This document shows, piece after piece, positions 1 through 64,000 of a stretch of 64,000 nt of DNA. The notes below the pieces were generated by a model, which worked only from the letters and a program-made list of their open reading frames with translations, was not told where the DNA came from and made no database searches. The DNA is taken from positions 347,820,001 to 347,884,000 of the forward strand of contig OZ024743.1 of assembly GCA_964016885.1 (NCBI GenBank), in the 5' to 3' direction. The stretch comes from Eledone cirrhosa. Taxonomy: Eukaryota. Position 1 is the first letter of the stretch, and every line of letters starts with the position of its first letter. A program made the position numbers and the translations under genes.

Positions 1-104
1 ATGTCCCATTTCTTGTGCGCCCTTTTGGCAAAAAAAGGAAACATATCTATCTATCTTTCTCTTCCTCGTCTTTGCTCTCTCTCTTTATCTCTCTCTCTCT
101 CTCA

Positions 105-172
<68 letters not shown>

Positions 173-548
173 GCATGTATGTAGGTATGTGTGTGTGTGT
201 GTCTAAATATACGTCTCCACTTGCTACTAGCTTTACATCTGTAACATATAAAGAAATAAATTTCATCCAATTTACAGTAAATTTCTTTTTTGTCATTCCC
301 CGCACAAGACCACCCAACCCTACAAGCCTGTAAGATCTCACGCATGATCCAAGGTCAACAGCGACGCTGACCTTTCGCCACGGAACCATTCAATATAGAA
401 ACCCGTCTATTTCCGTATATGCAACGGAATCTATCACATTGGATTTATTTACATTTCTACATAAATAACTCGGTAGTGTTGTATCGTAGATTTATTTAAC
501 ACCCCTCTTTCTGCTTCCTGCATCTCTGTCAATGTAGGTACACAAACA

Positions 549-701
<153 letters not shown>

Positions 702-1396
702 GGTGTACATTCTATAATCATTTTTGTTCACTCTTTCACACACCTTAATCTCCTAACCCTTTCTCTCACCAATCTATCTTTAATACTTTCTTCCAAACAA
801 ACATTTAATATTCACTCTCGTCTCTTCTGTTAGCATCGATTTGCATATCTTCCTCTTCGTGATAATCACCAACATCCTCGTCGCTATTGTCGTCGTCAAC
901 ATCATCGCCATCATGATTAGTATCATCATCAACAGCATCATCATCATCATCATCATCATCAGTATCATCATTACCATAATTATGCTCCTCACCTCCCACT
1001 TCACCACTTCCCCACTATATCTTATACTTGATACCTGTTCTCATTTAAATTTGTTAGATGTGGTACACGGATGAGTTTACATGGTACTTATATTGTTTTG
1101 TTCTTATACTGGTTTCAAACAATGGACCACAGCTAACTCATTCAGGATATTTTCACATATATCTGTCCCTTATTTCATCTGGTGGTATTTTATCAGATAT
1201 TGAAGGTGAAAAGGTGCAGTCAACATCCATATAGACGGGTATAATTACGATTTAAAGGGAAACAACCAAATATAGGCAGTTATATATGTCTATTGATGTA
1301 CCAAGACTAGTGTTTTAAACAAACTCTATAGCGAATTCGTCCTTTGGATTCATTGCTGTATAACTTCGGATATAACCTTCTTCTTTCTTACCACTA

Positions 1397-1533
<137 letters not shown>

Positions 1534-1868
1534 AGAGAGAGAGAGAGTGAGAGAGAGAGTGAGAGTGAGAGAGAGAGAGTGAGAGAGAGAGTGAGAGTGA
1601 GAGAGAGAGAGTGAGAGTGAGTGAGAGAGAGAGTCTGAGGTGCTGAGACCATGAGGCCCACTAGTCATTGGAGTACTCAATCCATGGGCAGAAATGCAGA
1701 GTGGGGATAAAAATACGTAAAATCTCAGCTGCGGGGCCTGGTGTTTTCGGGATTTTTTTCAACAGAACACCACTTTGCGCCACGGTTAGGGTTTTATATA
1801 TTAAATTCATATAGTCCAGAATTAGCCGTCGAAACGGCTTGAGCTCAGCCGTCGGGGTCCTACTCGTT

Positions 1869-3877
<2,009 letters not shown>

Positions 3878-4104
3878 GTAATCTTCCCTGCTCTGTGTGC
3901 TCTAATGTTAAATCCTGCAGCTGTCAACTTTGTCATTCAGCCCTTTTCGACTTCGATTATTCTTCAAATTCTATTTCTCCCTTCCACTTTCTTAAAAAAA
4001 TCAGCTGTTTTATAAATATCCACTAATCACCGTTTATCAATACGAGTTCACTTTGAAACATAAGTAAAAGATATATATATATACATGTATACACCCCCCC
4101 CCCC

Positions 4105-4191
<87 letters not shown>

Positions 4192-4195
4192 TACA

Positions 4196-5321
4196 TTTCT
4201 TTATTAGCCACAAGGGCACAAAAGAAGGGGACAAATACAAATGGGGAGTTTACATACTCAGACTCAGACTCAGAAGCTCACGCGTCTTGCGACGCATGAG
4301 GCAATCATAGTGTTCCACCGCGTTCGGTCAGCAGCCAGTTGCACAGCGTCCCGACATTGTCTGTTTGTCGCTCGCAGGTCCCTCTCAACTGTCTGGCGTC
4401 AGTTCATTTTGGGTCGCCCTCTCCGTCTGCTTCTCTGTGGGTTCCATGTAAGTACTTTATATGAAAATAAAACTATTAATACAATAACAAATAACAATTG
4501 AAATCTCCAATAGGGGGGAGGTGTTACACAGGGGTTGTACACACCCCGAAAAAATATACAACCCTCATCTCCAGGAGCAACAAGAGTGAGTACTCCTTTC
4601 CTCTCTTCCACTTTTTCCTCAACCTACAGGCTTATATATAGAGAAGGCCCAACCCCGCGGGCCATCTTTGCCACATTCACCCACCTTTTATAAAATTTGC
4701 TAGGATACAGCACCTCTCTCTCCATCCTGATTCTTCTTCCAAAATGATATTTGAAAAAACGAATCAGTTGCTCGCCGGAGAGAAAGGTGTCTGACCTGAG
4801 CCCCTTTAACCTCGTCCACCATATAACCTCTTTCACCATAGCCATAACACATAGGAAAACCGCCTCTCCCTCGTTTTTGAAGGAGGGTGGCGGTTTGATC
4901 ATGACAATGGACGACTCGGTGGTCAACTGGATTGGTCCCATCCGCGACAATAGTCGTCTACATAGCCCCACAGGTCGGTAACGCTCGGGCAGTGTACAAA
5001 TACATGTGCGACGGTTTTCTCGTCGCGTACGCATCTCGGACAGATCTTTTTCGAAGGGTTCCCACCCGGGCACCCATGTCTGTAGAGCTTGTCTCGAACT
5101 GGTAGGGGTCCTCGGTAGCACTGCCATGCCAGGGACTTTTGGAAGTTGTCCATTAGTCCCGGGCGGAAGGTCCTATCGAACAGACTGGCCAGTTCGTACT
5201 CCTCTACGCCTAGCGTGTCGTCGCACTTGCTGCGGACCAACCCTCGATAGAATGTTGAAGTGGAGTCTCCACTGATCGCCGGGTCCGTTTGCCAGAGGAT
5301 TCGATATGCCAGTCGCCCATT
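4196..5321 (-). mobile_element. 5'-truncated, decayed copy of the L1/Tx1 LINE (3' end of ORF2 + 3' UTR)
   Basis: Clear similarity to 13510-14475 (..MDNFQKSLAWQCYRG..GPSLYISL), with frameshifts and small deletions. AATAAA then (TATC)/(TC) tail. Confidence 0.95.
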
Positions 5322-5429
5322 TATATATAGATATATAGATAGATAGATATACATATATATATATAAGTTATCCCGGATGATTTCTCACGAATGAAACAGT
5401 TCTAGTCCTGTAGAAGCTTTTCTATATTT

Positions 5430-5469
<40 letters not shown>

Positions 5470-5473
<4 letters not shown>

Positions 5474-5999
5474 CTAAAATAACAGATTAAAGTTTAAGCA
5501 AAGAATCGCTGCTTTCACCCTTAACGGGATCTTCTGAAACTAACAAAGTAAATCTGTAAACGCAGAACTGGATATTTCAAAAAACGTTGCAACCGGAGGA
5601 AGACAGGAAGACGATACTTTGGTTTTTAGGTATGTTTTCCTGTTTGGTACGGGTATGTTCTTTGTAGAAATATTCAGATGTTGTTTCTGCATGATGAATA
5701 TAAGTCAGTAGAGTGCTCAACCGAAGGAGCCAAATAGTAATAATAATAAAATTGAAGACTAAAATCCAAAGAGGGCTCGATAAGGAAAATATATATCAAA
5801 TATATAAGAACCGTAGAGCAAATATTTACTAAAATAACAGATTAAAGTTTAAGCAAAGAATCGCTGCTTTCGCAGCGATTCTGTGCTTAAAATTTAATCT
5901 GTTATTTTAGTAAATATTTGCTCTACGGTTCTTATATATTTGATATATATTTTCCTTATCGAGCCCTCTTTGGATTTTAGTCTTCAATTTTATTATTAT

Positions 6000-6003
<4 letters not shown>
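5470..6003 (-). repeat. 355-bp HHR-containing unit, partial tandem plus fold-back inversion
   Basis: 5470-5516 recurs at 5825-5871. 5872-6003 is the reverse complement of ~5737-5868. Flanked by (TA)n. Confidence 0.8.
5491..5541 (-). ncRNA. Degenerate type I hammerhead (U4>A)
   Basis: agttt-CAGAAGA-t-ccc gttaa ggg-t-GAAA-gcag cgattct ttgc-TT-aaact. Confidence 0.55.
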
Positions 6004-6072
<69 letters not shown>

Positions 6073-6777
6073 TATATGGGGTGTGTATTTGAGTTTATGT
6101 GTATGTGCGTGTGTGGTACGTTTGTCTGTGTATGAGTTTCTGTGTGAAGGGGAGAAACAGTGTGTAATGTGTACAATAAGTTGTAAGGTATAAGGCGAAA
6201 AGATCAGAGAGAGCGCAAATAGAAGGCTAACAGACTACATTTAAAGGTATTGCTATTTGGCTCATCATAAGATGTTGTTGGGAGTGGTATTAATTTCAAT
6301 GTTTATTTTTAGATATTACTGTAAGGTCATGGTCTGTAATTTCAATAATTGTATCTTGTTCCATAACAACACCAACCTATATGTCATGTATTTCTATTAG
6401 TTCAATGATTAAGACAGCCCAAGAAGCGGTGATAAATATTCTAATGTTGATAATAGACAAATGGTTACCAACACCCAGCTCTCCTGTAATTCTTCGCCTT
6501 GTTAGTGATATGTCATTGTAAAATAACAAAAATTCAAAAGATCTTTCTTTAAATTATTTTGAAATGTCCTCTATCGAATGTAAAATTATTTGACACAGGT
6601 CACTACATGGAACGTTGTTTTGGCACTTCTGACCTCTACGCAAATTTATTGTCACATAAAAGTGCATTCAAATAATTGTTGTGTTCTTTGACAAAATCAC
6701 TAATAGTTTCCTCAGATGTGTTTCCTTTGTTTATAAGCCAATAGCAATTTTCAATGGTGAGTTACTTTCCATCCACC

Positions 6778-6854
<77 letters not shown>

Positions 6855-6861
6855 GAGTCGA

Positions 6862-7010
6862 GACCCCTACGGCTGAGCTCCGACCGTGTTGAAACGGCCG
6901 GAGCTCAGCCGTCGGGGTCCAGATTCTTTTCCTATTATCCCCTCTACTACGCTAAATATTGAGTGCTCAGGTGCGTTATAGTCCACCTGGTATCTTATTA
7001 TACTCTCTTT
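6862..7010 (+). mobile_element. Short PLE 3'-terminal fragment (HHR 3' half) with 5' fold-back
   Basis: GAAAcggccggagctcagccgTCggggtcc followed by the same tail as 8357-8450 (rc); preceded by its own short inverse. Confidence 0.7.
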
Positions 7011-7084
7011 GTTGTATAAATATATATACAAAGAGAGCGGGAGAGAGAGAGATTGAGAGAAATTGAGAGAGATTGAGAGAGAGA

Positions 7085-7205
<121 letters not shown>

Positions 7206-7650
7206 AGGGTGAAGATACAGATGTTTAGTAATGAAATGAAATAATAAAATAATTATAATTGTAATGGAGTTAAATGTTTTAGCAATTTTCAATAAAACAG
7301 GGTGGTGACTGTCAATTTGATTTAATCTATAACTGTCGCGCTCTTACATATACAAACACATACATATATATGTATATATATATAAACGGAAAAAATTAAA
7401 CGAAATTACATTTCCCACTCTTAGTACGGCTGTTACTTAAATATAAGTATGTATACGTACATACATATATGTATACAGACGTACAGTAGTATGTATATAT
7501 ATATACATACATGCACACATATATATATATGTACCATTGGATTCACCAAACATTTATTATAATGCTCGGTGTGTTTGTAAAGAAACATCCCGTATTAAGC
7601 CACAGTGTCTAGCAACCATCGTTGCTTGTTTCTTCAACACTGACAAAGGA

Positions 7651-7693
7651 ACGCTGTACTAGTTTCAAGCTTAATAGCTATCGTCAGCAACGT
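7651..7693 (-). ncRNA. Minimal type I hammerhead ribozyme
   Basis: acgttg-CTGACGA-t-agct atta agct-t-GAAA-ctag-TA-cagcgt. Confidence 0.85.
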
Positions 7694-7945
7694 ATACCTT
7701 CCTGCCAGATTGTTGAACGTCCGAAAGTATATACTTTCCTTATGCATATTAACGGCTGAGTAGCCCAATTTGCCTATCGAGTGGGTTAATCGGCCGGGTT
7801 CACCGAAAATGATAAACGGAAAAAATGAAACGAAATTTCACTTCCCAGTCTTAGTACAGCTGTTACTGGACTGAATGAACATTTTTATCCTGGTATTTGA
7901 ATAGCCGAGCTTCTCAAGGGAATTCCATATCTGGCAGGAAGGTAT

Positions 7946-7988
7946 ACGTTGCTGACGATAGCTAATAAGCTTGAAACTAGTACAGCAT
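7946..7988 (+). ncRNA. Minimal type I hammerhead ribozyme (inverted copy)
   Basis: cgttg-CTGACGA-t-agct aata agct-t-GAAA-ctag-TA-cagca. Confidence 0.8.
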
Positions 7989-8229
7989 TGCTTTGTCAGT
8001 GTTGAACAAACGAGCAACGGTGGTTGCTAGACACTGCGGCTTAATACGGGATGTTTGTTTACAAACACACTGAGCATTATAATAAATGTTTGGTGAATCC
8101 ATACGTAAGTATATATATGTGCATGTATGTGTGTATATATACATACTACTGTACGTCTGTATACATATATGTATGTACGTATACATACTTATATATATAT
8201 ATATATAAATACACACATAGATATATATA

Positions 8230-8357
<128 letters not shown>

Positions 8358-8449
8358 ACGGAGGAAATGTGGTAAGGAACCAGGTGGACCATAACGCACC
8401 AGGGTACTCAATACTTAGAGTAGTCAAGTGGGTAATAGGAACGAGTAGG

Positions 8450-8545
8450 ACCCCGACGGCTGAGCTCAAGCCGTTTCGACGGCTAATTCTGGACTAAATG
8501 AACATTTTTATCCTGGTATTTGAATAGCCGAGCTTCTCAAGGGGT
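8450..8545 (-). ncRNA. Type I hammerhead with U3-A8 core variant
   Basis: acccc-TTGAGAA-gct cggcta...tagccg tc-GAAA-cggct tgagctc agccg-TC-ggggt. Confidence 0.8.
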
Positions 8546-9627
8546 AATTCCATATATGGTAAAAGTGGTTGTCACAAGGATTGGTCAAAAGTTTGTTGTT
8601 GAGACATAATAATTCTATGATGGCAATTTGTGGAGGGAAGGGGTAGCTGAACCTGCCAGTAGGAGAAAGAGGGAGAGGGGGTGGAGGAGACCCATCCATA
8701 CGTTGATAGTGCCGACTACAGCTGGGTATGAGGTAAAAGAAGATACTAGGGAGGGGGAGGAAGTCGAAACAATAAGTAGAACAATATAGGGTAAACATAT
8801 AGAAAAATACCGTGTTAAAAAGCAATTAAATATAAAAAAAAACAAAACAATTTCTGGTTACTACGACCTAAGTCTCTCACTGGTACTGCTAGGCTAAAGA
8901 AAGGTATACTAGATGGGACGGAATTATAATGAGACCCTTTTAAGAGGTATAACTAATAAACCGAGTTTTACCTTACGGTGACGGGTCAACAAGTGAGGGT
9001 CCAAAATACTAAAGAAACTACCACGAAATAATACATAAAGGATTCTACCCTAGGCACAAGGCCAGCAACCACCCAATGCAAAAAAGTAAACTAATACGAA
9101 ATAATAATTCAGAGTCCCGAGAAATAATACTAATACTATCTCTAAGGGTGCCGCCACGATACAAAAGTTCTAGTGCAAGCTACATAAAAGCTCGTACGAA
9201 GTATATGTAAAATTTGATACGGAAAATTAATTCAGACCCCCCCCCCCCCCCCCAAAAAAAAATACTGATATACGAGAAATTAAAGCAAAGATACCACTAA
9301 GAAATATAGAAAGCACGGAAAAGGGGCAGCGGTCGGATAAGAGGGCAAGTATCCGGGGTCTAACACATCTGCTATAAAAAGCGGAGTCGGCCAAATCTAT
9401 CATAGAATAAGGGAAGGGGTGGGGGTACTGAGGCTACAAAGGACCGAGGGGCTGCCTCGGGTGGGTGAGAAAAAGACGACGACAAAGAAAGAGAACTGGG
9501 GTGGAAGGACCAGGGAGGGATGGGGTAAGAAGGAAATATAGAGGAAGCGATAAAAAGATATAAAAGAAGATCTTACGTCTACCTTTGCAAGCAGGGGCTA
9601 CCCATTACAAAATCGGTAAGTGGGGTG

Positions 9628-10160
9628 TTATAACCCTAGTCTAACCCCTCCCCCCCAAGCGTCATTATGGGGTTTGAGGGCGAGGTAAGTCCTACGCAAT
9701 CTGTGTTTACATGCAGTAACCAGTTCATCTTTCTTGTTTAGGAGTTGGTCCGTCGAAAACAGCATTTGTAAAGTTTCCTCCGAGCATAAATTGCACGGAC
9801 GTCGTCCTCCCGTGTAAGAGATGGCTCTGGACAGTAAGCTCCAAGTGAGATCATAGGTAATGTTGTTATCCTTGAGGTCCCATATGTGGCCCGAAAGTGT
9901 AGTGGCGTGACACCGGGCCGGGTTTCGGAAGTTATGTCTGTGTTGGTATAGCCGGGTCTTGAAGTCACATGCGGTTAATCCTATATAAGCTTTGTTGGAG
10001 GTATCCGTCCTCACGTTGCACTGATAGATCACATTACGATCTCTGCATCTGTTGTCGAGGGGGAAAATGGATCCATCAGGACAGTTGCACCTCCTGGTCT
10101 GCTCTTCACTGCTATTTAGGTTATTTCTTCCATAGGGGTTGAGTTTTGTGTTGTTAGCTC
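9628..10160 (-). pseudogene. PLE GIY-YIG domain (inverted duplicate)
   Basis: CNCPDGSIFPLDNRC..VIY..YIGLTACDFKTRLYQH..CNLCSEE..LLNKKDELVTACKH. Confidence 0.9.
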
Positions 10161-11305
10161 CCGACTCACCCTTCGACGTCAGCATTGGCGCGACGGATTC
10201 GGCTGAGGTCACAGATCTTATAGGATTATTCCTAATAGCCAAACTCACCCATATGTTTCCTGCATTCGGCGGTGGATTGTACCGTGATGATGGGCTCCTT
10301 ACCCTTAAAGGGTACAACCCCAGTAGTACAGATCGGGTCCGTAAACAATTAATCAGCTTCTTCCGCGACTGGGGATTTAAAATAACCCTACAAACGTCCC
10401 TGACCCGAGTAAACTTCCTGGACGTTACCCTTGACGTCGATAATGATCTGTACTACCCATACAGGAAACCTAACGACAACCTGCACTACATCCACCGCCG
10501 GTCAAACCATCCTAGGAACATCACCAATAACCTGGTTAAAAACATCTCCCTCCGCATATCACGTTTGTTAGCTAATGAGCAGATATTCGAGGAACATGCG
10601 CCTTATTACAACCAGGCCCTCAAGCGGAGTGGTTTCCGGGAGGAAATATCCTACTGTCCAGCTTCCATTAGCGCAACCAGCAGACGACACCGCCGCTCAT
10701 GCAATGTAACATGGTTCAATCCTCCCTACAACGCCGAGGTGACAATTCTTATCGGGAAAATCTTCTTTAGGCTCATTGAAAAACACTTCCCACTACAACA
10801 CCGCTACCACAACATAATTAACAAAAACACCATCAAACTCTCTTACAGCACCACACCAAACTTTGCACAAAACATCGTCTCCTCTAACAAAAATAAACTC
10901 AACCCCTATGGAAGAAATAACCTAAATAACAGTGGAGAGCCGACCAGGAGGTGCAACTGTCCTGATGGATCCATTTGCCCCCTCGACAACAGAGGCAGAG
11001 ATTGTAATGTGATCTACCAGTGCAACGTGAGGACGGACACCTCCAAGAAAGCTTATATAGGATTAACCGCATGTGACTTCAAGACCCGGCTATACCAACA
11101 CAGACATAACTTCCGAAACTCGGCCCGGCGTCACGCCACTACACTTTCGGGCCACATATGGGACCTCAAGGATAACAACATTACCTATGATTTGTCGTCG
11201 TCTTCTTCTCGCCCACCCGAGGCAGCCCATCGGTCATTTGTAGCCTCAGTACCCCCACCCCTTCCCTTATTCTATGATAGATTTGGCCGACTCCGCTTTT
11301 TATAG
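10139..11305 (+). pseudogene. PLE RT (C-terminal half) + GIY-YIG endonuclease fragment
   Basis: FDVSIGATDSAEVTDLIG, LYRDDGL, VNFLDVTL, SNHP, WFNPPY, CNC..CPL, YIGLTACDFKTRLYQH. An internal deletion after ~11190 removes the C-terminus. Confidence 0.92.
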
Positions 11306-12080
11306 CAGATGTCTTAGACCCCGGATACTTGCCTTCTTATCCGACCGCTGCCCCTTTTCCGTGCTTTCTATATTTCTTAGTGGTATCTTTGCTGTAATTT
11401 CTCGTATATCAGTATTTATTTTTTTTAGGGGGGGGGGGGGGATTCTTAATTAATTTTCCGTATCAAATTTTACATATACTTCGTACGAGCTGTTATGTAT
11501 CTTGCACTAGAACTTTTGTATCGTGGAGATAGTATTAGTATTATTTTTCGGGACTCTGAATTATTATTTCGTATTAGTTTACTTTTTTGCACTGGGTGGT
11601 TGCTGGCCTTGTGCCTGGGGTAGAAACCTTTATTTATTATTTCGTGGTAGTTTCTTTAGTATTTTGGACCCTCACTTGTTGACCCGTCACCGTAAGGTAA
11701 AACTCGGATTATTACTTATACCTCTTAAAATGGTCTCATTATAATTCCATCCCACCTAGTATACCTTTCTTTAGCCTAGCAGTACCAGTGAGAGACTTAG
11801 GTCGTAGTAACCAGATATTGTTTTTTTTTTTTTTTACATATAATTTCTTTTTAACACTCTCGGTATTTTTCTATATTTTTACCCTATATTGTTTTACTTC
11901 CTCCCCCTCCCTAGTATCTTCTTTGACTGCATGCCCATGAATGGGTCTCCTCCACCCCCTCTTCCTCTTTCTCCTACTGGCAGGTTCAGCTACCACAAAT
12001 TGCCATCATAGAATTTTTATGTCTCAACAACAAACTTTTGACCAATCCTTGTGACAACCACTTTTACCATATATGGAATT

Positions 12081-12176
12081 ACCCCCTGAGAAGCTCGGCT
12101 ATTCAAATACCAGGATAAAAATGTTCATTTAGTGCAGAATTATCCGTCGAAACGGCTTGAGCTCAGCCGTCGGGGT
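12081..12176 (+). ncRNA. Type I hammerhead, copy with C3/A8 mismatch
   Basis: acccc-CTGAGAA-...-GAAA-cggcttgagctcagccg-TC-ggggt; otherwise near-identical to 8450-8545. Confidence 0.65.
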
Positions 12177-12198
12177 CCTACTCGTTCCTATATATATA

Positions 12199-12282
<84 letters not shown>

Positions 12283-12286
12283 TAAA

Positions 12287-12535
12287 TAGGAAACAGTTTA
12301 ACCCCGACGGCAGAGCTCAAGCCGTTTCGACGGATATTTCTGGACTAAATTAGAATTTTTTACCGTGGTTAATAAATAACCGCTAAAAATTCTAATGTAG
12401 TCCAGAAATAGCCGTCGAAACGGCTTCAGCTCTTCCATCGGAGTTAAACTGTTTCCTATTACTCACTCTACTACCTTAAGTATTGAGTACTCTGGTGCGT
12501 TATGGTCCATCTCGTTCCTTACCACACCTCCTTCG

Positions 12536-12540
<5 letters not shown>
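12287..12540. mobile_element. Inverted pair of PLE 3'-terminal fragments (HHR 3' half)
   Basis: ~12287-12360 (-) and ~12385-12540 (+) both match the GAAAcggct..gagctc..TCggggt region. Embedded in (TA)n. Confidence 0.75.
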
Positions 12541-12574
<34 letters not shown>

Positions 12575-12822
12575 TGTGGATCTATGTATATACAACAAAG
12601 AGAAAAATGCTTTCAGATACTGAGAAGCAGATATACAGTGTGAGAGAGAAGAAAAGAGGGTTAGGGATTGATAAATGTAAGTAGGAACGTGTAAAGAAAA
12701 GATAGCCATGAAAATAAGATTAAAAGTACTTGTATAACACGTATACAACGTAGAAACTTATATATCCCTATATATGTCATACACTTACCTAAACATATAT
12801 ACTTACATTCATACATACACTC

Positions 12823-12916
<94 letters not shown>

Positions 12917-13463
12917 GTGTGTGTGTGTGTGTGAGTTTGTGTGTGTATGCATATGTGTGTCTACTTATTCTTTTGTTTGACGGTATGTTTGTTCAAATTT
13001 GTTAATTCAATCAGATCAGGCTACTAGTTTGTTAGCAGGTATGTTTCATTGTATTAACATGAACTGAGAAAAGAAGTATGTAGATTATATCTTATTAATT
13101 ATACATGAGGCAATTTAAGAGTAAACTGGGGCCAATCCCTTTAGGGTATCGTTATTAATCCTATATTTATTAAACATTAATTATGCTAAGGAATTAAATC
13201 GTCATTTCTTAAATATATGCTTATGTACAATTAAATATATTTCCATTCATATTCAGATATACACACCTTTTTGGAAATATGCTGCTACTGAAATGTTACG
13301 TCAATGCTTTGTATAGGAAAACTATGCCTGGATTTAAATTGAATATCTGTATATTACATATATTTATAGATGTACACCCACACACAAAGACGCACTGACA
13401 CATAAAGACGCACTGACACACACACACACACACACACAGACACACACATATATATATAGAGAG

Positions 13464-13508
<45 letters not shown>

Positions 13509-13747
13509 TATTTCTTTATTAGCCACAGGGGCACAAAAGAAGGGGACAAATACAAAGGGGGAAGTTTACATACAATAAAAACGTGTAAAATGTTATCACA
13601 GATGGAATTTAAAAGTTAGTCGATTTTCCCCAATAGAGGGAGACAGTTTATATGGGTAACACATACCCCCGAAAAAAATGTGCAACCCTCATCTCCAGGA
13701 GTACGAAGAGCTTGTACTCCTTTCCTCTCCTCCTCCTTTTCCTCAAT

Positions 13748-16700
13748 CTACAGGCTGATATAGAGAGAAGGCCCATTCACTCGGGCCATTCTCGCCACTT
13801 TCACCCACCTTTCATAAAACTTGCTGGGGTACAGCACCTCTCTCTCCATCCTGATTCTTCTTCCAAAGTGGTATTTGAAAAAAAGAATCAGTTGTTGGCC
13901 GGAGAGAAAGGTGTCTGACCTCAGCCCTTTCAACCTTGTCCACCATACAACCTCTTTCGCCATAGCTATCACACAAAGGAAAACCGCCTCTCCTTCGTTT
14001 TTGAAGGAGGGTGGCGGTTTGATCATGACAATGGACTCGGTGGTCAACTGGATTGGTCCCACCCGCGACAATAGTCGTTCTACATATCCCCACAGGTCAG
14101 TGACGCCCGGGCAGTGTATGAATGCGTGCGCGACGGTTTCTTCGTCTCGCACGCACCTCGGACAGATCTTTTTTGTAGGGTCCCTGCCCGGGCGCCCATG
14201 TCTGTAGAGCTTGTCTCGAACTGGTAGAGCTCCTCGGTAGCACTGCCAGGCCAGGGACTTTTGGAAGTTGTCCATCGGTCCCGGGCGGAAGGTCCTACCG
14301 AACAGACTGGCCAGTTCATCTTCCTCCACGCCCAGAGTTTCACCGAGCGCGTCGTCGCACTTGCTGCGGACCAACCCTCTATAGAATGACGAAGTGGAGT
14401 CTCCACTGATCGCCGGGTCCGCCTGCCAGAGGGCTGTGAGCGCCTGAGCACATTCGATGTGCCAGTCGCCCATTTTCCTCGGTCTCTGCTTGACCCAGGA
14501 CTGCAGCTCGGTCAGTGAGACGAGTCGTGGGAAGGCTCGCCTCACGAACGGGGCCCACACCGGTTGTCCGGTGAGGAATACGTAGAGATGCCGCAGCCTG
14601 AGCGCGTGTTTGCGCATCGTCAACCACGGCATCCCCAGCCCTCCGTTAGAAGGGTGTTGGCAGCAGATGGATCTTCTTACCAAAGGAGCCCGCCTCTTCC
14701 AAAGGAATCGGAAGAGGGCGCGCTCCATTTTGGCGAGCGTTTTGGCTGGACAAGGCACGACGGTCAAGCGGTAGTAGATGGCGGACGCTATAAAAGTGTT
14801 CGCCACCTCCGCTCGACCTTTCAAGGATAGTTTGCACTCGGCCCACTTCTGGGTGAGTGCAAACACCTTGGCCGTCACTTCGTTCCAGTTCTTCTCCACC
14901 TGGAGGTCCGGACCATACCAGGCCCCGAGCAGCTTTACCGGTCCTTCCGTCCAGCGTCCGACGACGCCATCGGAAGGCATCGGTCTGCCTCTCCACGATC
15001 CGAGTTGCAAACCGATGGACTTGTCCCGGTTCAGCTTCGCTCCTGTGAGACTTTCGTATTCCTTTAGTAAGGTGCCGACTTTCTCGATTTGCGAGGCGCT
15101 CGACACCATTACTGTCACGTCGTCGGCGTGGGCCGACGCCGCTTTCCGCAGTCCCGGTTCCAGAGGGATGCCCTGCAATAGCTCCAGCTTCCGCAGTAGT
15201 GGCTCGAGAGTCAGTACGTACAGAAGGGAGGAGAGAGGGCATCCCTGTCGAATGGATCGCGTAATATGGAACGGCTCCGAGAGGTAACCGTTCACCTTGA
15301 CCCTTGAGCAGATGTTGCTGTTGTGCATTGCAGCAATCCAGCCCCTGAACACGGGTCCGAAGCCTGCCGCCTCGAGCACCGCATCCAGGTAACGATGGTC
15401 AACCCTATCGAAAGCCTTAGACTGATCCAAGTTGATCAGGGCCCCACCGAAGCCGGGTTTACACCCTACCCTCTTTATGATGTATCGCATGAGGTGGAGG
15501 TTGTCGTGTATGGACCTGGTCGGGATCGCGCATGTCTGCGCTTCTCCCACCAGGTTCTCGACGACAAGCGCCAGCCTCTTTGCCAACACCTTGGCCAAAA
15601 TCTGTAACTCTGTGCTTAGCAGAGTTATGGGCCGGAAGTTGCCTATGTCATCCCCCTTATTCTCGTCCTTCCTGATTAGTGTGACCACGCCCCCGGTTAC
15701 AGAATTGGGAATTCTCCCGTTCTGTTGCCAGTTGCAGTAGACCGCTTCCAGGAGACCGGAGAATAAGTCCGGCATTGCTACGTAAAATTCGTAGGGTAGA
15801 CCGTCGAGACCTGGAGATTTGCGTTTGCCGCAATGGCTCAGCGCGTCCCCTATCTCAGTGGCTGAAATCGGCTTTTCGCAGAACTTCGCCTCGCTGTCCG
15901 AGAGTCGCGGTAGGCCGTCGAGGTATGGACCGAAATCCATAGCCTCTCCCGGCGCGCCGCTCCCCCCGAACAGCCGAGCAAAGTGCCGCTGAAAAGCCGC
16001 ACACATCTGCTTCGGCTCACGTATCACGCGTCCGTTTTGGTCCTTCAAAGACCGAATCGTGGACTTGTTGCCACTTTTTGCCTCCGTCACTCGGGCCCAG
16101 CTAACAGCTTTGGCTCCCTCGTTTCCCAGAGCACGTATTTTCCTTCTGACAACGCAGCCCTCGTGCTTTGCGTCGAAGAACTGGTCCAAGGCCGTTCTCG
16201 TTGCTAGCACGCTGGCTACGTTGCCACTTCTAATAGCCTCTTCTACTTTATCTACCAGTTCCTTCTCGGTTCTATTTCTATCTAACGCTAATTCTTTACT
16301 AAAAACTATCGAGTCTAATCTAACTGCCCTCCTGAGAGAGTACCACCATCTGTTGTTGACAATGGCCCCTGTCAAGTGCTGTTTAACTAAAGTGCTAATC
16401 CGTCTACTGTAGGCTTTGCTTGTCGGTAACGACAAGTTCAGCTTCCAGTAGCCGGGTCCTTGTCTATGGGTTCTATCAAGGTTGGCCATGCAGGTCACTA
16501 GTTTGTGATCTGAATAGGCAACCATGAACATTTGTGGACAGCTTAACATGTCCCTATCCTTATTTCTAACTAGAACCCTATCTAGGTACGATCTAGATGT
16601 TCCGCTACGATTACTCCACGTCCACAGTGGCGCAGTCGGAAAATCTAGTCGATATCTATCGGCCAGGTCAAATCGGTCGATTAACTGTTTGAGGCTGTTA

Positions 16701-17185
16701 CACCCCCCTTTATCGGGACATGCTCCCACATAGTCCCAACGTGCATCTAGGATTCCATTCCAGTCCCCCACTAAAAGCAAGGAGCGGGACGTTCCCAGAA
16801 AAGTCTCTAGACGTTTGAAGAAGTCTGGCCGCGGTGTCCCGGATGGGGCATATGCGGCCACCAGCCTGAACGCTCCACTTTCACTACCGTCAACGTCTAG
16901 GACCACCAGTCGACCCTCCGGGTCCAGATGTACCGTCTGTGTTACGAGGCCCAGGTGTTTCCGCAGCAAAACGGAAACTCCGCCCCCACCCCCCGGTTGA
17001 CAGAGAGATGCGTAGATCTCAAAGTCATCGAAGATGGGGGCCAGCTGTCGCTCGCCGTGGATCCTGGACTCGCAAATGGCTACCACATCCAAACTGTGCG
17101 ACCTGAGGTCGTTTAAGAGTTTGCCCTGTTTCCAGGGCATCCCCAGGCCGCGTACGTTCACACATCCAACTCTTATATTGGCCAT
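13748..17185 (-). CDS. LINE ORF2: APE endonuclease + reverse transcriptase + C-terminal Cys/His finger
   Basis: NVRGL, GDWN, SYLDRVL, SDH (APE); KSPGLDG, FRPITLL, LDQSKAFDRVDH, IRQGCPLS, HADD (RT); CPRC..ETVAHAFIHC. 1145 aa, uninterrupted. Confidence 0.96.
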   Translation of the reverse strand: MANIRVGCVNVRGLGMPWKQGKLLNDLRSHSLDVVAICESRIHGERQLAPIFDDFEIYASLCQPGGGGGVSVLLRKHLGLVTQTVHLDPEGRLVVLDVDGSESGAFRLVAAYAPSGTPRPDFFKRLETFLGTSRSLLLVGDWNGILDARWDYVGACPDKGGCNSLKQLIDRFDLADRYRLDFPTAPLWTWSNRSGTSRSYLDRVLVRNKDRDMLSCPQMFMVAYSDHKLVTCMANLDRTHRQGPGYWKLNLSLPTSKAYSRRISTLVKQHLTGAIVNNRWWYSLRRAVRLDSIVFSKELALDRNRTEKELVDKVEEAIRSGNVASVLATRTALDQFFDAKHEGCVVRRKIRALGNEGAKAVSWARVTEAKSGNKSTIRSLKDQNGRVIREPKQMCAAFQRHFARLFGGSGAPGEAMDFGPYLDGLPRLSDSEAKFCEKPISATEIGDALSHCGKRKSPGLDGLPYEFYVAMPDLFSGLLEAVYCNWQQNGRIPNSVTGGVVTLIRKDENKGDDIGNFRPITLLSTELQILAKVLAKRLALVVENLVGEAQTCAIPTRSIHDNLHLMRYIIKRVGCKPGFGGALINLDQSKAFDRVDHRYLDAVLEAAGFGPVFRGWIAAMHNSNICSRVKVNGYLSEPFHITRSIRQGCPLSSLLYVLTLEPLLRKLELLQGIPLEPGLRKAASAHADDVTVMVSSASQIEKVGTLLKEYESLTGAKLNRDKSIGLQLGSWRGRPMPSDGVVGRWTEGPVKLLGAWYGPDLQVEKNWNEVTAKVFALTQKWAECKLSLKGRAEVANTFIASAIYYRLTVVPCPAKTLAKMERALFRFLWKRRAPLVRRSICCQHPSNGGLGMPWLTMRKHALRLRHLYVFLTGQPVWAPFVRRAFPRLVSLTELQSWVKQRPRKMGDWHIECAQALTALWQADPAISGDSTSSFYRGLVRSKCDDALGETLGVEEDELASLFGRTFRPGPMDNFQKSLAWQCYRGALPVRDKLYRHGRPGRDPTKKICPRCVRDEETVAHAFIHCPGVTDLWGYVERLLSRVGPIQLTTESIVMIKPPPSFKNEGEAVFLCVIAMAKEVVWWTRLKGLRSDTFLSGQQLILFFKYHFGRRIRMEREVLYPSKFYERWVKVARMARVNGPSLYISL

Positions 17186-17218
17186 GTTGGTGCTGAAAAG
17201 TTAAAAGAGGAAAAGAGA

Positions 17219-19030
17219 TCACTCACCCTTCGCCTCCTGGGGACCAGGCCGCACGATTTCCATGGGGGTGTTGGAGGGGTTGTCTGGATGGGTGGTGGTT
17301 TCCGGCGGGGTGGGGACGCAGATGTTTGGTGGGGTGGGGTCTGGTGGGATGGGGGTGTCTGGGGTGGGGAGGCATTTGAGAAGGACGCGGTTGAGTGGTT
17401 TCACGCAGGAATTCCCCACATCCTTCTCAAATGTTTCTTTTAGGGACCTATAAGTTTGTATAGGGACCCTAATCAGTTTTAGGTTCATTTTTTTGCTATT
17501 TTTTATAGAGTGGGCGAAAGTTTTCCCTTCGGTGAAAACCGAAGGGTCGTTCGTAATGGTCTCCATTAGTGTTTTGTTTTCAGTGTTTATGTAAGTGTAA
17601 GTGTAATTTTCTTGTGTTGTGTTTGTTTTTGTCTGTAGTTCTTGTGTGTGCTTTCGTTTTGTTGTAGGTATTTTGTTTTCAGGAGGTGGGGGTTTTGTTT
17701 GTGATATTTTTGTTGTTTGTGTTGGTGGTTGTATGTTTGTGGTAGTGTTTGCTGGTTTTTTGCTTTTGTGATGTCTTTTCTTTCTTTTCGAGCGATGGGG
17801 TTCTCCCTCGTCTTCACTGGGTGATGGCGAGATAGCCTCATCTGTTGTATCGTCTGTGTGATTGGGGAGGGGTATGTCTTGGGGAGCTGTTGTGTCTGTA
17901 TGTGATTTTGCAGTGGTTTTAGGTGGAGTGAGGTTGGGTGGGACTGTGTTTGTTGTGGTTATTTTTGTGTGTTGGTGTTGTTGTTGTAGTGGTGGTGTTG
18001 GTGGTTGTGTTGTTTTGATGGGTGTTGGCAGAAGAGCCTTTTTTTGGTTCATTAGTTTAGGACAGGAAGCCCTCAGGTGACCCCTGCTAAAGCAATGGTA
18101 ACATGAAGGCCGCCTACCCTCAACCGAAAGGTTTATGTAGGTAAGTCCGTCCAGGAGTACACGCTGTGGGATCATAGCTATTCGCTCTGGGCTCATTTGC
18201 ACCAGAACTTCAATGCTAGTCCCATTGAATACATCTCTGGGGGACTTGCCTACTGACAGTATTCTGTCTTCATCAAAATTGATGAAGCCGCACAGTATCC
18301 ACCATATGTTCACCTTTGGTGTGACACTTGTGATTCTGATCTTTTGTGTCCTTTTTCCCATGTATGTAGGGAAAAAGGTGTACAGGTTGGATACAATTGG
18401 CGACACAGAGTAATTTTGGGCCGTCAATTGATCCTTCATCAGTACCGAAATACTCCCAAAAAGTTTGCTTCTTTGAATGAATGCAATATCATTCATTGAA
18501 TCTTTGAAAACCAGTTCAATATCTTTCTGTGACAATTGGACTGGTTTTCGGGTAGAATTGGAAACTGTCCTAAAAACTATCGTTTTGAGAGCAGTTTCCT
18601 TGCGAATTTCTACCGGAGAATTGATGCTGAAAGCACCATTTTTTTCGAAGGTGACATATCTCTTAGCGTCCTTTAAAATGTGTTCAGCATTTGTTATGTC
18701 GAGATATATCAATTGTTCTTTCTTTTGAACTTTCTCCGCAAAGGAGATTTTTGGTTTCTTTGTGGAATCCGTATTGGTGGTGTTGTCATTATTGTTGTTA
18801 TTCTTGTTGTTATTCTTGTTGTCACCGATGTTGGTATCATCCGTATTTTCCTTGGTGTTGTTGTTGTCTTTGATGCTGGTGTTATTGGCGTTGTCTTTAT
18901 TTTTTTCTTTGTTGTTGTTATCATTGTTGCTTTTATCATCATTATTGGATTTGCTGTTATTTTTGTTGTCATTGAGCTGTTTGGTGTCATTTGTGTTGTT
19001 TGGATGTGAATTCGTTTTTTTTATTTTCAT
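17219..19030 (-). CDS. LINE ORF1 nucleic-acid-binding protein
   Basis: Immediately upstream of ORF2. Single CCHC knuckle CYHCFSRGHLRASC, Asn-rich N-terminus, Pro/Thr-rich C-terminus. 603 aa. Confidence 0.88.
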   Translation of the reverse strand: MKIKKTNSHPNNTNDTKQLNDNKNNSKSNNDDKSNNDNNNKEKNKDNANNTSIKDNNNTKENTDDTNIGDNKNNNKNNNNNDNTTNTDSTKKPKISFAEKVQKKEQLIYLDITNAEHILKDAKRYVTFEKNGAFSINSPVEIRKETALKTIVFRTVSNSTRKPVQLSQKDIELVFKDSMNDIAFIQRSKLFGSISVLMKDQLTAQNYSVSPIVSNLYTFFPTYMGKRTQKIRITSVTPKVNIWWILCGFINFDEDRILSVGKSPRDVFNGTSIEVLVQMSPERIAMIPQRVLLDGLTYINLSVEGRRPSCYHCFSRGHLRASCPKLMNQKKALLPTPIKTTQPPTPPLQQQHQHTKITTTNTVPPNLTPPKTTAKSHTDTTAPQDIPLPNHTDDTTDEAISPSPSEDEGEPHRSKRKKRHHKSKKPANTTTNIQPPTQTTKISQTKPPPPENKIPTTKRKHTQELQTKTNTTQENYTYTYINTENKTLMETITNDPSVFTEGKTFAHSIKNSKKMNLKLIRVPIQTYRSLKETFEKDVGNSCVKPLNRVLLKCLPTPDTPIPPDPTPPNICVPTPPETTTHPDNPSNTPMEIVRPGPQEAKGE

Positions 19031-19574
19031 TTTGTCTTTCCATCTCTATAGTATCTAGTGAAGAAGACGTTGTTGACTGCGAGCTTTGTAGTCTTACCGC
19101 CTCTCCACCACCATTATCGTTGGACGCAGCGTTCATAACGTAATCAAAATTTTACAATATTTTTTCCAAGATTCGATGGAGAAAAATTTTTTAAATGGAT
19201 ATTCCGCCCCTGAAGGGGCGAAAATGAGTTGACCCACCACCTGAAGGTCCAGACGGGTGGTCAAGTTACACAATGATATAAAATTGAACTAAAAACTCAC
19301 GTTTTTTCCTTACATAAATTAACGGAAACTTCTCCGCGAAGTGACACACGACTGATAGAGAGATAGATAGATAGATAGATAGATAGATATACAATATATA
19401 TATAATCGTGCTCACCCGGGTCAATCTGCAGTAACTCCGCGTTACACTCCCTGTATATATATATATAAGTATTAAGTTGTTAAACAATATTCGATGATTA
19501 TGTCAAAGAAAGGGTTTTACAGTAGATTGGAACCATCAACGAAAAAAAAATAATTTTCAGGAGTTATTAATATT

Positions 19575-19633
<59 letters not shown>

Positions 19634-19675
19634 ATTATAAGTATTAATAACATAGATGTTCTTTTCATCAATTGC

Positions 19676-19729
19676 ATTTTATTATACATATTTCGGATGT
19701 ACAACAGGACGCCTTCATCAGACAAAATA
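19676..19729 (-). ncRNA. Type I hammerhead, related to the one at 60032-60097
   Basis: attttgt-CTGATGA-a-gg..cc-GAAA-tatgta-TA-ataaaat. Confidence 0.7.
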
Positions 19730-19844
19730 TAATGATACATGACATACCCTGAGATGTTAAATAGTTAAGACTTAATCAAAGTATTCACTACCTTGATTAA
19801 ATCTTAACCATTTAACATCTCAGGGTATGTCATGTATCATTATA

Positions 19845-20551
19845 ATACGATGTTAATTCTCGCAACAAAAGCAACATGCTCTATAAAATTGGATTAAAGA
19901 ACAACAAGCTGTAATATTCTAACCTAATTCATCAAGCATCCAATATTGAATCATTGTAGATTATGTGAAGGACATATTCTCTATATATTACGTTTCCTGG
20001 ATTGTGAAAATGGTGGTGTATACGAAAACCATAACATTGTTTTGCTTCTCATTTTTAATATTTTTAATATTTCTCTGCACACAAGCTTCGATATCATACA
20101 TATAAAAAATACTTTACCAATACAACACCCATAATACTCTTGTTTGTCCGCTTAAAGTGCTTGTATTACATATAACACCCTGCCGCACTATAATCTTATA
20201 TAAATAAGACACACGTGCATGCCCCTCGTGTAACTATTGCATACACTAACTACTTCTAACTATCCTCTTCCATTATCTTCGTAAACTGCCAATGTTGTAT
20301 TTTAACTTTAATTTTGTTTCCATTTAATATGACTTTAATCTTTGAATGTAAATTGCCATGCTAAAATATTATAATGGATGTCAACCCACTGTGCATCAAT
20401 ATATACATATGTTTCTGTATGTCTCTTGTGTTGGAAAGGAGGTCATGTATGTAAACAATCATTGAAAAATTGCTCCGAAGACACCAAACCTCGGTTTGGA
20501 AGAAACAATTGTAAGCGAATAAATGGTTTGAACAGAACTTTGATTCAAGTA

Positions 20552-20555
<4 letters not shown>
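19845..20555 (+). mobile_element. Decayed PLE 3' end with HHR
   Basis: NHCRLCEGHILYIL at ~19950 resembles the CxLC-E..IL PLE C-terminus. Ends in an HHR then (TA)n. Confidence 0.55.
20467..20518 (+). ncRNA. Type I hammerhead (U4>C variant)
   Basis: ttgct-CCGAAGA-ca-ccaaacc tc ggtttgg-aa-GAAA-caattg-TA-agcga. Confidence 0.65.
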
Positions 20556-20610
<55 letters not shown>

Positions 20611-20679
20611 AACGAGTGGGACCCCGACGGCTGAGCTCAAGCCGTTTCGACGGCTAATTCATATACATGTATGTGAATG

Positions 20680-23600
20680 CCGATTCCAACCATCCCCACT
20701 CAATACTAAATGCAATTATTAAAGGCGTATCTAATAGGATTAGTCGTTTATCTTGTAACGAAGACATTTTTAACTCAAATGTTGAATATTATAACGATGC
20801 ACTAGCAAAATCCGGGTATAGGAATAACCTATATTACATACCTACTAGCCTATTAGCTCCCAATCCACCCATGCTGGACCTAATAGTATAATTACGCACA
20901 ATATGTCATTGAATAATAATAGTAATAAAAATAGGACTAGGGATAAAAGCCCTACGGTGATTGGTACGGCCTGGCACCGACAGAATGGCCCTGTTTTGCA
21001 TCCTCCCCATATTCCTTCTGGTGACATTAATAGCGGTATGATGAGATCTAGAATCTCTACGCATCGTGGTGTTATTAATGGGAGTAGTGAGCAAAATAAT
21101 GCGGGAGTTTCACAGCAGGTATATCCTGGCAATAATATTGACGGCGGTAAGGGTAATGGTAGTTCTAACATTAACCTGGATCTGTGGGGAAAAATAGAAA
21201 AAATAGAAGAAGACTGAACACATACTTTAACCCACCCTACAACTCTGAAGTCTTAACTAACATACCCAAAACATTCTTCTTAATCCTAGAAAAGAATTTC
21301 CCACCTGGCAGTAGATACCATAGTATAATTAAATAAAAATACGATTATATTATCTTACTCCATTACCCAAAATTTGGCCTACCACCTAGCACGCACTAAT
21401 AATAGGAAAATTAGGGTAGGGTTCTACACAATCAAATCTGTAAATGACTACCAACAACCTTACACATTGGGAAATGAGGTTCCTGAGTTTGGTAGCAACA
21501 CCTCGGTAGAACATATACCATATCGGGAAGGTTTTACCAACCGGCCCTCCCAGGACACGAACAGCAACACACAGCAACATTGTATTTGTAGATGGAGTGA
21601 AAATTGCCCTTTGAAGGGCAATTGCCTCACGAGAAGCATAGTTTATGCATGTGATGTTGTAACGGCAACCTCCACCAAAACATATGTGGGCTCTACTTCT
21701 ACATCATTTAAGACTAGATACAACTCCCACAAATATACATTGAGCTACGATAGGCTCAAGAATGCCACCTCCCTAGCTAAATATGTTGACTTTTTAAAAA
21801 ATGATAGTATCGATTATACCCTTAATTGGAGATTGGTGACTAAATCTACGCCCTACTGCCTCCCTAGCAAAACTTGTAACCTGTGCCTTCTAGAGTCTCC
21901 CGCCATAATATATACTAGATGTAACCTGCTCAATAGGAAATCAGAGATATTTACTTCTTGTATACACATGAATCTTAATTCCTTTTACCACTTTTAGCTA
22001 ATTAATTAGATCTGCCGAGGAATCACTCCTCCCTATTCAGTACCCCTGTAGCACACTCTTAACTTTACGCCTCATTATTCCTATTTCCTTAACCAACTAT
22101 CTTCCCCTCCTGTGGACCTCCCTCGGTATGTAAGTTTGTATGACAATGGGGCCTTCTGTTCCATTGCATTTACATGTTGCCTGATAATCCGTTGGTCTCT
22201 TCTGTGCCCAGACCACGGTACGAATGTCTAAATTCCCAGGGGTGACCACCATGAGACCTTGACTTCGTGGCTTCCCTATAGCCACCGTGGTTGGGTAATA
22301 AGACAACCCATCAGCCCCAACTCGAGGGTTACTGGTGTGTGTGAGTGTACGCCTTGCCCTAGTTTGAGCTACAGATTTATATTTATTTTGTTGAATTTTT
22401 GGTCCCGGATCGTTAGCATAACGTCCTAAGTATTGTCCCGCCTTGATGGCGAATGATACTGTATCGTATATGGCAGCCCATTGCTATTACGAGGAAGGTA
22501 ATTCAACTACTCGCCCTATCTAGCTTAGTCCCACAGACCGATATGGGCATATATGGTTCAATTGTTTGACCCTCCCTACTACGAGAGATGCGTGCACTGC
22601 CCGCTCCCCATACTTGGTAATGGATGCAGTTCGTACCGGGTATGGTGACACCGTGCTTGCACCTCAGAAGTATTAGAGATCCCTTTACCGTAGAACCTAT
22701 ATGTTATACTATCTGTTTGAACCCTACCCGTTTGAATACTCCCCATAATAGAATAAGTAAAGATATCCTTGGGCTCATTGACATATCATAAGGTAACCGC
22801 GATTCAATAGTCTTTAGTATGACAAGCTTGACTATTCTGGAGGTCCAATAATAATTAATAATTATATAGTTTTTATTTTTACGAATCTTGTTGAATTAGT
22901 ATTGTTATTCTGTTGGTGATTACAATTTTGGTGGTGGTTAGAATTAAATAGCCTTATAGATGACACGTTAGAGTAGACCCCTTTCTCTACCACTGTAACG
23001 TCATTACTTGGTGACTGAAGGGAGTAACACCCCGTATGTATCTTCTGCGTCATGAATTGATGTGTATATACCCATAGCGGTGACGAACGAAGTAGCGTGT
23101 GTTTATTTTTTATGGAGCCGAATTCCTAAATTTCCGCGGGGTATGTAAGCTGTCTTATATAATTTTTTTATGCCTGTATGACTCCACCTAACAGACATAC
23201 TGGGTACCTGGTGGATTTAATGATTTGAGCACTTTGTGTTATTTTCTGTTTTGTATAGATTGTTAACCACGTGCTGTATGAGTTTGGTCAACGGTGAACC
23301 ACTGCTGCACTTACCCTCGCATTATTTTGACGTGTTCGCGGCTGGATTAGGTGTGACGAATTTGGTTGTACAGAATCTGGAGCTGCAACTTGAACACATT
23401 GTACTTCACGGTCTGGGATTTTAAACATGCGGAGATTTTTTGATGTGTAAATTCAGCCTGTAATACATGTTACTATATGTGATGATATGTTTTGGTGAGC
23501 GTATGAATCCGACTGGATTGCACTTTACGGACGATCTACATATGTTCCAAACTCTGGACCGAATTACTATCTACGGACAATCCACTATCTTTATAACTCA

Positions 23601-24160
23601 TAGACAATCGGGGCATATTAAGCCGACTGGACTAACCTCTACGGTAGATATGCATATGTAGTGACTCCTCGCCAGAAGTGTGTTTTTTACAGGAACTAAA
23701 CCATTTTTGTTAGGTATTTTTGCATCAGCTTAATCCTGCAATAACCCCGCTTTGCTTGTGTTTGGCTTGTATTGATGTGGTGCCTGTCTATATACAGGTG
23801 TAGCACCCATGTTCCACGCAATTCCGTAACCTACTAGTATACCTTGATTATTTATACTATGGGGAGGAATAAAATCCCCTTTGGACTTTCTGAAGGTACT
23901 TTGGTAGCCTCTTAGTATTTCTATAACTCTAAGCTATGGAGAACTGAATCACCTGTTATATATAGTGAACAACACAGCTTCCTCCGGTTTTTTGTGTGCT
24001 TTAAATCTTTTCTTGTTTCATTTTAATTTTCTTTATCTCTTTATATTATTATTTTCCTTTTACGTTATTATTATATGTCTTAACTATTGTTTATACTTTT
24101 TTTCTTTTGTTTGCCCTCACGTGATTCCGCACCTTGGGAAAAAATCTGCCTGTAACCTAT
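20680..24160 (+). mobile_element. 5'-truncated, frameshifted Penelope-like element with long 3' region
   Basis: SNHPHSILNAIIKGVSNRISRLS..YYNDALAKSGY; YFNPPY; 21374-21997 CICRWSENCPLKGNC..YVGSTSTSFKTRYNSH..CNLCLLES..LLNRKSE..CIH. The 3' boundary is inferred from the TA run. Confidence 0.85.
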
Positions 24161-24483
24161 ATGTATATATTTATATATATATAAATTGAAACAAAATGAA
24201 AACGAAATTTCATTTCTCACTCTTAGTATGGCACTTACTTAAATGTAAGTATGCATGTATACGTACATACATATATGTATACAGACGTACAGTAGCATGC
24301 ACATATATATATATATATACATATATACATACATATGCATACAGGTACACATACATATATGCACGTATCAGTTTAGCGGCGCTAACGTCGCTTTGTTCGT
24401 TTGTAAACAAACTGAACAGCCTGAATTTATGCCATACGGTGTTAAGGCAACCACGTCACCTTTTTGTTCAACACTGACACAGG

Positions 24484-24528
24484 AACGATGTACTAGTTTC
24501 AAGCTTGTTAGCTATCATCAGCACCGTT
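24484..24528 (-). ncRNA. Minimal type I hammerhead (unit 1)
   Basis: aacggtg-CTGATGA-t-agct aaca agct-t-GAAA-ctag-TA-catcgtt. Confidence 0.9.
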
Positions 24529-24951
24529 TACCCATCTGCCAGATAGTTGAACGTTCGAAAGTATATACTTTCCTTATGAAAATTAACGGCTGAGCAGCCT
24601 AATTTGCATATTGAGTGAGTTAAATCGGTCAGGCATACCGAAAACGATAAATTGAAACAAAATGAAAACGAAATTTCATTTCTCACTCTTAGTATGGCAC
24701 TTACTTAAATGTAAGTATGCATGTATACGTACATACATATATGTATACAGACGTACAGTAGCATGCACATATATATATATATATATACATATATACATAC
24801 ATATGCATACAGGTACACATACATATATGCACGTATCAGTTTAGCGGCGCTAACGTCGCTTTGTTCGTTTGTAAACAAACTGAACAGCCTGAATTTATGC
24901 CATACGGTGTTAAGGCAACCACGTCACCTTTTTGTTCAACACTGACACAGG

Positions 24952-24996
24952 AACGATGTACTAGTTTCAAGCTTGTTAGCTATCATCAGCACCGTT
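24952..24996 (-). ncRNA. Minimal type I hammerhead (unit 2)
   Basis: Identical to unit 1. Confidence 0.9.
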
Positions 24997-25417
24997 TACC
25001 CATCTGCCAGATAGTTGAACGTTCGAAAGTATATACTTTCCTTATGAAAATTAACGGCTGAGCAGCCTAATTTGCATATTGAGTGAGTTAAATCGGTCAG
25101 GCATACCGAAAACGATAAATTGAAACAAAATGAAAACGAAATTTCATTTCTCACTCTTAGTATGGCACTTACTTAAATGTAAGTATGCATGTATACGTAC
25201 ATACATATATGTATACAGACGTACAGTAGCATGCACATATATATATATATATACATATATACATACATATGCATACAGGTACACATACATATATGCACGT
25301 ATCAGTTTAGCGGCGCTAACGTCGCTTTGTTCGTTTGTAAACAAACTGAACAGCCTGAATTTATGCCATACGGTGTTAAGGCAACCACGTCACCTTTTTG
25401 TTCAACACTGACACAGG

Positions 25418-25462
25418 AACGATGTACTAGTTTCAAGCTTGTTAGCTATCATCAGCACCGTT
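25418..25462 (-). ncRNA. Minimal type I hammerhead (unit 3)
   Basis: Identical to unit 1. Confidence 0.9.
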
Positions 25463-25675
25463 TACCCATCTGCCAGATAGTTGAACGTTCGAAAGTATAT
25501 ACTTTCCTTATGAAAATTAACGGCTGAGCAGCCTAATTTGCATATTGAGTGAGTTAAATCGGTCAGGCATACCGAAAACGATAAATTGAAACATATGCAA
25601 ATTAGGCTGCTCAGCCGTTAATTTTCATAAGGAAAGTATATACTTTCGAACGTTCAACTATCTGGCAGATGGGTA

Positions 25676-25720
25676 AACGGTGCTGATGATAGCTAACAAG
25701 CTTGAAACTAGTACATCGTT
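25676..25720 (+). ncRNA. Minimal type I hammerhead (inverted unit)
   Basis: aacggtgCTGATGAtagctaacaagcttGAAActagTAcatcgtt read directly on the + strand. Confidence 0.9.
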
Positions 25721-25956
25721 CCTGTGTCAGTGTTGAACAAAAAGGTGACGTGGTTGCCTTAACACCGTATGGCATAAATTCAGGCTGTTCAGTTTGTTTA
25801 CAAACGAACAAAGCGACGTTAGCGCCGCTAAACTGATACGTGCATATATGTATGTGTACCTGTATGCATATGTATGTATATATGTATATATATATATATA
25901 TGTGCATGCTACTGTACGTCTGTATACATATATGTATGTACGTATACATGCATACT

Positions 25957-25999
<43 letters not shown>

Positions 26000-26391
26000 A
26001 ACCAACAGGCTTTAGTGTATATATATATATATATATATATATACACTAATGGCTGCTGGTTCTTTATGATTTTAAATTAGCTGTTCAATAAATAGAAATC
26101 GCAGCAAGGCCTCAATCCAATTATTGAAATCAGTAAAAGAGTAAGAAAATTCAGCGAAAATCTTATTGAATTACGTTATGAAGTATCCAGACCCATTCCA
26201 GCGGTGCTAACATAAATATGGCACCGACGGATATAGATGAAATAATTTGCTGACAAATTCCACAAAACAATTAATATTCATTAATATAGAATATCTCAGA
26301 TTAAAAGTGTCACGTTTTAAATTCGCAGCTTTAATTGAAACGTTAATGAGAATTATGAGTGAAATAGATTAAACGGCAGGCAAAATATGTT

Positions 26392-26432
<41 letters not shown>

Positions 26433-26511
26433 AATAAATTCGCGCATACATTTATACACACACTCGTGTTCAAACACTTCGACATGCACATCCACACATA
26501 TATATGTGTAT

Positions 26512-26640
26512 GTAACGAAGGAAATGGGACCATAACGCACCGAATTACTCAATACCTAGGGTAGTATAGTGGGTAATAGGAACAAGTATGACCCCGACGG
26601 CAGAGCTCAAGCCGTTTCGATGGCTAATTTTGGACTCAAT
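26512..26640 (-). mobile_element. Short PLE 3'-terminal fragment
   Basis: Matches 8357-8495 (HHR 3' half and tail); TA-rich flanks. Confidence 0.75.
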
Positions 26641-26667
26641 GTTTGTATGTATATATATATGTATATA

Positions 26668-27433
26668 TATAATCAAGGTTTAGCAAATAAGAAAAAGTTT
26701 TAAAATAAATTTTAAAAAGTTTACTGTACCTGCTGTAATTACCCTTACCGCGCGGTTCAAGTCTCAAAATAAATGGATAATCTATGCGGAAATATTGAGA
26801 AGAAGACTTTCGTCAGAGGGTTTTTCTCACTCGGAGAACATAAAATTCCCGAGTTCAAATCACGAACTGGCGCCATACAGAACTCTTCCCGAGATGAGAG
26901 TGTATGATGAAGAAATAATTTTGTTTAGTGCCGTGTGTAAAGGTAGAAGGCAGGGGCGGAAACGTCAATGTACTGCCATTAGAAATAGCAGCTGTTAAAA
27001 TCACCAAAATGTTATCTCGACCAGGGGGGATTAATAATAATAAAGTATGTTTCCCTACATGCAAAATGCATATAGGTATACATGTATTATCCAACTGTAT
27101 GCCAATGTGGTTCTATGGCAGATTAATAAATTAACGAGCCAGAACATATATAATCATGGTTTAGCAAATAAGAAATGGTTTTAAATTAAATTTTAAAAAG
27201 TTCACTGTACCTGCTGTAATTACCCTTACCGCGCGGTTTCAAGTCTCAAAATAAATGGATAATCCAAGCGGAAATTCATTGAGAAGAAGACTTTCGTCAG
27301 AGGGTTTTCCTCACTCGGAGAATATAAAATTCCCGAGTTCAAATCACCAACTGACGCCATACAGAACTATTCACGAGATGAGAGTGTATGATGCAGAAAC
27401 AATTGTGTCTAGTGCCGTGTGTAAAGATAGAAG
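26668..27433 (-). repeat. 481-bp HHR-containing unit, ~1.6 tandem copies
   Basis: aatca(a/t)ggtttagcaaataag at 26671 and 27152; (TA)n flanks. Confidence 0.9.
27222..27305 (-). ncRNA. Type I hammerhead ribozyme
   Basis: accct-CTGACGA-aagtct...agactt-GAAA-ccgcgcgg-TA-agggt. The copy at 26741-26821 lacks one A of GAAA. Confidence 0.9.
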
Positions 27434-27800
27434 ATATATATATATATATTAGTATATAAATACATATACAAATAATATATTTATATGTGGGTGGTGGTCT
27501 GTCTGTATGTGCGTGCGTGTGAGTGTGTGCGTTTGTGTGTGTGTCCATATGTATGTGTATGTTTATGACATTCATAATTTATCTGAAAATTCGTTTATTC
27601 ACGAGGTGTTATTAGGTAACCACTCTGTGTCCCCGGGAAAGATATTAAATTTACAGAACTATTTAAAAAGCTGTTTTTTGTATCTCTGGTAAACTAAGAA
27701 AAATGTGGAGACATTGTTATTGCTATATATTTTACACTGGAAATTACATCATACAGCGTATTTTTACCTTTATTACATATCTTGGGTGGAAGCAGATTTT

Positions 27801-27986
27801 AATTGTTTCTACTTTTCGCACAAGGCCAGCAATTATCCCAGTGTATTACTGCTACTTTATTTTATCGACCCCGTAAGTTTGAAATGCAAAGTTAACTTGG
27901 GCGGGATTTGAACTCACACCATAAAGGGCCGTAACTGTTGGCTGCAAAGCATGGCATCAGTCCCTCTACCGATACTGCCAATCCAC
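27801..27986 (-). mobile_element. Octopod-type tRNA-derived SINE
   Basis: rc of ggattggcagtatcggtaga..gagttcaaatcccgcc..ttaactttgc..ggggtcgataaaataaagta. Confidence 0.85.
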
Positions 27987-28257
27987 AGCATTGACACTTC
28001 CTACAAGTTTTTAGAAACGTAATAAATTCGCCACTTTAAGAATATTTGGGATATAATATAATACATTCCAAGGATTTGTAGCAGAGCATCGATATAGTAA
28101 TCAGAACGTCGTGTAGAGTAATTACCCTTTGTTCCGGTCGAATGCATTACTCGATGAGGTAAACTGCTTTTCAAAATTAAACTACTGGTATAGTAATGGT
28201 GCTGCTGCTGCTTCTTCTTCTTCTTCTTCTTCTTCTTCTTCTTCTTCTTCTTCTTCT

Positions 28258-28317
<60 letters not shown>

Positions 28318-29588
28318 CACTATTCTATTTCTCTCAAGCATGGAATAAATTGAGTTTGTTTAGACCAGCAGATGGATGGAATCCACCAGTTTAAAACAGA
28401 CTATGACGGTGTTCATCCGACTCCATCACACGTTCAGAGCTGATTGATGAAACCTTTACGATATTCAAGGAAATTGTAGCGGCCGTGTCGTTTTTCTCAC
28501 ATAATCTAATCTGCCAAGGAGTGCATCGATGTTCTTAATAACTGAGAGTTGTTTCTATTGTCGTGGAGTTTATTTTATCGTTTTTAATTTGTTTTTGATA
28601 AACTGGGGAAAATATAAATAAAATATTTCCCTTGTTTGATATTTTGGTATGAGGGAGTAGAGCAAATTGTTTAGTACAGCATGAGGAATGTTAGTTACAA
28701 CAAGAGATATATAAGACCAGGAAAGAAGTAAATGAAACACACGGCCCTTTGTTTGCTGTGGTCAATTACCTGGAAGTTTACACCGCACGCAAAACATATA
28801 TATGGTTTAAATATTGATGTTTTGTTTGTTTTCACGCACTGCGTGGTATCTTGGGCAAATATATTTTACAATAGGCAAGTCTTCAGTCAGGCTATTACTA
28901 AATCTTCGAGATTGATTATCTCTAGGCTAAATACTTGGTCCGGGGTGGATTTCGTTAAAAACCTTCATCATCCGTGTAGAGATATTAAAACGCGCAACTG
29001 ATTAAATCTACCACAAAAATAATTTCTGTTTCCAAAATGTTATCCACAAGACATTGGTGGGTACGAGTATATGATAGTAGATACTTGCTCCAGGTGTCAC
29101 GCTGTGAAACTGAACCCGACAAATCAATAATTATGTAATATAATGATAAGAGAGTTGATGAGTGAAGGAAATTTTACTACTTCCAGTACCGCTTTCTGAA
29201 AATCAAACATTAATTAGTGTGTATATATGTATGCGAATGAACGTACCAAATACATGAATTTTCATTTCAAATATAAGGTGAATGTATATATGATAACAGA
29301 CTTTTGGATGTTAAACTGTTTTCTAAACTTGAAATGGGCACCTAAATGATAGAGTAGGTAATACATATTTTTTGAAAATATATAATTAATTATAATTATA
29401 CGAAATTTGTTAAATCCAATAACATATCTGTTTGAATTATTTATATTACCTATTTTTGAACTAAAACATTTCAAGAATTAATTATTCAGATGCCAAACAT
29501 CGTGGATTTGATTCCTGCCTGATACACGAAAAACACCTAAAATCAAAGTTATCTCGTTCCTCTATTCTTTTTTATTATTGTGTTATGT

Positions 29589-29755
29589 TGGATTGGCAGA
29601 TTCGGTAGAGCGTTGGACACTATGCTTCACGTATATAGGGTTACGCCCCTTTACGTTCTGAGTTCAAATCCCGCCGAGGTTAACTTTGCCTTTCATCCTT
29701 ACGGGGTCGATCAAATAACATACCAGTAATGCCTTGTGCCTAAATCAGAAACCAT
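29589..29755 (+). mobile_element. Octopod-type SINE
   Basis: A/B-box-like head; gagttcaaatcccgccgaggttaactttgcctttcatcc. Confidence 0.85.
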
Positions 29756-30361
29756 TATTGTGCTATCTTGAAGCTGGGGAACCTTTCCCATTTTTTCATC
29801 ACAGTACTTGTTAATGTATGTAATCATTATATTATATTTATTTAACCGACGACCTTGTAATAAGGAACGTATATAGAGAAACATAAATATTCAGAAATAC
29901 CAAAAATTAACCAGCTACTACCCACTTCCCGTCACCATAATTTCTCTCACAATGCATTGGTCAATCTAAGGTTATCGTAGAACATATTTGATGAAGTCAC
30001 CCAGTACCACGTTTTTCCAAAAGGACCATGCTCCCAGTTGAACTAAAGCAAATATGAAACTATCAATACAAATACTATTCTCGTAATTTCTATCAAGAGA
30101 CGTGCCATCCTCTGCATGTTATATTACACATACTTAAGTATTGACGATACAAGATTAATTTGATTCCAAATATTATCATTAATTCTCAAATCGAAGAAAA
30201 TCGTTTTGCACAATGACTGATTTTTGCAGGAATGGAAGGAATCGATATCATATAAATACATACATAAATAAATAAATAATCAAACTTTCCTTGCTGTATA
30301 AATAAATGTTGCTTTGCTAGTTCTTATTTTATTAATGCTTGTGGTATAAGGGAAATGGTTA

Positions 30362-30545
30362 AGCAGAATAGTTAGAGCGTCAGATAAAAGGCTTGGCGGC
30401 ATTTTGTTATGGATCTATTGAGTTCAAGTCCCTTTAATGTCAACTTTGCCTTTCATCCTTCTTGGATTAATAAAATAAAGTACCATTTAAGTCATGTGTT
30501 GTATATAATCGATTTTTCCCTCACCCAAATTAGTGGTTTTGTGCG
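30362..30545 (+). mobile_element. Octopod-type SINE (diverged)
   Basis: gagttcaagtcc..caactttgcctttcatcc..taaaataaagtacca. Confidence 0.7.
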
Positions 30546-31040
30546 AAATTTTACACTTTAGAAATTTTCTGATTTCTATTCTAATATTTCTAAAAGGTGT
30601 ACAGGTCGAAGAAAATAGATTGCGTGACTATTAAACAATTCTAAATGCATTTAGCAATAGTGTAAACTTATTGGGACAGAAATTAATTAAATTTTACCCG
30701 CTCAGATTACGTCTGAATTGAGAAGATAGGGAAATGGAAATATGATGAAGCTAGAATACTTCCTTTAATATAACCATACTTACCAATCACAAAGGTGAAA
30801 CGCAAATTATTTAATATGCTTTATAAGTCATAATATCGAATATCACAAGGCCTTGCACAGCTTTGTGCACCGGCATAACCAGCCACGATATGAAAGTGTT
30901 CGTTCTTCCTTTGAAATCCGCAACCGATGGGGTACCGGCGTTATGAACCGGTACTTAATTGGACAGCGACTGTCCGCGTACACATCGGAGTTTCGCCGAG
31001 ACACGAAACTTCCGCTCGGGATCCACTATGCATTATTTCG

Positions 31041-31223
31041 GTGAATTGGCAGTATCGGTAGAGGGTCGGACGCCATGCTTTCCAGAATAGTTACGTCCCT
31101 TTACGATCTGAGTTCAAATCCTGCCGAGGTTAACTTTGCCTTTCATCCTTACGGGGTCGATAAAATAAAGTACCAGTAATGTACTGGATAATTGCTGGCC
31201 TTGTGCCTAAAATAGAAACAATT
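31041..31223 (+). mobile_element. Octopod-type SINE
   Basis: Full head-to-tail match to the other copies. Confidence 0.88.
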
Positions 31224-31254
31224 ATTTCGGCCTTCACCTATTATATACCGGTAA

Positions 31255-31795
31255 AGGGCCTGCCAGCTCCCACGCTGTGCCGCTATGAAGAATACCATAA
31301 AGAGCGGATTGGAGGCACCAGATTTCCCTTCCAAGTTTTAGCGATGATGCGTGGCCGAGAGAAAGCAGAGGGCCAGATGGCACCACATTTTTCTCTTACT
31401 GTGGTGGTAAGTCCATCAACTGGGACATAACATGCAGTGGCACTTTCTCCAGCGGCTACATGGTCCATATGGTGATAGATCTAGGCTGCATTGTCCGACA
31501 AGCTGAAAGATCGTAAGTTAACACTCACCGATGGCTTTTTTGCTAAATCTATAATGGTGGACACTTCTGGCGCTCTTTGTCTCCGAACCATCTCACTACT
31601 CACAAATATCAGAGCGCAGTTGGCCACGCACATGAATGAGCCCTGTCTGCTCAGTCTTCATGGCGGTCAGTACTTGGTATCAATAAATCGTTCACACACA
31701 ACACCTGAACCCGTATCATTGGGGGCAGTGACGTTTGAGCACACTTTTATTAACCTGACAATCAAGAATGATACCATTGAAAAATACATTTGAAT
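31255..31795 (-). mobile_element. Tc1/mariner transposase relic
   Basis: Minus-strand DNAA and WPSAFSRP (WP.SPD-like) remnants, frameshifted. Confidence 0.5.
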
Positions 31796-32436
31796 TGTCT
31801 TATTACATTTAGCGGTTATCTGAATAAGTGCATGGTGATTTATATTATACTACAGAATACCTTCCCATCGACAAATAGCAACTAGTATATAACCCAAGGA
31901 ACATGCTATAATTGACCAATGTGATTAAAAAAATTTCATTGCAAAAATGAAAGACGTAATTTTCAAGACACCAACAGCTATATTGAACTTACTTGTACGA
32001 CATTGCTTACCATGAACTTTAAAAATAAGCAATTGTTTGGACTGGTTCTTTATTCATACGAAAGGATAAAATATGTTTACCAAGTTGAAATGAAGACAAC
32101 TAAATATAGCCACTTAAGTCATTTTCTCTAACGGCTCCGGGCCATTTCTATGTTATTTTTATACCTTCCGTTCTATTGTTAAGTAATATAACGCTTCGAA
32201 AAAGTAGTGTCCTTAAAATATATGAAATAAGTAATGATGTCGATATCATCAATCGGACCCATTGAAGTTAATACCCCTGCAGGGCCGTAGTCCAACGTTT
32301 GAAACAAAGAAAATATAAAAGAACAGACACTCCGGCAATCATACACTCACTCATAAATGCACACACAGGCAAACACACTGACACGCGCACACACAAACAC
32401 GCACACACGCACGCACACACACACACACGCACACAC

Positions 32437-32483
<47 letters not shown>

Positions 32484-32855
32484 TATATATATATGTATGT
32501 ATGTATGTATGTATCTATGCACGCATGTGTATGTGTGTGTGTATAAACTTAAGAAAATCTACAAAGAGAGCACAAGAACAAATGAAAAATACTTTTCTAA
32601 AGGAAAACCTCAAATAATAATTAAAAAAAAAAAAAAATACAAACGAAGAAGATAGAACGAACGGTCATCGGCCATTGAGATAGACTTTGGCACTGTCGAC
32701 CCTACCAACGCTGCTGCTAGTACGCCCGGGGTCAAAGCTTCTGACACAAGCCAAACGCTGTCCAGCGGAATAATAGATGAGGAAGAAAACATTAATTTAT
32801 AGCAACTAAGCTACAAGTACACATAATTTTATGTGACGTCAAGGTTCATACACAA

Positions 32856-32892
<37 letters not shown>

Positions 32893-32901
<9 letters not shown>

Positions 32902-33686
32902 GAAAGGTATAGAAAACACTGCAGCGAAAAGCGAACAGCATTCCATAGTATATAAGTGACTATAGCGTCAAAATGGGAACGTAAGATGTGGAAAAAATAA
33001 TTTAAACTCATCTTAAAGAGGATCATGATATAAATTCATCCACAGAATTTAGTGAAATCCAGGGGAAAATTAATAGAGCCTTAACTCATGATAAAATAAA
33101 GTTCAAGTTACCTATCCTTCAATTTGGAAAAACTTCAAATGCTCTGTATAGTCGTAAGACTATTTCATGAAAACTTTCACCGGAGATGGTCACGGTTGGA
33201 ACTCATCATCAGCAGAGCTCAACTCGATAACCAGGATTCTCGCAGATTAATATACCAAAAAGGGAATTCTAAAGCTGGCCAGTCCAACATCATGCGTGAT
33301 CACGAAAAACGCACACGAGGAAAAAATGGCTATTGACGTCAGAATGAGACGAAAGTTTGTTTACAAGAAACAACAGTCAAAAACATTCCGAAAAAAACTC
33401 TACAGTAAGGAGTTCAGCAAAATGCAATATTATCGCAGTTTTTTATTAAAAAAACCGGGATTAGTCACAAATAATTTAAGCACTCGAGGAAAAATCCGAG
33501 TATAAATATATAAATGAAAGTTATAGAAAACACTGCAGCGAAAAGCGAAAAGCATTCCATAGTATATAAGTGACTATAGCGTCAAAATGGGAAAAATAGT
33601 TAACGTAAGATGTGGGAAAAATAATTTAAACTCATCTTAAAGAGAATCAGGATATAAATTCATCCACAGAATTTAGTGAAATCCAG
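32893..33686 (-). repeat. ~614-bp HHR-containing unit, ~1.3 tandem copies
   Basis: aaatgaaag.tatagaaaacactgcagcg at 32898 and 33512; starts at (TA)n. Confidence 0.85.
33141..33218 (-). ncRNA. Type I hammerhead with full stem III
   Basis: gctctg-CTGATGA-tga..accg..cggt..tca-t-GAAA-tagtc ttac gacta-TA-cagagc. Confidence 0.8.
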
Positions 33687-34199
33687 TAAAATTCAACCAA
33701 TTTTTCAAAATAAATCAAAATCAATTTACAATTAAAATTAATCAAAATTAAAAAATATAATATAAGTATTTACCTATTCGGGTAGCTCTTACTGTACAGT
33801 TTCACTTTGCAAAACATTAGATATCATATGGATATTAATGGAAAAGCAAAGATCATCAGAGAAGCATTCTCCTTTCCTAGGGTTAAAAACCCCAGGAACG
33901 ATAAAATATATGACCTCACTCCAACTAATACAGGCCTGAAAGGTCGTGAAAGTGACCCATAAATACGTTGGTGTATAGTGAAGGCGGGGAATCGTACACT
34001 TGTTGACTATGTTTGCCACCAAAAAAATAAATTTTTAGCAGCTAGATAGAACGACATAATTTTTTCTCTACATAATCGGAGAATAAAGTGTAGGGTTAAT
34101 ATATCTGAGTGTACGATGTACCCTCAGACCACCTTGAATCATAGACAACCATGTATTTCTGAGGGTACATTGTACCCTCAGATATATTAACCTTACACT

Positions 34200-34250
<51 letters not shown>

Positions 34251-34339
34251 TATATATATATTTCGTTTCTGAATTTGTTTAGCAAGATTCTTTATCTGAA
34301 AATGTGTGTTGTCTGAAATGTGTGTTATCTGAAACCGAT

Positions 34340-34822
34340 ATTGTTATACTTTGGGATGGTCATATTGCCAATAAGAAAAACACGCATAAGCTGCTTTCAC
34401 TCCAATGTATTATAAATTAAATTATAAATTTATAAAACTATAAATTTCCGGTTGGTTGGTTGGTTCCACAACCGGACAGTTGTTCATATATTGTCAAAGT
34501 TCTTTCGTCACATTCTGTGACCACTTCAGTGACTGGAGATTTTTTGTTTGTTTTGTGCCTCTTCTTTGTTCTGTCCTACACCACAAAAACAAGATGGCGT
34601 AGGACAGAACAACGGAGAGGCACAAAACAAAGAAAAGAATCCCCAGTCACTGAAGAGGTGACATAATGTGTGACAAAAGAACTTTGACATTATATGAACA
34701 AATTTTCCAACCGGAAATTTATAAATTTTTAAATTTATAATTTAATTTATAATAAATTGGGGTGAAAGCAACTGGTGCGCGTGTTTCTTATTGGCACCTT
34801 GACCCTCCCAAAGTATAACAAT
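34340..34822. repeat. ~480-bp imperfect palindrome, each arm with a decayed HHR
   Basis: ~34340-34580 is the rc of ~34598-34822. HHR remnants at 34493-34533 (-) and 34646-34688 (+). Confidence 0.8.
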
Positions 34823-35025
34823 ATATATATATGTGTATGTATGTATATACTCATATATATATGCATATAAACATACATATATATGCGTAATAAGTGATTT
34901 ACATTCTGTTGACATACGAAACGTTGAATGAGGTTAATTGAAACCGAAATAGCTGAGATGTAATTGGTGATCTGATATTGTCAAAATTATAAATATACAC
35001 ACACGTTCGAATAGACACATGCACG

Positions 35026-35114
<89 letters not shown>

Positions 35115-35185
35115 GCACACATAAAATAACATTCACAAACCCGCTAATACATATACACGTATATATCTACATACATATGTCTCTC

Positions 35186-35221
<36 letters not shown>

Positions 35222-35225
35222 GTAA

Positions 35226-35286
<61 letters not shown>

Positions 35287-35325
35287 ATGTAAGTATATAT
35301 ATATTTATATATATATATTATGTAA

Positions 35326-35402
<77 letters not shown>

Positions 35403-35433
35403 TGTATGCATATATATGTATATATATATATGT

Positions 35434-35479
<46 letters not shown>

Positions 35480-35740
35480 GAGAGAGAGAGATGTAGATAT
35501 ATATGTGTATGTGCGCGTGTGTATATGTATTAGCGGCTTTGTGTTTGAGTGTGTGTGCGCGGGTGCGTGTGTGTGTGTGTGTGTGTGCGTGTGTGGGTGT
35601 GCATGTGTCTATTCGAAAGTATGTGTATATTTATAATTTTGACAATATCAGATCACCAATTGCATCTGAACTATTTCGGTTTCAATTATATGCATACACT
35701 TCGGATTCATATATATGCACACACATACATACACACGCAC

Positions 35741-35777
<37 letters not shown>

Positions 35778-36641
35778 CGTGTGTGTGTGTATGTGTGTGT
35801 GCACGCGTGTGCTTTTGTGTATACACTCACGGAATATTAATCTTTAGAAGTGTATGTTTATGTCAATTTTCATTTCGAGAGAGTTAGACTTGGGAAACAT
35901 TTACTATTTGGTAATAAATAGGCAGAGAAATATTCGTAAACTAGGTTAATTACTGTTATTAATTATAATAATTATTATATTTTCTGATCCCCAACACATT
36001 AAAGAGAGACACATAATAAATGAAAGAGAGTCATAAGGAGAAAGATATATAAGGAGGGCTGATTGTTATTTGTTGACGAGTCTAGTTTGGCTGTTGTTGA
36101 GGCCAATTCTATTTCACTTAGAAAATTAATATTTCTGAAATAGAAGCATGATTAGGTTACAGGCGAATTATGAGGGTCATTAAAGCGGAGGAGAAAAACG
36201 TATGGCACAGTGTTTATGGTGCTGGACTCACGATCATAAGGTCATAAGATCGATGCTATAGCCTAGCAGAGCCTGTTGTTCGTAAAGAAAACAATGTAAT
36301 TCATGTTGTGCTAGTTCAATTGGGAAAAGTAATTTGAGTCAGCAAGGGTGCAAAGCTGTTTCAGCATTTGGCTTTTCCTTAAACAACATCGACAGCGCTG
36401 AGAGGATTAAATTCTATGCATGTTGTTTATCAGTCCCCAACAAATCGCTCTGCCCCGGTTTGTACTTCCGAGAGGCAAACTTCATGACCGATGGGAACAT
36501 TTTCCTTCATTTTTTAAGCAGAGAAATAAAAAATATTCCTAATTTTATTCAGGTTCATTGCGTTCGAAGTTCAAATTTGCCATTCATTTTCATTTTTGGT
36601 CGATAACATATATTTCCGGTCAATGATGGTGGATTAGATAA

Positions 36642-36832
36642 TAATTGCTTCTACTTCTGGCACAAGGCCAACAATTACTCCAGTGCAATACTGGTACTTT
36701 TAATTTTATCGACCCCGTAAGGATGAAAGGCAAAGTTAACCTCGGCGTTATTTGAACTCAGAACGCAAAGGGCCACAACTCTATGATGCAAAGCGTGGTG
36801 TCTGATGCTCTACTGATACCGCCAGTGCATCG
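36642..36832 (-). mobile_element. Octopod-type SINE
   Basis: rc match to the SINE consensus. Confidence 0.85.
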
Positions 36833-37187
36833 CTAGCGATCATTGGGGTATTTATTTCGGCTCGGTGTGTTCTGAGTTCAAATCGTAGTGTAGATTATTT
36901 GGATAGTAGATTTAGTTCTTCGCATGGTTTCACAACAACACATCATCTATATCTACCTTAGAGTGGTTGCACGTATTTGGGACAGTTTAGCGATTTGAGA
37001 ATTATCTTTCTAATTATCCTTCTAATTATCCTTCTAATTATCCTTCTAAACACATTTTTTGGTGATATTACTAGCGCTAAATACCGTTCTGTCATACATA
37101 TCTCTACTTCGTTATGTTTTTAAAAAATATTAATTTTCAATTAACGCTACTAATTCGTAAACCACACACACACACACACACACACAA

Positions 37188-37246
<59 letters not shown>

Positions 37247-37650
37247 CACCTATGTATATATATATAATGGCCCCAGTCTAACGTGTGTTCCCTCCAGGAT
37301 GGCCATATATATATATGCTTAATACATTAACAGAGAAAGCTTTAAGCAATACTCCGACCGACATCCATCTCACTCAACAAACATTATGATATACCTGAGT
37401 ATAACCCTAATTATATGTTTGGGGTGCTAAGTATAATTTATTTTACAGATAGCCGGCTGTATTATTTTATATCAGACATAATTAAATACATCTCTCCTTC
37501 CAAACGACAGTTTCGTTATAAGTTTTCTACAAATTGGGAAAATAATATCCAGGTTATGTAGAAGCCTGCATATAGTCCATAGGTATACATACAGGTGGGC
37601 ACTTATAACTCATCAGTGGATGCCCAGCAATATCAATATAAAAACCTATA

Positions 37651-37707
<57 letters not shown>

Positions 37708-38129
37708 CTTCGACAGCCACACTAGTCAATGCGATTTCGTGCATAAGGGCGGGTGCATAATATTGAACTCAGATTGCACTGAAACCTAGAACAGCCCATC
37801 GGTTAAATGCACATGACACAAGACAGCATCATAGATATAATGGACATCTCGTGAGTGTCATTCGTGCTGATATGATAACAAGTAAATCAGGTAAAACGTT
37901 TTCATAATTATGAGTACGGATTATTTTTTTTATGCTTATGTGTATGAGTGTTAACATGTGTCGGTCAATCACTACATGTAAGTTCAACGGTAAAGACTAA
38001 CCATTCCATTCAACCATACGTAAAAATAATAAAAATAACAGCCTTATAATTAGTAACTTATTGGCCGGTCAAGAATAATAAAAACAACGTACATTTTACT
38101 GTTATATATCCCCCTAACAGGCTGCGAAG

Positions 38130-38270
38130 TTACAGAGTCGTTAGAACGAAGGCTAGAACAGTTTATGGTATTCAGTCTGGCTTGCTCTTCGCTCAGTTCA
38201 AATCCCGCCGAGGTGAACTTTATCATTTCGAGGTCAATAAAAAAATACCATTCCATTACGGGGATCGATT
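38130..38270 (+). mobile_element. Octopod-type SINE (diverged)
   Basis: cagttcaaatcccgccgaggtgaacttt. Confidence 0.7.
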
Positions 38271-38664
38271 TTTCTTCTATATCTATTTCTCTCTTCCTCT
38301 CTCTGAATTTCTGTCCAGCTCTAGAAGAAATCTGCCGTATTCAGAGTTGGAGAGGGATGGGATTCGCCAGGCTTAAGTTCCACAAGAAACGCCGTATGTT
38401 AATACAGCGACACAACCAATCCATTAGGAGTTATGGGACCATGCCATACCCATCTACCGGTTATTCTTGTTATCGTTATAGCAAAGTGTAAACTATAGTG
38501 TCTGTGTGTTAGTTAATATTACTTTAATTGATGTAAATCAATGTAAATACGGTGATGACCGAGCTCGAGAAAGAATAAGAAGAATAATAATAAGAAGAAA
38601 AGGACTCGAACATCTAATCAAGCGATTATAAAATTAAACATTTTTTTTACTATAAATCCCCTCA

Positions 38665-38706
<42 letters not shown>

Positions 38707-38738
38707 ACACACAAACACACAAACACGGACACACACAC

Positions 38739-38794
<56 letters not shown>

Positions 38795-39185
38795 GTATAT
38801 ATATTTCATATATATATGTGTTAGATGTGCGTAACTAAAGTTCCGATGGTAGGCCCGGCTAAGCACTCGATGCTGTTGCAATGTTCCGTGTCGTGTTGGG
38901 TTGTATTCCAGAGTTACAGCCGTAATATGCAGAGTGCAAATATAAGTAATCAGAATCGCAGACAGAGTGCACCATATATATAAGATGTATTCTAATAGTA
39001 CAATCGTTTCAATATTGATTGGCTCAATGTAAAATCGGGGCCTGACTCTATCAGATTTCATCAAAAACACATTTATATGATTGAAAATTTCCGTCGTGTA
39101 GAAGTAATTTCTATATAAAATAGTTAAATAATAAATGAATATACCTACACGTATGTGTAACTTTGTGTGTGGTTATGTGTGTGGT

Positions 39186-39279
<94 letters not shown>

Positions 39280-40011
39280 TGTGTTTAAGGGAACAATATG
39301 AAATATTCTGGTCAATTGGAGCTGATCTTGGCCTTAGCAGAAACTCTGGCGTTTCTTTAATTATTATTATCAAAGCGTTGCCTGAGCTATTCTGAAGTCG
39401 GTACACACCCATTCCTACCAATCATTGCCACTGATAATAGTTTAGGATTGTGATGGCCATTATGATATCACTGAGGTTGTTGTTACTCTTATCTAACCTC
39501 AAGTAAAGCCAGACCGAGTAGTTTTATGTACATATGTGATCCGAACGAAACATTCCCTTCAGTTCTCCCCAATCCTCCACCAATTAAAGAACGCACATTA
39601 TGGTTAATATTTTTTGTATGGAAATGCACTATGTAAAATCTCTGTCGATGCTTCATCATAATTTCTATATTTCACATTGGCATTAATATTTAAATATACA
39701 TAATTTGTTTAGCACATGATGGCATAACTAAAATAGTGTCAAAACTTACATTTATAAGTAGCTGAATGTAAGTAAAAAAAAAATAAATAAAAAAAAGCCT
39801 GTTATCTTCTGGAATTCTCTTCTATAATATAGCTATTGCAGAAATAATTATTATGCTAATCATTACTTCATTACTTCCATTCATCTGCTAAATACATCTG
39901 GCCGTAAGTGGAATAATTGTTCTGTTGTGGGGCAGGATCATTAAAGCTGCCGTTAACACGTCATTTTAATAATAATGATAATAATAATAATAATGACAAT
40001 GTTAATAATAA

Positions 40012-41736
40012 TGGTTTCTTTATTAGCCACAAGGGTTAACATGAAGAAAAACCTTATAGACAGCACAGAACAGTACAGGATGATACAAAGTGGGTTTGGG
40101 CCGTGTAAACAGGTTATAATAAGATAGAAATTCCAAAAAATTCAAACAACAAAAATTCCCCAAAAAGGGGGAAATCTCCGAGAGTTACTCGTGGTGAACA
40201 CGACACAAAAGACTACGGCCACCCTGACCATCAGGGCAAACGCCCTCTCTTAGTTCTCCCACTCCTCAGTCTACCGGCGCATACTCAGAGCGGGCCCGTT
40301 TACTCGGACCAGACTCGCCACTTTGACCCACCTTTCAACAAACTTACTAGAAGACAGCACTTGCCTCTCCACCCTGTTTTCCTCTTCAAATGAAACTTGA
40401 AAAAGTTAATCAGGGATTAGCCAGAGAGGAAAGTGTCCGTCTTCAATCAATTCAGCCTTGTCCACCACATAATCTCTTTCGCCATGGACACCAGGCAGAT
40501 GAAAACTGCCTGCCCTTCCTCCTCCTCATCAAAGGAAGACGGTGTGGTTATCTGCACAATTGACTCAGTCGATAACCAGATCCGTCCTGCTCGCGACAGC
40601 AACTATTCGACATAGCCCCACCAGTGGACGAGTGCGTGCAACGATGGTTTATTCGCCCTGCGCGCGCTTCAGTCCTTCTAGAGCTTATCTCGAACCGGCA
40701 ACCCTGCAAAGTAGTACTGCTAGGCCAGGGGTTTCTGCAAGTTATCCATAGGACCCGGGCTAAAAATTCTCTCGAAGAGAGCGAACAGCTGATCGTTTTC
40801 GACGCCCAGGATCTCCCCTCCACTAGTCCTCTGTAGAACATCGAGGTGGTTGTCCCACCGATACTAGTGCCAAGCTGGTAGAGGGCCGTGAGCGCTTGGA
40901 GACATTCCAGCTTCCAAGCGCTATCACACAGTCTTTTCCTGACCCAGCACTGCAGCTCCGTCAAGGAGACAACCTGGGGAAAAACGCGGCTGGCAAACAG
41001 CTACCACACCTGTTCACCGCTAAGGAAGCACCAGAGATGTTGCAGCCTCAGTGCAGGTTTGTGCATCATCATCCACGGCATGCACAGTCCTTCACGCAAC
41101 GGGCGCTGAGAGCAGATGGATCGTCTGATCATAGGAGCACGTCCCTTTCACAAAAGGCGGAAGCGGAAGCGCTCGATTTTGAACAGAGCTGGTTACAGAT
41201 GACGGATGTGATGTACGCATCCATCACCTCCACCCGACCTTTCAGGGACAGCTTCCTCTCAGCCCATTTCTGGAGGTCCGTACCGAATCAGACCCCGAGC
41301 AATTTAAACGGTCCTTCCGTTCAGCACGCCCTACACTGTCGGACGGCATGGAATTGCCTCTCCAGGTGCCGAGTTGCACGCCCACCGACTATTTTTGGCT
41401 TACCTTTGCTCCTGCCATCGCTTCGTATTCCTTAAGGGTGGTGCAAGCATGTAGACGTACCAGCTGCTCGACACCACCATGGCGACATAGTTGGGGTGAG
41501 CTCACACGGACCTCCCGCATCTCAGTTCACGTGGTACGCCACAAATCGCCACCAATTTGTGCAGTAATGGCTCGTGAGCCAATGCGTACAAGGTGGACGA
41601 GAGTGGACAAGCCTGACGGACAGAGCACATAATGCTGAACAGCTGCAGTAGGTTACCGTTCACCCTCACAACCGAGCAGATATCATTGTGCATCGCAGCG
41701 ATCCAGCCCCGGAAAACATGCTTGAAGCCGACCGCC
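40012..41736 (-). mobile_element. Older, decayed L1/Tx1 copy (RT to 3' end), different subfamily
   Basis: VRQACPLS, TELQCWVRKR; 3' end tttct(t)tattagccacaaggg as in the intact element; ends in (AAT)n. Confidence 0.9.
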
Positions 41737-42149
41737 GAATTTCACGGTAAATTCTTTCTGAGTAAAACTGACTACCCTGCTCGTTACCTCATCCGAGTTT
41801 ATTTCCACCACGAGGTCTAGACAAAACCTGTGCCCAAAACATAAACAGTTGTGGACCGCATTGGCTTATCGCGTTAAACGAACTTCTCAACAACAAATCA
41901 CCTGCAAATATAGCCACAAATTATAAGCTAAGGTTTTGCAATTATACTTAATTATACTGGCGGATAATATCATAAAATCTAATAACACTTAGAACGTAGA
42001 AGAAAAAACATTAACACAATATCTAATAACATTTCATTGTTTTATTGTTTATTGTTTTTCTTTTCTACAAGCACGGGTGACAACTTTTTACATGCTTCTG
42101 TCTCATCATACATGATCAGTGTGCATAGTGAGAAAACTATGGATAAGTT

Positions 42150-42393
42150 TCAGAAATCCCTAGCCTGGCAATATTTTCAGTGGTCAATGTTGGTTCAAGA
42201 GAAGCTGTGGATTGGCAGTATCGGTAGAGAGTCCGACACCTTGCTTTGAAGCATAGAGTTACATCCCTTTATGATCTGAGTTCAAATCCCGCCGAGGTTA
42301 ACTTTGTCTTTCATGCTTACGGGGTCGATAAAATAAAGTACCAGTAATGTACTGGGTAATTTGCTGGCCTTGTGCCTAAAATAGAAACAATTA
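42150..42393 (+). mobile_element. Short Tx1 ORF2 scrap (MDKFQKSLAWQ) interrupted by an octopod-type SINE (42207-42393)
   Basis: Peptide match to ORF2, followed by a full SINE. Confidence 0.75.
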
Positions 42394-42542
42394 ATGTACA
42401 TGTATACAATAATGTATACTAGATTATACTAAGCGTGCTTTTTTGAAGACAGCATGGCGGATTTGAGGAAGTGTTGAATGCTATGTCTAGCAGCAGTTTG
42501 AGTAACAATTGACATGATTTCTCGTTGGTTTGTGGGCATGCG

Positions 42543-42618
<76 letters not shown>

Positions 42619-42654
42619 TCAGTGCCCGAGTGTGCGTGTATTTGATTATAGTTG

Positions 42655-42721
<67 letters not shown>

Positions 42722-42927
42722 AATATTGTGAGCACTTACATTTTTTTATCAGTATTTATGCTCGATTTCTGCATGTACATGTGAATAGCCTTAATTGATG
42801 ACCTGTTAATGAGTGTGATAATGCGATGTTGCATATGTGTATGTGTGCATCAGAGAGGAGGTAGAACTTCCTTATGGAAAAAAATGACGAGGTAAGTATA
42901 GAATTTCGCTCGTGTATATACCTCAGG

Positions 42928-42969
<42 letters not shown>

Positions 42970-43900
42970 TGTGTAGGGGTGCCTGTGTATGTGATATGTC
43001 TTGATGATGGAAGAACAGATGATGGCGAGTGTGTATGGGAGTGAGAGAGATGGAAGCAGATTGACGTTTATCCCTTTTGATATAAAACCGCCCTGGATTT
43101 ATGATACAAAATTTCTTATTTAAAAAAGTTTATCATTATATTAGATCCAATAATTTTACTTGAGAAATTGTTGTTAAGTAACGTTCTAAATACCAACTTA
43201 ATCATGAATGCGTTAATTTCACAACAAAGCTCTCTATATATATGATTATTTACCAAATTAATTGAAAGGCATATGTGTTGTATTTCTTTAGAAATATGAT
43301 TAAAAAAAGGAATGAGTTGTATCTACACGCAAGTCATGTGCTTCATAGTGATCGCAAGGGAATATTACTGTAGTACTGAAGGAGCCTGCAGGAGTGGGTT
43401 GTGTGTAAGGTGTAGGGTCGAATGAAGGATATTGTACATGAAATAAGCGATGACTAGATTGGAAGTCGTTGCAGTAAACACACGGCTGATTTATGACCAA
43501 GACGCATCCCACTACATTAAACCGAACTCATTTACCGAAACTGCATTCTTGGTTCTCCTTGATATCCTCCTGGAGGAACAGTCTTTAGTATGTTTAGTTG
43601 TCTATGCGTGCATAGACAACTAAATATACGTGCATATATACGTGCATATATCCATACATACACTTACAAACTTGCATCCACATGCACATACATATAGATT
43701 CACACACACACATTGTATTAATTTATATATATATATATTTCATTCTTGTTTTCTTTGTTTTTTTGCAATACACGTGTGCGTGTGCATGTATGTTTGTATG
43801 TGTATGTATAAATATATGCACGTACATTACCGTATACACATGCATAGACGGCTAAACATACTAAACATTGTCACTTCAGGAGAATATCAATATCAATATC

Positions 43901-43986
<86 letters not shown>

Positions 43987-43994
<8 letters not shown>

Positions 43995-44954
43995 CGTAAA
44001 AATAAGAAAATTATAAAATTAACTTACTTACTAAAATATCACTTCCAACTAATTAGTTTCTGGAATGGAATAAATATATTTTTCGAAGAAAATACAGAGA
44101 ATCATTCCGTCGTCAGGCAAGACTATTCTCATCTAAGTATCCAGGCAAAGCGTGGACTCTGGAAACTTATTAAAAAATAATTCAGTGGATAGAAAATAGC
44201 AAAGCGTGGACAGACGACGGAATGATTCTCTGTATTTTCTTCGGAAAATATATTTATTCCATTCCAGAAATTAATTAGTTGGAAATGATATTTTAGTAAG
44301 TAAGTTAATTTTATAATTTTCTTATTTTACGTCTCTCATATTATTGTTCTACAACCCCATGCATTGAACCACAATGTTACTAAGACAAAACCTATATATT
44401 TGCTAGCATTAATATGCATCTGTATGTATATATATGTTACTAGATATTAATTCTTTATAATTATCTCCAAATTATTTGTCGAGCAATATTGGCCATGACT
44501 GCTGCTATGGTAGCAGGCAGGCCGCTGTCTTATTAGCACACCACTTTCCACTGATTGACCTCGATGTCACGTGATTGATTCTTTTTGAATTTGCCACCGA
44601 CGCAGAGGCAGTGATTTTCTCAATGGCTAGGAATTCAGTCCACGCTTTGCTATTTTCTATCCACTGAATTATTTTTTAATAAGTTTCCAGAGTCCACGCT
44701 TTGCCTGGATACTTAGATGAGAATAGTCTTCCCTGACGACGGAATGCTTTAGCATATTTTCTTCGGAAAATATATTTATTCCATTCCATAAACTAATTAG
44801 TTGGAAGTGATATTTTAGTAAGTAAGTTAATTTTATAATTTTCTTATTTTACGTCTCTCATATTATTGTTCTGCAACCCCATGCATTGAACCACAAAGTT
44901 ACTAAGACAAAACCTATATATTTGCTAGCATTGATATGTTACTAGATATTAATT

Positions 44955-44957
<3 letters not shown>
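43987..44957. repeat. 522-bp HHR-containing unit: partial tandem plus inverted copy
   Basis: gacgacggaatg at 44213 and 44735; 43987-44210 is inverted; (TA)n on both sides. Confidence 0.85.
44042..44121 (-). ncRNA. Type I hammerhead ribozyme
   Basis: cttgc-CTGACGA-c-ggaatg...cattcc-a-GAAA-ctaattag-TT-ggaag. The + copy at 44728-44807 has a perfect stem I but TAAA. Confidence 0.75.
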
Positions 44958-45004
<47 letters not shown>

Positions 45005-45225
45005 TTCGTACATGTATTTCTTTTGCAATATTCTTGACGTATAATCTATTATTATACTTTGGGAGTATCATGATACCAATAAAAACAAATGCAACACTTG
45101 AGTTTCAATTTAGTTTTATTATTTCTCAGCCAGTAATGCACTCGTTTCGATTTAATCGACTTTCACCTCCCCCAAAATTGATGGCCTTGTGTCTATAGTA
45201 TAAATTAATTCTTAGCCAAGTGTAG

Positions 45226-45432
45226 TGGATTGGCAATATCGGTAGGATATCGGACAAAATGATTTGCAGTTTATAGTTACGGTCCTGTTCTGGGTTCAAA
45301 TCCCGGCCAGGTTATCTTTGGCTTACATCCTTACGGTGTTTATAAAACCAAAGTACTAGTAACGCACTAGAGTCGATATAATCGACTTTTGCATTCCCTT
45401 ATATTGTTGGCCTTGTGCCTAAATCATAAACC
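45226..45432 (+). mobile_element. Octopod-type SINE
   Basis: tggattggcaatatcgg..gggttcaaatcccggcc. Confidence 0.75.
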
Positions 45433-46275
45433 CTTATTAATCTATTCATCGGCTAGTTTAGTAATCAGATGGTTATTTAATTGTCAAATCTCTTATGTCA
45501 GACATTCTGTGAACTCGTCAACATTCTTGTTCTTCTGTTTCTCCTTGATATACATAAATAAAACCATATCTATCCTCATATACACACACACACACACACA
45601 TACACACACACACACATATATATATGTAAAGAGAAAGAGAGAAATATAGAGATAGCTAGAGATGTATATTATTTTGGGACCAATAATAGTGGCATTCGTC
45701 GGTGACAAAAATCAATGTGTAAGTGGCCGAGCATTCCGCATGTTGAAACCGTAATGATATTTTCAAGTAGATTATGAATGATACTGCGGAACATTCCAGA
45801 AACTTTTTCTGATGTTATAGTACCACCCAAACCTCGCGAAACAAAATTATAGTCAGAGGTGAATATTATGTCATACACTGGCTGTCAGAGTAACAGAGCG
45901 TCAGTAAATAAAACACTGTAAACAAGAATACAGATTCGATTCTGTTTGTTTTTTATGCCAGCTTTAAGAAGCTCACTCGAAGAACTATGAGATATGTAAC
46001 TGTTTATATAATAGTTAAAATGGAGAGCAAAGATGCAATTATAATATAATCTTATTACACACAAATACATACGCAGCATCCCCGTGCATACTGACACTTA
46101 TGCACATATAAATGTCCATACGTTGCACTGTGAGAATGAGTGTGTAGGACCAATCCATGATTCCTTATCTCAAAACTTATACATGAGGCATACAAGGGAT
46201 TTGAAAGTTCATATACAATAGAAAAAAAAAATGATTTTTTTTTTTCCTGGAACATTCCAAGGCATACATCAGAAT

Positions 46276-46281
46276 CATCAT

Positions 46282-46325
<44 letters not shown>

Positions 46326-46426
46326 GCAGCGGCAGCAGCAGCAGCAGAAACGGTGCCAGCAGCAACAACATTAGTAGCAGCAGCAGGAGCAGCAGCAGGA
46401 GCAGCAGCAGCAGCAGCAGTAGCAGC

Positions 46427-46465
<39 letters not shown>
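46276..46465. repeat. Compound (CAT)n(CAG)n(TAG)n microsatellite
   Basis: Seen directly. Confidence 0.95.
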
Positions 46466-46707
46466 TGACGCTATGTTTTCCCTTGATATATGTCATCAAT
46501 TATGTTCTCACATCGATTAGTAACAAACTGTCCATGTCATATTAGTTCGAATCCCACGACACCACTTGGCTTTACCTCACTAAATACATATGCAAACGCA
46601 GCAGGAATAACAAAGACAGACAATACAAAAATACATATGCCTATATATTGGTACATAAACAAATAACCTAGACATATACACACATAAAACACACACAAAC
46701 ACGCACG

Positions 46708-46773
<66 letters not shown>

Positions 46774-46997
46774 AGAATATTTTCGAAACAGCGCGTGGGT
46801 TTGAAATTATTAGAAATGTAAGCTATCGCCGTATTTTGACAAAAGAAATTAAAGAAATTATTTAGTCAAAATACGGCGATATCTTACATTTCTAATAATG
46901 TCAAGCCCACTTGCTGTATCGAAAATATTCTTACTTGACATTACAGTCGCTAAGTTTATAGCTTCTAATTTGAATGGAAAAGGATGGGTGATGTGTT

Positions 46998-47139
46998 GGT
47001 GTAAATGGTAGCACAGTGGTCCGGATAACCAAAGATGTGGGTTCGACTCCCATGTACATCAATATTCATCTTTTTTCCATTTCTCCGAGTCTAAATAATT
47101 TCTTTAGTCAAAATACGGCGAAAGCGTACATTTCTAATA

Positions 47140-47140
<1 letters not shown>
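46998..47140 (+). mobile_element. Second tRNA-derived element (SINE-like); related fold-back copies at 46770-46935 and 52973-53250
   Basis: ggtgtaaatggtagcac (A box-like)..gtgggttcgactccca (B box) followed by a body shared with those copies. Confidence 0.6.
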
Positions 47141-47179
<39 letters not shown>

Positions 47180-47649
47180 GTATATACGAGCACAGACACA
47201 CACACGTTCACATGTACAGGTAGAAGACATATACAACACATTTTTCCCGGTATTTTGCCTATCGTGAAGTCGTTTCGTTTGCTGAGAGTCTTCTCTTATA
47301 TATGTCTGTGTATGTTATTGATTTCGCTACACGCCTGGTAGGTAGCGATCTCTAGACCTACCAGTTCAGAGAAACAATTGTCAGCAAATTGATTAAAACC
47401 CTTATTATATAGCAAACCGTGACACTCTTCGTTCTTGATTTATATATATATATATACCTCTATCTATAATTCATATTATATCAATAAGGGGAGGTTACAG
47501 TATAAATTTCACCTCCTGTCTGGTCACATCTGCCAGAGAATCATAAAACAAAATCCGACACTCTAATAATGAATCTACGATTTCACTGTCTTGAACTCTT
47601 TCTATAGTTCATATGGGCATGAACTCTTTCTATAGCTCATATGGGCATG

Positions 47650-48070
47650 AAATCAGAAATTTGCAGGGAGAGATTAGTCGATCAATTTTATCAAAGACTA
47701 TATTATATATTTGAACCGGGGGTGAAGACCAAATTTACATAGGCGGAACTCAGACACAAAAAGCCAAACGAATACTGCAAATTATTTTGATCGAAGCTCA
47801 ACCGATTCTGGCAATCGACTAGCTATTTTGTCTAAATAATTGTTTCTACTTTTGACACAAGGCCAGCTATTACTTCAGTGTATTACTGGTACTTTATTTT
47901 ATCGATCCCTTAAGGATTCGGAGTAGGTAAAGTCGATTAAATCAACTCCATTGAATTACTGATACTTTATTTTATCAACCCCGTAAAGATAGAAGTCAAA
48001 GCTAATCTCGGCGGAATTTGAACTCAGAACGTAACGAGCCTTAACTCTATGCTTCAAAGTATGGTGCCGA
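47650..48070 (-). mobile_element. Cluster of octopod-type SINE copies
   Basis: Repeated ttactggtactttattttatcga / ctcggcggaatttgaactcagaac. Confidence 0.75.
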
Positions 48071-48785
48071 TCCACCGCACTTATTTTGTTTAAATAATAA
48101 CACTTTTATTTATTATACTTCAGCAATACAATAAAAAGACAAAAAAGATAAGAATGAAGAATGGGATGTATCAAATATAGCCCATATGTTGGACAACGTA
48201 TCTCAACTGCACTCCTCATAAATGCCGTGAAAAAGAGAGAATATAACCTCTGTATCAACCATTTTAGCTAATGGGACTTCTTCATTAGGCTTGATGGTAT
48301 CGTTCCTATTTGGTGGAGACCGAGCTATCAAAACAGCAGCCAGCATAAACATATAACATGACACAAAGTGACGGTTAACTTTGCCGTTAGCCATTAGCAA
48401 GCTATTTAAAGTTAATATGTTAAAAATATTATAATAAAAAAAGTTAAACAATTTGGACAATGAATGTCTTAGGCAGAGATTCATATAACTGTCGATAATT
48501 GGAAAATGGAGCTGCATTGTGAATATTTGTATCAACTCACTAATTCTTTCTATTAAACATATCTTGGTCTCTAGTTTTAATACCGATGCTAATGTTTATT
48601 GTAAAGAATAGAAAGGGAAAAGCGTAAGAATTGGGTGCGAATATCAACGAACACCGGCGGACGTTGATATTCATGATGTTAAAGATGAGGGTGATAAATG
48701 GGCTCGAAGGAAAGACCTCTGAAAGTAGCTATATAAAAGAGAGATAAGGTTTAAAAGATATTCATACACACACACGACACACACA

Positions 48786-48838
<53 letters not shown>

Positions 48839-49149
48839 CTCAATATTTAAGTTTGCATCATTCATTCAACAACTGTAGTGAATGCAGCATGAAACACTCC
48901 GTTCTGGTAGGAGGTATCCATTATTGATGTGGGATCGCCTCTGGCACATCGGTGTATCGTTATATGAATAAACAGATTTGTGTAATTAAATATAATCATG
49001 TAATTACAGAAACCTCTTTTAATCTTTATTAGTATATACATGTGTGTGCGTGCGTTTGTGTGTAAGTGTGCGTATGTGTGTGTTGATTGCTACTTCTTGT
49101 TAGAAAAGTCCCATCCTTTCATCGAACATTACACAATCACATACACACA

Positions 49150-50380
49150 GTTGACTCTCCAGAATAGCTTCTGTTTTGCAGGCATGGACTGAACTCTTAC
49201 AGAATAAACTTTTCAAAGCAACATACTCAACTCGCTTTATCTAAAAGACATCACATCCATGCTCGATGATCATTCTCCATGTTGTTCAGCCTTCAGCCAA
49301 TGCCTCCCAGTTCTCCACAGTATTGGTCAGAGCATTAATATTGCCTTTTAAGACATACCTAAACAGTTTCTTTGGTTTATGTTGTTATCTTCCGCCTCTG
49401 GTTAGCTCTCCATAAAATAACTGTTTAAGTAGCCTTCCATATTCAATCCTGACCACATGACCTACCCAACGGATTTCATTCATAATAATCATCTTCTCAA
49501 TACAGGTTCTACCAGCTTTCTCAAATACAGCAGCATCAAGTGTGTAAGAGTACCACATGACTTTCAGGATGTGTCAGATAGACTGCTGATGAAATATTTC
49601 CAGCTGTCTGATGTGGTGCCTGTATGTTGTCCACGCTTCGCACCAGTTTAGAAGGGTTGTAAGAAAATAGGTTTCATACTCAGAGTGATTTATGTCTCTA
49701 GTCATACGATGAATTAACCAGACTCGCTTTTCAAGCTTCCTGAGGGCAACACTCGCTTAAGCAATCCTGTGACACTGGAACACAAAACTCCTGAAACACA
49801 CAAAACTGTCAACCACTTCAAGTCTGTTTCTCTCACGAAAATGTCATCATACACATCACAACTGGTGGTGTGTACATGGCTTTTTCTTTTTGTTAGCTAA
49901 TTTTTAGCCCAAATGCAGCGCATGCATTGCAAAAGGAATCCAGTAACAACTGCATATCCTTAACTGTGTGAGCCAACACATGTGCATCATCAGTATCCGG
50001 GACCCTCCTTATAAGAGTGGAAAATGTCTTGGACTTGGTGGTAAAATGTCTTAGCTTAAAGACGTTGGTAGAGGTTCTAAATCGCAAGTACATACCGATT
50101 CAGAGGTCTTGAGTGGGATATGTCAGCAGCACAGCGCAGTAAATGGAGAACAGAACCGGTGCAATTATCTCTCTCTGCTTGTCACCGTTTTCCCCTGAAA
50201 TTAGCTCTGAAATTGTCCGATTGATGTTCAATTCTGCCTTCTTATTATGATTGAGATTTTTGAATATTACAGCAAATTCACGAGCGCATCCAGGTTTACC
50301 CAATACGACCCACAATGCACTAAACTTCAATATACTTACCACATAATATTTAATACGATGTTGTTCACAAGGATTTCTAA
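49150..50380 (-). mobile_element. Decayed RTE-clade LINE RT region
   Basis: LWVVLGKPGC, IAPVLFSIY, DDAHVLAHTVKDMQLLLDSFCNACAAFGLKIS; multiple stops and frameshifts. Confidence 0.8.
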
Positions 50381-52369
50381 TTTACGGGCTGGACCAGCGA
50401 TTTCTTTTGAGCATAGGATAGATATTTATTAAATTGTCCCATTTTTTTTAAATAGTGTATTAAGTTATCAATCGAGGAAGTATGAAATGCTAGATAGAAT
50501 TCGGTGGGATTAGAACATACAATGTAATGGGGCTTAATCAAATGCCAAAAGGCATTTTGTACGACGTTTTGACTATATTTCCAATTCAATATCATACAAA
50601 CACCCACAGTTACCCATACTCACCCATGCACTACGCACAGACATAAAGAGCAGGTGATGTAAGCTTTATCGATCAATTTTTAAATACTTCACTTCCTTAA
50701 TAGATAGATCAATAAAAATCGTTTACTTTAACGATTCAATTTAGTATTTGCGAAACAAACAAGAACAGTGCTGAAAGTAAAACTAAGTGCAGCAATATCT
50801 ATAACAGGAACAACAGCAAGAAAAAATTAAGAAAAACACAGACAGCAACAAGTCATCCACAGGATAAAAAAACAAAAACAAAAAAAAAGCAGTCGTCATT
50901 GGTATCACTATTGTCTACATAATTCGCTCAGCATGTAAATACGTGCCCCTATGTTGTCTTTCATGCTGTTGAATATAGTCGCTGGATTACGTCAATTCAC
51001 AACCTGAAGTCTTAAAGTGAAGAAAAAAATAAACGCTGTAGGATGAAGTCTAAGGTAGGCATTGTTTGTACTTCATTTTCGAAGATGGTCAAAATCCACC
51101 TCCTGATTCTGTGCAGGCTACCGACCAATTGTTTCTGCATTCGCCATTACCACCATATCCCTGTGCTCCATATATCATACCATAGCTCAGGCTTGATATA
51201 GTGAATGACAACGTAACTCCGTCAGGTTATATTTCGAAGAATTGAACGGATCATCGGGATTTTATGGAGATCTTGACGACCACAAACAACTTCTCGTTTG
51301 TACCGTTCTGGACAAATGGTAATGCGGGTTGAGACAACTAGACTCGTATCTACGCAGACTCGCATCTACGCAGTTTTGAATAATATGATTTTGAATATAA
51401 CGGACAATATAATATATTTTTAAAGCAAACAAAAAACAGTTGTCTAACTCACCGCCATTTTACAAACAAAATCATATCAGCTAATATATGAGAGAAAATC
51501 CTAATCCCAACCCCATTAATTTTTTTGAGTTTTCTCAATCTCCAGTGAAACTGGCGTTATTCATTCTCCAAAACCATCGGCATGTACAGGCCCTTGTTTT
51601 ATAATGGTTTTGGGCATATGCCTATTTTACAATAACGAAGGTGCTTGGGGAACTGCTATGTGATGACCAAGACAATCTATTTATCTCACCATGCTATGAA
51701 TCTCGCTTTCCACAATGACGTTGCTGTATATTTCATTTCAGTCTGTTGACGCTAGTTCATTGGTGGCTTTGTTTCTGGACCACCAGTTGACAATCTAGTT
51801 TTTACACGAGAATGATGATACACATAAAGTATTGAAGAATTACATTGAGAGTTTATACTCATCGGATACATGTATTGCTCAGGAGGCAAAACATTGCCGC
51901 CTGCAGACAGCTCATGGAAACATAAAAAATAATTGAGTGTCAGGTGAGCTTCAAGGACAAATTGTTGTGAAAATGTACCGGCAGTGGTACAGTATTATGT
52001 GACACCTCATAATACACAAAGGGTCGAAATTATCTCCGCTGAAATGCAATTGATTATAAGTTTGCTAAATCAGAGCTGACCTGGGACTAAACGGCAGCAA
52101 CAAGCTGGCTACAGTGGAGACCTCAATACTGATAGTAGAATTAAAATTATTTTCTTTTTTACTCTAAGATTTCCTCAGCAACAAATATTGCAATATAACC
52201 TCTATGCCAAATGTCTGTTAACCATTGACTTTGCACTCTCTTATGTCTTACATAGGTCGACGTGATTGTTAACTGAATTGTTATTTGAACGAACGCTTAT
52301 TATACTATATATATATGGTATAGTGTAAGCTTTATATATGTATATATATACAGTATAGTATAGAGTAAG

Positions 52370-52423
<54 letters not shown>

Positions 52424-53275
52424 CTTACTCTATACTATGCCTCCCCAATAAACTTCACATTACAATTTCTGTGCCAACTGTCTGCTAAACTCTGATATAT
52501 TCTCTCCCACGCCTCATATAGTCAACTTCTGTATTAAAATTCACCATTCTCCATCTGACTTCTTTCAACACTCCCATTCTAAACACTCTGAGTCTATCTA
52601 TACTTTACTCATGGTCTCTTCAACATAATTGTAATACTCTCCTTATACACTATTTATATCTAATATTAACTGAAAGTTGCTTCCCCCACTTCCATTTTTT
52701 AATCTGCACCACAAGTCTATCAACACGGTCGCCACCCATCCAGTGATTCTCGCTGCAGTAAAATCTAACAAGCTACTTTTGTTGGAATAATTCGGTTAAT
52801 ATTTGTTAATTGTGTTGCTTAGAAAGTACACACCCCCTTCTTATTAGGCAAGATTTGGCTGCTGATGAAGTAAAATGTACAAATATATAAATACACACAT
52901 ATTTTCACACACACACATATATACGTATATACATGCATGCATACACTCACACATATAGAAATATATATATATATTAGAAATGTAAGCTATCGCCGTATTT
53001 TGACTAAAGAAATTAAAGAAATTATTTAGCCTGATAGTTGGGTTAAGAACGCTCGGAGAAATGGAAAAAGATGAGTATTGACGTACATCGTCTCCCATGT
53101 ACGTCAATACTCATCTTTTTACATTTCTCCGTAGGTTCTTAACCCCACTATCAGGCTAAATAATTTCTTTAATTTCTTTAGTCAAAATACAGCGATAGCT
53201 TACATTTCTAATAATTTCAAACCCACTCGGTTTTTCGAAAATATTCTTACATATATATATATATTTACATATATA

Positions 53276-53377
<102 letters not shown>

Positions 53378-53441
53378 TATATATGTGTGTGTGTGTGTGT
53401 GTATAAATATATATATATATATTTATATATATATATATAGC

Positions 53442-53548
53442 AACGAGTAGGGGTCCTACTCGTTCCTATTACCAACTCTACTACCCTAAGTATTGAGTAC
53501 TTTGGTGCGTTATGGTCCACCTGGTTCCTTACCACATTTCCTTCGTTA
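53442..53548 (+). mobile_element. PLE terminal fragment starting at the predicted HHR cleavage site
   Basis: ggggtcctactcgttcctattacc..ccttaccacatttccttcgtta matches the rc of 8357-8454. Confidence 0.8.
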
Positions 53549-53567
53549 TATATATATATATATATAT

Positions 53568-54225
53568 CGTCATCATCATCATCGTTTAACGTCTATCTTC
53601 CACGCTAGCATGGGTTTAGACGGGAAATGTCCTACTTGAGGCAAGATTGGTCGGGTGACCATGTCTCGCTCGTATAGGACTCTCTGGCAGGTTTTCTACG
53701 GCTGGGTGCCCTTCCTAACACCAACCACGTTTACAGTGTGGATTGAGAGGTTTTTACCGTGTTACCTACACGGCCACATTACAGCGTGGACTGTTTTTTT
53801 GTCGTGACACCTACACGACCTCATTTATTTTGGACTGGATGTTGTGTGTACCAACATAACCTTACAGAGAAAGGGTGGTGTTGATGGAAGTGGGGGTGGG
53901 GTGGAGTAGGGGTTGTGGGACGGGGTGTATATTTAGTTAAGAGGCGCCTACTGACCGTATGTTTCGCTTTGTACATAGGCAAGGTGGGTCTTCTGTATTA
54001 CTGCGTAGCGCCAAAGATCTCGGTCCATGTCGGAATTTATCAAATCGTACCAGGTTTTTCTGGGTCTACCTACTCCGTAACTTCCATTAATTTTGATCGC
54101 TTTGCATTTCTTTATACAACTGTCGTCTTTCTTTCGCATCACGTGACTATACCAACGTAGTCTTCTCTCGAGTAAACAGCATCTGATCTCCCCCTTATTC
54201 CTAATTTTCCACTTAGTTCATCTGA
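53568..54225 (-). mobile_element. RTE-type LINE 3' fragment with (ATG)n tail
   Basis: MMRKKDDSCIKKC..GVGRPRKTW..DRDLWR; 3' end aaacgatgatgatg. Confidence 0.75.
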
Positions 54226-54374
54226 GATGTGAGAATAACCTCAAATCCTCCATCTCAATTGTACTTTTGAAAAGCATAAGAACTGTGAAACCGGTAGAGG
54301 AACCAAATAGATATATATTTTTTTTTAAAAGACTCCAGTTGCATTTTTTTCGATTTCATCTTTTGTCCTTATAA

Positions 54375-54519
<145 letters not shown>

Positions 54520-55049
54520 TAGAGAGAGAGAAACGAGGAGGAGGAAAAATACATAATCAGTCATATATACATACAAACACTCAGACCTTTATTTGTATAT
54601 ATATTTATTTATAAATACACATATATGCTGCCAGCTTCTGGAAAAAATGATACTAACTGTATAACACAATTCCAAATATTCCTTGCGACCTACTACAAAG
54701 TCCAACATGAGCGCGAAACTATCATTTCATTCATAAGATGAATCTGAGAAGACATGGAAACGTTTCAACTCACAAAAATGAGCGCTAGCTCTACTTCAAA
54801 AGGCATAATTTGTTACACATAGTTCACTGTGAATCATCTCTGTATGAGAATTACTTAAATGATGAACGTCACTGTAGAATATGAATATACTCAGCTAACT
54901 GCTTGTTACTTTCATGAGCCGGCTCTGTGTTGTGTGATGAACTGGATCACTTTCTTCATTTGAACCGATGGAGGCTGAAAATACTCACCATAAGTCTCAA
55001 ACTATTCCCAATTCTAAAATGTTGCATGTCAAAAATTATCAGCACTCTT

Positions 55050-55510
55050 GTTTTTCTATTTATCTACACTAAAGCAGGGGTTAAGTAAGCACGTCATTTT
55101 TCTACATAGTCTCCTCCCTTTTCAGTGCTGTTGGTCCAGTGATCCCCAAGTTTGCGTATACCCTCCAAGAACGTTATCAGATGGTAGCGCATCCATTTAT
55201 GCACCGCTTCCTGCACTTCTTTATCCGTAGGAAATCGACAACCTGGATAAGCATCTTCGAGCAGTCGAAATAGATGATAGTCGGAAGGCGCGAGATCTGG
55301 GCTGTAGGCAAATTGTTCCAGTACCTTAAAACCCAAATAGTTAACGGTTTCAATGTCTTGGCCTGCCGTACGTGGTGGTGTATTGTAATGCAAAAATAAA
55401 ACCTTATTCAACAGTAGGCTTCAGCGTTTGGGGTGAATTGCTGGCTTCAGATTGTTGGACAGCAAAGCACTTTATCTTACGCTACCTTTTCCAAGTAAGT
55501 AATGTTCCAG
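55050..55510 (-). mobile_element. mariner transposase C-terminal relic
   Basis: YSPDLAPSDYHLF motif, EVQEAVHKW, EGIRKL..W..GGDYVEK. Confidence 0.9.
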
Positions 55511-55619
55511 TATAGGATTATTGAGTCTCAAAACACGGTTAGCATCGATTATCTCGCCGATGATTGAATTTTACATTTCTTCGTCACCGGCAAGCAGGGA
55601 TGTTTCTACTGCATACACT

Positions 55620-56200
55620 CACTTTTGGATTCTGGCTTATAGTTGTGGATTAACATTTCATCTTGTCACACGTTTTTATTTATGCGAACCATGTGTGGAA
55701 CTTCACAAATAACCACACACCATTTTCCATTATATGGAATATATTAAAAAAATTCACCCTCTATGTTAATGGGACGAAATTTTGCCGGCTATGTAACTCC
55801 GATAATTGGAATATACTCTCACAAATGGCTTCAGGGAAACACTGCTTAAATAGCGGGCTCGACTACTTTAGTGTTTGTACAGACCTAGCGAAATTTATTC
55901 TCAGAAAAATGGTATACACCAGACTAACTGATTTTAATTAGTCACTTTGCACCCCCCCCCCTCCTCCTTTCTAGGTTTTGGGTTTTGTTAATAGTTACCG
56001 CCTTTTATGTTATGTAAAAGATTTCTTTCTTTATAGATAAATACTAAATTACTTGCTCTTGAAGAACTCTCGTGTATTTTCTAAAACATCTCAATTTAGC
56101 CTGTGTTTGTACCCTTTTTATATTATATCACAGGCTGAATGATTTGGTGTGTATGACCAAAGTAAGCCTCAGTACATGTATATGTCACTCTTGTAACTAA
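55620..56200 (+). mobile_element. PLE GIY-YIG C-terminal relic
   Basis: HVW..FSIIWNILKK..YVNGTKFCRLCNSD..IL..CLNS..FSVC. Confidence 0.7.
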
Positions 56201-56582
56201 TTATATATATGTATGTATGTGTTTATGTTTGCGTATATATTAATAATTGATGTTTAATTCTCTTTTTTGTACAGCGTGACATACCAACGTGACATACAAG
56301 CAACACACACATATAGGCAGGTGTGTACCCATGTATTTGTAGGGCCATGATCGTATCGTCGTGTGTTCCATCCCAGGATCGGGTACAGTTTTTTCCTGGA
56401 GCCAAAATCTTTAATTCGTTTTGTTTTAGCCCATTCAGCTTGCAAAGAATGTTATGGCTGTATGAAAAGTTGGTATATCTATCATATATTATGTAACGTT
56501 AAATCTCCCTGAAAATTTAGTTAAATGTGCAAATTAATGTGGATTGATCAGCCACTTACACATAATTGTAACTGTGAGAAGT

Positions 56583-56684
<102 letters not shown>

Positions 56685-57205
56685 TATATATATATAGAGA
56701 GAGAGAAAAAAAAAGAGAGCGGGGAACGATAGAAAAGAGAAGGAGGAAACAGAAAGAGGAGAGGGCGAGAGGAGAGAAATGGTACAGGGATAAAGAGAGA
56801 AGGGGACCAAAGACAAAGAGAGTGATGTTCATAAACGCATACTTTTATAAATATGCATGTACGTGTGTATGTATATAAGTGTATAATTCTGCGCGCGTGA
56901 GGGTGTCTTATAGTGTTTACCAAGTTGCAAGTTTACATCTACGTGTGATTATGTGTATGTTTGAGTATACAAAAATTATAAACTTATTCATGAGGACAGA
57001 ATTTAAAGAGAATATTTTGACACACCTGAAATGTAAACAGAAAGATGTGTATACGCCCATTGTAGTAAATTACTGTTTCATATATAAACATAGTTTTACA
57101 TATACATATGTATACATTTATATATTCATATCGATTTCTTCTGCCACAGTTTGCCATTAAAAATAATTCATATGATATATATATATATATATATAAAGAT
57201 TCAGG

Positions 57206-57301
57206 ACACCGACGGCTGAGCTCTGACCGCTTCGACAGCTAGATCCGAACTAAAGCGCCAGTATTCGAACGGTAGGAATCTAGCTGAACTTATCAAGGGG
57301 T
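57206..57301 (-). ncRNA. Diverged U3-A8 hammerhead (A15.1>G, probably inactive)
   Basis: acccc-TTGATAA-gtt cagctaga...tctagctg tc-GAAG-cggtcagagctcagccg-TC-ggtgt. Confidence 0.7.
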
Positions 57302-57439
57302 ACAGACCATATATGGGCAGACAATCAAAGCGAAAACATCTTAGAAGTTTTAGGTCTTCTTTGCTTTTCTCCTGGAGTGGTCAGTGATCTGGGGGAGGGG
57401 TGTTACGTTAGATGAAATGGCTGGTTTAGTCCTGCTAAA

Positions 57440-57622
57440 TGGATTGACAGTAACGGTAGAGGGTCGGGCACCATGCTTTGCAGCAAAGAGTTACAGCCCT
57501 TTATGGTCTGAGTTCCACTCCCGCCGAGGTTAACTTTGCCTTTCTTCCTTACGGGGTCGATAAAATAAAGTACCAGTAATACACTGGGATAATTGCTGGT
57601 CTTGTGCCAACAGTAGAAATAA
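57440..57622 (+). mobile_element. Octopod-type SINE
   Basis: tggattgacagtaacggtagag..cccgccgaggttaactttgcc..ggggtcgataaaataaagtaccag. Confidence 0.85.
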
Positions 57623-58819
57623 TTATATTTAATACACTCTTGGTGGCGAGGGACTATACAGGCCAAAAAGCAAGAGGAAATGGGTCAGTAGACTTACTGA
57701 CCTGAAAGTGAGCCAGTCAGTCACGCACATACACTATTAAGAGATAATTTTTCCTTATCAATTATTCCTAATCTGTAGAAATTTTATTGTGCTTCACTTC
57801 ATTAGATGCAAGAGGAAAAAACCAACGAAAGAAAATATAATTTCGGTGTATTTGTGTCAAAGAGAATGGTGTAGTATATTTATGTGTTTGTTAATTTGCG
57901 TTTTCTTTACAGTTTGCTAGTTATCAATTGCTCTATAACCCGGGAAAAGCGCCTCATTCAATAATTTACTTATTTTCAAACACCAATAAATCTACCATTA
58001 ATCTTAATGATTTCTGTTCTTGTACTGTTGTAAGTTAGCTAAGGTTCTCTAGTAAAGTAAATTCGTATTTTATATAAGAAATGTCTCAAGAGTAATTTTA
58101 ACATGTATATCAAAGCTATCGCAAAACATTAGCAAAAGGAAATAATAGAATTGAAGGTTAGTTAATTGTTTTCTTTAACAATTCTACCGCTATAGTTTTT
58201 GATGGTGCTTACGCATTGGCCTAATATAAGTTTATATGCCAGTACACATTTTCTGTATATACCAAGCCTGCCATTGTGGCAGTCCGGTAATGGCTGCGAG
58301 TAAGCTTGTGCATCGTGCTTAAACTATGAGTAATAGGTCTTGTAATGTGTGATAGCTATCTGGTCGACTGGTTCTTTCGGCCAATATGTATATATTTTAC
58401 AAATATTAAATTATTCTATTTCAATCTAAAGATGTTTAGGAAGTATTTACAATAATGAATATATTCTATTTCTACCTAAGTAAGCTTGGGGTTTCCTCTA
58501 TCTTAGTGTGGAAATGGGAAAGGCATTACACCAAGTTCTACCCACCTGGGTCGTGAGGGGATTTGAAGGTAAGATATGTCCTATATATTCTGTGTTTACA
58601 CGAGGTAATGTGTTCATCCTTTTGCTTACTAATTGGTCCTTAGCAATCATCAGTTAGATCGTTTCCTCCGAGCCTACATTGCACGGGCGGAGTCCTCTCA
58701 AGTAAGATTTTGCCTTATAAAGTAGGCTCCATGTTAGATGATACATAATATTTTTGTCTTGGGCGTCCCAAATATGGCCTGAAAGTGCTGTAGCGTGTCG
58801 CGTATAATATAGATTTCAG

Positions 58820-58942
58820 ATTAAGGCACAAGGCCTGCAATGTTAAGTCAGAAGGGAGCGTTGATTAAATCGATTGCAGTGTGTTACTGGTACTTTATTT
58901 TATCGACCCCATAAGCATGACAGGTAAAGCAACCTCGGCGTT
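58820..58942 (-). mobile_element. Octopod-type SINE 3' part
   Basis: gttactggtactttattttatcgacccc. Confidence 0.7.
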
Positions 58943-59096
58943 AAAGTTCACGTAAAATAATGAATTGAAATCAGTATTTTGTATGCACCTAAAAATATAT
59001 TTAGTTGGTGTACATTTTGTCCAATAAAATTTTAATATGGATGACGTATGTCATATTTTCATAAAGAATAAACTTGAAAGGGATTTCCCACTCACC

Positions 59097-59200
<104 letters not shown>

Positions 59201-59339
59201 GTGTGTGTATAATTTTGAAAACTATACAATGTATTAGATAAACATAGAATCTTACCTTAGCAAATTTAATAATCCTAAATATTTAAAACCCATTATCAAG
59301 GGAGTATCCTGTGAAGGTCTTAAATGATCGATCAGAGAT

Positions 59340-59790
59340 GATTCATTGGGAGGAAAAAGCAACCGATGCAGCGGCGCTGCTAATAAATCCACCCATATCA
59401 GACAATTCCGCAGGGTGTTAAAGATTATTGGCTACCCAGCTGCCTTCTCCACTCCACAACGAAACCTCAGACCCAGAGACCGGACCAAAATATACAACAG
59501 TCGTTTGTTCAAGATACCACAACTCATGCCCTATCCGTAAAACTAATTGTTGCCTATGTACCTACGTATTATACAGCCTACAATGTAACAAATGCAATCT
59601 ATTCTACATAGGCAACAATATTCGACCGGTACATCTCCGTATGTAACGGTCTTCCTTCCGCAAACACATCCTCAAATGTGGAAACCGTGACAGGAACATT
59701 ACCACCACAATCTTAGCCACGGATCGCAGTATAGGCACGCTGAGAATCGTGGAAGCCCTCTTGATCAAGCAATTAGCATCGATTGTCAAA
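59340..59790 (+). pseudogene. GIY-YIG relic of a different PLE clade
   Basis: C..TYVLYSLQCNKCNLFYIGN..R..LR and [11 protein letters not shown]. Confidence 0.65.
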
Positions 59791-59809
59791 TGGCTGATTT
59801 AAAAGCCTT

Positions 59810-59887
<78 letters not shown>

Positions 59888-59950
59888 CACATTTATATAT
59901 ATATATATATATATATATAAATACACATTTATATATATATATATATAAAT

Positions 59951-59993
<43 letters not shown>

Positions 59994-60031
59994 ATTAAAT
60001 AAATGGAAAACTATATTTATAAAACCATATT

Positions 60032-60097
60032 TATTTCATTATATATATTTCGGGGATATCATATTAACAATATGCTATGCCTTCATCAGACAAAATA
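60032..60097 (-). ncRNA. Type I hammerhead in pLTR of the intact PLE
   Basis: tattttgt-CTGATGA-a-gg..catatt gtt aatatg..cc-c-GAAA-tatata-TA-atgaaata. Confidence 0.8.
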
Positions 60098-60460
60098 CAA
60101 TATAAACAGTTTTATAGATAAATATATTCGACATACCGTAATAAACATCAACTTCATTTGAAGAGGTTCACTCTAGCAGTGAAAATACAGAGAGAAAGAA
60201 AGAGAGAGAGAAAAGAGGGAAATAAGAAAGAAAGAAAGACGAAACGAAGAAAAGGAAGAAAAAGAAGAAAAAGAAGAAATGCATGGGACAAAATAGAGAG
60301 ATGGAAAAATAGATAAAGCGAAGAGCTTCATGTAAAGAGACCGAAAGAGATATATATATATATATAGAGAGAGGAAATAGAGATAGATACATATATAAAT
60401 ATAGATATAGAAAAATTAGGTAGTGGGAGGTCATTTTGAGTAAGTGTATCAATGATGCAT

Positions 60461-60495
<35 letters not shown>

Positions 60496-61308
60496 GCTCA
60501 AGTATTAATGTAAGGGAGATATAGAGAGATATAGAGAGATATAGAGAGAGAAAAATTTAAAAATAGCCAGACATATTCGAGGCGTAGAAAACCCTATGTT
60601 TTAATGTATTAGTATTTATAAAACTTACACTATATTGTAAATATCAGTATTCCTGAATGAAACAAGTATTCACCATGCGTGAAAATTCATTATCTTATGT
60701 TTAGTTTTTTAAAAAATTCATATGTCTATGTGAATCCAACTGATTCACTCCGCAAATTCAAAGTTACCGGAAAACATTCTCAATGTGGTATAAACATTTG
60801 AGCGTATTATTATTCTTGCGATTACTCTACAAGATTATCTATCAAGCAGAAATAGAGAGCAGATTTCAATATACTAATCGAAAATATATATTATATTATA
60901 AGCAGAGATAACAATAATAATGATAATAAGTAAAAATATATAAAAATATAAAAATATAGAATAGAAAACTAAAAAAGAATATTACGAAAGAATATTACAT
61001 AATAAAAATATTGCATATTAAAAATACTATGTTTTAAAATTATTACGTATTAAAACTTTACATATAAAAATATTAAAAATAAAAATAAAATAAAATAAAA
61101 AATAAAAAATAAAAATATAAAAATATTATAGAATACTACAATACTAAAAGAATAAAAATAAAAATAAAAATAAAAATAAAAATAAAAATAAAAATAAAAA
61201 ATAAACCACAAAGAACAACCCTTCAAGGTTAATTGACAATATATTGCCAAGTTCACTACAAGACAAAGCCAAAAATTATCTATCAAATCACATCTAGCAA
61301 GGAATATC

Positions 61309-61359
<51 letters not shown>

Positions 61360-61621
61360 TTATGATGTCCAATAATGTCTACATATGTTCCTATATTTAA
61401 TATATAAGTTTATCAAGTGTAAGGTTAATTCATAAAATTTGGAGCATCGGCTTTTAGGGTAGCTTAATTTTTCATGAGGAATGTTTAGATAAAAATAAAA
61501 ATAAAAAATAAAAATAAAAATAAATACAATAAAATAAACAGTAAAAAGAGGGAATCAAAGATTTAGGAATCAAAAGATTTATCGGCTAGTTCTCATATAA
61601 ATATAAATCAAACTAAATATA

Positions 61622-63835
61622 CTACATTTTAAATTTAAATTTATATTTAAACGTTGAGTTTAATCTATGTTTGCAACAACTGAATAAATTTGTCCGTAGG
61701 TTAAGGGAATTTTTAGATTTTAGTATAAAGAATATCTCCTCTGCGCAGAGGTCACATGTCTCAGAGGATGAATTAAAAGGAATCCCTCTTGAGACTATAT
61801 TCCAAGCCGTCGAATATCTAACGTTATCTAGCTTAAGTTGCCAGAGTACACCTGATAGTGCCGTTGAAGATTTTTTATTTGGATCTGTGAAAGAATTCTT
61901 GTGGTTATTATAGCGAAGTTTAAATTCCGTCGATGTGGAACCGACGTAGTTAAAAGAATTAGAGTCAGTATTAACATTACAATTGTATACTATATTTTTA
62001 ACTAAGCAGTTGTTATTTAACGGACATTTAGATCTATCTCTACAGTTGCATTTGTTAACTTGTATATTATTTATGCTATTATCAGTAGTTTTTAAGTTCC
62101 TATTATTTATTCTATTAATATTTTGTGCTAAATTTTTGGTGGATGAATAGGTTAATTTAATTGTATGCCTATTGAAGATTGAGTGGTACCTATGTGTTCT
62201 AGGGAAGCGATTATCAAGAGCTTTGAAAAATAATTTAGCGATGTGGGTTTTAATGTTTAGTGAGAAAGGGGGGGCAAACCAAATTATGTTCCTAGTTCTA
62301 TTTCTTTTTTGTCCTTTGGAATTATTGTAATGCTTTCTATTATAGTTGTTAATGTTGTTGCCATAATTAAAAAAGTTGTTACTTTGTTTAGTTTGTTTAT
62401 CATTATCTATGTACACAATCTTATCAGCATACCCTGCCCTAGCTAGTGCATCATTATAGTATTGGGCCTTTTCGTCAAAAATCTTTCTATTCGACGAGAT
62501 CCTAGAGACACGCTTTTGGACTGAGTTTACTATAGTGTTTTTGACAGATCTGGGGTGGTTAGAGTTAAAGTTGACATAGTTTAAGTTTTCATTCAACTTG
62601 TGAAAAGGATAGTGGAGACATGTGTTGAGATTTAATGTTATATCTAGGAAATTGACTATTCTATGGTTGTTCTCAATTTCTATTTTAAGGTTAAAGTAAT
62701 TAAAAAATTTTGTAATTTGTTTACATTTTCTATTTAGTTCAGGGTTATTATTATTAATGAGTAAAAGCATGTCATCCCTATATAAACCTCCGGTAGTACC
62801 AGGTATTTTCCTATGTAGCGAATTGATTAAAAATAAGCCCACAAGGTCAGTTACTTGAGCTGAGTCGGAAGATCCCATAGTTATGTCAAAATTGCTATCT
62901 CTATCTGCTCTGGTCCATAATTTGTCATCAAATTCTATCAAAGTTTTCCTAGCCGATAATATAATATGCATTTCTTTGCTAGTTAGGTCCGTATGTTTGA
63001 ATGCGTAATTTAGTGCCTTATTTAGTAGACTAGGGGTAATAGAAGAATAATAGTTAGCTATATCAAGTTGAATAAACCTATTATTATTGTCATATTTAAT
63101 TTGCCTAAACCACTCAACAACCTCTCCGGTTCCCTTCCACAAGCTCAGGTTAGATACATAATCCAAGTTCTTAATTTGCAGTATCACCCTGTCAAGAATG
63201 TTTTTGCTTAATTTGCCCAGGTCCGATTTTGAAGGTGCGATTAATCTAACTGGCAGGTCAATCTCAAAATTCCTCTTGTGGTCCTTCATATTGATCTTCG
63301 GTTTCCTGGGCACAAAAGGTTGTGTTCTGTTCTCAATTTCCAACTCATGCATTATACAAGATGCTTCAACATTCATTTTCACAAGTTCGGTCTTATCTGC
63401 TACCTTGTATTTTTTCCTCAGCTCTTTCAGTATGAGGCCATTATACATGTCTTTCTGCACTCCATAGAGGTTGTTGGTCTTGTCAGATTTCACCAAGATC
63501 TTCTCAGTTTTCTCTAAGCTCTCAATGTTATCCTTAATGCCTTTCAGATATTCCTGGCCTTTAAAGTTTCTCTTGAATTTGACCCCTTGTATGATAGAAA
63601 TTATATCGTTTTCAAAGTCAGATAAAAGTTTGTTAGGGGGTGGATTTCTTTTAGATTTGAAAACTTTGTTTAAGTCCGAGATATTTTCGTCTGCATTAAA
63701 TTTATCAAAGTGGAATGCACGCCACCTGATTCTCCTTATAAAAGAGTCAGATTTATCTATTAGTTGTTTTACAAAGTCTTTGTTTCTAGGTAGAGGTATG
63801 TCTTTTAGAGAGGAAGTAATCTTAAAGAATTCCAT
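61622..63835 (-). CDS. PLE reverse transcriptase-GIY-YIG endonuclease (Naiad-like), 737 aa
   Basis: SLKDIP..RIRWRAF, KSDKT, QLDIANYYSSI, FDITMGS, LYRDD, FLDI, SNHP, WFAPPF, CNC..CPL..C, YVGSTSTEFKLRYNNH, CDLCAEE, CKH. Confidence 0.95.
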   Translation of the reverse strand: MEFFKITSSLKDIPLPRNKDFVKQLIDKSDSFIRRIRWRAFHFDKFNADENISDLNKVFKSKRNPPPNKLLSDFENDIISIIQGVKFKRNFKGQEYLKGIKDNIESLEKTEKILVKSDKTNNLYGVQKDMYNGLILKELRKKYKVADKTELVKMNVEASCIMHELEIENRTQPFVPRKPKINMKDHKRNFEIDLPVRLIAPSKSDLGKLSKNILDRVILQIKNLDYVSNLSLWKGTGEVVEWFRQIKYDNNNRFIQLDIANYYSSITPSLLNKALNYAFKHTDLTSKEMHIILSARKTLIEFDDKLWTRADRDSNFDITMGSSDSAQVTDLVGLFLINSLHRKIPGTTGGLYRDDMLLLINNNNPELNRKCKQITKFFNYFNLKIEIENNHRIVNFLDITLNLNTCLHYPFHKLNENLNYVNFNSNHPRSVKNTIVNSVQKRVSRISSNRKIFDEKAQYYNDALARAGYADKIVYIDNDKQTKQSNNFFNYGNNINNYNRKHYNNSKGQKRNRTRNIIWFAPPFSLNIKTHIAKLFFKALDNRFPRTHRYHSIFNRHTIKLTYSSTKNLAQNINRINNRNLKTTDNSINNIQVNKCNCRDRSKCPLNNNCLVKNIVYNCNVNTDSNSFNYVGSTSTEFKLRYNNHKNSFTDPNKKSSTALSGVLWQLKLDNVRYSTAWNIVSRGIPFNSSSETCDLCAEEIFFILKSKNSLNLRTNLFSCCKHRLNSTFKYKFKFKM

Positions 63836-64000
63836 TTTTCAGTTATAATATAAAGCGCTCAACAGTATTGGAGCAAGATACATGTAAAGTTATATTTAAA
63901 ATTGTTGGGTTACAACTAGTAAATATTTATAACTGATATAAAAGCACTCGACAAATACTTGGAGTATATTTACAATATTAAATAAATGGAAAACTATATT

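What the first reader, a model, noticed from the sequence alone, without database searches (positions are those of the whole stretch)
7866..7930. Template-switch filler links the retrozyme-like repeat to a Penelope element
Seen: the junction between the direct and inverted arms is filled by ~65 bp (ctggactgaatgaacatttttatcctggtatttgaatagccgagcttctcaaggg..ccatat). This is nearly identical to 8489-8555, the HHR region of the neighbouring PLE. Inference: one RT jumped between the non-coding RNA and the PLE RNA or cDNA during integration, pointing to a PLE as the trans-mobiliser, which has been proposed for animal retrozymes but rarely seen directly.
Basis: partly seen in the sequence, partly recalled or inferred. 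Interest (0 to 1): 0.72.

Follow-up and report, generated by a model that had tools for sequence, protein, structure and literature searches.

The report
One-off Penelope patch inside retrozyme
A 65-base piece of a Penelope-type jumping gene sits at the joint between the two mirror-image halves of a small ribozyme-bearing repeat; it was likely copied from the Penelope element about 300 bases away while the halves were being joined, so on its own it does not show which enzyme moved the repeat.

Summary
The filler is real. 7866-7930 differs from 8489-8555 by one substitution and one 2-nt gap; the longest exact word is 47 nt, against at most 16 in 200 shuffles. The donor is part of a U3-A8 hammerhead motif in the neighbouring Penelope-like element (PLE). 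Both filler ends show imperfect homology (8-9 of 12; 6 of 8), and the entry site is the only 9/12 match within 2 kb. The filler looks like a one-off: 1 of 15 inverted junctions in the window has one, and no listed read joint or loose end repeats it (most rows hidden). Repeat and PLE share no other detectable sequence. Best reading (0.5): local templated insertion from the neighbour during arm joining. RT switching onto a PLE RNA from elsewhere stays open (0.3), because the retrozyme arms look older than the PLE arms (6.5% vs 4.1%, p=0.07). Read support for the junction is untested. The head-to-head, TA-targeted, two-fixed-end layout is better evidence for PLE-type mobilisation than the filler. 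That link is already proposed in print, and this scan noted it at other loci of this genome.

The parts
7382..7867 (-). Retrozyme-like repeat, left arm: one 430-nt unit plus 56 nt; outer end runs into a TA tract
   Evidence: 7382-7437 repeats at 7812-7867 (51 of 56); 78% identity to the 467-nt array at 24181
7651..7693 (-). Minimal type I hammerhead motif (C3-G8 core, 14-nt stem II region, 4-nt palindromic stem III); predicted cut after 7657
   Evidence: pattern scan, position; no Rfam match
7856..7867 (+). Left-junction imperfect homology with PLE 8479-8490: 8 of 12 as it reads now, 9 of 12 with the base of the other unit copy
   Evidence: the other base is in the 7428 copy, in the young copy and in 57% of X1 contig depth at 7858
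7866..7930 (-). Filler: copy of PLE 8489-8555 (stem I 5' strand, core, 5' side and loop of stem II, in PLE sense)
7929..7936 (+). Right-junction imperfect homology with PLE 8554-8561 (6 of 8; 2 nt exact)
7929..8197 (+). Retrozyme-like repeat, right (inverted) arm with a second hammerhead motif (core at 7952, predicted cut after 7982; stem I carries a private change at 7987)
8198..8356 (.). TA-rich microsatellite separating the retrozyme and PLE insertions
8357..10157 (-). Neighbouring PLE, left arm: GIY-YIG end of the ORF (9628-10157) and about 1.3 kb of terminal non-coding sequence
8447..8545 (-). PLE hammerhead motif, U3-A8 core variant; predicted cut after 8455
   Evidence: stem II pairs covary in the 72%-identical copy at 57203-57316; U3-A8 core known from Schistosoma PLEs (PMC4209133)
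8489..8555 (+). Closest match to the filler (likely donor), 291 bp from the right arm's outer end
10158..12191 (+). Neighbouring PLE, right arm: 5'-truncated RT, CxC linker, GIY-YIG with an internal deletion, terminal repeat (second, more distant match to the filler at 12071-12137)
24181..25964 (.). Young relative of the same retrozyme family: 3 near-identical units plus an inverted arm, no filler (control)

Best explanation
The filler is a 65-nt copy of Penelope terminal sequence joined by imperfect homology at both ends, and it was likely copied from the neighbouring element while two retrozyme cDNA arms were being joined at a break in a TA microsatellite. Shown by sequence: head-to-head arms, TA context, fixed outer ends, direct orientation of the donor, homology at both junctions. 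Inferred steps: (1) a PLE-type enzyme cut the TA tract and primed cDNA from both ends on a circular or multimeric retrozyme RNA (the left arm runs through the predicted cut site and is longer than one unit); (2) the left cDNA 3' end was released and paired at the best nearby site on the exposed strand of the right flank (8479-8490); (3) RT or a host polymerase added about 65 nt; (4) the new end re-paired with the right-arm cDNA through 6 of 8 bases and was sealed. A nascent RNA of the neighbour has the same polarity and cannot be told apart from its DNA as template.
For: The entry site is the only 9-of-12 match among 7,956 positions within 2 kb of the insertion, both strands, and among 1,789 positions of the PLE left arm. 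The donor is 291 bp away, 160 bp of it TA-rich, in the direct orientation expected when one broken end copies the other (PMC7165422, passages). The filler equals the neighbour at all 4 listed family-variable positions, where 46-84% of laid depth or reads agree per site (joint chance 0.17-0.48). It is the only long foreign filler among 15 inverted structures examined, and the young family copy has none. Two longer short inserts at other copies' joints (13 and 16 nt) match the repeat's own sequence over 8 and 9 nt, versus at most 7 nt in PLE regions (weak). There is no repeat-PLE similarity outside the filler (best E 0.5). Genomic-DNA templated inserts are described at L1 junctions (22 cases in a set of about 3,600 insertions; 3 cases).
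Against: Order: retrozyme arms differ at 21 of 325 columns (6.5%), PLE arms at 53 of 1,301 (4.1%); Fisher p=0.07. With flat priors the chance that the PLE pair is the more diverged is 0.03-0.06. Taken at face value, the neighbour was not yet there. The distance and length are atypical: L1 templates lie within 15 bp of the site, and Pol theta inserts are 3-30 bp, typically from within 30 bp. No base in the 65 nt is private to the neighbour, so it is not proven to be the donor. The 9/12 score uses an inferred earlier base, and the 12-nt window was the best of five tried. The entry site is equally the best site on a PLE RNA. In cultured cells, two-RNA inserts (9) outnumbered local-DNA inserts (3) for L1.
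Confidence: 0.5

Rival explanations
1. One reading: the RT left the retrozyme RNA and continued on a PLE RNA from elsewhere in the genome (possibly its own message), entering at an internal homologous site beside the stem II loop; the neighbouring PLE is a coincidence of shared TA targeting.
For: The retrozyme arms look older than the PLE arms. The filler has the polarity that continued left-arm synthesis on PLE sense RNA would give (one of two possible polarities, so weak). PLE-family ends lie beside TA tracts at 8 separate insertions in this window, 3 of them at least 98% like the neighbour, so adjacency is not rare. Two-RNA inserts are documented for L1. The PLE RT starts at internal RNA sites and extends both DNA strands in vitro (PMC11167929).
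Against: Single case. No shared sequence between repeat and PLE, different hammerhead types, and different spacing of the two fixed ends (59-64 vs 78 nt). A rotifer study saw no cross-mobilisation between its two PLE types (PMC3846280, passage). Entry is 34 nt from the predicted cut, not at an RNA end. At least two other PLE families lie in the same window. One substitution in 65 is a little low for this model (P of at most 1 = 0.14 at 5.3%).
Confidence: 0.3
2. Later repair: both insertions were in place, a break occurred between the inverted arms, and synthesis-dependent end joining patched it with sequence from the neighbour.
For: Needs no particular order of insertion; fits the low filler-donor divergence (1 of 65) and homology at both ends.
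Against: Needs a second rare event exactly at the junction. A 218-nt spacer and 6% arm divergence make a cruciform unlikely (general knowledge, not tested).
Confidence: 0.1
3. The filler was already part of the RNA: a chimeric source element or a ligated retrozyme-PLE RNA.
For: Ligation of two RNAs before reverse transcription is described for U6-L1 chimeras (mentioned in PMC11702581).
Against: Listed loose ends at 7867 and 7920 continue as pure retrozyme and pure PLE, and the filler's base at 7873 is absent from X1 and X2 contigs and from all but at most 1 of 256 X13 reads. The filler ends are not ribozyme ends. Only the best-supported rows were shown.
Confidence: 0.05
4. Assembly artefact (chimeric read or consensus).
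For: No listed contig or read spans the junction; the best run holds only 0.40 of the sampled words.
Against: The filler has its own substitution and gap relative to both PLE arms, and the retrozyme arms differ by 6%, unlike a fold-back read. The runs need not be from the same individual, and 19,673 pieces were not shown.
Confidence: 0.03

Closest known systems
Templated insertions at L1 integration junctions (bioRxiv 10.1101/2024.08.27.596794; PMC11702581; passages read)
   Same: Short (<250 bp) foreign segment at an internal junction of a retrotransposon insertion with opposed cDNA arms; proposed release of cDNA and pairing with nearby DNA
   Different: Here the insertion is a hammerhead repeat with PLE-type ends; the donor is 291 bp away rather than within 15 bp; germline, not tumour or cell line
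Two-RNA template-switch insertions of L1 (PMC11702581, passages)
   Same: Two sources in one insertion, same polarity as one arm, microhomology at the switch
   Different: No RNA hallmark here, and an equally good DNA donor lies next door
Metazoan non-LTR retrozymes (PMC7229834, passages; bioRxiv 10.64898/2026.07.22.740005, parts 1-3 of 5)
   Same: Non-coding tandem unit with a type I hammerhead motif; PLEs proposed as mobiliser from co-occurrence and pLTR homology
   Different: This unit shows no homology to the neighbouring PLE's terminal repeat; neither paper, in the parts read, describes chimeric junctions
Canonical EN+ Penelope-like elements (PMC8557442, PMC4209133, PMC3846280, passages; PMC11167929, parts 1-2 of 4)
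   Same: RT plus C-terminal GIY-YIG, inverted 5'-truncated copy, two alternative outer ends, hammerhead in the terminal repeat, AT-rich targets, U3-A8 core variant
   Different: The two ends are 78 nt apart versus the 30-40-nt tail described; stem II is long; clade not tested
Polymerase theta templated insertions (PMC7165422, passages)
   Same: Direct-repeat class, short homology at entry and exit
   Different: 61-65 nt from 291 bp away, versus 3-30 nt typically from within 30 bp

Membership tests
Non-LTR retrozyme | Type I hammerhead motif in each unit | tested here: met
   Pattern scan finds it in both arms and in all 4 units or arms of the young copy; Rfam gives no hammerhead match
Non-LTR retrozyme | Short non-coding unit in tandem copies | tested here: met
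   Unit 430 nt here (1.13 copies) and 466-468 nt x3 at 24181; no ORF of 150 aa or more outside simple repeats; above the 170-400 nt of PMC7229834, within the 51-972 bp of the 2026 preprint
Non-LTR retrozyme | Expressed, self-cleaving, circular RNA | not testable with these tools
   No RNA holder listed; no assay possible
Non-LTR retrozyme (as pLTR derivative) | Homology to the terminal repeat of its partner PLE | tested here: not met
   No match better than E 0.5 to the neighbour or to three other PLE regions of the window; PLEs outside the window untested
EN+ Penelope-like element (neighbour) | RT followed by C-terminal GIY-YIG endonuclease | tested here: met
   Motifs read from the translation and alignment; 70 homologues, best 43% over 97%; Pfam gave no family, so the domain names rest on recalled motifs
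EN+ Penelope-like element (neighbour) | Inverted 5'-truncated copy, two alternative outer ends, hammerhead in the terminal repeat | tested here: met
EN+ Penelope-like element (neighbour) | Intact ORF able to act in trans | tested here: not met
   RT is 5'-truncated and the right arm's endonuclease has an internal deletion; this copy cannot be the enzyme source
EN+ Penelope-like element (neighbour) | Clade (Neptune, Nematis, Poseidon, Hydra) | not tested
   A CxC linker is present, described for Neptune and Nematis; no reference tree built
L1-type local templated insertion | Template under 250 bp, joined by short homology | tested here: met
   61-65 nt; 8-9 of 12 and 6 of 8
L1-type local templated insertion | Template within about 15 bp of the insertion site | tested here: not met
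   291 bp
L1-type local templated insertion | Donor present before the insertion | tested here: inconclusive
   Arm divergence leans against it (6.5% vs 4.1%, p=0.07-0.12)
Pol theta templated insertion | 3-30 nt, typically from within 30 bp | tested here: not met
RT template-switch chimera | Second template entered at an RNA end (end-to-end jump; recalled from R2 and U6-L1 work) | tested here: not met
   Filler starts 34 nt from the predicted cut, and 54 and 132 nt from the two fixed PLE ends; an internal switch remains possible
RT template-switch chimera | RNA hallmark in the filler (splice junction, clustered editing) | tested here: inconclusive
   One transition only, U-to-C on PLE sense
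RT template-switch chimera | Recurs at loci with no neighbouring donor | tested here: inconclusive
   Only this one among 15 inverted structures in the window; no whole genome held; read tables truncated

The most novel reading that the evidence does not exclude
A Penelope reverse transcriptase was caught mid-integration leaving a retrozyme RNA and continuing on a PLE RNA at the hammerhead stem II loop: a junction-level record of both RNAs at one integration complex, naming this U3-A8 hammerhead PLE family as the retrozyme's partner although the two share no sequence.
Probability: 0.3. Interest if true: 0.62.

Novelty: new member of a known kind. Interest (0 to 1): 0.3.

Why it matters
Which enzyme moves animal retrozymes is proposed (PLEs) but rests on co-occurrence and pLTR homology in the papers read. 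A class of PLE-RNA fillers would be direct genomic evidence and would name the partner family, as chimeric junctions do for L1. One filler beside its likely DNA donor cannot carry that claim. Its value is a cheap, decisive survey: sort all fillers by whether a donor lies nearby. If local, it shows that PLE-type two-ended integration is finished by homology-guided patching, as for L1.

Tried and rejected
Whole-genome survey: no genome is held for this window. Junction read support: one search listed no spanning piece, but showed 24 pieces (19,673 hidden), 15 joints (85 hidden) and 24 loose ends (696 hidden), in runs that need not be the source individual; this is neither support nor refutation, and no closer look at the junction was obtained. 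Expression: no RNA holder listed. Rfam: one tRNA at gathering level; 66 sub-threshold hits in 7300-12600, mostly miRNA hairpin models on TA tracts and palindromes, no hammerhead. Pfam: no family for the four PLE frames among 6 proteins scanned. Unconstrained folding does not recover the hammerheads (z between -1.5 and +0.3 for 6 of 6). The strict pattern scan missed both motifs; the relaxed scan was written after I had seen them, so it is not an independent discovery. Idea that the left arm stopped against the second primer: it stops at offset 53-55 and the right arm starts at 59-64, but the young copy stops at offset 11, so 1 of 2; left as a weak lead. Idea that the arms came from already different units: polarised changes split 9 vs 4-5, p=0.27-0.42, neither shown nor excluded. 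The inserts AACA and TCAATC look like family sequence missing from my reference in that orientation, not fillers. Filler polarity was rejected as evidence, since either polarity fits one arm. Proximity alone was rejected as decisive, since both main models must accept the adjacency. Literature: searches listed no paper describing a retrozyme-PLE chimeric junction; the library lacks most subscription papers, and the 2026 preprint's supplements were not seen. Earlier-finding searches near this locus, by sequence and by words returned nothing on fillers.

Full report
Observation. The sequence at 7866-7930 matches 8489-8555 in direct orientation with one substitution and one 2-nt gap, and matches the same element's far arm (12137-12071) with three substitutions and the gap. 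The longest exact shared word is 47 nt; 200 shuffles reach at most 16. Two bases at each end fit either partner, so 61-65 nt are foreign.

Anatomy. The window is animal DNA rich in microsatellites. Named protein relatives include Argonauta and Octopus entries, and earlier notes call the genome octopod (not checked). Three two-armed insertions follow one another, separated by TA tracts: the repeat (7382-8197), a PLE (8357-12191) and a small PLE-family pair (12285-12536). Each is head-to-head with 3' ends outward. The repeat's left arm is one 430-nt unit plus 56 nt and runs through its predicted ribozyme cut; the right arm is 269 nt. Both carry a minimal type I hammerhead motif with a palindromic 4-nt stem III. 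A young relative at 24181-25964 has three near-identical units (0 substitutions between neighbours), an inverted arm and no filler. The family is abundant: 6,999, 6,201 and 6,132 contigs and 34,410 reads were laid on 395 bp (not a copy number). The neighbour encodes a 5'-truncated RT, a CxC linker and a GIY-YIG domain (names from recalled motifs, Pfam silent). Its terminal region holds a hammerhead motif with a U3-A8 core and a long stem II that covaries in a 72%-identical copy. That core variant is described for Schistosoma PLEs (PMC4209133, passages). The filler covers the 5' strand of stem I, the core, and the 5' side and loop of stem II; it begins 34 nt from the predicted cut.

PLE-type mobilisation does not depend on the filler. 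In both copies of the repeat, one arm ends at a first fixed site and the other about 60 nt further in (59-64 nt here). PLE-family pieces likewise end at two sites 78 nt apart. Inverted truncated copies, an optional tail and microsatellite targets are PLE hallmarks (PMC8557442, passages), and a PLE protein cleaves and extends both strands from two internal RNA sites in vitro (PMC11167929, parts 1-2 of 4). PLEs as retrozyme mobilisers were proposed in 2020 (PMC7229834, passages) and argued from co-occurrence and pLTR homology in 2026 (10.64898/2026.07.22.740005, parts 1-3 of 5, supplements not seen). This scan already noted the same layout at 8 listed loci of this genome (AI notes, not independent support).

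How the filler was joined. The last 12 nt of the left arm match the 12 nt at 8479-8490 at 8 positions, or 9 with the base found in the other unit copy, the young copy and 57% of X1 depth. With that base it is the only such site among 1,789 positions of the PLE arm and among 7,956 positions within 2 kb on both strands. Over 64 kb there are 39 such sites in 127,978 positions, so the match singles out a place only if the search was confined to a nearby molecule. At the right end, the PLE continuation matches the arm start at 6 of 8 (0.3% of positions). Both windows were picked as the best of five or six lengths, so the true significance is several-fold lower. A homology-guided switch out and back is well supported. 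The sequence does not say whether the template was DNA or RNA.

For local copying. The donor is 291 bp from the right arm, 160 bp of it TA-rich, in direct orientation, as expected when one broken end copies the exposed strand of the other (PMC7165422, passages). The filler equals the neighbour at four family-variable positions listed; a random family member would do so with probability 0.17-0.48. Only 1 of 15 inverted structures examined has a long foreign filler; spacers under 12 nt were not searched, three longer ones (19-29 nt) had no match, one 86-nt spacer had only a low-complexity hit, and not all 15 are retro-insertions. In one search the listed loose ends at both filler borders continue as pure repeat or pure PLE, and the filler's private base at 7873 is absent from X1 and X2 and from all but at most 1 of 256 X13 reads, so a spread chimeric subfamily is unlikely. 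Repeat and neighbour share nothing else detectable (best E 0.5) and differ in hammerhead type and end spacing. At least two other PLE families lie in the window, and a rotifer study found no cross-mobilisation between its PLE types (PMC3846280, passage). DNA-templated inserts at L1 junctions are documented: 22 cases in tumours (10.1101/2024.08.27.596794, passages) and 3 in cell lines (PMC11702581, passages).

Against local copying. The retrozyme arms differ at 21 of 325 columns and the PLE arms at 53 of 1,301 (p=0.07; 0.12 with gaps). With flat priors the PLE pair is the more diverged with probability 0.03-0.06. The arms share rare bases (8036, 8091), so they come from one source. They may still have been copied from adjacent units that already differed; the 9 vs 4-5 split of polarised changes leans that way without significance. 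Published local templates are nearer and, for Pol theta, shorter. No base in the filler is private to the neighbour. PLE-family ends sit beside TA tracts at 8 insertions in this window, 3 of them at least 98% like the neighbour, so adjacency is cheap. In cell lines, two-RNA L1 inserts (9) outnumbered local ones (3). The probabilities are my judgement from these counts, not a computed posterior.

What is open. Read support for the junction: one search listed no spanning piece, but most rows were hidden and the best run holds 0.40 of the words, so it need not be the source individual. The filler's own changes and the 6% arm divergence argue against an assembly artefact. No whole genome was available, so the decisive family-wide survey was not run.

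Verdict. A real, apparently single templated insertion at the inversion junction of a retrozyme-like repeat, of a kind known from L1. It likely records local patching (0.5), possibly an RT jump onto PLE RNA (0.3) or later repair (0.1). It does not by itself identify the mobiliser. Searches listed no paper on retrozyme-PLE chimeric junctions, within a library that lacks most subscription journals. Interest 0.3; 0.62 if a survey shows donor-free PLE fillers.

Noticed in passing
window 53439-53547: A small two-armed PLE-family insertion whose plus-sense arm begins within 0-2 nt of the predicted hammerhead cut (first base 53450; 1 of 6 window copies of that stretch). It looks like cDNA running off the 5' end of a self-cleaved RNA, a hint that the U3-A8 motif cuts in vivo.
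   Followed up: partly
window 46713-47188 and 52972-53250: A TA-flanked, head-to-head repeat family whose 5' part is a tRNA-like sequence (46990-47061; Rfam 45.4 bits; ARAGORN calls it Ser-GGA). Candidate tRNA-derived SINE with a PLE-type insertion layout.
   Followed up: no
window 5467-6005, 26665-27433, 32887-33686, 43985-44961, 37499-37620: Further non-coding repeat families: a 355-nt unit plus inverted arm (5467), direct repeats spaced 481 and about 614 nt (26665, 32887), and a two-ended inverted pair (43985). Hammerhead motifs with long stem II at 27222-27305 and 37499-37620. Several unrelated retrozyme-like families may share this window.
   Followed up: no
window 1806, 6888, 20660, 26641, 12360: Inner truncation points of five short PLE-family arms fall at positions equivalent to 8480-8510, across hammerhead stem II; the stub at 20606-20660 stops at the base where the filler starts (8489). 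Possible RT pause region.
   Followed up: partly
window 7382 and 8357: The first fixed ends of the old retrozyme copy and of the PLE share a 6-nt motif before the TA tract; the young retrozyme copy lacks it, so it may be chance.
   Followed up: partly
window 13748-19045 (minus): A two-ORF non-LTR retrotransposon with open frames of 1,150 aa (endonuclease, RT, zf-RVT) and 608 aa; degraded relatives at 4544-5298 and 40263-41736.
   Followed up: no
window 61622-63838 (minus) and 21329-21997 (plus): Two further PLE families; the first has a 738-aa open frame covering RT and GIY-YIG and is a candidate source of enzyme.
   Followed up: no
window 27794-27986, 29589, 31041, 36629, 42204, 45225, 47834, 57440, 58877: A dispersed repeat of about 190 nt in nine or more copies, SINE-like.
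   Followed up: no

Follow-up and report, generated by a model that had tools for sequence, protein, structure and literature searches.

The minus strand at positions 8450-8545 of the window, the 64,000-nucleotide stretch of the Eledone cirrhosa genome analysed here, carries what is probably a hammerhead homologue with an inherited U3-A8 core pair, lying in a pseudo-LTR of a Hydra-clade Penelope-like element (PLE); it is likely a slow cutter, one that helps transposition but is not required for it. In hammerheads the 3-8 pair positions nucleotide 8 for catalysis. Tentatively, this pair may have passed through a full cycle in the family, from C-G to U.G, then to U-A, then to a dead C.A state that left more than 1000 insertions, and back to the U-A state ancestral to all young intact copies.

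Anatomy and predicted fold of the hammerhead motif

Read as its reverse complement, 8450-8545 has the layout of a type I hammerhead: three helices surround the core, and the ends lie in helix I. Helix I (stem I) consists of 5 bp between ACCCC (8545-8541) and GGGGU (8454-8450). The core UUGAGAA (8534-8540) has U3 at 8540, G as N7 and A8 at 8535. Helix II (8478-8533) begins with G10.1 (8533) opposite C11.1 (8478) and holds a small internal loop and the pairing of CGGCUA (8530-8525) with UAGCCG (8485-8480); it is closed by a long loop II region of about 38 nt. GAAA (8477-8474) is followed by a helix III of 6 bp (8456-8474) and by a GUC triplet (8454-8457) in which C17 is 8455. Cleavage is predicted between 8455 and 8454, which we take to be the cut position from established hammerhead numbering. 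The catalytic core letters U4 G5 A6, A9, G12 A13 A14, A15.1-U16.1 and H17 are all present, the 3-8 pair is Watson-Crick, and the absence of G8 is a published variant. Sequence, fold and genome matches place the motif in subfamily E2, and 23 of its 41 listed genome matches, the window locus counted in, are identical over 121 nt.

The hammerhead elements named in the preliminary description, which gave no strand, are all found on the minus strand; the palindrome that it quoted as GAGCUC in stem III is present and is longer, an 8-nt UGAGCUCA at 8468-8461. Identification as a hammerhead is further borne out by a strict descriptor, which gave 3 matches in the 64-kb window and 0 in 20 shuffled windows. 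An Rfam scan of 8400-8600 matched no hammerhead family at E values up to 10, and no hammerhead was among the best 150 of 179 matches when the whole window was scanned. The free variation of N7 led us to reject an alternative register, CUGA-GA, in which N7 is deleted.

Folded as a hammerhead, this copy is 1.5 kcal/mol less stable than its predicted minimum (z = -1.06). That minimum is a strand swap between helices II and III, which is possible because the two helices share strands; in the youngest genomic copy the hammerhead is itself the predicted minimum-energy fold. Computed energies for helix III are -7.1 kcal/mol as a hairpin and -30.7 kcal/mol as a homodimer, and cofolding predicts that two hammerhead copies pair through the helix III palindrome. 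With 6 bp in helix III the motif falls outside the minimal class of PLE hammerheads, in which this helix has 0-2 bp.

The nearest full copy in the window is an inverted partner on the plus strand (12081-12176). Its core, CUGAGAA, contains a C3.A8 mismatch and its helix II a further change; both the partner and its mismatch had been overlooked. Two other copies had been cited in favour of a family trait. The core at 7911-7917 is real, but it belongs to a 5' half fragment of an E2 hammerhead (7866-7934, minus strand) without GAAA, helix III or cut site and, as a fragment of the same subfamily as 8450-8545, it is not independent evidence. The copy at 57206-57301 (minus strand) does contain UUGAUAA, but it is a decayed older member of subfamily A in which A15.1 has become G; its ORF remnant lies at 58537-58801. 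A second, unrelated hammerhead at 27222-27305 (minus strand) is canonical (CUGACGA), with a long loop II and a palindromic helix III. Elsewhere in the genome (loci L148-L156) canonical CUGANGA families are abundant whose loop II is long and whose helix III is a palindrome such as ACCAUGGU; their fetched flanks contained no match to the ORF of the Hydra-clade element.

The carrier element and its published relatives

An inverted insertion (8357-12191) lies between (TA)n tracts; each of its arms terminates in 3' UTR, hammerhead and tail, and the motif is the hammerhead of the left arm. The left arm (8546-10157, minus strand) is 5' truncated and consists of 3' UTR and a C-terminal ORF remnant with a CxCx5C linker and GIY-YIG. 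Next to the motif is the long form of the PLE 3' tail (8357-8449, minus strand), which here runs into (TA)n and in full units continues into the ORF leader. The right, inverted arm (10156-12191, plus strand) comprises RT, linker and part of EN, an internal deletion near 11191, the 3' UTR and a short tail, and has 91% amino-acid identity to the ORF of a reference locus (L062). Identity between the two arms is only about 90-98%, with a difference at position 3, and they may therefore derive from two RNA templates.

Complete units measure 3531 bp and follow one another head to tail; each has a hammerhead at both ends and an open frame of 784 aa whose first Met is at 68, and a single base in 3531 separates neighbouring units. 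On the sense strand, one hammerhead precedes the first ATG by about 190 nt and another follows a 3' UTR of 1.1 kb. A single ORF with RT and C-terminal GIY-YIG, partial-tandem pseudo-LTRs, an inverted truncated copy and a tail identify an EN+ PLE, the protein motifs having been read by eye; a Pfam search of the ORFs returned no family. The pseudo-LTR location proposed earlier is upheld by the tandem units with their terminal hammerheads and by the RT and GIY-YIG ORF. Published diagnostics of the Hydra clade are an RWK-like motif, DKT in place of DKG, CxCx5C, CxxC/CxH beside E and N, and a (TA)n target (PMC8557442). The L062 ORF has RWR, SDKTGN, the linker CNCPDRSIC, CNLC..E and N...CKH, and on comparison by eye closely resembles Hydra-1_Obim. 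Judged from these diagnostic motifs, the carrier of 8450-8545 is a Hydra-clade PLE. Overlap of the core with an upstream ATG frame was rejected as the source of constraint, since many copies of subfamilies C and D lack the ATG.

Other repeats accompany this insertion in the window. A further Hydra-type PLE family is represented by an open 738-aa ORF at 61622-63838 (minus strand), 40% identical to the L062 ORF, and there are more Hydra-type remnants at 20670-21997 and 2207-2407. Positions 13748-19045 (minus strand) contain a non-LTR retrotransposon with frames of 1150 aa (endonuclease-RT) and 608 aa (ORF1-like), the domains being named by eye. A tRNA match above the Rfam gathering score (45.4 bits) at 46990-47061 (plus strand) is possibly a SINE head, and identical 300-372-bp repeats, direct and inverted, lie at 24240-25964 and are related to 7466-7777. 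Outside the window, locus L272 (G000:C2:356027500-356036000) has seven tandem 299-bp repeats, each made up of a U3-A8 hammerhead whose loop II a deletion has shortened, the tail and the ORF leader; it has the appearance of a non-LTR retrozyme in the making, of the kind proposed in bioRxiv 10.64898/2026.07.22.740005.

The family resembles the hammerheads of Cercyon PLEs, whose pseudo-LTRs in Schistosoma mansoni yielded about 1300 U3-A8 matches (Cervera and de la Pena 2014, PMC4209133). Both are type I motifs in a PLE pseudo-LTR with U3-A8, a long helix II, a 5-bp helix I, a palindromic helix III region and more than 1000 dispersed copies; the rarity of U3-A8 that the preliminary description implied does not hold within PLEs. 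Cercyon motifs are minimal and have no helix III, whereas here a full 5-6-bp helix III can fold as a monomer, loop II is about 36-38 nt and the carrier is of the Hydra clade. No C3.A8 subfamily is described for Cercyon in the accessible part of PMC4209133. With the Hydra-clade PLE hammerheads of Craig et al. 2021 (PMC8557442) the family shares its clade, the sense strand, a position near the 3' end, the (TA)n target, an inverted 5'-truncated partner and a tail at one end. It departs from them in core and dimensions: all 26 Hydra rows of File S2 read CUGANGA, with a helix III of 3-4 bp, a helix III loop of 1-3 nt and a loop II of 3-10 nt, the hammerhead of Hydra-1_Obim differs from the family described here, and the unit is 3.5 kb long with its 1.1-kb 3' UTR, against less than 3 kb for published Hydra elements. 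The hammerhead of PAc, a Poseidon element of Anolis, also lies in a pseudo-LTR upstream of tail-defined starts of reverse transcription, but has canonical C3-G8, overlaps the start codon and belongs to another PLE clade (Frangieh et al. 2024, PMC11167929).

That U3-A8 is a natural swap, as had been stated, agrees with the natural covariation from C3-G8 to U3-A8 recorded by Perreault et al. 2011 (PMC3088659), where such swaps were active in vitro; in the accessible part these are scattered examples, without a lineage history or an amplified mismatch state. The U3-A8 swap alone is ordinary and has been in print for PLE pseudo-LTRs since 2014. What is new, as far as these sources go, is U3-A8 in a Hydra-clade element, where every published row has the canonical core, together with the length of helix III and of loop II and an amplified C3.A8 phase. 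No report of an amplified C3.A8 subfamily was found in the literature available to us, on which the supplements of PMC4209133, Lunse et al. 2017 and the supplements of the 2026 preprint may bear.

States of the 3-8 pair and their likely order

A relaxed hammerhead pattern matched the genome 4755 times, and a reversed-pattern control 0 times. U3-A8 accounted for 3114 of these matches and the C3.A8 mismatch for 1461, while 69 had G8 with any letter at position 3 and 111 were in other states. Exact genome matches to the 20-mer of 8450-8545 numbered 683 for U3-A8, 1027 for C3.A8, 7 for U3.G8 and 2 for C3-G8, so that around this very motif the mismatch is commoner than the pair. The earlier claim that U3-A8 is a trait of the family and not decay is supported by these counts, and the consensus is not CUGANGA; the state is inherited, but it is not uniform. 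Searches with CUGANGA do miss the family, as had been said, and a loose CUGANGA pattern was too noisy to count (26884 matches against 13231 in its control). All 31 fetched loci with a frame of 784-819 aa carry U3-A8, these loci having been chosen by protein score, with some overlap and a bias to the youngest subfamily. In aligned contigs from four sequencing runs, which are uninformative on ends, T-to-C at position 3 reached about a quarter of X1 depth, and no A-to-G at position 8 was seen among 40 of the 51 listed contig rows.

Across 21 subfamily representatives, U4, G5, A6, A9, G12, A13, A14, U16.1 and C17 are invariant, N7 is G, A, C or U, and loop II also varies. Four of the 10 pairs of helix II have changed on both sides between subfamilies, as have 6 of 22 pairs overall. 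The covariation score was reached by 1 of 500 shuffles, a value that is not a probability since the rows are related, and the count of 6 pairs by 70 of 500.

An older sister family with the same helix III and about 30% pairwise divergence is mostly C3-G8 (9 of 15 classed copies); its nine exact matches comprise 5 C3-G8, 3 U3.G8 on one contig and 1 other. Subfamily A, the 57206 type, at 23% divergence, has 88 U3-A8, 7 U3.G8, 3 C3-G8, 0 C3.A8 and 2 other copies among the first 100 of its 253 matches. The small subfamily B is U3.G8, C is U3-A8, D and E1 are C3.A8, and E2, F, G and H are U3-A8 (samples of C to H were fetched by state, so the proportions in them do not reflect the genome). Relative to the youngest copy, ORF identity climbs from 72-77% in A to 99-100% in H. 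An ORF tree of 36 rows, built without hammerhead letters, rooted on A and omitting 4 of 40 rows as unclassed or sporadic, grouped the C3.A8 subfamily E1 with E2, F, G and H at 100/100 and rejected a single C3.A8 clade (p-AU 2e-10); subfamily C is one row in this tree and the fork between C and D is provisional. Trees of the hammerhead region only were unstable in the placement of the root.

Copies of the D-E1 stage comprise 1019 with C3 and 30 with U3, which argues against a sizeable parallel U3 line, and units with C3.A8 at both ends are present (L283, L052). Taken together, the ORF tree, the divergence of the copies and the D-E1 counts indicate that the likely order is C3-G8 in the sister family, U3.G8, U3-A8 in A and C, C3.A8 in D and E1, and U3-A8 again in E2 and then F, G and H. 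Under the simplest reading C3 would have been gained once and would have reverted to U3 once; a U3 master kept at low copy through the C3.A8 phase is possible. It is likely, on this analysis, that more than 1000 copies spread during the C3.A8 phase with a core predicted to be dead.

Insertion ends, cleavage and transposition

We propose that the U3-A8 hammerhead would cut the tandem transcript of the element after GUC, likely slowly, either singly or after two copies have paired through the helix III palindrome, and that cleavage in the 5' pseudo-LTR would trim unit RNA from read-through transcripts. Reverse transcription would start in the tail and would have to cross the uncut 3' hammerhead, so that weak activity could be tolerated. 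We infer that U3-A8 can cut and that C3.A8 cannot, or barely; cutting by the U3-A8 motif is likely weak and would trim unit RNA out of tandem transcripts. The element can likely spread without cleavage, paired 3-8 states being favoured over time. PLE hammerheads are described as cutting slowly (PMC4209133) and are thought to act as dimers (PMC6765202), and what they do in PLEs has been called unclear, one suggestion being that they may be no more than parasites of the element (PMC8557442). PAc RNA whose hammerhead is dead is still inserted in vitro (PMC11167929). A complete scan of pairwise changes in one type III hammerhead found rescue by the G3-C8 swap alone, the other single and double changes there having low activity (PMC9901934), so U3-A8 may be weak too, and a natural single-copy CUGANAA hammerhead was inactive (PMC8490949).

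Among leader-linked insertions, 7 of 31 ends fall within 6 of 167 positions at the cut (p 1e-4 against uniform, found post hoc). A planned retest returned 10 rows, made up of 2 already seen, 3 internal deletions and 5 new ends, of which 2 lie at the cut, 1 three bases before it and 2 inside helix III. Ends of short insertions are possibly at the cut in 13 of 57 cases for the youngest U3-A8 subfamily and in 9 of 48 for the C3.A8-linked tail (Fisher p 0.64); the classes were set manually on 60 of 330 and 61 of 438 matches, and the tail served as a proxy that accompanied C3 in 10 of 10 full copies. A peak of ends at the cut can also arise from the G run there and from microhomology. Many insertion ends fall in helix II and helix III. 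Most genomic copies are short inverted insertions that start at the 3' strand of helix II, represented in the window at 1806-1873, 12285-12544, 20606-20660 and 26527-26641, and contig depth climbs by a factor of about 20 over loop II. Subfamily E often shows precise loss of helix III between the repeated helix strands, which points to template switching on the fold.

It is unlikely, in our judgement, that the ribozyme has been catalytically irrelevant ever since C3-G8 was left, with the fold kept for another job (protein binding, the start of reverse transcription or template switching), positions 3 and 8 drifting and the return of U3 being a chance C-to-T in a master copy. Such an account fits the amplification of all four states, including U3.G8 in subfamily B and C3.A8, the low activity of swaps other than G-C in the one scan (PMC9901934), the insertion in vitro of PAc RNA with a dead hammerhead (PMC11167929), the failure of insertion ends to separate U3-A8 from C3.A8, and the many ends in helices II and III, which show that the fold acts on reverse transcription. 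It is opposed by the other catalytic letters, which have stayed fixed over about 30% divergence while N7, the sole free core position, takes four letters, by the Watson-Crick states of the oldest and youngest subfamilies, and by the post hoc pile-up of leader-linked ends at the cut.

A second alternative, that cleavage has been essential throughout and that C3.A8 copies were cut in trans by U3-A8 RNA through a palindrome dimer, or that C.A is active with protein, we regard as quite improbable. It has to be weighed because two copies are predicted to join through helix III, and because PLE hammerheads are believed to do their cutting as dimers (PMC6765202) and the PAc hammerhead cuts only with protein (PMC11167929); insertions with one arm in each state occur, 8357-12191 included, as do ends near the cut with a C3.A8-linked tail. 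Against it, the 30 U3 copies at the D-E1 stage are at about the level of post-insertion mutation, so that trans partners would need a source in an older subfamily, and the natural CUGANAA motif was inactive in vitro. That the U3-A8 of 8450-8545 arose by decay of a canonical core after insertion, or that the motif is due to chance, is scarcely credible: the lack of an Rfam match and the modest fold z-score would agree with it, but decay is refuted by the exact 20-mer counts, and the descriptor had no match in the shuffled windows. The reading that we prefer remains a slow U3-A8 hammerhead that assists the element and that the element can do without.

Nearly 5000 motifs of this family escape CUGANGA descriptors. 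The mismatch history, rather than the U3-A8 swap, is the part worth experiment, since natural C-G, U.G, U-A and C.A alleles in nearly one backbone, with copy numbers, relative ages and young intact ORFs, make the need for a hammerhead in PLEs directly testable. If true, the cycle of the core pair would count as in vivo evidence that a PLE can transpose without its hammerhead and that selection nonetheless favours the ribozyme over the long term.
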